A stretch of DNA of 62,337 nt, filler included, from Hausera hauseri (taxonomy: Eukaryota), in the NCBI GenBank assembly GCA_046269625.1. It is 12 parts of 12 records of this genome, joined end to end, with 100 filler letters (N's around TTAATTAATTAA, not from the genome) between each part and the next. Parts side by side here need not be neighbours in the genome. Positions count along the whole stretch, not along the records: positions 39,172 to 43,691 come from JBJURY010543119.1; 11 more parts are not named here. The stretch is one strand, 5' to 3'. Under the pieces are notes generated by a model. The model was given only the letters and a program-made list of their open reading frames with translations, made no database searches and was not told where the DNA came from. The first letter of the stretch is position 1. Every line of letters starts with the position of its first letter. Made by a program: the position numbers and the translations under genes. Positions 1 through 62,337 of the stretch are shown here, one piece after another.

Positions 1-297
1 TCCGCGTGTTGTATTTCGTCTGTAAAATATTAACAAATTCGGAAACGTATTATATAACAACAGAGCTGACCGCGATTGAAAACCATTTCATAATGATGAG
101 AAAATTAAATATCAAAATTAGGCACAGTGGAGTGACAAAGCGAAAAATAGATGTGAAATATCGAACGTTCGAAATTGGCTAAACACAAGAGAATTTTATA
201 TTTTGAATTTTACCATGTCTCTTTCATATTCAAACAAAAAGTTTTACATAAAAAGTTTTCCGAATGCAAATCACGGATTGGGTGAATGTGGACACCA

Positions 298-2410
298 CAC
301 TTGGCCTTTCCAAAACCAAACGCTGAACAAATATTAACTACCGATGCATCTGCCACAGCAACGGGTGCGATATTACACCAAATATACAATGGCGTCGATG
401 AACCATTAGAGTTCTATTCCCGACAGCTCACGCAACCGGAAAGCCGGTACTCCACATTCGACCGTGAACTCTTGGCTGTGGTTTTAGCGGTAAAGAATTT
501 CAAGCACTTGCTTCTTTCACGTAAATTTATCATCCAAACCGACCACAAGCCTCTACTTCATATAATGACTTTGAAACAGCCATCACCCAGACAAGAGCGA
601 CAGATATCATACCTGTCGACATTTAGCTTTTCCGTAAAATATATTTCAGGCACCGAAAATTTAGTAGCGGATTTTCTTTCGCGGTCGATTAACTCAATTA
701 CAGTTCAGCCACTTTTCTCTTCTGAGGTCCTGAGAAGCAATCAGCCATCATCTGACATTTTCCAAGCTTTTAAATCTGTTGAAATCATTGAAGGCATTGC
801 TTATGACACTTCCAACTCGACCAACAAGAAGATCATTCTTGCTCCATCGCTACAAAAGACAGCTTTCAATCACTTTCACTCTCTTCATCATCCGGGTTCA
901 AAAGCCACATTTTGCCTACTGCAACGCCACGTTGTATGGCCAACTATGCGTACAGATGTACAGATCGGGGTCAAGGGATGTGCAGCATGCCAGCAATACA
1001 ATGTCCACAAACACCTCAAACCACCACTTTACCACTTCCCTTGTACGTCCCGTTTTGACACTGTGAATTTGGATCTTGTCGGTCCTTTGCCATCCGACAA
1101 CGGCTACCAATACATCTTATTCATGATGGATCGTGCTTCCCACGGGTCTGAAGCCGTTCCGCTTCGAACAACCAACACTGACTTAGTAGCAGATGCATTT
1201 ATCAAGATATGGGTCAGTTGTTTTGGTTCACCACGTCACATCATAACGGACCAGGGTCAGCAATTTGAAGCTGACCTTTTTAAATCTGTCGTAAAGCACT
1301 TGGAGATAGCCCACTTCCATACGACGCCGTACCATCCCCAAGAAAATGGCCTTCTTGAGAGATTTCATCGCACAATAAAGATTTCTTTAAAAATCCTGGC
1401 AAACAACAATCGCAATTGGACTTCGATTCTTCCTCTGGTTCTACCTGGTTGGCGCAACGCGCCATCCACTACCACCAGTTGTGCCCCGGCTGAAGCTCTC
1501 TTTGGGACACCAATTCGTGCCCTATTTGAGCTCTCCCATCTAGATGAAAGTCCATCGGATAATGTCATTTGTACAGCACAGTCCCACTTTGTAGAGGTAA
1601 ACTCAAACGCATTTTGCCGTCTTATAAATACACATCTTGTATTCCAGAGCACATATATTCAGCCAAGTTTGTATGCCTGAAGGATCTTTCACCGTCTGGT
1701 TTTGGCCTCAATACGTTGGCCCTTACAAACTACTAAAACTTTATTTGCACACCGCTACTATTTTACGCAAGGACAAACCTCAAAATGTACATATCTCTAG
1801 TCTTAAGCCAGCTTTCTTCGATGATGATGACCAGGATAATAGCCTTGTTTCAAATCCTGACTCTAATTTATCTTTCCGCGAGCCACTATCTAATTTCCTC
1901 GAGAATTTTGAGCCGTCGCAGCAATCGAGTCACAATCAATCATTTTTACTTCTGTCATTATTCACTGCTCATTCACCACTCACTTCGCCGTTATCGTCTG
2001 CACACCCACCACTCACTTCACTGTCATCGCACGATTTGCCTTCATCTCCAGTCTTGCCTTTTTCACTTGACCAATTTCACTCTTCAGTTTCTTCTCCATT
2101 TTCACCTCTTCATGAAACATCGTCCCGAAACACCACAAAATACACAGTTTCTTTCTCTCAAACAACTCCAAAGGCACTAGCAACATTTAACAGATCACGT
2201 TATGTGACATTTAGTTCTTATAGCAGGGAGAAATTCATATATAGAATCCAACATGTGACGCATACCAAAACTGAATATGGCTCAGCATTTACTTCCCTTA
2301 TGACACTCACGTCAAGTTTTCTTCTCTATGGTTTTCTCTTTTGCCACGGGGGCGGTGATGTAGTGATTAGGGTGTGGATCGCGCTGGGGATCAGTGGATC
2401 GGTGTAGAGA
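298..2410 (+). mobile_element. 5'-truncated, degenerate Ty3/Gypsy (CsRn1-like) LTR retrotransposon: RNase H, integrase, 3' region, PPT
   Basis: RNase H motifs TTDAS, YSTFDRELLA, TDHKPL and ADFLSR. Integrase HHCC (HSLHHPG..CAACQ), LDLVGP, ITDQGQQF and NGLLERFH. GPY motif after a frameshift. PPT-like GGGGGCGG at 2348-2355 followed by TGTAG at 2359. Homologous to 53263-55130. Confidence 0.93.
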
Positions 2411-3204
2411 TTTTCCACACCATATGTTGATGTGTTTCGTTGTGATGTTCTTTGACAAACTTGGAAAGAATGAAAGAAACAAGCGACAAAAACAAGTTAA
2501 TGTATTAGATAGAGAATATTTCCGACAGATTTAACAAACTGGTGTTACCTGAAAATCGAGATAGACAATTTTATAAATGGCTGCCAGAATATTGATACAA
2601 TTTAACTACTGTCTAAACTTAAGGATATTCTTTTATAAACGAATTATTCAGTATTGGGAAGACAATATGATAGAATGACATTTCCAGTGAATATTGTTAT
2701 TGCAATTAGTTCGTGTTGCTTTGAAAATCTTTTGCAATTGTTTATTTTTTGGCATCCATTGCTCAAAGTTAAATTAAAACTAAATATGGTTAGAGGAGCG
2801 TTCCTTTTTGGTTATTCATTCGTGGTTGATTTTCGTTGTTCAGATCATTTGGTATGTTTGCTAGTAAACATTTTGGCCAGTCGCACAATGGGACTGAAAT
2901 CGGTGACAGCATTGATTTTGGTGACATTTGTCTGCGTGATGAAATTTTGATAGTGTGTATATAGTACATCATGGTTTATTGAATTTTTATTATTGAATAA
3001 AAAATTTGAAATTTAAAACTTTCGTCGTTTTGGAATTAAGTATTATCGAGGATACTCACAAACCTACAAATTGGTGTCAGATTGTTCACTTATTTTTAAT
3101 TCACATTTTGAATGGCTTATGAAATAATGTTTCACGAAGTTGATGATTGTTTGAGTTCTTTGACCACCGAAGATGGTCACAATATTGACAGATCTGATCT
3201 TAAC

Positions 3205-4605
3205 AATAATCATGAAATTATTCTATCATTATGCAATCAGAACAAAACCGTGGGTTCGTCATGTTATGACGCCATGTCAAACAGTGTATGTGGTACCAGA
3301 TTTTGAATGCGATGACAATTTGTATTTGTTATTATCATTCTTGCTCGAAGTCCAACCTAATCGTCTTATTATGACAAAGGGTATTTATGAGAAAATTAAA
3401 ATTCTATTGGAAGATGAAACAAATGATAAAACCATGCTCAATAAAGATGCATTTTCATTTGTTACGAATATAGATATTTCGTACAATTTGAGTATGAGAA
3501 AAATATGTCAGTTTTCATTGCCGGCAACGAAGTATATGTCCGAGCAGAAGATGATTTTTATGAAATCATTTATTCCAATTAATGAGTATAAAAAGATGAA
3601 GTCCATTGGTGGACTACTTAAACTCATAAACAAAGGGAAAATCGGCATTGAACTTGAATCATATGTTTCAAATATTCCCGTACTGGATATTAAAATGTAC
3701 ACTATGACGAATACAATGATGTTGACAATAACAGTTTGATGTCTTGATATTTTTAATAAAGTGAGTCATCCATCAGATTTTAAACAAGGTATCAAGCATG
3801 ACGTAAAAGAGGGTCCTAGCGTATTCAATCTTAACAACTGCCATAACAAATTCTCATCGATTCTTTTAAAAAGCTGGCTTAAACGGCCACTAACTGATAT
3901 AGTCGAAATTCAAAAGCGATTGGATGCCGTCGAATTCTTTCAAAGTAGTCGGAACACCGATATTTTTTATCGAACACAGAATTGTCTTAAACATACAGGA
4001 AATTTAAAAATTTTACTCCATATAAAACAGTCATCATTGCAATATACGGAATGGGGTGTTTTAAATCAGACAGTAAACAATTTTATTAATATTCGAGAAC
4101 TATTCGGTGAAGTTGAACAGACATTGGAAATATACATGAAAATCAAAAAGAAATTTACCGATGATTTGTGTACAATAGCTTATTGGTTGAATAGTATAAT
4201 CGACTTTGACGGAGTACCTAATCAAAAACGATTTATTGTAAAGGAAGTAGTTGATTCGAATTTCCACGACAAGAGTAGATTTTTGCATCTACCCGAACTA
4301 CTCACGAAGTTAGCAGAAGTGCTAAGTCAGTTTATAGATAATGTGCTAGTATGGGGGATAGTTTATCTTCCTCAGCTAGGCTACCTTCTCACAGTTCCAA
4401 TAGTCGAAAATTCTCCTGATGCATCTCATCTCCCTGAAAATGCAGAATATCTGTTCTCAATGAATAACGCAGCCTATTTCAAAAACAATACCACAAGAAA
4501 ACTTGATAAAGAATTCGGAGACATGCTCTATGATATAAAGGATTTAGAAACAAGCATAATGCACAAATTTCAAGAAGGTATTCTGGAACATACTTACATG
4601 TTGAA
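3205..4605 (+). pseudogene. MSH5: Intronless, frameshifted, 3'-truncated MutS homolog 5 fragment
   Basis: SHPS..K..KEGPSVFNLNNC..LLKSWLKRPLTD..IQKRLDAVEFF, IVYLPQLGYLL and YFKNNTTRKLDKEFGDM..IKDLE match MSH5 domains II-IV. Frameshift near 3290, stop at 3737-3739, ATPase domain absent. Confidence 0.8.
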
Positions 4606-4607
4606 AG

Positions 4608-4935
4608 ATCAAAGTTTCAATGAAGTCTACGAACACACTGCTGACATTAATGTTCAAAATTTCTTTTGTTTTCGAGCGGTTGAGGAATTCGTAAACAATT
4701 GTTATCGTGAATGCGATGAAAGTACCACAAATCAGATGCATATTTTCATATTAAAATGGATCAATATACGTTAAGTTCTACCGAATGGCGTAATGAACGG
4801 CATAATTCGACCAATTGACATGTCATTAAATGTCGAAGATAATGTTAAATCTTCTGCATTGAATTGCTTAATTGACATTGTAACGAAGGGAATGCCGATC
4901 GATAGCAAATTAGAACTTATCACCTATCTAGACCA
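4608..4935 (+). pseudogene. XPOT: Exportin-T fragments: N-terminal segment fused in frame to the MSH5 fragment, then a second internal segment
   Basis: NVQNFFCFRAVEEFV..ILKWI resembles exportin-T HVKFFCFQVLE..LISWL. At about 4840-4930, SALNCLIDIVTKGMPIDSKLELITYL resembles ACDCLFEVVNKGMDPVDKMKLVESL. Confidence 0.65.
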
Positions 4936-5419
4936 GATTCTGACCAACAATGAAGTCTGGCAATGAATCGAAAGTTCCAAGCATTTATCCGAAGAAAATG
5001 TAGTCGATGCCGTTTTAATCATAATACTTTCATTATTTGGACTAAAAGTAGTTTTAACAAAACCGTCGTTCACAACAGAACAATATCGAACGGTTAGTAA
5101 TTTCCTTCTGTTATTTTGTAATTATTTTATTATCGGATCATTTTTATTTGCTCGGAAAGTTTTCGTCACAACCCTCACAAAGTCTGTACGGGTTGTCACA
5201 GTTCTAGTTCTTCTGGTTAGTTGCGTGGAAATAGTTACTAGATTAATAATAATAATAAAATATCTGTTGGAGAGCAAATCAATTCCAGATGTTGCGAATG
5301 AACATAAATTGTATGCATATATGTTACCAGTAACTGAATTATTGAATGAACAGATTGAAATATTCACCAACTTAACAGTACTCAGTAAACGTGCTGATCT
5401 GGCTTATAAATTGGCATAT

Positions 5420-6560
5420 AATTTTGTTACCTCGCTATTACCCTGTGCATTTTCCTTTTACCTTGATTGTATAATTGATACAGGAACTGGTAATGTTTTT
5501 CCTTGGTATTTTACCTTTTCCATTCTCAAAAGGGTAATCTATCCAAAACGTCTTATTTCTAAACAAGTAACAAGTCAAAGCAATGCTGAAAACGACAACT
5601 TTGTAGAACATGTTAACCTGAGTGAAGTTAAGGTACATTTAACCCGCCTTGGTAAAACGCTTCATTCCTCAAAATGTTGTCGAACTTAGAAATTAAAGGC
5701 AGTTCGGGACATTATTTTAAATATTCAAGAAGGGGTGATAACACCTGTTTTAGGTCATAATTTAGCCTGTAAAGGTACGACATTCAGTACAATTGTTGCT
5801 TTAATTCGAAAAACCGCTGGTAAAATCACCGTGTACAATTTGGATCCTGATGATCCCTGGGACAGAGCGGTATTAAACAATATTACTAGTATATACATGC
5901 AAGATGACATTTAATTGAAAACTTAACTTGTTTAGAACATATGCGATTATCTGAAAGTATAAGGAAACTGAAGAAAGGTGAGGCATTAAATCAATTAAAT
6001 AAACCTTGCACTGTTCTTGATCTAATACAAGAAGGAAATAAGAGAGCATCGGCTCTAGGTGGAGAAGAAAAAAGAAAATTATGTGTCGCCATAGCTCTTC
6101 ATGGTGACCCAAAGACTCTGTTGTTTGATGAACCAACCAGTGCAGTCGATCCAAATTCCAGGCGATATATTTGGAATGCCTTGAAAGCTTTTAAGGTAAA
6201 CAGAGTTATATTGTTAAGTACGCATTACATGGTCAAAGCTAATATCCTAGTTGACTGGAGAGCCATAATGGTAAAATGTCAAGTTGTGTGTTATGGAACA
6301 TCCATATTTTTAAAACGGAAATTTCATCTTGGCTATGTCCTTAGTTGTACATTAGATAGTAAAAATCTGAACAATAGTAGCCTATTGGAATTCAGCAATA
6401 CTACAGCTTCACATGCCGAAATTAAAGATTAACATGGCAGAGAAGTTTCATTTAATATCATTGACGAAGAAATAATCCCACTGTGCAAAGTACTATCGAC
6501 AACTGAAGGAATGGAAACCACAAAGGATGGTAATTTCAAACACTTTCTAATTGGCAATTA
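5420..6560 (+). pseudogene. Disrupted intronless ABCA-subfamily ABC transporter fragment (end of TMD1 plus NBD1)
   Basis: PWYF motif, degenerate Walker A (VLGHNLACKGTT), signature/Walker B region LGGEEKRKLCVAIAL..LLFDEPTSAVDPNSRRYIW, and ILLSTHYM. Multiple stops and frameshifts. Confidence 0.8.
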
Positions 6561-7086
6561 GCAACTCTTTTCGAAATCTGCTTTAGAATTAACTCAGGTG
6601 TTTGCTTCCCAAACTCATCTTGTTTTGAAAGAGGAAGGACTAGGGGCATTTGTATTGATAATTAATTCTCTCCGAGTCAATCAAAGCGATCGAATAGAAT
6701 CCGAAATAACGGACGCGGAGTCATTAGATTCAAGCATCGGTATTCCGTCTGACGTGAACACTGGTCCACAACCCTCCAAACAAACCAGAAAACGATCATT
6801 TAGGGGACGCGACTGCGGCTCATGAAATTCTTACCGCCATGGCACAGTCACCAACAGACATGTTTTGTATATTTGGGGAATTTTATTTTTCACATATTGC
6901 CATATTCACGGCTTGTATTGATTACATTCCAATGAGAGACGAAACATCATTGTATTCTCATTTTCGATACTGCACACTAGCTGTGTCTAGTATTCTGTTT
7001 TCTGAAACACAGAGCAATCATTTAAAAATCAGTGTTGTACCCTTGCTGTCTTTTGTGGAAAATGCCGTACAACACAGAATATTGAG

Positions 7087-7186
7087 NNNNNNNNNNNNNN
7101 NNNNNNNNNNNNNNNNNNNNNNNNNNNNNNTTAATTAATTAANNNNNNNNNNNNNNNNNNNNNNNNNNNNNNNNNNNNNNNNNNNN
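7087..7186. other. Artificial contig spacer (N44-TTAATTAATTAA-N44). The same 100-nt spacer occurs at 13312-13411, 17667-17766, 21710-21809, 26002-26101, 30311-30410, 34631-34730, 39072-39171, 43692-43791, 49053-49152 and 56122-56221
   Basis: The same 100-nt N block with a six-frame stop linker occurs 11 times. The N runs at 11381-11516 and 11847-11985 lack the linker and are ordinary scaffold gaps. Confidence 0.97.
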
Positions 7187-7251
7187 GTAAAATAAAAATA
7201 TTAGCTGTATAAAGATAAATATAACAAGAGATTGAGAAACAAAACAAATAA

Positions 7252-10200
7252 TTTTTTTTTAATTTAAAAATTTTTATTAGAAAAGAGGTTACAAAGTAAA
7301 ATTAATGATAGTATTACAAAAAATTACAAAACAATTATTACAAGTAACCTTATTCTAAAAGGGACTACTGGGGGTAACAAACAATTGCGACCTTAGAGCC
7401 CCAATATTAATACTAAAGAGTATTTATACATTTGGAAATATGCTAATAAAACTACTATATTAACCACAAAAAAATAATATTAGAACATATAATAATAACA
7501 AAAATTATAATATTAATGGTAATAGTACCAGAGATACTACTAAAATAATACTAAAATAATAATTATAATGTTATAACAAGACAATATTAGTAATTATTAT
7601 AGTAATAACATAAAATAGTTTTACACCGATAGAAGTAATATAACATGCTAAAGAGAACGTAAAATATAACACAACTGACATTAGTCGGTTTTCTAGTAAT
7701 AATAATAATAATAGTACTAATAATACTTAATAAGTACATTATAAAAAAATATTATTTTAATAATAGATACGAAAGTTTTATCTATAATATTCAAAAGCCA
7801 AATTTAACACAACTAATATCAGTTGGTTTTATATGACAAAAGAATCTTAAGAATAAAAAATAATAATAAATATAATAACTGCATTAATAATAACAGTAAT
7901 ATAATAATAATAACTAATAACTATAATAACTGGAAAATTATGATAATAAATATAATATTAATAGAGGTAGAATAAAAGAACAACCTTAACAATAATATTA
8001 CAATAATAATAACTACAATAAATGCAATAATATAAAATATTTTTATTTTAATAATTGGATAAGATAAATTTATGTATAATATGCAAAAGCCAATCTTAGC
8101 ACAACTAATATGATATATGATAATATATAAATAACACCCTTTGAAACTAAAATAATCATAGTAAAAACTAAAATAGCATAAGGGAATTAAGATATAATAA
8201 ACCGAGCTCTTTTTATCTATTTGTAATAACAATTATTAAATTAATAAAATAATGCGAATTCTATATCAAATAATAGCCAACTGAAATATACAAAATTGAA
8301 TAATAATAATAGTAATAACTAATTATAATAATAATAAGTGTCAAAAATAATAATAACAATGACAGTAATAATACTAATAATAAAAATAATCATAATAACT
8401 ATAAGTTTTAATACGAACTGAATACCATTTTTTTTATTTTACCTGAGTACGAGGTAATTGAAGTTTCATTTTTAATATCTTGAGGTAATTTATTGAATAA
8501 TTTTGAAGATCTATAGATGGCACTTTGCCTCGCTTTTGTAAGTCTATAGAACGGGATGCTAATGAGAGAATTATTTCTGAGATTTTCTCTCCGTTGAGTT
8601 TGATGACCCTGAAAATTATCCGTGAGAAACTTACATGCTTTCATGTTGATTATTTTGTGCATAACTTTCAGCAGTGATAGATTTAAAAGGTCCGAGAATT
8701 GTAATATTCTCAACTTTTTGAATAAAGGTTGGGTATGACAGTAAAAATTCCTAGACCCACTCAATAGACGCACGAATTTTTTTTGCATAACGATAATTGG
8801 GCGAATATTTAACATACTTGAAACACCATAAACAGGGAGACAATATAATATGTGAGTGTGAAAGTAGGCAAAATATATTTTCCTCAAAATTCTTAGAGGA
8901 ACACTTTTGGCTAGTTTCACAAGTATGTACATACCCCTAGCTAGTTTGTTTAGTAGTTGATTGATGTGATCCTTAAAATTTAAGTTTTCATCCAATATGA
9001 CTCCCAGTATTTTTGCACTGCGAACTCTTTCAATAGGGTTGTCATTTATCTGAACGTTCAAGTTATTGCTTATCTTTTTATTGCTAAATATAATGTAAGA
9101 TGTTTTTAGTAAATTTAACGACAACTTATTAGCATCTATCCACTGCATGATTCTTGTTAATGTATTTTCCATTTTTAATGCAAGATTATTAGGACTTTTG
9201 TCATTCAACAATATCGATATATCGTCGGCAAAAGATACCGAAAAGGAAGAATGAGAGTTAGATATGTCATTAGTATACAGTGTAAAAAGCAAAGGACCTA
9301 AGATTGACCCCTGGGGTACACCTGTTGTTATTTGAAGTAAATTCGAAGATGTTTCCCCAATTTTAACAAATTGTTCTCTGTCTTTGAGGTAGCTTCGAAA
9401 CCACTGTAAGTTTGAACCGCCAATTCCCATTAAATTCATTTTTTTAATTAGAATTTCATGATCAACTGTATCAAATGCTTTTTTGAAGTCAAGTAGCAAC
9501 AGTGCTGACGAGTCTCTGTTCTCAAGATTCCCGTAGATTTTTTCAGTCAGACAAATAAGTGCATCTGTTGTTGACCTATTTTTTGTAAATCCAAATTGAA
9601 GATCATTGAGTAAATCATTTGAACTGAAATAGAGGCTTAATTGGTTATATATGACTTTTTCAAATATTTTACTAATTGTGTGAGTTATTGAAATTGGTCT
9701 ATAGTTTTGAGGGAGGGATGGATCTCCTTTTTTGAGGATAGGAGTTACACGTGAAGTTTTTAAGACACTCGGAAATATGCCAGAGAGAAAGGATTCATTG
9801 AACAAATGACTAAGAGGGGCTGATATAGTGTCAGCAATTAGTTTATATATGTGATTTGGGATACTCAACAAATCGCACTTCTTATTAATTAGACCAGATA
9901 TGACATTTTTAACGTCCCAGGCAGTTATATTTTGAAATGTGAAAAGAGAGTTACATGGTGACATGAATGACTCAAAGTTTACTTGACTCTTAGGTTTATT
10001 CTTTAGTGTTTCGTTTCCTAAGTTTACAAAGTAATGATTCAGTGCATCAGCTATTATTTTTTTATTATTTGACTTTTCTCCGGAAATATTCAGTTCATGA
10101 AAGGGGACAGAAGCTTTTTTATTATTTATTAACTTGCTAATTAAATTCCAGGTTGCTTTAGGGTCATTCAATGTTTCATTGAATTTGTTATTGTAATACA

Positions 10201-11340
10201 TCCTTTTGGCTTTCTTTAAAATACCTTTTAACTTTTTATCATAATTATTGTAGAGATGAAATGGTAGTATTCCTCTCTTGAAATTGCGATAAAGAGCATG
10301 TTTTTGTTTTATTGAGCAAATCAGACCAGGAGTTAACCATGGGTTTAGAATTCTTTTTGGGACTATTCTTTTTGTTTTAATGGGGAAAGATTGATTATAA
10401 GCTTCGTTCAAGGAGTTTATGAAAATTTCGAATTTACTATTGATGGATAATGCGTCACTGTACACGAATGAAAAATTCATTTCACGGATATTGTTAATAA
10501 AAGATACTCTACTATTATCTTTCTCCAACCTATATTTGAAAGTGGACTGTTCTTGACCTTGACGCACGCGTCTAACGGGAAAGGTAATTAAACAAGGGAA
10601 ATGATCGGAAATGTCAGTTTTGATCACGTAGGACCTTACATCCAAGCTTAAATTTCCCCAGACGTGATCCAATAGCGTGGCTGTAGAGCTGTTACTATTT
10701 ACTCTAGTGGGCAGAGTTACGTAGTTTATGAATCCATTTGACACCATCAAGTTAATAAAGTTATTGCTTCCAGCTGAAGGAACAGAATTGGAGACATCAA
10801 TATTAAAATCACCTCAAGAATTGACTTAGTGTCGCTTAGGTGAGTTCTAATAAGTGATTCAAGAGTGGTTAAGAATTCAACTCGGGACGAGTTTGGTGGT
10901 CTATAAACACCAACAACTGTAAGTTTTAGGTCTCCAACACCTATCGATAATGCAAGTGTTTCGATTTTATCATTAATTTGTGAGAAAACAAGTCTGGAAT
11001 CATTGTATAACTCATTTCTTATGTAAATACTCACGCCACCACCACGCTTATTGATTCGATATATATGTGTTCCAGTGTATCCGGGCAATGGATAATTTTC
11101 TTTATTGTATTCGTTCAGAAAAGTTTCACTCAATACAATGCAATCAAATTGTATTTTTTGAAAAGCAAGATAATCTATGAAAGTGTCATAATGCTGATGT
11201 AAACTTCTAATGTTGAGATGAAATATAGAAAACCTGTTAGGGTCAATAAGCTTTTGCTCTAATATATCAGGGTAAATATAAGTAGAATCACTGGTATCAG
11301 TAATACCAATAGAGGTATCCCATGTACAATCAGTGTTCAT
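7252..11340 (-). mobile_element. Non-LTR retrotransposon (CR1/L2 group): APE endonuclease plus reverse transcriptase ORF2 with one frameshift, and a long AT-rich 3' UTR
   Basis: APE motifs HLNIRSL, VLSET, GGGVSIY, VYRPPN, GDFN (across a frameshift at about 10813) and SDHFP. RT motifs NYRPIS, QFGF, LDFKKAFDTVDH, GVPQGSILGP and FADD. 3' UTR has (TTA)n tracts ending in AATAAA plus an A-run near 7252-7280 on the minus strand. Confidence 0.92.
8408..10750 (-). CDS. LINE ORF2, C-terminal part of endonuclease plus RT (780 aa open; N-terminal part in 10747-11340)
   Basis: Uninterrupted ORF carrying all RT motifs. Confidence 0.9.
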   Translation of the reverse strand: MMVSNGFINYVTLPTRVNSNSSTATLLDHVWGNLSLDVRSYVIKTDISDHFPCLITFPVRRVRQGQEQSTFKYRLEKDNSRVSFINNIREMNFSFVYSDALSINSKFEIFINSLNEAYNQSFPIKTKRIVPKRILNPWLTPGLICSIKQKHALYRNFKRGILPFHLYNNYDKKLKGILKKAKRMYYNNKFNETLNDPKATWNLISKLINNKKASVPFHELNISGEKSNNKKIIADALNHYFVNLGNETLKNKPKSQVNFESFMSPCNSLFTFQNITAWDVKNVISGLINKKCDLLSIPNHIYKLIADTISAPLSHLFNESFLSGIFPSVLKTSRVTPILKKGDPSLPQNYRPISITHTISKIFEKVIYNQLSLYFSSNDLLNDLQFGFTKNRSTTDALICLTEKIYGNLENRDSSALLLLDFKKAFDTVDHEILIKKMNLMGIGGSNLQWFRSYLKDREQFVKIGETSSNLLQITTGVPQGSILGPLLFTLYTNDISNSHSSFSVSFADDISILLNDKSPNNLALKMENTLTRIMQWIDANKLSLNLLKTSYIIFSNKKISNNLNVQINDNPIERVRSAKILGVILDENLNFKDHINQLLNKLARGMYILVKLAKSVPLRILRKIYFAYFHTHILYCLPVYGVSSMLNIRPIIVMQKKFVRLLSGSRNFYCHTQPLFKKLRILQFSDLLNLSLLKVMHKIINMKACKFLTDNFQGHQTQRRENLRNNSLISIPFYRLTKARQSAIYRSSKLFNKLPQDIKNETSITSYSGKIKKMVFSSY

Positions 11341-11989
11341 TATTCCACTAAATTGGTAGGGTTAATAGCAATGAGAAGAANNNNNNNNNNNNNNNNNNNN
11401 NNNNNNNNNNNNNNNNNNNNNNNNNNNNNNNNNNNNNNNNNNNNNNNNNNNNNNNNNNNNNNNNNNNNNNNNNNNNNNNNNNNNNNNNNNNNNNNNNNNN
11501 NNNNNNNNNNNNNNNNAGCAATAATCCAATTATTAATGGTAATAGAAAATTTAATGATATTAATTTACAGTTATTCCCCAACGACTTGATGTGGAATAAC
11601 TTATAAGAATTATAAACAAAATATAAAGATAAAAGAAAATAAGATAAGATGTGCCAGTGATATGCCCCAAATTCCAGGAAATAATCGTTTAAAATAAACC
11701 AAGTTTGCAAAGTAAATCAGGTAGAATTACTGATATGTAATAACAACAAAACACCAGTAATGTTAGATAATCATTTGATGAGATCTTACAGCTAAACAAA
11801 GTAATCACATTATAAGAAAATGCAAAGGTTAGCGAGAAGTCGTCCANNNNNNNNNNNNNNNNNNNNNNNNNNNNNNNNNNNNNNNNNNNNNNNNNNNNNN
11901 NNNNNNNNNNNNNNNNNNNNNNNNNNNNNNNNNNNNNNNNNNNNNNNNNNNNNNNNNNNNNNNNNNNNNNNNNNNNNNNNNNNNNGTTG

Positions 11990-13155
11990 CAGTATTATAA
12001 GAAGAAAAGAAAAGTTTGGAGAAGTAAAAAGAAGAAGGCAGTAGAAGAAGAAAAAGAAAAAAAAATAAAGAAGATAAATAAAAGGGACAGAAGGAAAGAA
12101 GAAGAGTCAGCAAAAGAAGTGGAATGGGAAAGAATGAAAAGTGAAGAGGAAGAAAAGAAGAAAAAAAAATGAAAAGAAGTAAAGAAGAAAAAGAAGAGTG
12201 AAAGAAGAAGCAAAGAAATAGGAGTGGAGGAGGTGAAAATGAAATAAAGAAGATAAAGAAGAGAATGAAGAAGTAGAAGAAGTAAGTGAAGAGAAGTTTG
12301 GAAGATGGAGAAGTAGAAAAAAGGGGGAACTGAATGAAGAAGCAAAGAAGAGAAAGAATAAGGAAAAGAAGAAGAAATGTGAAAAGAGATGTAATGAAGA
12401 TGAAGAAAAGGAAAAGAAGTAGAGAAAAGTGAAAAGAAGGAAAGAAGAAGAGCAAAAATGAAAAGAATAAGTAAAGAAGTAGAAGATGATGAAGAGAAGT
12501 AAAGTGAAGAAGAAGAAGAAAAGGAAAGAAGAAGATAAGAGGGAAGAAAAGAGGAAGAAGAAGAAAAGTAAGAGGAGCAAAAAGTGGAAGAGGAAAAGAA
12601 GAGAAAAAGAATAAGGGGAAGAAGAAGAAAAAAAGAACAGGAGAAGTAAAGAGGAGTTGAAGAAGAAAAGGAGTAGATGTAAGGGAGAAGAAGAGAGAGT
12701 AGTGAAGAAGAAAAGTAAAAAAGAAATAAAGAAGAAAAGAGGTAGTAAAAGAGAAAGATAAATAAGTAGGCGAAAAGGGAAAGTATGAAAGAAGAAGATA
12801 AGGAAGAAAGGAATAGAAGAAAAGTGAACAAGAAGTAAAGAAACAGAAGTGGAAGACGAAGAAGAAATATGAAGGTGAAAAGAAGTAAGGAATAATAAGA
12901 TGAGGATGAATAAAAGTGAAAGAAGCAAAGAAGAAACTGAAGAAGAAGAAGAAAAGTGTAAAAGAGAAGTTAAGAAGAAGATAGGGGGAGAAAGAGAGAT
13001 AGAGATAGAAAGAGAGATAGGGAGAGAAAAAGAGATAAATAAGGAAAGAAAGAGGGAGAGAAGGAGAGAAATAGAAAGAGTAGGAGTGAAAGAGAAAGAG
13101 AGAAGGAGAGAAAGATAAAAGAGAAAGAGAGAAAAAGAAAGGAAAGAGGGAGATG
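11990..13155. repeat. Purine-rich low-complexity tract, degenerate (GAA)n/(GA)n
   Basis: Almost exclusively A/G on the plus strand. The long Phe/Leu/Ser ORFs on the minus strand are artefacts of this composition. Confidence 0.95.
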
Positions 13156-13903
13156 TATATTTTCCCTTTTAAAACGGTCAAGATAATAACCGCAAGCGTT
13201 AGTTTTACATTTCCCTCCCCCCTCCCCCCTCCCCTTCCTCTTTCCTCTCTTCTTACTTTTTGTTTTTACTTTTACAATTAAAGAAACAATGGGTAACAAT
13301 TAAGTAAGAGTNNNNNNNNNNNNNNNNNNNNNNNNNNNNNNNNNNNNNNNNNNNNTTAATTAATTAANNNNNNNNNNNNNNNNNNNNNNNNNNNNNNNNN
13401 NNNNNNNNNNNACATCTTAGTTAGAGACGTCAAAGATATTTTCTTTCCATGAGACTTTTAATCACTTTTTACCGGGAAATGAATATCAGGAAATTATGTC
13501 ACTCTTATTGGAAGGAAAATATGGATCAACTAATTGCTGACGTTTGTGAATTTGTAGTACCCCATGATTCCGAAAGGAATACCATTCTCTCCTAAAAGAT
13601 AATACTATGTATCTGAGTGACTACAAACTAGACTGAACATTCGAATAATATTTTTTGTACAGATAAAGCACTGTAATTCGAATATTCAAATGACATCAAT
13701 TCGCGAAAAGAAACCAAATTTTATGAAAGTTCAAAATTCATAATGTTGTGACGAAAACTTGAACAAATGAAAAATACTGTTACATCTCAAAGTTCAAATT
13801 GCGTTATTTTCGCTTTGTTAATAAAAGTATTATTATATTCTTAGTCGACATTATATTTTGTACGTATCTCTGATTTACAGTAAAATTCAACTCTTCAACA
13901 TTA

Positions 13904-14425
13904 CTAACAAAATACGAACCGCGATGGTAATTTCACTGTCAATTTAAAATTAAATTCGTCATCTTCATTTTCTTCATCTTCCCCTTCAAAATTTGTTTCT
14001 AATTGCGCTTCCGCTTGTCTTTCTCTGATGTGGCGTATTATTCTGTCTTCAACTTCACTATTTGAATCTTCCGATATTTCAATGGATGCCACATTCCGCT
14101 TTGATTTCAACCGCTTCATTCGTCTGCCAGATTTATCTTCATCCGTCGCATCATAAAATTCACCTTCGTCATCGTCATCACTCTCCACTTTTTATTTATA
14201 ATGATTCGATCAGAGAACGCTGTACGATAAACATCATTTTCTAATTCTTCCTCTTCATCAATATCATCATATTCCAATAGAAACTATTCAGGGACTTTTC
14301 CCGCAACATACCGAGAAACTTTAATTTTTTTCTCATTGAGATTTCCCCCTTTTCATTTGTATATGGAATTGCCCCAGCGATACATTGGATTGGGAAAATA
14401 ATACTAGGATTAATACTAGCCATCA
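13904..14425 (-). pseudogene. Acidic uncharacterised coding remnant (two broken ORFs)
   Basis: Protein-like D/E-rich composition in 13904-14188 and 14241-14441. No family recognised. Confidence 0.3.
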
Positions 14426-14975
14426 TGCAATTATAATACAATAGTTTTGTAAAGACCGTCTAACAGCCTTCAACTCTCAGTGAACCATGATTATTCTCGC
14501 TCTCCCAGTTTTCCGAACCCTGCCAGGGATCATGTCACAATCACATTTATTTTGCACACTCTGTCTTTATAACATGCACACTCATCCAACGATTTAACAT
14601 TTAACAACCCAATTTTTAATACAACCATCATGCACAACGCAACCAACATATGAACACACATACATTTATACATATTCATACACACCTATATATATACACT
14701 ATATATAATTTTAAACCCACTTGACTTCTTCACTTAATCTTCTTAATGTTGGCCGGATTCCCCAACTAATCAGTCAGTTTCCAACAGCATCCTTAATCAG
14801 AGCTTCAAAATGAAAACTTCTTATTTGTAAGTTATTTGTACAATTTTCGAGGCGGGGAATCGGGTCCGACTATTAATTCGACGCGACGGCAACTGACGCC
14901 CGGCCGTACCCGACCAAATGGGTCAAAGGGCACCGGCTGCTGTGGGCACCACATCCACCAGACTCTAAATATATT

Positions 14976-15432
14976 CATAAATCTAAATTGAAAAATTGAA
15001 AAACCACTTCTTGAATCAAAATTTTAAATTAATGTTTTTATAGTTAAATTTGTGAATATGTTTAGAGTCAGGTGGACGCAATGAATTGTTGTAAAATTGG
15101 TGTTTTGTATTATAGGAGAATTATGTGCAAGAGTAACCAAGGTCAAATATTTAAAATGCTTTTGAAATTCACTTAAATAATGTATTTAAACAATAAAAAT
15201 TCATGAAGTATTTTCTGTTTAAATACATTATTTAAATGAATTTCAAAAGCATTTTAAATATTTGACCTTGGTTACTCTTGCATATAATTCTTCTGTAATA
15301 CAAAACACCAATTTTACAACAATTCATTGTGTCCACCTGACTCTAAACATATTCCCAAATCTAACTATAAAAACATTAATTTAAAATTTTGATTCAAAAA
15401 ATGGTTTCCCAATTTTTCAATTTAGATTTATG
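14976..15432. repeat. Long imperfect palindrome (217-bp arms, 23-nt spacer), plus a third partial arm at 15448-15552
   Basis: 14976-15192 is the reverse complement of 15216-15432 with scattered mismatches (e.g. GCAAGAGTAACCAAGGTCAAATATTTAAAATGCTTTTGAAATTC and its complement). Confidence 0.95.
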
Positions 15433-16609
15433 CATGTTTAAAGTTACGTGGACACAATGAATTGTAGTAAAATTTGAGAATTATGTGCAAGAGTAACCAA
15501 GGTCAAATATTTAAAATTCTATTGAAATTCGTTTAAATAATTTATTTAAACAAAAGAAAATATGTAGAAATTTATCAACAAAAATATCTAAAAACACTGG
15601 ATAATCTGCAAAATAAAAAATCGATTTTTTGCTATGAAAAAAGTCCAAAAAAGGAAATTATTTCTCCAATGAAAGTTTTGAAATTTGTAGCCCACAATTC
15701 TACTTAATTGTTACAGTAATTGTTACACGGATACATAATACTGAATTAGGATACCATGAATAGATTGACCACATAACATTCAGTATTTCAAAATTATGAT
15801 ATTGAAAAAAATATGCCATTCTTCAGTTTTCAGTTACGTGACTATCTGCCATTGCATACCGACTCATCAAAAACTAATCACGTGCATCATGCGTCAATTT
15901 ACAAATTGTTATAGTAGGCGTGATATACTATGCAAAATTCACGAATCTACAATTTATTGCAAAGCACATTACATGACAGTTTTTAAACTGATTCATTGGT
16001 TGTGAATCAATTGTAGTTAAGTTTCTATGAAAACAAAAAGACAATTAAATGATTCATATTATGTAACCATAGTTTCGGTTATCATAAAATTAGCAAGTAA
16101 TTTACAAAAATGATGATGGAAATCTAATGATGTACAATTGTTCTTCAACTTAATCCAGCAAAAATGTTCGAAACGTTTATTTTTCATTTTGAACATCTTA
16201 TACAAGCATATCATTTTATAAGTGACAAAATCATTATCAAATTTCTTACCTGAGAACCTTCCAGGTATCTTGCAACAACTATGTGAGGATATAATCGAGA
16301 ACCGAAATTCTAAATTTAAATTAGAAACATTTTTAAATTTAAAAAAAATTAATTTAAAAGTGTAATATTAAAAGTATAATTTAAATGTAGAATTTGGGAA
16401 AATTGGTTGTGAAAATTTGTTTCGAAATAAGTATTTTGGATTATAATAAAATTTTCAACAAGTGGTGTTACTTTTCAATGAGCAATTACAAACGATTAAA
16501 TTCTGATTTAGCGGATAGACCAGGGGGCGGGGATTTTCCAACCCTACCCAAACTGGGCGACGAGGTGGACGGCGTGGATGCGCCCGCGACCAACACATGT
16601 TGAGAAATT

Positions 16610-16893
16610 CAATATATTTTAACAAATTTAATTATATGGTATTCGCAATTTTTGAATTAAGTAAATTAATAATGTTTAAATTTGTGTATGATTGTTTATA
16701 TAGTAATTATAAAACTGATGAATGTAAAATACATTTTACTGATAGTGATTCTTGCTTTGTTGAAATACATGATACATTAGAAAATATTAAAGATAAACTA
16801 AAAGAGTCGTTAATACCAAATGTTTTAGGAAAGATGACAGATGAAATAATAAATTATTATATATCAGAAGCAGTGTTTTTAAAAGCAAAATGA
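16610..16893 (+). pseudogene. C-terminal fragment of Polinton/adintovirus-type DNA polymerase B
   Basis: FNK..Y..FAIFELSKLIMFKFVYD, FTDSDS (motif C, YxDTDS) and LGKMTDE..ISEAVFLKAK parallel 61098-61530. Confidence 0.75.
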
Positions 16894-17056
16894 GGAATCA
16901 GTAGGTATAAAATTACCCAAAAACCTAAAATAGAAGTTACATCCATTCTCATATCCAAGCTGCAGTCATAGTGTTTTTCCTGAATAATGAAAATAATAGT
17001 GTTGTTGCTGTTAGTAATGCATATTTGATGATTGATCATGTATGTATCTGTTGCAG

Positions 17057-17203
17057 TACAAAGCCACAGACTATGTTGTCCAGACAGAAGGAACACTGGA
17101 TCTCGTTTTCACACCTGCAAGTGGGGGCCAACCAGTCAAACTGCCCGTATTTAACTTCAAGAAAGGTGGAGGTGTTGGCTTGGCCATGTATAACACAGAT
17201 GAG
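17057..17203 (+). CDS. IDH2: Single internal exon (147 bp, phase 0/0) of NADP-dependent isocitrate dehydrogenase, IDH2-type
   Basis: Translates YKATDYVV..LVFTP..VFNFKKGGGVGLAMYNTDE. Flanked by the acceptor ttgcag and the donor gtaggt. No other exons were found in this contig. Confidence 0.85.
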
Positions 17204-17766
17204 GTAGGTTGTTGCTGTTTTTTTTTTTGTGTGGATTGTTTCAACAGCCTTTGTCAGTCAAGTGCAGTCTGTGAGGGATTATCGATAAATTCTATTTAGA
17301 AGAACGCTATTATAAATATTAACTGCTGTTCTTGTATGAGAGCCTATCATCAATTTCCATTTTGTTGCCCATTCTTCAAGTGTTTATTGTTACACATCAT
17401 GAACACTACACTTAGAACAGATCATAACAGATTATTCTACCACATTTGTTGTAAGGCCAAGACAAGAGATATTGACCGTAAACACTGCTGCAGGGACGAC
17501 ACCGAAACTGCCGGGCAGATTTTTTGCAAGACTGTCAACTTAACGATTTGGTAAGAAAAAACTATGGCCGCTGGGTAGCCCTGTGAAAACGAAGCTTCCA
17601 TTGATCAGAGGCGAATCCTCGAAACTACGATGCAGTTTATCAAGGTTTCTGGTATTAATATATGTCNNNNNNNNNNNNNNNNNNNNNNNNNNNNNNNNNN
17701 NNNNNNNNNNTTAATTAATTAANNNNNNNNNNNNNNNNNNNNNNNNNNNNNNNNNNNNNNNNNNNN

Positions 17767-18907
17767 TTCCAATTTAGCATTGCATATCTTCAGGGGATAG
17801 AATTTGTCCTCCTCATCCAATTCCAAGATATTGATGGACATGTTGTTGACTCTTCCAAATCTTATAACTTCATCCATTGTTAAGGGAAAGGGAATGCAAT
17901 TAAAATCATAATTATGCTGGATGTTCTGATATAGTGAAACACGGTAAGCATGCTTTTGATCCGTTACGAGTTTTGATAAAATTGCATACATGAAACACAT
18001 GTTATCTCTATTATTGACATTGATGCACGCTTTCTTATTAATGAACCATTCAGAGAGCTGAATATATGAACTACCCTGTATGGAGAAGTACTTGTATACA
18101 TACACAATCAATCTCTTGATTGTTGCCAGAGTCCAGCCGCTCTTCTTATCCTGGCTCTCCCCGGCTTCACGTATCAGTTTCGCGTGCGCCTCTTGCAGCC
18201 ATTCTACTATATTGGTGTTTTCCTATATCGGCCTATTTTTGGTCTTGAAGACCCTATTGGATTCTTCGCCATCAATATTGATGTATGTGGCCTCCAGTTT
18301 CTTGTTCACTTTAAGGGCTTTGAGCTCAACCATGTTGTCCTGAAGAATTCCCTTTGTCCCATCTTTTGTGTATAAAGGAAAATCTTGGAGGGTTGTTTGA
18401 CCAGTTGCATCAATAACATATTTGCGGATTTTTCTCTTTAATGCTGTCACATCAACTGGCCGCTGCCTTTGACTTCTTGATGGAGCCGCTTCGCCTGATG
18501 TGCCTGCGCCTGATGTGCCTGCGCGTTTCAATTCTATTATGCTTCGCAGTTGCTGCACCAGATCAAGCAGTATAATGCGAAGCAGCATACTGCGAAGCAT
18601 CGTACTGCAAAGCAGAATACCACGAAGCAGATGCATCAAGATTATGTTGCTCATTAAAGATGGCCTTCTTTGACTTTGACGTGAAGTCTCTCAAATGGGT
18701 AATATAATCTACATAAAACTGCATGTTTTCTCCATCATATACAGCCTCACATCCTGGACAAATATAATAGAGGATTCTGTTGTATTTGAATCCACAGTAG
18801 TTTCTCATGATATTATAGCAGTTCTGAGGGTTGTGTAATGCACATATGCAATACACGTATGAACTGCATCTTTGATTTTCCTTAGTCATGGAAGTCATTA
18901 TTGGCAT
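17767..18907 (-). pseudogene. N-terminal part of Polinton/adintovirus-type protein-primed DNA polymerase B with a Cys-rich N-terminus (frameshifted, runs off the contig)
   Basis: ELKALKVN, SGWTL, GSSYIQL..INKKACINVNNRDNMCFMYAILS and FPLT..F..VNN.SINI are typical N-terminal motifs. Homologous to 58213-59220. Confidence 0.8.
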
Positions 18908-18999
18908 AGTGGTATTGAATATTTGTTTTTCGACTTTGTGAAGGAAATCAGGTGTTGTTTATGTGCATTGTAAAAGTCTTCATAATTGGTTTGGCACAC

Positions 19000-20392
19000 T
19001 GCCTCACATGTAGGACATATATAATATTCAGCCCTGTTGTAAAGCCTCATGTGTATGGCTGAAATATTTCTTCATAAAGACAATTTTCAGGCTCGTGGAT
19101 TTGAGCCAAGCACTCTTTCTATAATTGCACATCTAAAAATAAACCAATTATTTGAGGAGCACAAATAAACATCTCACCATTCGTGGAAGTGATTTTGGAA
19201 ATAATGAAATATATAGCCATATCATCGCACACATCCACATTTATGGATTTTTAACATTTTGAATTTTCGACCATTATAGAACACTTTGTTTTAATGCATC
19301 AAATAAATTAAATGCTCTTCGGCCAAAAATTTAAAAGGTTTTCGTACATTTGGAATCGAATGGCGTCATTAGATTCTTCGAATAATGCATGCTTGACCGA
19401 GTTTTCGAGTTCGAATAGCTAAATATTCGACTTTAAGATCAAATTCAAATATGTGACATCATATTCCGATTGGATATATATGGATTTCTATATGTGAGCG
19501 CTTAAGGATTTCTCGATTTCCGCCTCACTGGGCTTTAAATGCACATTTTGCTTCATTCGAAATATTGATTATATATCTATATAGCACATATTCTTGGAAT
19601 AGCTTTAATGGATTTAGGGATATTAATACATGGGGAATCGAATGTCGTCATCAGATTTTTCGAAAAGTTCGAAGATCGGTATTCGAAGGGGAAAATGTTT
19701 GAATTTCTAATATTCAACTTAGTATTTGAGATCTCCATACCCAGATTCCTATCTGTCCCTGCCAAATGTTATATCGAATTTTCAGTGTTTAGGAAAAATA
19801 AACATATGAGAAGTCTGCCCCACCTCATTTTCAAGTTGATATTATTCGAAATCCACTCAATAGATTTAAATTCCAATTGCACATTCGTATAGTGCACCGT
19901 TTTTCCAATCGATTGTACCCGGTTATGTGCTAATCATCAATATTGGAATTATCGGAAAACCGACATTATTGATTTTTGCACTTGCATATGTGCAGTGCAC
20001 CTGCACAGTGTACGCTAAGATGCATCTCGATATGCTCTATCAACCTGCACTTGGCGCGATCGATTCAATCAATCCTAGGCCGTACAGCTACAAAAATGTG
20101 ACAAGTGTAAAATTGCCATGGCAACGGTGCCCAAGGGCACTTACGCCTTGAGAATTTCCCGATTGGTAATGCACCGCGTGCACTACCGACCAATACATGT
20201 GACATGACGATTTTATCGATTTTTATTTTATACCGGAAAGGCCTATGGGAGTCTGTCTCAGTTGTCATTTTACCGAAAACCAACGGATCGATTTAAATTC
20301 TAATTGCAAAGTTGTATAGAGAATCGAAAAATTGCACCTAAATCGATTGCACCTGGTGCAGGGTGCCAATCATCAATATTGGAATTGTCGGT
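19000..20392 (-). repeat. Non-coding region upstream of PolB, shared in partly rearranged form with 56930-58150
   Basis: For example, 19081-19170 is the near-exact reverse complement of 57993-58082. Further matching blocks at about 19625, 19850 and 19950. Rich in TCGA/TGCA palindromic motifs. Confidence 0.8.
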
Positions 20393-20787
20393 GTAATGTT
20401 CCACCTTACAAAAACAATAAATAAAATCAAAAAACATACCAAATAGTAGTAACAAAATCAAATATATCAAAAACAAAATCTCAAAATTTAAATTTCTCAA
20501 AATTCAACATCATAGATTTTGTCAAAATAAAATATTTCAAAAGACAAAAATAAAATCACGGATTCACCAAACATAAAAATTTCTCAAATTCCTACAACAT
20601 CACAGATTCAATCAAAATAAATTGAAATACTAAAATTAAATCATAAAATAAATCAGGATTACAAGTGCCGAAGTAACCAGCACTTGTAATAATAAAAATT
20701 AACAATCAAAATCTGTGGATTTAATCCGCTTGTTTAAATCCACAGTCTAAAGATTAAACATTATATTGAAAAAACACAAGAAACAAG

Positions 20788-21709
20788 ATGCCGGAAAACC
20801 AAAAAACAAAACCAGCTAAACAGCAGAAGCAATAAAAATGCCTTCTTCAACCAGCCGATACGACATGAAACAATCATCCTCGACCAAGGCCCCGAAACCG
20901 GGAAAACCTATCTTCACGGAAGGCACGAAGGTCACATCAGACGGCGTCGCCGTCCAGGAAAGGAGTTCGACTTTCAATTCAAATTACCGTATCCCTAAAC
21001 GGTCGAAACCGATGGAAACACAAAATTTGGATTACGTTCCGGACACTGCTAGCAAGCAAGAACAACCACTCCCAATCCAGCGAGACGCCGCCTCCCGCGG
21101 AAAACGCCGTCGCGACACAAACAGGCGAGCCCCATACCAGTCTTATTCGGAGTTTCTAAAGGTACAGGAGCTCCTACAACGGAGCCGTTTCGTACTGCAC
21201 TTGACCCGTCTAGGTCAATACGACCCCTCGCCTTACCGACGACCACGCTTTATCGGTTCTAGGAGGACGGGGAAAATCGACGCCTTTTTGTCTCGTCAGT
21301 TTTCCTGCCAGTCTTACTAAGACTTATGGCGGCCTCCGACCGCCTCTACTAATCCGTGGCACCATCGGAGAGCAAGTTAGTCCCGACACGACAAGATCAC
21401 TAACGAATGCCTCGAAAGACTTATAGCCCAGGCAATGCACCGAAAATACTTCGTCGCCGATTTCTTGACCCGGCACCAAGAAAACACGCACCGTCGGATT
21501 CGAGTTCGGACGATACTCCGATTTGTGTACGTCGAAACCTCCGAGCCAGCCAGGAGCTGTCCTCCACGGACGTATCATACACCTCGGTGGATTCTGCGGG
21601 AAACATTGTCAATAGCAATAAACGTTGTGTCAATTATTCAACCTTCTTCATGCACCATTTGGTGTTCGCTTCTGTTTATTGTATTATCGCCATGACGTTG
21701 CGGGTAGGT
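20788..21709 (+). other. GC-richer Ser/Thr/Pro/Arg-rich broken ORF downstream of an A-rich repeat leader, probably retroelement-derived
   Basis: Abrupt compositional shift, basic low-complexity ORFs at 20838-21320 and 21407 onward, NYRIPKR motif. No domain recognised. Confidence 0.3.
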
Positions 21710-21809
21710 NNNNNNNNNNNNNNNNNNNNNNNNNNNNNNNNNNNNNNNNNNNNTTAATTAATTAANNNNNNNNNNNNNNNNNNNNNNNNNNNNNNNNNNN
21801 NNNNNNNNN

Positions 21810-24800
21810 TCGGTGATCAAACTATTGTATTTATCAATTCGATCACGTGGGGTGATGAGCTCATCCAAAATAATATTTCCTCCAAGATTTATAATGGTAG
21901 GTTCTATGAGGGTTATCTCCTTATTACGTAATGGTGCTAAAAGGTAAGCAAAATTTGTTGCTAATATGACTATTTGGTCTCTTGATTTCAATGGTAATCT
22001 GGAAAAGGATGTTCCAGTTATAAGTTGGTCGCGATTGGGTAAGTTTGAGGGATAAATAGGTTTTTTAGAATCAATCTGGGGAAAGGTTTCTCTTCGAGTA
22101 ACTTCCATATATATTATTGGAGATGGACTTCCATAAGTTCGTAAAATGATCGTTACATTTCGGTAAAAATTTTTATCCAGGCGAATTGTGACATTTAGAG
22201 TGTCAGTAAAATCATTTAGATGTGCTCGGCTTTTTATTTGGATATTGCCTTTTGCTATTGATATGTAGACTGACAGTTCGACTAGAAATGTCTATTAAAT
22301 CTGACAGTTTCGCAGAGACATTAGGTAGTTTCATGATCAATCCGGATCTTTGATGGAGATGACCTTTTAAGTTGTTTGGTATGAGATTTGCTTTGTCATA
22401 ATAGACGTAATCTTTATTATCTGTTTGATTTAAATTACTGATAATATTGAAATAAAAAGACTTGGTTTTGTCCACAACCTCGGATCCTTCTTGAACTAAA
22501 AAGAATTAAATAAATATTATCCAAGATTTGAGAAAAGGAGTATAAACAAAGGTACTTCTATTTATTTTATAGTTTTTAAGGATCGCAAGAAATTTAGTAA
22601 CTTCGTTCTGTATCTTTGTGCAGTAATATACAATTATATCTGTTGTTCGATAATCTTGTCTAGCTATTTGATTTTTATTGCTAAAGTGAGTTAACGGGAA
22701 ATCTTGCCGTTCATGATAGGTCGGGTTTTTAACCGGTGGTTTCTTTATTGACGGACAATTTTGCCACTTAAAGGTTTGTTGAATTTCGTTATTAGGTGCG
22801 CTTATGTTCCCTGTTAACTTATCTTGGGAGTCTTCCATTAAAAGTTTTCACTGGTTTATTATTTTTCTTATTCTACATTGTCCCTGTCTCATTTTTGAAC
22901 AATAGATTGTTGAGTGTAAAAGAACGCATAATACACTAATTATCCAAAGATATTTGTCCGAAATTTCTTTGGATTTTTGTGTAGCCATTCTTTGTATAAT
23001 TTTTGGGGTTGTTATTATTGCTGTCTTAACGTTTTTTCTGTACGAGAAATTGTTTGTAATTTTTCTCTTTCATCGTCTAATTTTGTTATGACGACTTTAT
23101 AATTTGTGTCGGCTTTCAAGAAGATACAAGCCGATGTCCGTTCTTCTGGAGTATTAACTCCGTCAATGACCATCTTATTATGACGAAAACATTCAAACTT
23201 TATGTTTGTATTCCTTAAGTCGGACACTGTAATAATTAAGGAATGTGTTGTTGCTTCACAATTACAACTAGTTCTTTGATAGGCTTCTTGATTTCGATCA
23301 TTATTTTCGTTGATGGCTTTATAGTAAAAGTTGTTGTTTTAGTTGAAGTAATTGTAGTTACTAGTGGGAACCATTCCATTAACTCTGGTCCATCTGACCA
23401 TGTTGACCATGTTTGGTTTGCATTTTATAATGTCAGTTTTATTCTGAATCCAATATTCTAGGATTTGACATTTTGATATTGGAATTTCTGTTTCGACTGT
23501 CACACATGGCCTGTTATTGATGACTTTAAAGTAGAATGAGACGAGAAAATATGGTTGGTAGCAGTAATGAGTCATACCGGGATATGAAAAGTATGTTCTA
23601 TATGAGTGATCCTTTGTTCCAATTGCGTATTGGATTCTATAAAATACTCAAAATGTAAGTCCGAAACAAGTATGAATTGAGTGGTTATAATATATGTCAC
23701 AATATTCTGTTGTTGCTTTATATATTGAAAGTATTTTTGATATAAATATGTGTATAAATTCCTCTACTGTTAGGTTTCGATGAACCGTAAATTTTATACA
23801 AGGATATTTTCCAAATTGTACGGCTTTGTAATTTAGATCTAAGGGCTGAGCTGTTATACAGGTCATTAAGGTTAGCATTAGAAATGTTGCCATTGATAAT
23901 AAGTTGAGGTTTCCATTCCTTATTTTTGATTCTATTGGTGCAAGTTTGCATCTATGCACAAGGACTTTTATTGGGTCCAACTTATTTCTTTTGTTTTTGT
24001 TTAAGTAGATGTTAATTTCATCTACGTCTTTGACCGTATAAGGGCAATTGTATGATCTGTCTAATTTTGATTTCTTTCCTTTCTTACTCAAGGGTGTATG
24101 AAGCATAACTTTATCTCCTGGTTTCAAGTTATGAGACTTTGTTTGTTTATCATAGCGAACTTTGTATTCTTTTTGACAGATCTTCATATGTCGCAAAGCC
24201 AGGTTCCACACATAACCAGGTTTCTCCTCTAATAACTCTTTATATTACACTTCTTTTAGATGAGACACAGGCGTTTTCAAATCTATGTCGACTGGCATGT
24301 AAGTATCCCTAAGGTACATCAAATAGAATGGGATTTCTTTGGTTGCAGGATGGATTGTAAATCTAATGGCAAACAGGCAGATTTTAATAAATTCATCCCA
24401 GTCTTCTTGTCGTTCATTAACTATTGCTACTAAAATGTTAGTTAGAGTTCCATTAAATCGTTCCACTGTTCCATTAGTTTGTGGGTGATATGGAGTAGTT
24501 TTCAATTGTAGTATATGAAATATTTTTGATATTTCTGCCATTACCTCCCCTGTGAAGTTTGGAGCCTGATCCGTTAACAATTTAGTAGGTGCTTAATAAT
24601 TAAATACAATTTCTTCAACAAATACCTGTGCAATAGTTTGGGCCTTTTGATCTGGTACTGGTACTACAACCGGCCATCTAGAGAATGAATGAACAAACAC
24701 TAACATATATTTATTTCCGTTTATCGTTAATGGCAGTGGTCCCAGAATATCCATCGCTGAGAACTCCATGGGAGCGGGTGGACATTCTAATGCTTTCAAT

Positions 24801-26001
24801 GGAACCTTAATTTTGGAGCCGGTATTTTTCCGCGTTGCACAAATTGAACAACTTTTACACCATCCTTCTACATATTTTGGTATACTATACCAATAATATG
24901 TTCGTTTCAATCGTCCTAAGGTGCGTTTTACCGACTGATTTCCTCCAAGCATACCATCATGATATTGTGTTAATAGTAGGTTTATACCTTTTTGTGGTAC
25001 TACTATCACCAACTTCCCTCTGAGGTCATAGTACATAATACCGCTTTTTATTTCGTAGTTTTCTGCAAACTTTTTCAGGTGAACATGGAGATCAGCATTC
25101 CTTGTTATAGTTTTTTTTCCTATAAATTTTTTCATTTGATTTATCTGCTTGTAATCTTACTGTTTTGATAACATTGATTTTTCTTGTTCACTTGTGCCCC
25201 AGATGGCCGCCATTACACCGGGTTTATTCGTTATTTCTTTTTTTTGATCCATCACTTCAGGTATTCGTGACATATAATCGTCATTTGCGTTGGCCTTACC
25301 GGTTTTATACTCAAACTTTAAGTCATAGGGATGAAGTAACACGGCCCATTTCATTAGGCGGCTATTTGGGTTCTTATGGTTTCTCAACCACTGTAGTGGC
25401 TTACGGTCGGTGTAAATAACAATAGGTTTAGTTTCCGACAAATACTGTCCATACTGTTTCAACGTATATACAATTGCGAATAATTCTCTTTCGATTGTGG
25501 GGTACTTTTTCTCATGTTTTCTTAGCTTTATAACCTCCAAACGATATTGGATCTTCCTGTCCTTGATCGTCTTTCTGTGACAGAACGACTCCAATTCCAA
25601 CTTTACTGGCATCTGTAGCTAAGAAATATGATTTAGACATGTTTGGATAAGCCAATATTGGTGGAGTTAGTAAATTATCCTTTAACTGTTGCGTACGCTT
25701 TTTGACATTCTTGACTCCAAACAAGTTTAGAGCTTTCTTGTAATAAGAAATGCAGCGGAGTGGCTATTTCTTGATAATCCTTAACGAATCTTCGACAATA
25801 ACCTGTAAAACCGAGAAACTTTCGGACTCCCTTGACTGTTTTTGGGACTGGAAAATCTTGTATTTTATTTATTTTTCCAATCTGAGGGCTAAGGCATTCT
25901 CTGCTTACGGTATGCCATAAAAAATTAACTTTGGTTCTAGCAAAACAACATTTCTTTAAACTTATTTTTATACCATGAAGGACGCACCTCTCTAACATAT
26001 T
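21810..26001 (-). mobile_element. Degenerate second copy of the Gypsy family with Pol-fused membrane protein and exonuclease-like cargo
   Basis: Colinear homology to 43910-48250 through RT C-terminus, RNase H (ATDAS, ERELFA), integrase (MDILGP, TDQAPNF, NGTVERFN), signal peptide, ectodomain and the start of the exonuclease fold (IILDELITPRDRIDKYNSLIT). Many stops and frameshifts. Confidence 0.93.
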
Positions 26002-26449
26002 NNNNNNNNNNNNNNNNNNNNNNNNNNNNNNNNNNNNNNNNNNNNTTAATTAATTAANNNNNNNNNNNNNNNNNNNNNNNNNNNNNNNNNNNNNNNNNNN
26101 NTTATCGGCGCAACGAGTGCACATTATATGAGTGCATCTCAGCAAAGCATATTTTCTCCCGAGGGGTCCAAAGCATATGTCGCAAGGTGTTGTTCCTGAA
26201 ATTGCCAATACTAAAATTCACTATGATGCTAAATATATTTTACAATAGATACTTTATTCCTTAAATCTAAATCCTTATTACCATTATGTGCTCCTCACTC
26301 GGGGCACCAGTTTATATGTTGGTGGTACAGGGGTCTTAATGAACCTTAGTTCGTACCTAACATATAAATTAGTTCTTATTAAGTAATTATCCATCATTCT
26401 CGGTCCGATTTCATTCTTACTCAATTGGTTTTAACTGTCGGGCTGTTCA

Positions 26450-28830
26450 CTTCATGCCTTTCTCCCATGATCTGAAGTATGTGTGAGTCGTAGTATTAAT
26501 TTTTTGCTTTTGTAGAGACGAATCATGGAGTCCCTATATGTTCATATGCTTATGTGGTAATTATAGCAAATCGTAGAGACCTTATGTATTCACAAATCAA
26601 TATTATAACCGTATCCAGCTTCTGATAATAATTAATTATATAGTATTTGAAACATTGACTCTATAATGACCGAAATATTGTGACTTTTTATATTCATGTC
26701 GAGTAAATTGTATATTTACAGGTCTAATGTTGTACTAGAAATGGGAACACAGTCATGTCGAATAAATATCAAATAATTTTATTCATACAAAAGAATAATA
26801 GAAATAATAATATAACGAAATATATCAGCAATTTATAAGTTGTTTCCATCACTTTCTACGAAACCAAATTTTAATTATACAGAGGAATAATAAATACCAG
26901 GAATAAAAATAATGATATAATAAAATATATTACGATGACCAGTAATTCGTAAATTGTTTCTACCTCTTTCTACGGTTTGAAATATTATACTCATAAATAA
27001 CTCTTTTTATCAATTACAACAAGAAATCATCAATACTCCCATCCATCTCAGAATCACTTCCAATTAAGTTATACGACTTCAATTATGAAAGAAATTATTT
27101 TCTTTAATCCTTATAAGTTCACCTATATATCTAGAATTAATGCTTATGCTCACTTTCCTTTTCCGTTCTTGGTGTATTCTAATTTTCTTCTGTTTCTCAA
27201 TTTTGCCATCTCGTCCATACATATCAATCAAATGATTCTATTAGTGTTCGTATCTTAGCTTCAGGTTTATTCTTGTTGTAGCAATCACAGATCATATGGT
27301 ATAAGGTGTAATACCTTGATGTTTATCCGTTGACCTTTTCAATCATAGTTATATACTTGCGTAATCGATATCCCTTTCATATAGTATCTTATTTTGATAA
27401 TAAATCTTTTAATAAGTAATCTCATCATATAAAAATTATCGACACTCCTTATTGCAAACGTAAAATTTGATTATTGATTCTTGTCCGAGACCCACCTTTG
27501 CTTATTAATGTATTCTTATCTTTCACCATAGTCCAATCTAGTGTTAAACCATTAGCCCGTATCCATGTTTATAGATTATATATATGTATAACTTTATTTC
27601 CTGCGAATATGTAGAAACTTGGGGTAATTTATTTCTAATATACAGTTAAAGGGTCAAATAAACAACAATGTACTAGCTATTCATTCTAGTGGTATATATT
27701 CCTCTCTAGACAACTTTAGTGTCATTTTTATTACTTCGGCAGGATTTACATGTATATATAATCTTCAAATTTAATTAGTTAATGCTAACAAAAATTTCTT
27801 TTACGCGGGTTCACCTCCTTGCACAGAGACCACAAAACGGGCTGTTCCAACGCGAAGATATGACCAACTTAATTTCATTTTTACCACAAATAATACCACT
27901 CGCGGATTATAAAACGATACTCGGTTCATCATAATTACTTAATCAGATGGAATGAATTGTTCGTAACAAATCTATTCGCAAACTCACGTGCCTCCATACT
28001 CAAACATAATTTAAAATAAAAATTTTACTTCTACAATTCTCCCATCAGCATTAAATCGTCTCACCAATCTATGTGTCTCCATTCTATAAGTTCTTTTTAA
28101 AGACGTGGTGCCAGAATAAACTCTTTCAATCGCAGTAGTTTCGATAATCCTCATATGGGTTCGTAATTGTCCAACGTCATCTCCATGGCAACTCTCAGCC
28201 GCTTGAACTCATAAAACATCATCTATTTTTTCCGACTCATTGATATTATTTCGATCGTATGGTCGATTCAATCAATATTTTTATTGTATATACTATTTAA
28301 AACAAAGAATATTCTACGAAACAAGACCGATTGACCAAGTTTAGAGGAAAAATTTATTCATCGTATCGGTTTGGTCATTAATCAGGATAATCTGATCATA
28401 TCCTCGATCAACAATCTTTAATACAAATTTGTCTTTATTCGTTTTGAACCAACGCTGTTACTGGTCGTATTCCTTTCTTATAGGAGAAATCTTTAATGTT
28501 GTTAGATAATAAATTTCGAGGTGCGTTTATACAAATTCTAAAAGTTTACTTGACATTTATGCTTTTGACGGAATTTGTATCGTCAGACATTTACATCAAC
28601 ACTTCCGTTACATTGCAGTGATTACTTCGGTTACTAACCAATGCATCGACTCGCCACATTATTTTGATCAAAGTATCAACAGTTTAGTGCTTCCTTTACC
28701 TCAGTCAGACTGTTTTCCAAGATCGTCAGCATCCTATCTGTCATAATGAAATATTCTCGACATCCGTTCCGCCATTCCATTCTTGAATGTACTCGCTAAT
28801 AAATCAATGCATATCATAATGATATCCTGA
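26450..28830 (-). mobile_element. Heavily decayed Ty1/copia pol relic
   Basis: Residual motifs in copia order: NGMAERMSR (integrase, about 28780), TARFVV (KARLVA-like, about 27835), RA-WFN (about 27555), a YVDD-position remnant (about 27425) and SEAGYG (SDADWG-like, about 26620). RT motif spacing matches the intact copia in this window. No ORF of 60 aa or more. Confidence 0.5.
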
Positions 28831-29129
28831 ATTGTAATGACAACCAAATTAACTGCAACCTATTAAATTTGATTTCCAGTTAAATATTTATTATACTACA
28901 ATTTATACAAATAGACAAAACAACGATCATATTACATTCAAATAGATTTCAACATCACTATATATAATTTAATATTAATTACCCATGTATTCATGCATAT
29001 TCTCCGTCGAATTGTTTTCTTGATTAGCCATACTTAAACTTTGATGAGAATTAAAGAATCTTCGAATTAGCGAATAGCGAAAAGCTCGTGCAAGAATGAT
29101 TATCAAAATATCGTTGTTTAATTGTAATT

Positions 29130-29854
29130 CTGTTTCTGAATAATGGTAATAAACAAGTATGGAATTATGGTAGCAATCCTACCTCTTTACTACCTCGATA
29201 GTACTGGTTTCTCGTATAGAAGGTTAAAAATTTTTTGTGTGTCTTGTGCTTATTTTCCTTCTGCTTATATACCAATCTGAGGTATTAAGCGTTTCGCAGA
29301 ATTTATTTTATAAATTGGTTTTTGTTTATTAAGCATTTCGCAAATTGGTCTAAATTGATTTCAATGTTTTGTTTCTAACTATTTGTTTAATTTGTAAATT
29401 GGTTTTTGTTTGTTAAAATTCAGATTTTCAATTCAGTTGTGTATGATTTCAATTAGATTTTTAAATTGTGTACTTTGTAATTTCAGATTTTCAAATGGTG
29501 CTCAGATTTTCAAATTCAGCTGTATATAATTTCAATTAGATTTTTTAAATTGTGCATTTGTGTAACCTTTGCTGAATGCGTATATTTTGTTATCAACTTG
29601 GTTGCAGGGTTCACAATTCAGTGTACATAACAACAGAATATAATATGACACCCATCACATCTGGGTTCACAACTCACTAGAAAGAAAGAATAAAAAAGAA
29701 AGAATAAAACATATAAAACATATTTCCAATATTTCAGGATAACATTCAATTGTTAAAACAAATATAACAAAGCAGCAAAGTATTTATCAGTCGATCCATA
29801 ATGATCAGTGATGATTAATCGATCTATATTGATCAGTCCTAACATGTCCTAACA
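29130..29854 (-). repeat. Probable 3' LTR (distal end uncertain) with internal tandem repeats and a TATA box
   Basis: Begins TGTTAG immediately after the PPT AAAAAGGGGAGAAA (29855-29868). Imperfect repeats at 29280-29560. TATATAA on the minus strand near 29265-29271. Confidence 0.55.
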
Positions 29855-30310
29855 TTTCTCCCCTTTTTGAAAAAGGATTCGGTCCTCCGGATCACTCTGA
29901 GTGCTGGCATCGACGAAACTGAGGTTTCTGGGTTTAATCGTCAAGGTCGCATCGTTCACGGGGTTCATCCAATGGCATAGTCTTTGGGTTCGATTGTCGT
30001 AGGTGTAGGAGAAGTGGTAGTATACTGATGGTTGTCGGCAGTATGGGCAAGAAATGCCGTTTTGAAAAGTCATCTGTAAAGCGTCTTCTGGATTGATTGA
30101 TTTGAGGGATTGTGATCGCAGTTTATTGAAACAGGTTGCACACAATTTGTGATTGCATTGAAATTGAACCACTGTCATCCTTTCAGTGAGGCATATAGTA
30201 CATTCGTATGTAGGAAGTTGGTCGTAGTAGTGGGATTGTAATGTTGCCCATAAGTCAGGAGGGGCTAGGTCAGAAATAAGATCAATTGGACATTTGCTGA
30301 AGACAGGAAA
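29849..30310 (-). CDS. 5'-partial ORF with a C3HC4 RING finger (terminal ORF of an LTR retroelement)
   Basis: Frame is open from the contig edge: ECTICLTER..QCNHKLCATC..ISCPYCRQ. The last codons overlap the PPT and the stop lies within TGTTAG. Confidence 0.8.
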   Translation of the reverse strand, partial: FPVFSKCPIDLISDLAPPDLWATLQSHYYDQLPTYECTICLTERMTVVQFQCNHKLCATCFNKLRSQSLKSINPEDALQMTFQNGISCPYCRQPSVYYHFSYTYDNRTQRLCHWMNPVNDATLTIKPRNLSFVDASTQSDPEDRILFQKGEKC

Positions 30311-30410
30311 NNNNNNNNNNNNNNNNNNNNNNNNNNNNNNNNNNNNNNNNNNNNTTAATTAATTAANNNNNNNNNNNNNNNNNNNNNNNNNNNNNNNNNN
30401 NNNNNNNNNN

Positions 30411-30950
30411 AAATCCGATTCAGTGTGATAGCGAAAATTCAGCAAAAGCGTCTGAAAAGAGTCAGTGGAATCTTAAGAGTTCAACAAATAAACCATTTTT
30501 CTTATCGGTCAAGAATTTCCAACTTTAAATACAGATGCGGGTCAGGATAATCAGGATTCATCAGCCGTTAAAGATAGTTTTAAATCCAAAGATTCTGATA
30601 GTAAAATGAAAGTTGATGATATACGGAGTCGTGACAATAACATTAGCATTTCTACTCTTAATCAGATAGACGCATTGAGTATCAGTAAAAGTTCGAAAGG
30701 CGATATAGCGGCCACTGGATGGGCCGCTGAAGACAAAGAACCTAACTTTGAAGAAAAAATTGATTTTAGAGATGATGAATCTCTCCACGAATATCAGACT
30801 TAGCCATCAGATAATAAAGATAGCGTCAAAAGACCGGAACTTAATATAGCGAGAGAGAAATGCGAGCCACAGGATGTGAATCCTGAAGTTTGGCAAGAAC
30901 AATCTACGATGCTGCTATTCCGACAATTTCACAGAGATGACTATAGTTAA
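30411..30950 (+). pseudogene. Disrupted PRRC2/BAT2-like fragment
   Basis: GQEFPTL and GWAAEDKEPNFEEKIDFRDDE resemble PRRC2 motifs EEFPTL and [21 protein letters not shown]. Frameshift near 30500, stop at 30801-30803. Confidence 0.5.
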
Positions 30951-32269
30951 ATTAATAAATTATGTCTGAAACAAGTCCCTCTGGTGTCCTGGATTTGAAT
31001 TAAAATTATTCATAAGCCTTCTCGATTTGAATACTACATTACATTTGATGGGTGGACCGATGCATTTTAATACGTTCGTTTCAAATTCATTTCTACCATC
31101 TGAGTAAGGCATTTGCAATGTAATCACTGGATCTCTGATTTCTTCCTATTTACACTGGTACATTTTAAATGGATATATTAGATATATTAGACATACAATC
31201 AGCGGCCAGCTTTTAGTTTTGTCGTCGTTATTACTTAATTGCTGATATCTGGATAATGCAGCCATTTTGGATTTTTAAATCCGTTTTGTTTTAGTCATTG
31301 CCGACATTGTTCTCAGTTTGTTTAAGAGGTAGCCATTTTGGAATTTTAATTGTTTGTCACAAATAGAAATGAAAATTAGTTAATTTTGTTGGATGTTTTA
31401 ATTAATTTTTATCGTTTACGTTCAAATGGATAAATATGGTTAGAGACATCACTAACATGTAATTGTTGTAACTATGATTCATTGATGAGTAAATTGGTCA
31501 TTTAAGAAGCTATAATTTATTGTTTACACGACGATAGTTGGCAATGATCAGGTTTCAATTCAACAATTTATGGATAAATGTTTACTGTCATTTACTGTTT
31601 TTGCGATGATAATGAGAATGACAAGAAACTAATTATACAATTTTACAAATGGCGTCTGTAAAATTTTGGGCAATTTTATAGTTTTGATTTGTAATTTAAT
31701 AAAATTAGTGCACGTTTATTTTCGTTTTCAATTGAATAATGACGTTAATTTGTGTCATTTTTTGTTTTTTGTTTTATGAGTAACGGGGGGTATTAATTAC
31801 TGACATTTGACGTTGTCATCGTTCTTTGTCATGCTAATTTGGCATGAATTTGTAAATGATAAGAATAATTTCTTATTACAAATGATATTTTGTCATGAAT
31901 ATTTGTTTCGCAATGTTTAGATGGCAGCCATGTTGAATTTATGGATTCATTTCATACTAGTCCTATTTTATTTGACAAAATTTTCGAATTTGTTGTATGG
32001 CAGCCATATTGGAATTTCAATTCATGTCATTTTTACAAGCGCCATGTTGGATATTTATGATTAAAGAATTTATGAAGATGTCATAAATTAACATTTATTT
32101 TTCTTTACATAATAAAGCAATTTTGTTTTGTATTAATAATTTTGCAGCCATTTTCGTCATTATGTTATTTATAAATGCAGAAGTGAATAATTCGTTTTTG
32201 TGAGGAAATGTCAATTGACAATTGGTAATTAACAAATCCATACGTTTATCATTGATTGTTGTGTAGAGA

Positions 32270-34404
32270 ATGGAAATGACAAACATTTCATTCAATGGCT
32301 ATTTCGTATTGTCGTTTTGTTTTGTATTTTATTGGAAATATTCCAGTTCATTCGACTGTTCAAATGCACAATGGGGACCATGGCGATGTGAAGGTGACGA
32401 GGATATTTGTACGGGAAAAGCATTCCGATACAAATGTATTGGTGGACATTGTGTCCGATTTAGTCCTTGTGCCCAATTGCCAGGAAATACGAAGGAAGCA
32501 CTGTGTAATGATGTGAAATCGTTGTGTAGGCCATGGTGGGGCCAATGGAGTTCGTGGTCGGCTTGCAGTGCAACATGCGGCTACATGGAAAGGAAACGAT
32601 TTAGACCTTGTAAAGGTGTGGCAATTGACAATTCAATACTAAATTCATGTCGAGATCCAAAATATGTCAATAATTTGCCAATTGGGCAGGGATTTATTCA
32701 GTCTGACGCGTGTTTTCTTCGTCGATTGTGTCCACGAATTCATGGCAATTGGGGCAGTTGGGGAATGTTTTCAGCATGCAGTGCAACGTGTGGTGTTGGT
32801 GAAAGACGACGGAATCGGCTATGTAATAATCCAGCACCAGTTGGTGGTGGTATGGACTGTACTGGCATTGATACGGATATAACGGAATGTGAAACGAAAC
32901 GATTATGTCCAGTTCATGGTCAATGGTGTTCGTGGGATGCTGTTGATCAATGTAGTAAATTATGTGGAGGTGGGTCGGGATTGAGGACGAGACGATGTGA
33001 ATGTCCGAAACCGGATTACGGTGGGATGGAATGCACTGGATCGAATCAGAAATACGATGCTTGTAATACAAATCCTTGTCCATACAATCCTAAATTGACA
33101 CCGGACGAATTGCTTATTTTATTTGGTGATTTGGCAACATCGACACAAACTGATCAATGGCAATATTCCAATGGAGGAGAAGTTCCAGAAATTGGTGACG
33201 TTATTACGTTGCAATGTCCCAAATCGATACGGTCTCGACGGCGGATTTTTGATGCGCCTGATCGATTTCCTCAACGAGTTTCATTTTGGATGTTTAACAA
33301 TACGAAATTGAATGATTCGGAGGCATTTTTTACCGATGACGAATTTCTCGTCATTCGCGGTTTGTCGGTGGATAAAATCGGATTTTACACGTACGTTTAT
33401 ATTCGTGAACCGGATGCTGAACCGGATATTGTTTGTTTCTTTGCGATGTATTTGTCGGATTATGAAATAAAGGTAATGATGGGTAGTGATTTGCATTTGG
33501 ATTGTAAGGCAGGCGATTTTGATAAATTGACGGAATTTTCACTTCTTGGCAATTGGGATAATTGGTGGAAATTTAGTCCCGATGAAATTGGTTTAGCTGC
33601 TGGTGGACGAATGGAAAATTTTTTGTGGCGCAGTAATCCGAAATTGTCGAAATTTGATTTGTCTGATGAGAGGATTATTGAGGAAATTGACAAACGAGTA
33701 TCTGGGACATTTGTTTGTTTTTTGGAGAATCGTCCAGTTGGCAGATTTATGCGAACGTTTGTAACACAGCAAGTGAAAGTGACTGTGATTGATGGGATTT
33801 CATTTTGGAGAAAGGTATGAAATTGAATTGTGGTAGATTAAAGGTGAGGATGGGGGCTGGGTGGGGTGGGTAGGTATTGTTTATTGAAATGTCTTTTCTT
33901 TTTTGGTAGGGCATTGAATTGTACAGTGATTATCGGTTTGACAAATCCATTAGAAAAATTTATGCATTTTTATCCACATTGGATACATTTCATAAAGTAA
34001 AAATGCATCAAAATTATTTATTATAGAATTACACACACGCATTGACACACACAAATGCACACAAGCAAATACATACACACATTGACACACACATACAAAG
34101 GCATACACACAGGAAATTTCGGCATTCATTTATTATTTTTTACCGATTTTATTTTCGATACGAATTTAAAGGAAACGAAGATTTCACTTTACATTTTATT
34201 GAAATGTTGCAATTAAAATTTTGTAATTTCTAGCTCGAGATATTTTTGAGAGGACTCGTCGTAGATTCGGCAATAATACTTGCAGTTGCTGTTATCGTAT
34301 CATTGATTTTGATCGTACGTTTTAAATTAGAAGCCCACTGGATGGTTCGAACTGGAGGTTTGCGTCGTGCAAAGGCTCATGAAGAAATAACTGCAATGGA
34401 GTAA
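32270..34404 (+). CDS. Two-exon type I membrane protein (571 aa): signal peptide, three thrombospondin type-1 repeats, Ig-like region, TM helix, short tail. Exons 32270-33814 and 34234-34404
   Basis: WxxWSxCSxTCG..RxRxC repeats. Donor AAG/GTATGA at 33815 and acceptor TTTCTAG at 34233. The phase-0 join gives LEIFLRGLVVDSAIILAVAVIVSLILIVRFK.. ending TAA. Confidence 0.88.
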
Positions 34405-34730
34405 AATGGAACGATCAGAGAAGAGATGTTGCGTTTAATCATTTTTAATTGCAGTTTTTAGCATTAATTGCGTTGATGAATCCGTTTTGAATTTGGGGGG
34501 GGTATTTTGTTAAATGAAATTTATTCGAGGCTGTGATGTCTGGTACAGCATGAAGTTGCCAAAATGGTACACTAAGCACCTTTTTATGCACGCCTCTTTT
34601 TGTATAATCTCCATCTTGCGAGGCCTGAAANNNNNNNNNNNNNNNNNNNNNNNNNNNNNNNNNNNNNNNNNNNNTTAATTAATTAANNNNNNNNNNNNNN
34701 NNNNNNNNNNNNNNNNNNNNNNNNNNNNNN

Positions 34731-35984
34731 ACATTAAGAACTCTCCTAACTGTTGCAGGAAAACGGAAATTGGCTGTACGCCATTATGATATTCAGTCAG
34801 CTTACCTGAATGGTGACTTATGCCATGAAGTGTATATGAAGCAACCACCTAGATTTCAGGAAGATAAGAGTAAAGTCTGCAAACTCATGAAGAATCTATA
34901 TGGATTAAAGCAAGGAGCAAATGAGTGGAACCGAAAGCTCAATGAAGTTCTCCTTAAAAGTAAATTCCAAAGAAGTGAAAATGATCCATGCTTATACTCC
35001 AGGAAGAATAATGATGATTGCATATACATTACAGTTCATGTTGATGACATGGTTGTAGCTGGAACTACAGAAAGTTTGCTGGATGCATTCGAAAGGGAAA
35101 TGAATAAGTTTTTCATACTAAAGAACTTAGGAAATCTACAGTACTATTTAGGTATAAACTTTGAGCGTGATAAAGATGGTATTTTCTACTTAAATCAATC
35201 AACTTACATATCTAAGAAACTTAGAAGATATCGTCTTGAAGATTGCAAAACCTCAAGATTCCCTATTGATCCCGGATATTACAAAAGAAAAGATACCTCA
35301 GAAAATTTGGCAAACATCGAGGAATATAAAAGTGCTATCGGATCTTTGTTATACTTAGCTGTCAACACGAGACCTGACATAGCTACAGCAGTTTCAATCC
35401 TAGCTCGTAAAGTATCAAAACCAACTGAGATGGATTGGGTAGAAGTTAAAAGAGTATTTAAGTACCTGAAATTAACCAAAGACCTTAAATTGCGTCTCGG
35501 AAATGCAAATGACCAGAAAAGTGACTTGGAATGTTTCGTGGATGCTGATTGGGGTAATGACCCATCGGACAGAAAATCAAACACCGGTTACTTCTTCAAG
35601 TACCAAGGTAGCATCTTAACTTGGATAAGCAAGAAACAACCTTGCGTTACATTATCTTCGACTGAAGCGGAATTCGTCGCACTCGCGGAAGCCGCCAAGG
35701 AAGGGATATGGCTACAAAGGCTACTACAGGACTTTGAAGAAAAGATTACCAATTGCATTTTCTATGAGGACAATCAGAGCTGCATAAAGATGATAAGGAA
35801 TGAGAAGTGCAGCGGTAGAACCAAACATATCGACACCAGATACCACTTCGTTAAAGACTTAATTAAGGAAAAGAACTTTCAGTTGGAGTACCTGCCAACA
35901 GATCAGATGGCTGCTGACTTGTTAACTAAGCCACTAGGGACTAACAAACTTAAAGTATTTTCTAAAGCACTTGGGTTATGTTAA
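34731..35984 (+). CDS. Copia polyprotein, C-terminal part (RT, RNase H)
   Basis: DIQSAYLNG, LYGLKQ, VHVDDM, VDADWG, SSTEAEF, EDNQS, TKHID and ADLLTKPL. Confidence 0.95.
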   Translation, partial: TLRTLLTVAGKRKLAVRHYDIQSAYLNGDLCHEVYMKQPPRFQEDKSKVCKLMKNLYGLKQGANEWNRKLNEVLLKSKFQRSENDPCLYSRKNNDDCIYITVHVDDMVVAGTTESLLDAFEREMNKFFILKNLGNLQYYLGINFERDKDGIFYLNQSTYISKKLRRYRLEDCKTSRFPIDPGYYKRKDTSENLANIEEYKSAIGSLLYLAVNTRPDIATAVSILARKVSKPTEMDWVEVKRVFKYLKLTKDLKLRLGNANDQKSDLECFVDADWGNDPSDRKSNTGYFFKYQGSILTWISKKQPCVTLSSTEAEFVALAEAAKEGIWLQRLLQDFEEKITNCIFYEDNQSCIKMIRNEKCSGRTKHIDTRYHFVKDLIKEKNFQLEYLPTDQMAADLLTKPLGTNKLKVFSKALGLC

Positions 35985-36063
35985 GTTTATATTACTTTGT
36001 ATTATGTTAACCCATTAAGGTAAGTATTTGATTTTTGTATTAAGAATAAACATTGAGGAGGGG

Positions 36064-36256
36064 TGTTGAATATTACGACGCCTTACAATGTATATTCTTT
36101 GGCGCTGTGATCGCCTGGCGTTATGCCAAACTATTCCTTTTCCCCCCTCTCTCTGTCAGTCTGAAGTTGTCACTGGTATGTAACAGTTTATTCTCCACTA
36201 TTGTAATAAAATGCTTCGTTATAATATTTTCTTTAGAATATTTGCGTAACTCTACA
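36064..36256 (+). repeat. Copia LTR (193 bp, TG..CA)
   Basis: Starts TGTTGA right after the PPT GAGGAGGGG (36055-36063), ends TCTACA right before the PBS, and has AATAAA at 36205-36210. Confidence 0.88.
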
Positions 36257-36271
36257 GGTCATGGGCGCCAG
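36257..36271 (+). promoter_or_regulatory. Primer binding site of the half-molecule initiator tRNA-Met type
   Basis: GGTCATGGGCGCCAG closely resembles the Drosophila copia-type PBS GGTTATGGGCCCAG. Confidence 0.7.
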
Positions 36272-36402
36272 TGTTATAGCCCATTTTAATTATTAAAAGT
36301 TAATCGCTTTGTGTTTCATTTTATTGCGAACAGAAAGTTCATTTTTTTTCCTACTCCACGAACTTACTTCTCTTTCTCGCTGCGGTTGCATTGCCAGACA
36401 GA

Positions 36403-39071
36403 ATGGCGTCAAGCGGACTTCGTGAACGCTTTGAGTTAGTGAAACTGAATAATCGAAACTATTACACGTGGAAGTTTAAAGTCGAACTTTTGCTCATTAA
36501 AGAAGACTTGTGGCAAGTGATTGATAAAGAACAACCAACACCTGTTACTGAACAGTGGACCGCAAAGGATGGTAAAGCACGAGCGACTATCGGGCTTCTA
36601 GTGGAGGATAATCAACTCGGACTCATAAGGAAATTAACGACTGCTAAAGAGATGTGGACCGCTCTCGCGAATTACCACAATAAAAGTACTCTATCCAGAA
36701 AAGTCGGACTGTTAAAGGAACTTTGCTCTCTTCGATTATCAGAAAATGGGTCCATGGGGGACCATATAATGAAAATGGAGTCATTAATTGACCAGTTATC
36801 TGCGTTAGGTGAGAAAATCTCAGAACCCTTATTCGTTTCGTTTATGTTAAGCAGTTTGCCGGATGAATACGATACGCTCACAACTGCCCTTGAAACTCGT
36901 CCAGAGACTAATCTCACTGTTGAGCTGGTAAAAAGCAAATTAATAGCAGAGTTTAATCGAAAGAACAAAACTGAAGAATATCATAAAGTTATTGAGAATA
37001 AAGCTCTAAAATCTGCTAAAGCCGTTAATAATGCTTTTATGGATAAAAGAAAAGTTACAACTTGTTTCTTCTGTAAGAAAGTAGGTCACATAAAATCTGA
37101 ATGCATGAAATATGCAAAATGGAAACAGAAGAAAAGTAAAAATGAAACAGTAAATGTCACTAAAACTGACACTGCGGATAACACTGAATCAGAAGTAAGT
37201 GATCAATTTTGTTTTTCAAGTGCTCATTTTATGCAGAATTCTTGGTGTGTAGATAGTGGTGCCACTACACATATGTCAAATAATAAAAATCTGTTTAGTT
37301 ATATTGATGATAATGTATCTTCTGAACGTATTGTGTTAGCTAACGGTAAAGCAGTATTTAGCCAAGGTAAAGGCGACTGCTTAGTTAAATTCAAAAACGG
37401 AAACAATTCCTCTGAAGTGTCCGTTACAGTGAAAGATGTTCTATTTGTGCCAGATTTATCTACTAATCTTCTTTCTGTTAAGAAATTAACTGATAATAAC
37501 TTTGAAGTAATCTTTAAGGGCACAAACTGTCACATCGTTAAAGACGGTAAAATCGTCGCATCAGGCGGTATTATGGATAACTTGTACGTTCTTAAAGAAA
37601 GTGAACATGCTTTACGCACTAAACAGGTACATGCAAAATGTATTCATGATTGGCACATAAAGTTAGGTCATAGAAATTTAAGTGATATTTTACGCATGTC
37701 TAAAGATAATATGGCCGAAGATATGAAAATTTCTCCCTGCTTAGAAAATGTTGTTTGTGAAAGCTGCATTACGAGTAAATCATGCCGTGAACCGTTTCCT
37801 CAAAAATCTTTTTCCAAAACCTCTAAAATTCTCGATCTAATTCACACTGATTTGTGTGGTCCAATGCAAACTGTTACACCAGGCGGGGCAAAGTACATTC
37901 TAACACTAATAGATGATTTCAGTAAATACTGTAAAGTTTACCTTCTAAAGCGAAAGGAAGAAGTATTAAAGAATTTCCGCAACTTCCTTCAGGAAATCTA
38001 TACCCAATTTGGTGTAATGCCCAAGCGGTTAAGGTCAGATCGAGGAGGGGAATACACCGGTAAAGAGTTTGTGAAACTGCTGAAAGATAATGGTATCGTT
38101 CATGAAAAGACTGTACCATATTCACCACAGCAGAATGGTGTTGCGGAAAGGAAAAACCGTTCATTAATAGAGATGACTAGAGTAATGCTGAAGGAGTCTA
38201 ATCTTCCAAATAAATACTGGGGTGAAGCTGTTGTCACAGCAAATTATCTGCAGAATAGGTTACCAACTAATAATCTTAATTGCACTCCTTATGAAAAGTG
38301 GTATAGTAAGAAACCTTCTTTGTCACACATACAAGCTTTTGGAATCACCGCATATGTTCACGTTCCATCAGAACATCGGCGAAAGCTTGATGATACAGCT
38401 GTAAAGCGTATCATGGTCGGTTATGAGGAAGGCACTAAAGGATACAGATTATTAGACACGAATACAGATAAAATCGTCATCAGTAGAGATGTTACCTTCC
38501 TGCCAAAAGATCCCCACCCCAAGGTTACTTCTGAAATTGTTGAAATAGGATCAGAAAATAAGGACAATATAGTGACTGATACAAATTTTTCCGTAGATGA
38601 ATTACAAGGAGTACCAGTTAATGCTGAAGCTAGACGCTCAGAACGCTCAAACAAGGGTGTACCACCCGAAAGATACAATGTGTCGTCCTTCAAAGCTAAA
38701 TCCATGGAGACATCAGATCCTTCATGCTATGAAGATGCTTGTTCTGACCCAAATAAGGAACACTGGAAACAAGCAATGCAAGACGAAATTGATGCCTTGA
38801 AAGAAAATGGAACATGGATTTTGACAGATCCTCCTAATAATAAGGTCATTATAGGCTGCAAATGGGTATTTAAAACCAAAACAGACGGTGAAGGAAAGGT
38901 CTCACGCTACAAAGCCAGACTCGTAGCACAAGGATATCAGCAAAAATACGGACATGACTACGATGAAGTTTTCGCACCCGTAGCCAAGCCAACCACATTA
39001 AGAACTCTCCTAACTGTTGCAGGAAAACGGAAATTGGCTGTACGCCATTATGATATTCAGTCAGCTTACCT
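36403..39071 (+). CDS. Copia polyprotein, N-terminal part (gag, CCHC knuckle, protease, integrase, RT start)
   Basis: CFFCKKVGHIKSEC, WCVDSGATTHM, WHIKLGH..CESC, IHTDLCGP, RSDRGGEY, QNGVAERKNR and YKARLVAQG. Continues in frame through the overlap for 1281 aa in total. Confidence 0.95.
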
Positions 39072-39171
39072 NNNNNNNNNNNNNNNNNNNNNNNNNNNNN
39101 NNNNNNNNNNNNNNNTTAATTAATTAANNNNNNNNNNNNNNNNNNNNNNNNNNNNNNNNNNNNNNNNNNNN

Positions 39172-40585
39172 ACACTTCCCTTAATTCCATTAGATGTGCT
39201 GATCACGTTGTTGAGGTGATTAGAATGTCAGCAATATATGATAACCCACGTACTCCTTTGAGGACGAAGCGGATAAATTCTTGAAAGAATGTTGGTGCAG
39301 TCTTCAATCCAAATGGCATGCGTGTAAATTGGTATACTCCGTTGTGTCTTAAAGGCAGTCTTCCATCGGTCTTTTTCTGCTACAGGTATTTGCCAGAATA
39401 CACTCTGTAGATCGAGCGTGGTGAAATGTTTGAAATCTTTCAATTCGCCTATGATATCTCGTATTCGTGGTATCGGATAAACATGATTTGCTAAATGTTT
39501 GTTCAATGTAACATAATATACGCATAATCTGTTTTGTAGTGTTAGCTTTCTTCGCCATAACTATTGGCGATGGCCATGGTGATTGACTTGGTTCAATGAT
39601 GCCTTTGTCCAACATGGTTTGAATTTGTTCTTCAACTTCTTTTTGGAGTGCTTTTGGAGGGGATACCATATTGGTGTAGGTTTCCTGAGGAGGTCTGTCT
39701 CATTCCCGGTTATAGGGTCAGTCATGAATGATAACTTAAATTCAACTAAATCAGTTTGTTCTATATCTGTTTCGTCTTTGGCAAAAATATCAGTGTATTC
39801 AAGAATGAGTTCCGAAAAATTACTTAAATATTCATCTGACAATTTTTTCTTCGCTTTTGCGAGAATAACATCGAACATATCTTCAACGATACTTTCTACA
39901 TTAGTGGAGGTGGCTGCGAGTTTACCGTCAAGTGGCTCATGTCGAATAGTTTTAAGCGCTTTTCCAAGCCTCATTTTTGTAAATAGTGTGATGTATTTCG
40001 GAGTCGGATTCAATACTTCAATAGGTATCGTTCCACCGGTTACATTGACGCAATAATGTGGTAATGAGTCTTCTGAAGAATTTTTGGTATGAACTCGATT
40101 ACGTGGTTATCTGGAAACATTGTCCTAGCGTGTATTACCACTTTAGAGTTGGGAGGGATTTTTTTAACATGTCTGTTTTATCATAATTGAACGGAAAATT
40201 CTTGTTATTGGGACAGATAGATCCTGATTGTAAGTTTATGTGAACTTCCAATTTTCTTAAAACATTCATTCCTATGATGCATCGAGGATCCAGGTTTGTC
40301 ATTACGTCAAAAGTTATTTTAACCCTTTGTCCACATATCATTGGTTCGCTTTTCCAATGTCCGTATGGTTTGCTGCGTTGCTCGAAGGCTGACGTGGTAC
40401 CTACAGCGTCTTTAGAAGCTAACTTTATTTGCGATTGCAGTTCGTCGGGAATTGCTTTATTTGCTATCAATTATATATTAGCTCCGGTATCTACCATTGC
40501 GTTTAAATCAAAGGTATTAAAATGGACGGTTGTATGTGGTCGATTGTCTCTTAGTTTGAGAAATATCAGCACATCATTGTGATCG
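39172..40585 (-). pseudogene. Degenerate Ty3/Gypsy protease plus reverse transcriptase (runs off the contig)
   Basis: AMVDTGAN (DTG at 40483-40491), IIGMN, GIIEPSQSPWPSPIVM, YPIPRI, FTTLDLQSVFWQI, KTAF, RMPFGLKTAP and YIAD. Stops and frameshifts present. Confidence 0.92.
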
Positions 40586-41259
40586 TCGATATGTGGTTCC
40601 ATCAAGGTGTAGTTGGATGCACAATAGTGAGTTTTTCCGTTAGGTAATATGACAGTTAAACTCTCTTGAGATTGAGTATCAATTTCCGTTTCTTTAGTCT
40701 TAGACTTGAGTTCGGTCAGATCTGAATAACAAACTTATGTGTCTTAAAGTTGTCTGTTCTTTGTTATTAGCTTCTGTTGTTATCGTAAGGTAATTGGATG
40801 TTCGATTAGACTGACTTTCTATGGTCTTGTTTGTTCGATCATAAGGTATCGGCGGCATGATACCTAGTTTAGGAGATAGAGGTAGTATTAATCGGTTTTG
40901 TTTCATTTTTTGTGTAACAACAGATTGAAGTATCTCTTCTTGAGAGTATTTGTGAATACTGCGTAGTCTCAGGTATTCCTCCTTCTTTGCAAAAGGGTCT
41001 TCTAACTCCAGTGAATCGAAATTTTTCGTTTCATAAAGTGCAGCTTGTAGTAGGTGTTTAAATTTTGACCTTTGTTTATCCTGTTCTTTGAATTTCATTA
41101 GATTAAGTAGCTTCCTTTTCTTTTTCATAGAGGTGCCATTTGTAGGATAATACCCAGTCGTTCCATCGTCGTCGGAACTTGAAGAAGTATTCTTGAGGAT
41201 TGTTTTGCCTGTCCTGTAATCCACATGTCTCTAATTTTATTCTCCATTGTTTTTCATGA

Positions 41260-43164
41260 TTGGCTTTGATAAATTTGCCAAATGGTGAGAATAGAGCACC
41301 GATTAAGTTCAGGGATAATCCTGTCAAGTTGTAAATCTCATGCGTTCAATACTGATTTGATACAAACGTTCAGTTTGCATAATGAAATAAATAGCCAGAA
41401 ATCCCGAAGCTATTGGCCGAATTTTAGGAATCCACCCCACATTTTGTACCAAAAATTTGAGACAATTTTCGTAGATGCGTTTGGAGTCCACAATCGATCC
41501 GACTTTCCTTCTCCAGCTGTATCGTCAATTACTCGATGTATCCCTCTATTTACCACCTGTTCACGTTGTCTGGGATAAGCTAAAAATTTTACAAAAGAAT
41601 CTATTTCCTTCTTGCTATATAGTGCCTATTTAGATACATCCGTGAACATATTTGTTTCAATGGCATGTCTTAGATTAGTCATGGTCAACTTCTTTGGTTT
41701 TTCCTTCACTCTATCTCGATCAGGTAAACGAACCCACAAATCTTGATTGTCGTACTTAATAAATGGTTTATTTAGTGCAGAGCAATTGTAAATCTCAGTT
41801 GGTATGGTGTGTGGTGCTAAAAGTACTCTCGTAATAGGTTGGACGTAACGGACTTCGTCATGGTATTTTACCGGTATTTCCGAATAGTATGGGGTGCCGG
41901 TTATCAAGGGCAGTTATAGTCTCTTGCATCGATATGTATACAGGACCTCTACTAGGACTCTACCGGGGATTCCTTCTCCGAACGGAAGGGTAATTGTTAT
42001 CATTTCGGGGTTTGACGCGTAAATGGCAAGTCGATTTCTTAGCGTCTCAAAGTTTACCTTGCAGAAATTTTGAATTGTTCCTGAATATACCTCTTCAATG
42101 GTTTTGTGTCAAGTAGAATAGAAAATCGTATCTATTGGCAATATAATCAGCAATGTTTACTACATGGGCTTTGTTGCTTGGTAAATTATCTGCTTCTTTC
42201 CTTTTCGAATATGAAATAATTTTCGTAGTTGGTGGTGAAAACTGGTTGTCCACATTTGGTAGTCAAATATTGTTGTATGAATTTAACTCCACCTTTTATG
42301 TCCTTAGATATTATTATTTTAGGAGTTTTTACTTCTGGAATTGTTTGCGTATTGGCATTTTCGAAATTAGTTTCGTAGTGTTGAGCATAACGCTTTCCTG
42401 TGTAACGTTGAATTCGCCATTCCGAATTTGTACTAATGTGCAGTCGTGACGTTTAGGCACTGTCCATATGATAGTGGAAGTTCTGGTGTGACAATATCCA
42501 GCTTCCAGTTTACAAAAGGAAACGTCCGTCACTGTGTTAGTGTTGGTTTCGAACATATAAGTATTTTCCTTAATTTCCACTTCGTATTGGTCGTGTACTA
42601 CGATGTTTCCTATAATACCTTTGCCTGTATCAAAATTACCTCCTCTACAATAACCTTTTTCATCCTTATGTCCAGCAATCTACTTTTCCTGTTGTGTTAT
42701 TTGACCTTTGATTGCTGTTAAAATCAAATCTCCCCATTTTAATTGCTGAGTGTCACCGGTATCTCGGCAACTAGATGGGTTTAGGGCACATATTTAGGTA
42801 TAGTTGTTGGTTGAATGTAGGAATCGTGATGCAAATGACCTCAATACGAGATAGTACGGGATTGTCGTAAGGAACATTCTAATCCTTTCATGTGGAGTGT
42901 AGTTTTATCATAGTAAATATATAGATTTTGTGTTGTGGTTTTCAGTTTCCTCGGAAGTGCATCCGGGCAGGACTGGAGATCCAATAGTGAATAATAGCTA
43001 TTCTCGTAAATTTTGTCACAATCATATGCCAATATTGTTCCTATCCTTTTAAAATTGGAAAATAATACTAGAATAAATACAAGAATTGGTATGAACAGTC
43101 CATTAGTCCTTGTTCCGTCCGTTTTCTGCATTTCTTCTCGGATTTGAGTTGACATTGTTTCCAT
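41260..43164 (-). pseudogene. Chuvirus-type (class III) envelope glycoprotein, disrupted
   Basis: Signal peptide then LAYDC..YSLLDLQSC, EC..Y[C]GHLHH, GYCRGG, CKLEAGYC..TIIW..C, YSEIPV..YVQPITRVL..C, LYS..FLAYP, FWYKMWGGFLKFG and hydrophobic C-terminal segments. This pattern matches chuvirus glycoproteins and their endogenous derivatives. Confidence 0.8.
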
Positions 43165-43791
43165 GAATATTGGAATTCTTTCTATGAAGAGTTTTGTGAT
43201 TTCAAGAATTGCTTTTTCTATTGTTTTTTTTCTATTTCTGGTTGATCTTCGTTTTTATTCCGTGAAAATAAGGTATTCCATTTACAATATTTGGGTATAA
43301 CTGATTTACTAACTTGAATTATTTTTCCTGTAGTAATTTTCAGATGAGATCAAAAGGAATATTATTTTCTCAAAATTTTTACGAGTGGGCGTTTCTAATA
43401 TCAACTGGGTGATATCTTCGGTCGTGAAATTCTTCCACTGAGAATTCCTTCTGAGTTCTTTCATAAATTTTAATTGTTCTTTGACATTTCTTCCATTTTG
43501 GAGAGTGGTTGTTAATCTGATCTTTGTCTATCTCAATGTAATATTGCTCTCTAACTAATTTCTTGACTTCTTTATATTCCTTATGAAGTTTTGGGGTTTC
43601 GTATTCCATTATCTGAGTAGCAAAATTCTCGGCAATTATTATAGTTTATTACGTTTACTTCGTTTATTTAGATCGAATAGGGTTTGGGCCANNNNNNNNN
43701 NNNNNNNNNNNNNNNNNNNNNNNNNNNNNNNNNNNTTAATTAATTAANNNNNNNNNNNNNNNNNNNNNNNNNNNNNNNNNNNNNNNNNNNN

Positions 43792-46203
43792 ACGTTTCAG
43801 ACAGCCATGGATATTATAACAATGGATGCTCCGCATATAATGTGTTATGTAGATGATGTAATAATTGCCTCAAGTGATTATAAGCAACATAAAGAGCATC
43901 TTAAAGATATGCTAGAGAGATGTGCCCTCCTTGGTATAAAAATAAGTTTAAAAAAATGTTGTTTTGCCAGAACAAAAGTGGATTTTTTAGGTCACACGGT
44001 TAGTAGAGAAGGAATTAGCCCACAGATTGGAAAAATTAATAAAATCCAGGATTTTCCGGTCCCAAAAACAGTAAGAGGAGTTCGAAAATTTCTCGGTCTT
44101 ACAGGATATTACAGGAAATTTGTTAAAGATTATCAACAAATAGCGTCCCCTTTACATTCGTTGCTACAAGAGAGCTCTAAGCTTGTGTGGACCCAGGAAT
44201 GTCAAAAAGCATATCAGCAATTAAAAGATAGTTTATTGGCCCCACCAATATTGGCTTATCCAAATATGTCTAAACCATATTTTTTGGCTACAGATGCAAG
44301 TAAAGTTGGAATAGGAGTTGTCCTATCCCAAAAAGATGATCAAGGATTAGAACATCCTATATCATTTGGAGGACGGAAATTGAGGAAGCATGAGAGAAAT
44401 TACTCTACAATTGAAAGAGAATTACTTGCAATCGTTTATGCTCTAGAGCAGTACGGACAGTATTTGTCGGAGACAAAACCAATTGTTATCTATACCGACC
44501 ATAAGCCACTACAATGGTTAAAAAGTCATAAGAATCCAAACAGCCGTTTGATGAAATGGGCAATGCTACTCCAACCTTATGACTTAAAGTTTGAATACAA
44601 GACTGGTAAAGCTAATGCAAATGCAGATTATATGTCCAGAATACCAGAAGATATGGATCGAGAAGAAGAAATAACGGATAAACCAGGTGTTATAGAAGCT
44701 ATTTGGAGCATCACTGAACATGAAAAATTACTACAACAAAAACAAGAAAATGATGAACAGATAAGACAAATTAAAGAATACCTCCAAAAGAAAATTATAC
44801 CAAAAGATGTCGACCTTTATACCCATTTAATAAGGTTTTTTGAAAATTATCAAATAAAGGATGGTATATTATACTATAACTACAAAGGAAAATTGACTGT
44901 TGTTGTTCCTCAGGAAGACGTGAAACTATTACTTACACAGTATCATGATGGCATGTTGGGAGGTCACCAGTCAAAGAAACGAACTCTGGGCAGATTGAAA
45001 AGAAAATATTATTGGTACAATATGAATAAAGATGTAGAAGAATGGTGCAGAAGTTGCCCCATTTGCGCTACAAGGAAAAATACTGGAACAAAAATCAAAG
45101 TCCCTCTCAAGCCATTAGAATGTCCACCGGCTCCTATGGAATTTTCGGCAATGGACATATTAGGACCATTACCAATGACGATAAACGGAAATAAGTATAT
45201 GTTGGTATTTGTTGATTTATTTTCCAAATGGCCAGTAGTAGTTCCGATACCAGATCAAAAAGCACAGACCATTGCACAAGCATTCGTTGAAGAGATTGTA
45301 TTTAATTACGGAGCACCTACTAAATTATTAACGGACCAGGCCCCAAACTTCACGGGAGAAGTAATGGCCGAGATATCGAAAATATTTCAAATATTACAAT
45401 TAAAAACCACCCCATACCACCCACAAACTAACGGAGCGGTCGAACGATTTAATGGAACCTTAACTAATATGTTAGCAACAATGGTTAATGAACGACAGGA
45501 TGATTGGGACGAATACATTAAACCCTGTTTGTTCGCTATCAGGAACACTATTCATCCAGCAACCAAAGAAACTCCATTTTATCTGATGTATCTTAGAGAT
45601 GCACACATGCCCATCGATTTGGATTTTAAGACACCAGTCTCACACTTAAAGGATATGGAATATCAAGAATTATTAGAAGAAAAGTTAGGTTATGTATGGA
45701 ATTTGGCTTCACGAAATATAAAAATATGTCAAAAGGAGTACAAAGACAGATATGATGAAAAAGCTAAATCTCACAAATTTAAACCTGGAGATAAGGTTAT
45801 GTTACATACACCTTTAAGTAAGAAAGGAAGAACTCCGAAATTGGACAGACCATATAAAGGTCCATATATGGTTCAAAAGGTGGACGAGACCAATATATAT
45901 TTAAATAAAAATAAGAGGAATAAAATGGATCCTATAAAAGTGCACGTGAATCGGTGTAAACCGGCACCACCAGAATCAAAAATAAGGAATAGAAATTCAA
46001 ATTTATTACTAATGACAACACTTATGATGTTAAGTCTAATAACTTGTGTATCAACTCAAGAATTAAAACCGATATTCCATAAAGTACAAGTTGGAAAATA
46101 CCCCTGCATACGAATATTTGGAAATCGAAACTTAACCGTCAACGATTATATTTATATATATATATATATCGAAAGTATCTACCTCGCGAAAAGTAATCAC
46201 TGA
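43792..46203 (+). CDS. Ty3/Gypsy Pol (5'-partial): RT, RNase H, integrase with GPY/F, then a signal-peptide-like segment
   Basis: YVDD, ATDAS, ERELLA, TDHKPL, HHCC, MDILGP/TDQAPNF/NGAVERFN and KGPY, with no internal stop. Hydrophobic LLLMTTLMMLSLITCVST at 46003-46056. Confidence 0.96.
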   Translation, partial: TFQTAMDIITMDAPHIMCYVDDVIIASSDYKQHKEHLKDMLERCALLGIKISLKKCCFARTKVDFLGHTVSREGISPQIGKINKIQDFPVPKTVRGVRKFLGLTGYYRKFVKDYQQIASPLHSLLQESSKLVWTQECQKAYQQLKDSLLAPPILAYPNMSKPYFLATDASKVGIGVVLSQKDDQGLEHPISFGGRKLRKHERNYSTIERELLAIVYALEQYGQYLSETKPIVIYTDHKPLQWLKSHKNPNSRLMKWAMLLQPYDLKFEYKTGKANANADYMSRIPEDMDREEEITDKPGVIEAIWSITEHEKLLQQKQENDEQIRQIKEYLQKKIIPKDVDLYTHLIRFFENYQIKDGILYYNYKGKLTVVVPQEDVKLLLTQYHDGMLGGHQSKKRTLGRLKRKYYWYNMNKDVEEWCRSCPICATRKNTGTKIKVPLKPLECPPAPMEFSAMDILGPLPMTINGNKYMLVFVDLFSKWPVVVPIPDQKAQTIAQAFVEEIVFNYGAPTKLLTDQAPNFTGEVMAEISKIFQILQLKTTPYHPQTNGAVERFNGTLTNMLATMVNERQDDWDEYIKPCLFAIRNTIHPATKETPFYLMYLRDAHMPIDLDFKTPVSHLKDMEYQELLEEKLGYVWNLASRNIKICQKEYKDRYDEKAKSHKFKPGDKVMLHTPLSKKGRTPKLDRPYKGPYMVQKVDETNIYLNKNKRNKMDPIKVHVNRCKPAPPESKIRNRNSNLLLMTTLMMLSLITCVSTQELKPIFHKVQVGKYPCIRIFGNRNLTVNDYIYIYIYIESIYLAKSNH

Positions 46204-48991
46204 ATCTTGTGATTTGTATGCAGGACATTCTAATCACATTTGTTGTGGTTTATCATATGGGATATCATACAGAATTCAATATTCCCTTACAAAAATAATA
46301 GAAGGAAAATGGTATACATCTTATTACTCGTTTCCAGGTGTGATATACTACTTCAGCAAACCCGATTTTCTTGTAACATTCTACACAAAAATTATGAAGA
46401 ACGGACCGTGTGTAACAGCCGAACCGGATCCCCCAATAACCAGATATCGAACAATCAAATACAAAATATTTAATGCAACCGATACAATAGAATGTAGACC
46501 CTTTTATCAAAATCCTTATTTATGTTGTTCTATATCCTTCGATAAGGAATATATGGTATGGTATTGGACAGGATTGATGACAGATCATGATTGGAAATGG
46601 TCGGATTTGTTAATAGGCCCAGAAGTAATAGTGAAATCATCAAAAATAATAATAACCTCTACTAGAGTAACAATGATTTCTACTATAAGTTCAATAACAC
46701 AGAAATCAACCAGAGCTATGAATATAATTAGAGAATTAGACATAACCGTACAGTCGACATCACACTCTCTCATCATCACTGTGTCAAATTTAAAGAATAC
46801 AAACATAAAATTTGAGTGTTTCCTTTATAATAAGATGGTCAGTGAAGGAATTATAACCCCAGAAGAACCAACAGCAGCATGTATGTTTTTAAAGGATGAT
46901 ACCCGTTATAAGGTTATTATAACAGAACTGGATGAGGACGGAAGAACTATACAGACAAATTATCGTTTAGAGAAAACTTTAAAACAAGTAAATACGCCAA
47001 CTATGAGAATTATAGAGATAGTAACTACACAACAAAACAATAAAAATACCGATAAATATTTTTGGATACTTGTTACAGTAAGTGTTTTACTAGTAATATT
47101 AGGTTTACTTTTGCCCCCAGTAATCTATTACTCTAAAGTTAGACGGCGACAACGTAAAACAAAAGAGATAATAAGACAATTAAAATTGTTAAGAGAAAAC
47201 TCCCAAGAAGAAATATCAGATAATATAGGCGCGCCTCCTTTAAACAATGATAATCGGCAGATTGCCGAACATGAATCGTTTGATAATAATGATTGTCAAG
47301 CTGTAAATTTGACTAGATATGAACGGCAAAATCATCCGTTAATGCCTACCGATGAGAATCGGAAAAATAAAAAGATTACCCGACAAGTGAGTCGATCCAC
47401 AAACGTAATTGTATATTATTGTACAGTGGTACAAGACAAGGCCGTTGAAATTTTTACGACCTACCATAATTATAAATCAAATAAACAAATTTACAGTTAT
47501 AAACCATTTCTAAATCTTTTCTGGTTAATATTAATTTGTTTCTTTTTAGTTCAAGAAGGTTCAGAATCAGTCGACAGAGTAAAATCATTTTACTTCAATA
47601 TCATCAATAATATCAATCAGACCACTGAAAAGGATTACATGTATTTCGGAAAAGCCAGCCTCATCCCAAATAACTTAAAAGGTCATTTAGTAGATCAGAG
47701 AGCTGGACTAATCATCAAATTACCAAATGCATCGACAAAACTTTCGGACCTTATCGACATCTCTAGCCGCACAACCTCTGTCTATATATCAGTAGCAAAA
47801 GAAAAGTTACAGTTGAAAAGCAGAGCCCACCTGAATGAGTTTACAGATATTCTCGAAGTTCCCTCATTTTCGACAGTTAGACTGGACAAGCGGTTTTACA
47901 AGAATGTTACGATCATATTACGTGCATGTGGAGGACAATCCCCAATTATATATATCGAAGTGACTCGCAGAGAAAACTTACCTGAAATAGAGTACGAAAA
48001 ACCCCTATACCCTGCTAACCTACCAAACCGAGAACAATTGGTATCGGGAATGTCTTTCTGCCGATTGCCGACAGTAAAAGAAAATAGAATAAATATCGTA
48101 GCGGTTAATTCCGCATACTTGTTAACGCCACTACGACACAAAGAAACAACACTGATAGAAATAACTATTATGGATTTGCAGGGAAATATTATCCTCGATG
48201 AAGTAATCACTCCGAGAAACAGAATTGATAACTATAATAGCCAGATTACAGGATTGAAGGAAGTGGATATACAAGGACAGATGGATGCCTACCAAATAAG
48301 ACCTTTAATCAGACAAAAACTTAACGGAAAACTTATCGTTGGAATGGATGTGTACAACACTAACTTGCAATTGGATTTGGTTGATAGTAACGCCATTCAC
48401 GGTATTCGTGATTTGCAGCATCATTCCGAAATAAACCCGGAAAGAAAGCTTACCCAAAAACAAATTCTTATGAAGTATAATGATATAGTCTATCCCCTCC
48501 GTACCCGAGAAAAAGCCCTTGTAATGCTGAAAGTTTACAAATCGATCCTTGAATATAAAACAAATACTGATACCTACAAACAAAAACAATCCGATGAACG
48601 AGAATCAACTATGAAAATTTATTCTGAAAATGAACAGTCTTCAGTCTTAAAAGAAACTTCACAACAGATCATATCAAAACCTCTTTCTAATACAATTCCT
48701 GAACCAATGGACACTGATAAAACCCCAGAAATCACCATTTTGGATCAACCAACTACTAGTGAAACAGTTGCTACTATCAATTCGGACGACTCTATCACAA
48801 TTGACCTCACGAAAACTAAAAAGAAAAGATCAACTCGTGAAACAGTTACCCTGAAAAAGAAAATCCGGAAGGGCAATCAGTGGTTGCGGTTAGATTCCGC
48901 TAATTACCGATATGCGAACGGAATCTTGGAAACCTACCCTCTGGCGCTGAGGACAACGCCATCTGAGGAGGGAGGTGTTGATACCCAATAA
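46170..48991 (+). CDS. Extra retroelement ORF (about 940 aa): Cys-rich ectodomain, S/T stalk, FN3-like domain, TM1, second hydrophobic segment, inactive DEDDh (REX4/ISG20-like) exonuclease fold
   Basis: TM1 at about 47057-47131 followed by KVRRRQRK. Hydrophobic segment at about 47507-47551. 48090-48545 has ITIMD..GNIILDEVITP..IDNYNSQITGL..IRQKLNGKLIVG..IRDL, typical of REX4-like nucleases. The ORF ends inside the LTR. Confidence 0.8.
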
Positions 48992-49052
48992 CCAAGTTAC
49001 AGGCCATGTGATATTACAATCGATCAGAATGACCGACATATTTATTTTTGTC
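48965..49052 (+). promoter_or_regulatory. Polypurine tract (48965-48975) and start of the 3' LTR (TGTTGA at 48976)
   Basis: GAGGAGGGAGG is directly followed by TGTTG. Confidence 0.75.
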
Positions 49053-49791
49053 NNNNNNNNNNNNNNNNNNNNNNNNNNNNNNNNNNNNNNNNNNNNTTAA
49101 TTAATTAANNNNNNNNNNNNNNNNNNNNNNNNNNNNNNNNNNNNNNNNNNNNCAACAACGTGCCATTGTCGATTGTAGTCACGCCACTTCTAGTGATCCA
49201 CAAATTATCAAAGTCCAATTACGTTACGTAAAATGTTTCATTGATTTACAGCATCTACATAAAAGAAAAATTTGTACAATTGATCTCATCATTAATCTAA
49301 TCAATCTCAACAATAATTCTAATTCGTTATTGAAAAAGTCGACGACAAACGACAATGGTCATAACTTTTCTTTGAAATTGAATTATTCATCAAAATTAAT
49401 TGAATTATATCCGTTTTACAAATTATACATACGCAGAGCTACTGTTTTATTTTTACCAAACGAATTTAAACAATCATTAAGTGATTCAAATGAAGTTCTA
49501 AAAGCATACGTAAATTCCAGCAGGCTTCTTCCCAAAAAACGACACATTGTTCATGTAACTACTCATTTGGCTTATATAGAGTGTAAAATACAACAATGTA
49601 CTTCGAAAAATAGCTCCTGTGACTACATTGTCGAACAAAACGATATATACAAAGAGAACAATTACTCCGAATTTGAGCAGACCAAGCATTGCACCCATCA
49701 TTTACACAATATATGTAATACAATAATTTAAACTTTTCCAAAAGGTACACAAAACAATATAATTTTTATATTTTCCCAAACACAATTAATA

Positions 49792-50060
49792 GTGACCGGG
49801 CTTAAGATCACATTGGAAAATGAAACGACAGCAACAAATAATCCAGTTGAAGAATACATGTATGAAATACTCAGCCCGGGAAAAAAGTCTATCACATTCG
49901 AACAAACGGAAACAACAGCTATCAATCTGGTATCAGCATTCAACCCAAACAATCTTCTATTAATGTACCAAATAATTAATTGTATTTTAAAATTCCTAGA
50001 CAAAAACATGGAACCTGGTACGATTCTAATTTTTCCCTCGATTTATGAACATTTAATTAA
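49792..50060 (+). pseudogene. Possible DEAH-box helicase fragment
   Basis: IINCILKFLD..PGTILIFPSIYEHL resembles the GAILIFLPGYDEI motif. This is a single motif only. Confidence 0.3.
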
Positions 50061-50452
50061 CTTATTATTATTGATTATTCTTTCTACAAAAATAGGCGAG
50101 TCAAGCCTCATCATATACTATATTTCTCATATCATAGATTATATTAAAATATCAAGAAATTCTATGACACTGTTACTGAGAGAAACAAAACACAAGCTGA
50201 ATCACTCTGGCCTCTTAATCTGGAACTTAGTCCGAAGATGGTCGAAAGAGATAACTTACCTATCCGTATTTCATCATTCATAAATGATTTGTTTGAGGGA
50301 TCGAGCGTTCCCGCCTCCGTTGCGCCATGTCCCCTTTCTTTTTTTATTTTTTCTAATCATAAACATATCCACACATTAAGGGTTACACACACACACAAAC
50401 ACCTCATTCTTTATACTGAATTGTACTCTTCGGTTTTTCTGATTTTTACCTT

Positions 50453-53400
50453 ATGCACAACGGTCTAGTTCTGCAACCTTACGATTCTCTTCCATTCTTT
50501 GCACACGAGAAATATTCCATCACTCTCACTGTCAATTTTCGCATCCGTGGTGGATCAGACCTTGATCCTTCTTCCGAGCACTTAACAAAAACTAGATCAG
50601 GCCGTCGTTCTGTCGATCCTACACCAAATATATTTCCCAATCTCCCATGCACGGACTTCTTTTTAGATAAGACGAATTCTAGTCGTACCTGGCTGCAGTT
50701 CCACTTGCAATGGCTAAAAGCCAATCATATTACAGATCCTTTTTTGCGGGCTAACAGTTTACTGCTGCTACTGCCAGCCAACATCAAACAGCAGATCAGT
50801 AATCTGGCTGACATACTCTTTTCTTCAAGCCCATATGATATGCTGTACGAGCCGGTTCTACATATCACCGACCCTTCAATCGACAGCACAATCCAGAAGT
50901 ACTTTAAGGAACACGCTATTGGAAATCAAAAACCATCAGATTTCCTTAAAACGGCCATTTCACAACTGAGCTATTTAGGCGTGACTCCGACGAACAATGC
51001 TGATCTTCTTCGTCGATACTTTCTCTTATCTCTGCCAACCTCCATCCGAGCGTTGCTTACTGTAGTAGATGACTCTACTGCCCTCGAAAAGCTCGCCTTA
51101 TTGGCAGACAAAAGCTTCGATATTCTGCAGTTCAATAACTCGCAGCCTGTAGAGGCAGCAACTGCTCATATACCACCAGACAACACGTTATTTGCTTAAA
51201 AACTAAACATAATGCAGAAACAATTCGATACCCTACAACAAGCAATTTCTGCAATTACGGCCCGACTTAGTGACATATCTGTGCCTCGAGGGAGCGAAAA
51301 TCGCATTTTTCGCGATCGCAGTTTGTCTAGGCACTCGTCTTGTTCTAAATCCAGAGAGGGTAAAATGGCGTGTTTCTATCACAACAAATTCCGCAGAGAT
51401 GCACAGAAATGTGTTTTAGGTTGTCGATTCTACGATGCACGATATGCCATAGACAATCCAATCTGCATCTATCACGCAAAGTACCAGTCCAAGGCTAGCT
51501 CATGCGTGTCAGGATGTAAATGTTATAAAAGGAATTCTAGTTCTCCATTTTCTTTGCCTCTGCGCACTCACTATTCCTCCTCTTCCTACCAACAAGTCTC
51601 AAAAAACCAATAATGCCGCCAGATGCCACGGCACATTCTGGTACAGGCAATATCGTTCAAACTACTGGCCATTTCAACACCGCATCTGCAGTCTTTCTGT
51701 TGAAAGCTGATCTGTTATTTGAGGACACATCACACGTAGATTTCCTTATTGATTCAGGAGCTGCTTTTCCACTTCTTCCTTTGTCTTTTACTCCTACATC
51801 TAACACAGTTATGTTTCCTCCACTCTTCACTGCCTGTGGTCATCCTTTGAACATTGTAGCTACCACAAAGCTGTCCTTCTCATTCTACAACCTACCAGGG
51901 AAATTTTCCTGGAATTTTCACATAGCAAACATCAAATCGCCCATAATAGGCTCCGATTTCTTGGCTGCATACGATTTGTTAGTCGACTGCAAGCATAAAT
52001 GCCTCCTGCGCAGAAACTTCATTGCAAACTCTACCAAATGCTCACCAAACTACCAGTCGGACACTTTGTCTTCCTCTGCTCATTCAAATGTCAATTTGAC
52101 ATCCTGTTCATCGGTTGACAACAACACGCTTAACATTTCATCTATATTTTCAATCTCGTCAAGTGGGAACAAATCAATTTTGAAACATTCGGCTGAACCA
52201 AATGTCGTTAATGAAGCATCTAGTCTTTCTACATCGATTACAGCAACTGACTCTTATAATGATATGCCATCATCATTCTTATCGTTAGATTCTGACCTTA
52301 AATCCTACATTAAGACTTCTTGTTCCCGCACTCTTAAGAAGGACATCAATTTCAAACCGCATTCTGCAACATATCATCACATAGTCACCGAACACCAAAG
52401 ACCTATTAGACAAAAGGTCAGACCACTGTCACCTCGCAGACGAAAAGCTGTTGAATCTGAGTTCAACGAACTCGAAAAGGCGGGCATGATCCGACGATCC
52501 AAATCACCATGGGCTTCGCCTTTGCATGTTGTGACGAAGAAAGATGGCACATACAAACCATGCGGTGATTATCGGCAATTAAATAATCTAACAGTCATGG
52601 ATGCTTATCCTTTGCCGCTCATAAACGACATGCTGCACAGCCTTACCAACACTGATACGTACTCCACAACTGACTTGCATAAAGCATATCATCAAATACC
52701 TGTTTCACCTAATGATATTCCAAAAACTGCTATTATCACTCAATTTGGCCTCTACGAATATATCTTTATGCAATTTTGTTTACGTAGTGCCTCTCAAACT
52801 TTCCAATGGCACATTGATACTGTACTCTCAGGCCTTGACTTCGCTCATCCATATATTGATGACATATTAGTTGCCTCCACATCCGTCAAACAACATCAAT
52901 AACACCTTCGTATTATCTTTCACAGATTACATCACAGCAATTTGCAAATCAACTTCTCCAAGTGTCATTTCTTTCAAAAACGTATAAATTTCCTAGATCA
53001 CATCATCACTCCTCACGGCCACTCTCCACAACCGGATCGACTGCAACAATTGAAGAACATAACTCTACCAACGACTACCACGGATATGAGAAGTTTTTTA
53101 GGCACACTCCACTTCATCTACAAATACGTACCTCATTGTTCTGAGCTTACAGCACCTTTTGTAAATTTGTCATCCGGAAGAAAGAGTCAGTTGATACACT
53201 GGACTCCTGGTTTAGTCACCAAGTTTGATCACTTACGCGATGGCCTAAAAACCGTCTAAATATTGGCCTATCCAAAGCCCAACGCAGATCTTATGCTTAC
53301 CACCGATGACTCGATCACAGCCACCTGCGCAGTACTACACCAAATTTCCAACGGGGCTGATGAACCATTAGAATTTAACTCTAGGAAGCTTACACAACCT

Positions 53401-55135
53401 GAAAGCCGTTATTCAACATTTGACCGTGAGTTACTCGCCATAGTTCTGGCAGTAAAACATTCTAAACACTTATTTCTCTCTCGTCCATTTGTGATTCAAA
53501 CTGATCACAAGCCTGTCCTGCACATCATGTTGTTAAAACAGCCATCGCCGAGGCAAGAAAGACATATATCATACCTGTCTACATTCAGTTTTGTTTTGGA
53601 ATACATCTTAGGAACAGATAATTTGGTAGCAGATTTTCTATCAAGGTCGGTTGGCTCCATCACAGTTGAGCCGATGTTTTTATCCGAAGTGTTAAAGGCA
53701 AATCTACCGTCTGCTGACTTTCTTAGTTCCTTCAAATCTTTCGAGATCATAGATGGCATTGCTTATGATACGTCAAACACCGGTAATAAAAAGGTCCTTC
53801 TAGCACCACCTTTACAAAAGCCAGCTTTCGTTCGTACGCATTCCATCTATCATCCGGGTTCGAAAGCAACCTTTCGCCTGCTACAACGTTATGTAGTTTG
53901 GCCATCAATTAGCAAGGATGTACAGGGCTGGGTTAAAGAATGCATAGCCTGTCAAAAATACAAAATCAACAAACACCTTAAACCGCAGCTGTACCATTTT
54001 TCTTGCACATCACGCTTTCACACAATTCATCTTGATCTCGTTGGCCATTTACCTGCTGATAACGGATATCAATATATCCTTACTGTAATGGATCGTGCTT
54101 CTCGCTGGCCTAAAGCCGTTCATCTTCGTTCAAAACACTGATTCAGTAGCTGATGAATTTATAAAAATATGGATCAGTCGTTTTGGTTCCCCACGTTAAA
54201 TAATAACGGATCAAGGTCCACTATTTAAATCGCTTGTAAAATACCTGGGGATATCCCATCTCCACACAACTCCATATTATCCTCAAGCAAATGGCCTTCT
54301 TGAAAGGTTCCATCGAACAATGAAAGTTTCTTTAAAAATCTTGGCTGACACTCATTTCAATTGGACGTCCATTTTACCATTTGTTCTACTAGGGTGGTGC
54401 AACACACTTTCTACCACTACCAATTGTGTTCCAGCCGCGGCACTCTTTGGGACTCCAATTTGAGCCTTATTTGAACTTTCTGATCTGGACGACAACCCCA
54501 CAGACGAAAACATTCGTGCAGCACAATCTCACTTCGTCGAGGTCAGCTTAGATTCATTCTGTCGTCTCTTTAACAAAAATCCTATATTCCGAAGGACTTA
54601 TACTCCGCCAAGTTTGTGTGGCTGAAGGATCAATCGCCTTCTGGTTTTAGACTTCAATATGTTGGCCGATACAAACTGCTGAATCTTTTATCTCACATAG
54701 CAACCATCTTACACCAAGATAAACCTTACAACGTTAATATTCGAACTTGAAGCCCGCTTTCTTCAATGGCGATATTCCAGATACCAATTCTACCTCCAAC
54801 TCAAACTCAGATAGCACTGCTACCGATTTTCTAAATGATTTTACATCACCTACAATTGCATCGCCTTTTTTGCTTTACTCATCTTCGCTATCATCTCCAT
54901 CACAAAATATCACTCAACAGCCCAGCACAAATCCATCAAGTAAGGTACGCAGAGTGACATTCAATACGTACAGCAGAGAAAAGTTCTTTGATGGCACACA
55001 ACGCTTGACCCGCACTAAAACCGAATAGGCACCGAACATTGTTCCTTTTGCAACTCATCGTTTTCAACCATCTTATCTTCATCATTCTTTTTCGCCTTCA
55101 CATCGTTTTTTTGCTATGGGGGGTGATGTGGTGCC
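50453..55135 (+). mobile_element. Near-full-length degenerate CsRn1-like Ty3/Gypsy element (gag, PR, RT, RNase H, integrase, PPT)
   Basis: Gag with GNQKPSDFL..LALLADK and CHCC knuckles, FLIDSGA, SPWASPLHVV, CGDYRQLN, YIDD, RNase H and integrase motifs. In-frame stops at 51197, 52900 and 53257 and others. PPT GGGGGG at 55118-55123, then TGTGG at 55127. No matching LTR pair seen. Confidence 0.94.
51601..51641 (+). promoter_or_regulatory. Putative -1 ribosomal frameshift signal between gag and pol
   Basis: A-AAA-AAC in the gag frame just before the gag stop, pol in the -1 frame, and complementary blocks downstream. Confidence 0.65.
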
Positions 55136-55673
55136 ACGATCGCGGGCACAGCTCGTTTTCTTGCCAGAATACTGATCGTCAATCTCCATTTTTTGAAAAC
55201 ATCTCCAATTTCTCTCATTCAGTGGAAATTGCAATCTCTCCGACATGTGACTCTTTCAGAATCATTTATCAAATCGTTTATCAAATCAAACGATAAAGGA
55301 CTATCATTTGTTGAATCATCACCAAATGAACTTTCCATCATTCTATTTACAACGTCGTTTCAATAAATGGTTACGTCACTTCGCACATCTACAATGTTCC
55401 TTTCTAATAGACAGTTCAGTTAGGCTCACATCTAAATCTACGAGACTTCTCTCCTGAAAGGCAGTGCAAAATATAGACATCCTTTTGATATTATTGTTAA
55501 TATGATAGACACGATATAAAAATTGATTAAATTACAGTATTGATAGTTTTAAATTTGAAAAAAATACAAATTTTTACTATTATTGGATTTATTTTTCTAC
55601 GACTTATTATCAACAAAACAATTAGCACAAAATCCATTATCAATATTAAATGAAGTAGATACAAACGAGGGAA

Positions 55674-56121
55674 ATGATAGTAGTAGTAATAGCAGTAGGG
55701 TCGCTTCATAACATTGTTAATGAAACACCAGATATTAATCTTTTACATTTATCCCTTCTGGCAGTCCAAAATCCTTGGGAATCAGGAGCCAGTAATCCCC
55801 ACCGAGTATCACGGGGACAATATCTAAATACTAGAACCCGGCAACTAGCACGGAAGATTAAGAACCAAAAACTGCAGTGCCGCACACGATATGAAGTACT
55901 TATAGTAACTGTGGATGGATTAAGAATAAGACAACGTCAGAAAGACGATAGCATTCGGCAATTAGCAGGGGAAATACAAGATGTTCCTTATCAAATACAA
56001 AACTCATTAGCATTACAAGCATATATTGCAGATAATAGTAGAAGATTGGAAGAACTTGAAGAACAACTCATATGGAACGAGAATTTACTGATGATACGGC
56101 GCAAATACACGAATTACAACA
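55674..56121 (+). CDS. Uncharacterised coiled-coil ORF, 3'-partial
   Basis: About 150 open codons to the contig end with heptad-like RLEELEEQL. No family recognised. Confidence 0.3.
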
Positions 56122-58212
56122 NNNNNNNNNNNNNNNNNNNNNNNNNNNNNNNNNNNNNNNNNNNNTTAATTAATTAANNNNNNNNNNNNNNNNNNNNNNN
56201 NNNNNNNNNNNNNNNNNNNNNTAAAAAAAGAATAGTACGATTTTCCTAAGTGCACCCTAGACCATGACTTTTGGAGAACTTCGATTTTTTATTGACTGTG
56301 CGGGTTAGCATCACTCCAATAACGATAATTGTGGCGATGAACAAAACCATAAAAAAACAATGATGCATCTGAAAATATAACATTGAAACCAAAGTTATGG
56401 TCCTAATTAAATCTAGCTAATGCCCATTCACAAAACTGCATTCTGTGATCAAAGTCCCATCCATCCAATTGCTGATGCATTTAAACTTTAAACGGATGAA
56501 ATTTAAAGATTTTTAACACTTTATAAACTAGATTTAAAAACGCCATATTGTTGAGCAACAGATCTTGTCGTATTGTGCGGATTAGCTGCAAATGATGCAA
56601 GGATATTTGTTGACATCTCGTCGTTACATACAGATTTCGCACGACCAATTCTTGAGGAATCAGAGACGTTTCGGGAACAAAATCGCGAATACGACCTCAA
56701 AACTGTTGCATGAGTTGGCCTTGGTATTTAAGGGTGGCTTTCATGGAATTGATCTCAAGTAATTCGACTGTTATTATCATTTCTAATAAATAATTGAATT
56801 AACTCGATTCGATGAGCTAAGCAAAACTTAGGTGGTATTTCAACAGTAAATAATACGAATGATAAGATTAAACAAGATTTATACCTCCATAACAAAAAAA
56901 CATACGACCGTGAGTAGGTAGAAAATGCTAAGTCTGCACCATCCCCGGAGGTGTGCGAATCGATAAATCAATTTGCACATGTGCCAATCGGTAGTGCACA
57001 TGGAGCACAATCAATCGGTAATGTGCAATTAAAATTGAAATCGATCGAGTGGATTTCGAATAATATCGATCCAAAGTGCAACTGGTGCAGACTTCCCATA
57101 GTTTTTTAGGTCCCAAAGAGTCAAAATTCGACAAATGTTTCAGCGGGAACGGATAGGAAGTGTCACATTGTAAGCCGGGTCTTCCATCTCAGATTTCCGA
57201 AATTCCGTGCACAACTCGAATAAGTATTGATTTTCACCGAATAGTATTGATTATCTTGACACCCATAAATTTTTTGAAAAATCTGAGAACGCCAGTCGAT
57301 TCCCCATGTTTTAATGCATCTATATAGCACTACAAATGTGTCGCACATGTGCAAGTGTGCATTAATCAATAATAACGGTTTTCCGATAAAACCTTTGAAG
57401 TTGATTTTAGCACACAGGCAAGTGGAAATCGAAAAATGTAAAAGCGTACACAAACTAACATGTGCTGTATTCGATTATGAAGTCAGATATTCGAAAACTC
57501 GAAAATAAGTCGAACTTTTCGAATAATTGATTTTCTATTCGAATAGAAGCAAAAATCGAAAAATCTAAAAACGTAGAGGGATAGAAACCCATATATGGAG
57601 AATCCGAATATGACGTCAAATATTCGAAAAGAGGCTTAAATAAAAAGCTGATTTTTCGATCGAATTCGAATAGTACTATCGGATTCCCCATGTCTGAAAA
57701 CCTTTGTAGACCAAAAATATGGTGTGCTGTGTTTGGAACAGTCTCGAAATGAATAAAACATTGAAAAATCCGATAATATTCGGTCAAGCATGCATTATTG
57801 GAACAATCTGATTACTCCATTCGATTGTATGAGAACCTATTTAGTACCCAAGTGCATTTACTTTATTTGATGCATTAATACGAAGTGTTCTAGAATGTTA
57901 AAAAATTCAAAATAAAAAAAAATCCATGAGGCAGTATGCGTCGATATTACTGTTTCATTATTTACAAAACCCCTTCTAGGAATGGTGAGGTTTTTATTTG
58001 TGCTCCTCAAATAATTGGTTGATTTTTAGATGTGCAATCTATACAAACAATGCTTGGCTCAAATCCACGAGCCTGAAAATTGCCACAATAATATGCAGAA
58101 AAACTTTAGCCATCTATACAACAGGGTAGTGTGCCAGACTAAATATGAAGACTTACATTGCCCATAAACAACACCTGCTTTCCTTCACCAAGTCGACAAA
58201 ACACTGCGAATA

Positions 58213-61200
58213 ATGACTTCCATGCCTGAGCAAAATCAAAGATGCAGTTAATACGTGTATTGCACATTTTCAATACACAACCCTCTATTATATCTGCCCA
58301 GGATGTGGGGCTGTATGTGATGGAGAATACATGTGGTGTTACGAAAATTATATTGGCCATTTAACAGACTTCAAGTCAAAGTCAAAGAAGGTCATTTTTA
58401 ATGAGCAGCATCCTGCTTTGGCAGCACAGCCTGCTTTGTTAGCACAGAGTGCTTTGGCAGCACAGTCAGTTGTACAGCCTGCTTTGACAGCAGGACTAAA
58501 ACGCATAGCAGCAGCAGAAGATGCTTCATCAAAAAGCCAAAGGCAGTGACCAGTTGATGTGGCATCATTAAAGAGAAAACTCCACAGATATGTTATTGAT
58601 GAAACAACCCTCCAAGATTTCCTCTTATACACGAAGGACGAGACAGGAATTTCTTCAGGACAACATGACTGAGCTCAAAGCCCTTAAGGTGAATATGAAA
58701 CTGATGGCCACATAGGTCAATGTTGATGGCGACGAATCCAATAGGGCCTTCAAGACCAAAAATAGACGCGTATTGAAAAACAAAATATAGCAGAATGGCT
58801 GCAAGAGGCGCACGAGAAGCTGATCCGTGAAGCCGAGGAGAGGCAGGATAAGAAATGCAGACGCACTCTGGCAACCATCAAGAGATTAATTGTGTATGTG
58901 CACAAGTACTCTCCTATGCGGGGCAGTTCATATATTCAGCTCCCTGACTTGATCGCAAATAAAAACGTGTCAATGTCCATAATAACGACATGTGGTTCAT
59001 GTATGCCATTCTATCAAAACTAGCAACGGATCAAATTCATGCTTCACGAGTTTGGCTATATAAGGATGTGTAGCACAACTGACTTCCAAGGTATCAAATT
59101 CCCTACATCCATAGATGAAGTCAAAAATTAGCAAAAGTTAACAAGTCCATCAATATCGTGGGATTTGATGAGGAAGACAAATACTAGCTGCTGCAGATAT
59201 TCGATGCTGAATTGGAAGATCATATGGATCTTCTACTAGACGATGGAGAGAAGAAACATTATGTTTGAATCAGACTGAGCGGCCTGTCATATCACAAATT
59301 ATGAAACTCCATGGACAACTAGAAATATGTAAACGATGCTTGTCCCATTTTAGCGGCGTTGAAGCTGAGGAGAAGCTGAAAGAGCACAAGATTTACTGCA
59401 ACAATAATTATTGTATCATGCCAGAATTTCCTAAGGAGGACTACATCGAATTCAAGGAGTTTGCGAAGAAGATCAATGTCCCAATAGTCATCTATTGCGA
59501 TTTTGAAGCGATCCTGCGACCAGTTCAGAGTTGCAGCCCTAATCCACAATATAGCAGCACAACGACATACCAATATCATGAGCTCTCCTCATATTGCATG
59601 TATGCCAGAGGACTGGACTGTGGAACATTTATTCAGGGGTCCATGCGCAGCAGCTCAGATAATGAAGCGACTTGAAGATATGGCTCATAGGCTTGGAGAT
59701 GTTACAACAGCATAAGGACGACATGAACATGTCGAAAATACAATAATGGCACAAGGCAACAGCATGTTGCTTGTACTCCAAAGCATTCACTAAGGCTAAT
59801 TATAAAGTCAGGGATCATTGCCATTTTACAATCACATATCGAGATGCGGCATGCAACAACTGCAATCTACGTTGCAAAACATGTACATATGTGCCTGTAG
59901 TGTTCCATAATCTAAGTGGATATGATTCCCATTTCATTTTTCGGGAACTGGGCAGCATTGTAGGAAACATGTGATTCCTAATAGTGAGGAAAGATACATC
60001 ACATTTGCGAAGCATGTTGGGAAAATCAGGCTTCGCTTTGTAGACAGTTTTCGTTTCATGTCGTCTTCACTTGTCAAATTAGTGAAGAACTTCCCTGCAG
60101 AAAAACTCAAGGAGACGAAGCGGTTTTTTTCCACTACATTTAACCTCGTCAAGAGGAAAGGCGTGTTTCCCTATGACTATATAACATGGGAAACACTGGA
60201 TGAGACCCTATTGCCGGCCTAGGAGGATTTTTACAATATCCTCTCTGATTGTGATATCAGTGATGCTGGTTACCAGCATGCTCAGAACGTCTGGCATGCA
60301 CTCCAATGCCGAACATTAGAGAATACAGCGACATATACATCAAGGCGGAGTTTATGTTTCTAACGGATGTCTGAGAGTTACTGGGATGTTACGATAAAGA
60401 GCCATGCATTGGATCCGGCTCATTTCTTTACGGCTGCAAGGATGAGCTGGGCAGCTATGAACATATACCGCTATTAGGCTGGAGATCATAAAGGATTACG
60501 ACATGATATGCAAGGCCATCCACCGGTATAACGAGGCCAACTACAATATATGGCCCAGTATGATCCATCCAAGGAATCCTCATATATCATACCTGGATTC
60601 CAACAACCTATATGAATAGGCAATGAGCGCCTCATTGCTTTATGATAACTTCAAGTAGGTCGAGCATCTTGTAAACATCCCTATACTGGACCTGGATCCC
60701 ACTGGAGATACGGGCTAAATACTGGAGGTAGATATGGAATATCCGGCTTCTAACCACACAATGCATCAACAGCTGCCTTTCCTTCCTGAGAGCAAGCCTC
60801 CGCCCATGGAAAGCATAGAAAGCTCCTCTGCCACTTGAATAGTATGGAGAGGTACGTAGTTTACTACATAAATCTGCAGCAGGCGGTCAGGGATGGACTC
60901 CGCATTACGAAGATCTATAGAGTCCTGCAGTTCAGCCAGTCCAACTAGCTGTAGCCCTGCATAGACCTCAATACGAAACTGCGGACAAATGTTAAGAACG
61001 ACTTTCAGAAGGACCCATTTAAGCTTTACAACAACAGGGTTTTTGGCATGACCATTGTGAATATCCGCAACAGGATCAATATCGAACTGGTATCTGAGTG
61101 GAAACGGCAAAGAAGCGTATTGCCAAGCCCAACTTCCACAGCAGCACAATATATACGGAGAACTTGGTAGGAATCCATATGCTGAAAACAGCATTGGTAT

Positions 61201-61777
61201 TCAACAAGCCCATATATGTGGGTATGGCAATATTAGATCTGTCAAAGACCTTGATGTACAATTTCCACTACGACATCATGGTCCCGTCACTCAAATCCAT
61301 GCAGCTGATGTACATGGAAACTGATAGTTTCATCTATCAGATCCATACAGAGGACATTTGAGGACTTTGTTAAGTTGGCACAGCATATGGATACATTGGA
61401 CAATCCGAAGGATCATCCCAACTATTCAATTGTCAATAAGTCGTAGGAAAATTCAAAGAGGAGGTGAATGGGGCAATCGTCTCGAGATTTGTAGCTCTCA
61501 GATCTAAAATGTATGCTCAAGACGTATGTGGTCAGATGAAAAAGAGAGCTAAGGGCGTTCAAAGGGTGACCTTAGCCAAGAACATCACTTTTGCGGATTA
61601 CGTAAGAGTTCTGCATGAGCAGACTCACATCATATCGGAAATGAGAAGATCCAATCTAGGGATCATAACATCCAAACAGTAACACTGCATAAGAAAAGCC
61701 TAGATTGGATGAATGATAAGGGGCAGATCTTAAGCGATGGAATCCATGCACTACCTCACGGACATGTAGCAATGTAA
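58213..61777 (+). pseudogene. Full-length but degenerate Polinton/adintovirus-type protein-primed DNA polymerase B with an endonuclease VII-like insert
   Basis: IYCDFEA (ExoI), VRDHCHFT..ACNNCNL, VFHNLSGYDSH (ExoII), RFVDSFRFM, RKGVFPYDY, YLDSNNLY (motif A), KLYNN (motif B), YMETDS (motif C), LRSKMYA, KRAKGV and the C-terminal ALPHGH. Many stops and frameshifts. Confidence 0.92.
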
Positions 61778-62337
61778 ATATTGTTATTCATTGTTATTCT
61801 TTGTTTAATGTTGTATAGAAATATCGTGTTGTTTTCTTGATCAAATGATGTGGGATATAGGATAAGGCCAAGTAAAGCTAAGTAAGTACTATATAGGTTA
61901 AGATCAACCAATTTCATAACAAATTTATTTAGTAACTATATAACTTTGACATAACGCTAAACACTTTTATAAGCATAATGTGAACCATGTTCACGATAAA
62001 TACATGTAATGTTCTCTGGCATAGCTACCAATTTGTTACATTCATATGCACATTCACAATTCTTGAAATATGCTATGAAATATCGTCTTTCGCCCATCAG
62101 CATGGTCTTTGACAAAACATGGATTCATTTATATCATACATTTCCAATAACTCGCATAAGGCAATCTCTGCAAAACTGGTTAGTATATTCTTCCTAAGTC
62201 AATTTATGATAATGTTGTGTCAAATAAGCATTTGTTGATTGAGCTTTGTTTGTACAACAATGCAGTGTAGGCCTAAAAATAGCATATATTACATCTACTA
62301 TACTAAAATTCACTTACGCAAATACGTAATGCAGTGG

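Follow-up and report, generated by a model that had tools for sequence, protein, structure and literature searches.

A decayed contig of Hausera hauseri as a likely internal fragment of a gag-env-pro-pol type Ty3/Gypsy retroelement with a predicted chuvirus-related fusion glycoprotein

We analyzed a 62,337-nt window of Hausera hauseri DNA (the whole stretch under study, 14 contigs separated by N spacers), in which positions 39172-43691 correspond to exactly one contig of 4,520 nt. We conclude with good confidence that a Ty3/Gypsy LTR retroelement of the gag-env-pro-pol type, dead for a long time, left this contig as an internal fragment; the element belongs in or near the planarian Burro/Schmidtea errantivirus lineage. 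On the minus strand, a fusion glycoprotein (G) comes first, followed by an open spacer, a retropepsin and the N-terminal part of a Ty3/Gypsy-type reverse transcriptase (RT), so that env adjoins pol on the upstream side and on the same strand, just as in the GAG-ENV-POL and Burro-like elements. Judged from the sequence, G most likely stood directly before protease-RT in one original polyprotein. The copy itself is dead and makes no functional protein. An earlier, sequence-only reading of this DNA had proposed a new enveloped retroelement architecture; this novelty has to be given up, since env-before-pol Gypsy elements have been in print since 2019 and are described in the available parts of PMC6431247 and PMC13524379.

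Among the 14 frame pieces of the contig scanned with Pfam, six matched PF24664, RVP or RVT_1, and the order of these matches clearly supports the earlier placement of G upstream of protease-RT on the minus strand. As the contig is joined to others by N spacers, the flanking context is uninformative on the ends of the element. The contig ends inside coding sequence and bears no LTR-like repeat, in agreement with the earlier statement that no LTR separates G from the protease. RNase H, integrase, gag and LTRs are absent from the contig, and the RT is cut off by its end. One guessed PBS-like pattern gave two matches vs. 1.8 expected, i.e., the chance level, and no tRNA genes were found within the window. 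No second copy of the element was confirmed: pattern scans of a genome contig collection for the DNA loci of relatives yielded 21 and 59 matches, none of which was confirmed. The features of the contig are collected in Table 1.

Table 1. Features assigned on the contig, with the evidence for each
Feature	Positions	Strand	Basis
Whole contig: likely inner part of a decayed Ty3/Gypsy element of gag-env-pro-pol type, both ends missing	39172..43691	-	Contig limits; tblastn colinearity with relatives
Overlapping open frames upstream of G, no family	43102..43691	-	No match in Pfam, Atlas or the relatives' upstream regions
Signal-like hydrophobic stretch directly preceding the AYDC motif	43051..43101	-	Sequence; position common to relatives
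Broken fusion glycoprotein, predicted class III (gB/chuvirus-type), membrane region at the C-terminus	41232..43092	-	PF24664; profile map; fold of relative P0006
Coding spacer between G and protease, no family	40549..41231	-	176-codon open frame 41230-40700
Retropepsin aspartic protease, DTG at 40491, one in-frame stop	40201..40548	-	Pfam RVP E 1.2e-9; pol profile columns 3-110
Protease-RT linker, homologous to that of G-bearing relatives	39660..40200	-	Pol profile match from column 145 at 40121; no Pfam family
Ty3/Gypsy-type RT, N-terminal part, three frame pieces, degenerate catalytic motif, cut by contig end	39173..39657	-	RVT_1; pol profile

The G was recognized by PF24664 (Monjiviricetes fusion glycoprotein) in three single-frame pieces that follow the profile order on the minus strand, 43086-42811 (E 6e-7), 42787-42437 (E 7e-8) and 42102-41365 (E 1e-27). 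When a profile of 11 unbroken relatives was used, four significant frame pieces covered columns 5-597 of 648, and a non-significant tail reached column 632. G is near complete, though broken by at least four frame changes, with five in-frame stops in the pieces counted. The copy is dead, as had been claimed before. Sequencing error is an unlikely cause of the breaks, because the frame changes come together with in-frame stops and because open frames of 800-950 codons are present in other contigs. The identity to the best relatives was only 30-36%, and the YQESDF-type motif of the nearest relatives is absent from the window's own G. Relatives of G were found neither in phage records nor, by sequence, among solved structures, where only weak matches to the DDI1 protease appeared.

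The hydrophobic stretch preceding the AYDC motif is most likely an internal signal sequence, as hydrophobic stretches lie at the matching position in P0001 (368-386), P0005 (131-149), P0010 (541-559), P0038 (350-368) and P0071 (525-543). Translation probably did not start at the ATG at 43164, since the frame is open as far as 43254 and the relatives bear the hydrophobic stretch inside a longer protein. Thus, of the signal peptide and complete glycoprotein that had been placed at 43164-41260, the near-complete G is retained and the start at this ATG is probably to be dropped.

The fold was assessed on a structure predicted for the relative P0006, not for the window's protein. The P0006 model (pLDDT 80) matches herpesvirus gB (E 2e-13) as well as the G proteins of chuviruses, xinmoviruses and rhabdo-like viruses (best E 1e-40 at 21% identity), thereby pointing to a class III fusogen. 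With PF24664 on the window itself and this model of a relative, the window G is classed, by prediction, as a chuvirus-related class III (gB-type) glycoprotein, and the similarity to chuvirus G that had been suspected earlier is indeed present. The closest viral structures, with xinmo- and rhabdo-like viruses among them, are about 16-21% identical to the relative's G; as they span chuvirus, xinmo- and rhabdo-like G, and as the G trees are unrooted with unnamed rows, no single donor or direction of transfer follows, nor does the independent capture of G by this Gypsy lineage that had been proposed earlier.

Downstream of G, none of 2000 simulated sequences had an open frame as long as that of the spacer, which substantiates the earlier description of about 670 nt of largely open coding sequence. 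The spacer showed no Pfam match, no usable Atlas match and no match to the spacers of 12 relatives. Overlapping open frames tile the entire G-to-protease junction. The RVP match extends over 40548-40237 and the RVT_1 pieces over 39506-39336 and 39343-39209, all on the minus strand. From the membrane region to the DTG there are 316 codons here vs. 131-391 in 12 relatives, the spacer being longer than in 11 of them, and from the DTG to the YxDD there are 418 codons vs. 401-433 in nine relatives. The RT is 34-47% identical to 39 Gypsy RTs over up to 144 columns. We assign it to the Gypsy type from the RVT_1 match, this similarity and the domains of the relatives, the trees being free of BEL/Pao or retroviral outgroups.

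Whether the order G-protease-RT is genuine can be judged from the relatives. One G frame, with stops written as X, was compared by phmmer to 1.84 billion representative proteins and gave 169 matches, of which 150 were listed, and Pfam domains were mapped on 18 of the listed ones, chosen mainly by length. Eight of the 12 best G matches (P0001, P0002, P0004, P0005, P0007, P0008, P0010 and P0012) continue past G into an aspartic protease. G, protease and RT are united in a single chain in P0001, P0005, P0012, P0038, P0071 and P0177, the last of which was found by an RT search, and these six proteins all extend into RNase H. While the window shows protease and then RT, the relatives have the full protease-RT-RNase H-integrase order, with a Gypsy-type RT-RNase H-H2C2-integrase arrangement. 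A protease-RT profile matched 12 of the 150 listed proteins, C-terminally to G in 11 cases and N-terminally in one, and P0010 and P0084 gave additional weak Pfam protease matches. According to tblastn, the contig is colinear over G and RT with P0001, P0005, P0012, P0038 and P0071, and for the first three the protease is colinear, too. These relatives show that the order is not that of a chimeric contig, and the tiled junction together with unbroken relatives holding G-protease(-RT) in one chain supports the single original polyprotein that had been suggested.

P0001 occupies 7.9 kb of a 9.1-kb (9,084-nt) contig, which leaves little room for spliced gene models. Its source label reads hypothetical protein from a bacterial genome bin; we infer that it was called without splicing from a stray eukaryotic contig. 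Several relatives carry two to four protease domains, plus membrane segments after the integrase. When longer proteins were sought by a word-based search with the G frame piece, none of 470 candidates qualified, and a search with residues 370-1200 of P0001 returned no match but itself.

The lack of gag between G and the protease is explained by its position upstream of G in the relatives. CCHC knuckles lie N-terminally of G in five of the 13 long proteins examined, thus indicating the order gag-env-pro-pol, and residues 79-173 of P0023 match Retrotrans_gag weakly (E 2e-4), short of the curated cut-off. The earlier finding of no recognizable gag between G and protease is upheld, and the gag of this element probably lies just beyond the contig end, if its layout followed that of the relatives. 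The region 43102-43691 is probably the variable polyprotein stretch between gag and env. The longest open frame there has 88 codons, a length matched by 65 of 2000 simulated sequences, so that the coding signal is weak; an open frame is present where a short ORF had been noted, but it is one of several overlapping frames and not a single distinct ORF. The roughly 600 nt upstream of G showed no credible Pfam match, no Atlas match and no match to the upstream regions of 11 relatives. Just before its G, the close relative P0006 has a weak Bcl-2 match (E 0.001); in the short region visible upstream of the window's G, a small three-sequence profile of the BCL2-like domain found no match. We dismissed the idea that the spacer is a short gag, on the model of the ENV-GAG-POL elements of mites, given the absence of a gag match, the upstream gag of the relatives and the F-type env of the mite elements in the available part of PMC13524379.

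To place the G, we used a careful tree of 36 rows built on one G frame. There the window falls within a group of six G-protease polyproteins and two shorter, protease-less G proteins (P0003 and P0006), with support of 99/97. A quick tree of 134 rows agrees (SH-aLRT 95), 17 of the 150 listed G matches having been dropped from it for short coverage and the automatic labels having missed P0038 as a G-protease protein. The window G is thus grouped with the clade of polyprotein-embedded (flatworm-type) env, and it nests with retroelement polyproteins (the tree rows being unnamed) rather than appearing as an endogenous chuvirus sequence devoid of retroelement context. Furthermore, P0002, P0004, P0005, P0006 and P0007 were the best of the 150 listed matches for five short Schmidtea errantivirus ENV motifs (6-8 of 9 residues), and the domain I-II motifs of the nearest relatives are common to six Schmidtea ENV rows, a likeness judged by motif and by eye, not by alignment.

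The RT is placed less firmly, being a long unplaced branch in three trees. This leaves some room, though little, for a recombinant in which the G of the gag-env-pol lineage was joined to the pol of a different Gypsy lineage, with the same order and a separately acquired env. Such a history would fit the position of the window RT outside the well-supported G-bearing pol clade in every free tree, a spacer matching none of those in the relatives and longer than nearly all, and the non-monophyletic pol of the GAG-ENV-POL elements in the available part of PMC13524379. However, six of the seven most identical RTs come from the G-bearing clade (12 of the 39 references), as do eight of the top 15 protease-to-RT tblastn scores (13 of 123 proteins). 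Constraining the RT into that clade, where the free trees do not group it, was not rejected (AU p 0.516), the constrained tree being no worse than the free one, and decay alone lengthens an RT branch.

We consider it improbable that a stand-alone chuvirus-like endogenous element, or the env of another element, came to lie beside an unrelated Gypsy pol by nesting, deletion or misassembly. Only one copy was seen, and in arthropods G fragments of Jingchuvirales with incomplete Gypsy elements on their flanks occur with no clear Gypsy capture in the available part of PMC10084718; against such an accident, the window G groups with polyprotein-embedded G and not with stand-alone G of about 650 aa, open frames tile the junction with no repeat or LTR-like feature, and the spacings match those of the relatives. 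A BEL/Pao element of the Anakin type, or a G derived from one, is hardly credible: the Pfam family is the same, and P0140 has just before its G the DUF5641 domain, which we take to be a marker of BEL/Pao elements, but forcing the window G together with P0140 (a stand-in, not a named Anakin) and its sister P0105, a test group named after a first tree had been seen, was rejected (AU p 0.0004), pol follows G instead of preceding it, and the RT-RNase H-H2C2-integrase of the relatives is Gypsy-type.

The preferred reading, a fragment of a gag-env-pro-pol Gypsy element, agrees with systems already described. In the nematode non-canonical endogenous retroviruses of Sacco et al. 2022, ENV and POL reportedly form one continuous ORF. 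A flipped ENV-POL order in a nematode metavirus is cited from that work (doi 10.1099/jgv.0.001739) in the available part of PMC13524379; ENV precedes POL there as in the window, whereas those elements are nematode-restricted by title and their ENV apparently belongs to another subfamily, by eye and not by alignment. The Burro elements of planarians, called the first such case in 2019 (available part of PMC6431247), have an env matching fusion glycoproteins of arthropod and fish mononegaviruses in frame between gag and pol. Burro/GYPSM1 resembles our relatives in this in-frame env, in the single polyprotein and in the long protease-RT linker, a position called dUTPase-like in that source. Burro also has a BCL2-like domain before env, similar to P0006, while the short region upstream of the window's G gave no such match, Burro being compared by its published description; Burro sensu stricto is giant with accessory domains, whereas the window shows a short fragment only.

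According to the available part of PMC13524379, GAG-ENV-POL Ty3/Gypsy elements with a gB-type ENV occur in Nematoda, Bryozoa and Platyhelminthes, 114 Gypsy elements have glycoproteins homologous to the chuvirus-like G of BEL/Pao, and the transmission of most such elements is unknown. Smed_errantivirus_1-6, described there as intact with up to 215 copies, have an HSV/gB-type ENV and share gene order and fusogen class with the window lineage; unlike them, the window copy is dead, with 30-36% G identity to the nearest database relatives and an unplaced RT. The nematode and bryozoan ENV rows look, by eye, unlike the window's relatives. Anakin of mosquitoes (available part of PMC7642597) is likewise an LTR retroelement with a chuvirus-related glycoprotein, yet it is BEL/Pao and the window element is Gypsy, with a G apart from the DUF5641-linked ones. 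The element itself was not found named in the literature, Repbase not being included in the comparison. The wording 'gag-env-pro-pol' was not found in the literature search, 'gag-env-pol' retrotransposon appearing only in PMC13524379, as far as available, and its preprint.

From the domain layout and general knowledge of polyprotein processing, a living element of this kind would be expected to produce one polyprotein, the Gag part of which would stay in the cytosol while the ectodomain of the glycoprotein would enter the ER by means of the internal signal sequence and the chain would come back to the cytosol through the membrane anchor. The element's protease would then release protease, RT-RNase H and integrase, and Gag too, and host signal peptidase would free G. 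By analogy, G could trimerize as a gB-like fusogen on budding particles, which may spread from cell to cell as in Drosophila errantiviruses. A further signal-like or membrane segment follows the integrase in P0001, P0005, P0038 and the window's contig starting at 43792. More speculatively, and in our view with the odds against it, the contig may stem from a so far undescribed and deeply divergent branch within the gag-env-pol lineage with a single polyprotein, the host then not being a triclad flatworm or the pol having a separate origin, and with a second surface protein possible beside the fusogen. If this were true, the polyprotein of the wider lineage would cross the ER membrane several times, and its processing would be more RNA-virus-like than retroviral.

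A single dead fragment adds little, though it confirms a diversity of single-polyprotein Gypsy elements with env before pol that goes beyond the few with names. The G-to-protease layout is present in at least 13 database proteins that are unnamed or mislabeled, one of them filed under a bacterial genome bin. The lineage bears on the origin of enveloped retroelements and on the direction of class III fusogen movement relative to negative-strand RNA viruses, and for such questions the intact copies of planarians are much better suited than this contig.

Elsewhere in the window, the contig at 43792-49052 holds 3′ parts of pol that fit the same lineage, and so does the contig at 21810-26001 through its 75% nucleotide identity to the former. 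The 43792 contig was rejected as a continuation of the element at 39172-43691, since the two overlap in the RT with clearly different sequences. Apart from the contig at 39172-43691, the window consists mostly of eukaryotic repeats (Gypsy, Copia and a LINE), along with pieces of MutS, RING and TSP1.

The pol encoded in contig 43792-49052 falls with the G-bearing pol clade, i.e., the Gypsy pol group whose members carry the class III fusion glycoprotein G upstream of protease-RT (support 91/90), and all of its top matches by blastp (9/9) were members of this clade. Over pol, this contig and contig 21810-26001 are 75% identical to each other. The element of 43792-49052, whose frames are open and long, is distinct from the decayed Gypsy fragment at 39172-43691. 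Downstream of its pol lies a frame of 951 codons (46136-48991, plus strand), which contains hydrophobic segments and, as judged by eye, an exonuclease-like stretch; the Pfam search with this frame returned 0 families at the cut-off.

Retrotransposons and other features located in the window
Feature	Position	Strand	Content
pol 3′ contig	43792-49052	+	RT end, RNase H, integrase
pol 3′ contig	21810-26001	-	RT end, RNase H, integrase
Copia element, near-intact	34731-39071	+	gag, integrase, RVT_2
Non-LTR retrotransposon	7187-11380	-	endonuclease, 801-codon RT frame
MutS-like gene, broken by stops	about 3164-6432		in contig 1-7086, with a Gypsy pol fragment
Inverted repeat, 225 nt	14973-15435		94% complementary, 13-nt loop

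Additional domains were observed in the database proteins matching G. P0002, P0004, P0005, P0007, P0008 and P0023 have 2 to 4 tandem protease-like domains C-terminal to G, and P0005 bears a further one past the integrase. In P0001, P0005 and P0038, signal-like and membrane segments lie C-terminal to the integrase, which suggests that a second membrane protein may be encoded within the same polyprotein. Although P0001 represents a G-pol retroelement polyprotein in full, its database label is that of a hypothetical protein from a Flavobacteriaceae genome bin; most likely it is a eukaryotic contaminant there.

As for the other retrotransposons, the first 77 nt of the Copia contig are identical to its last 77 nt, possibly because a tandem or circular form was assembled with overlapping ends. 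AAT-rich repeats adjoin the non-LTR retrotransposon. The Gypsy pol fragments in contigs 1-7086 and 49153-56121 are related to each other (72% identity).

Contigs 17767-21709 and 56222-62337 are also mutually related (70-79% identity), and their degraded frames look by eye like Polinton/Maverick-associated genes; Pfam gave 0 matches for the frames tested. The inverted repeat is possibly a MITE or a foldback element.
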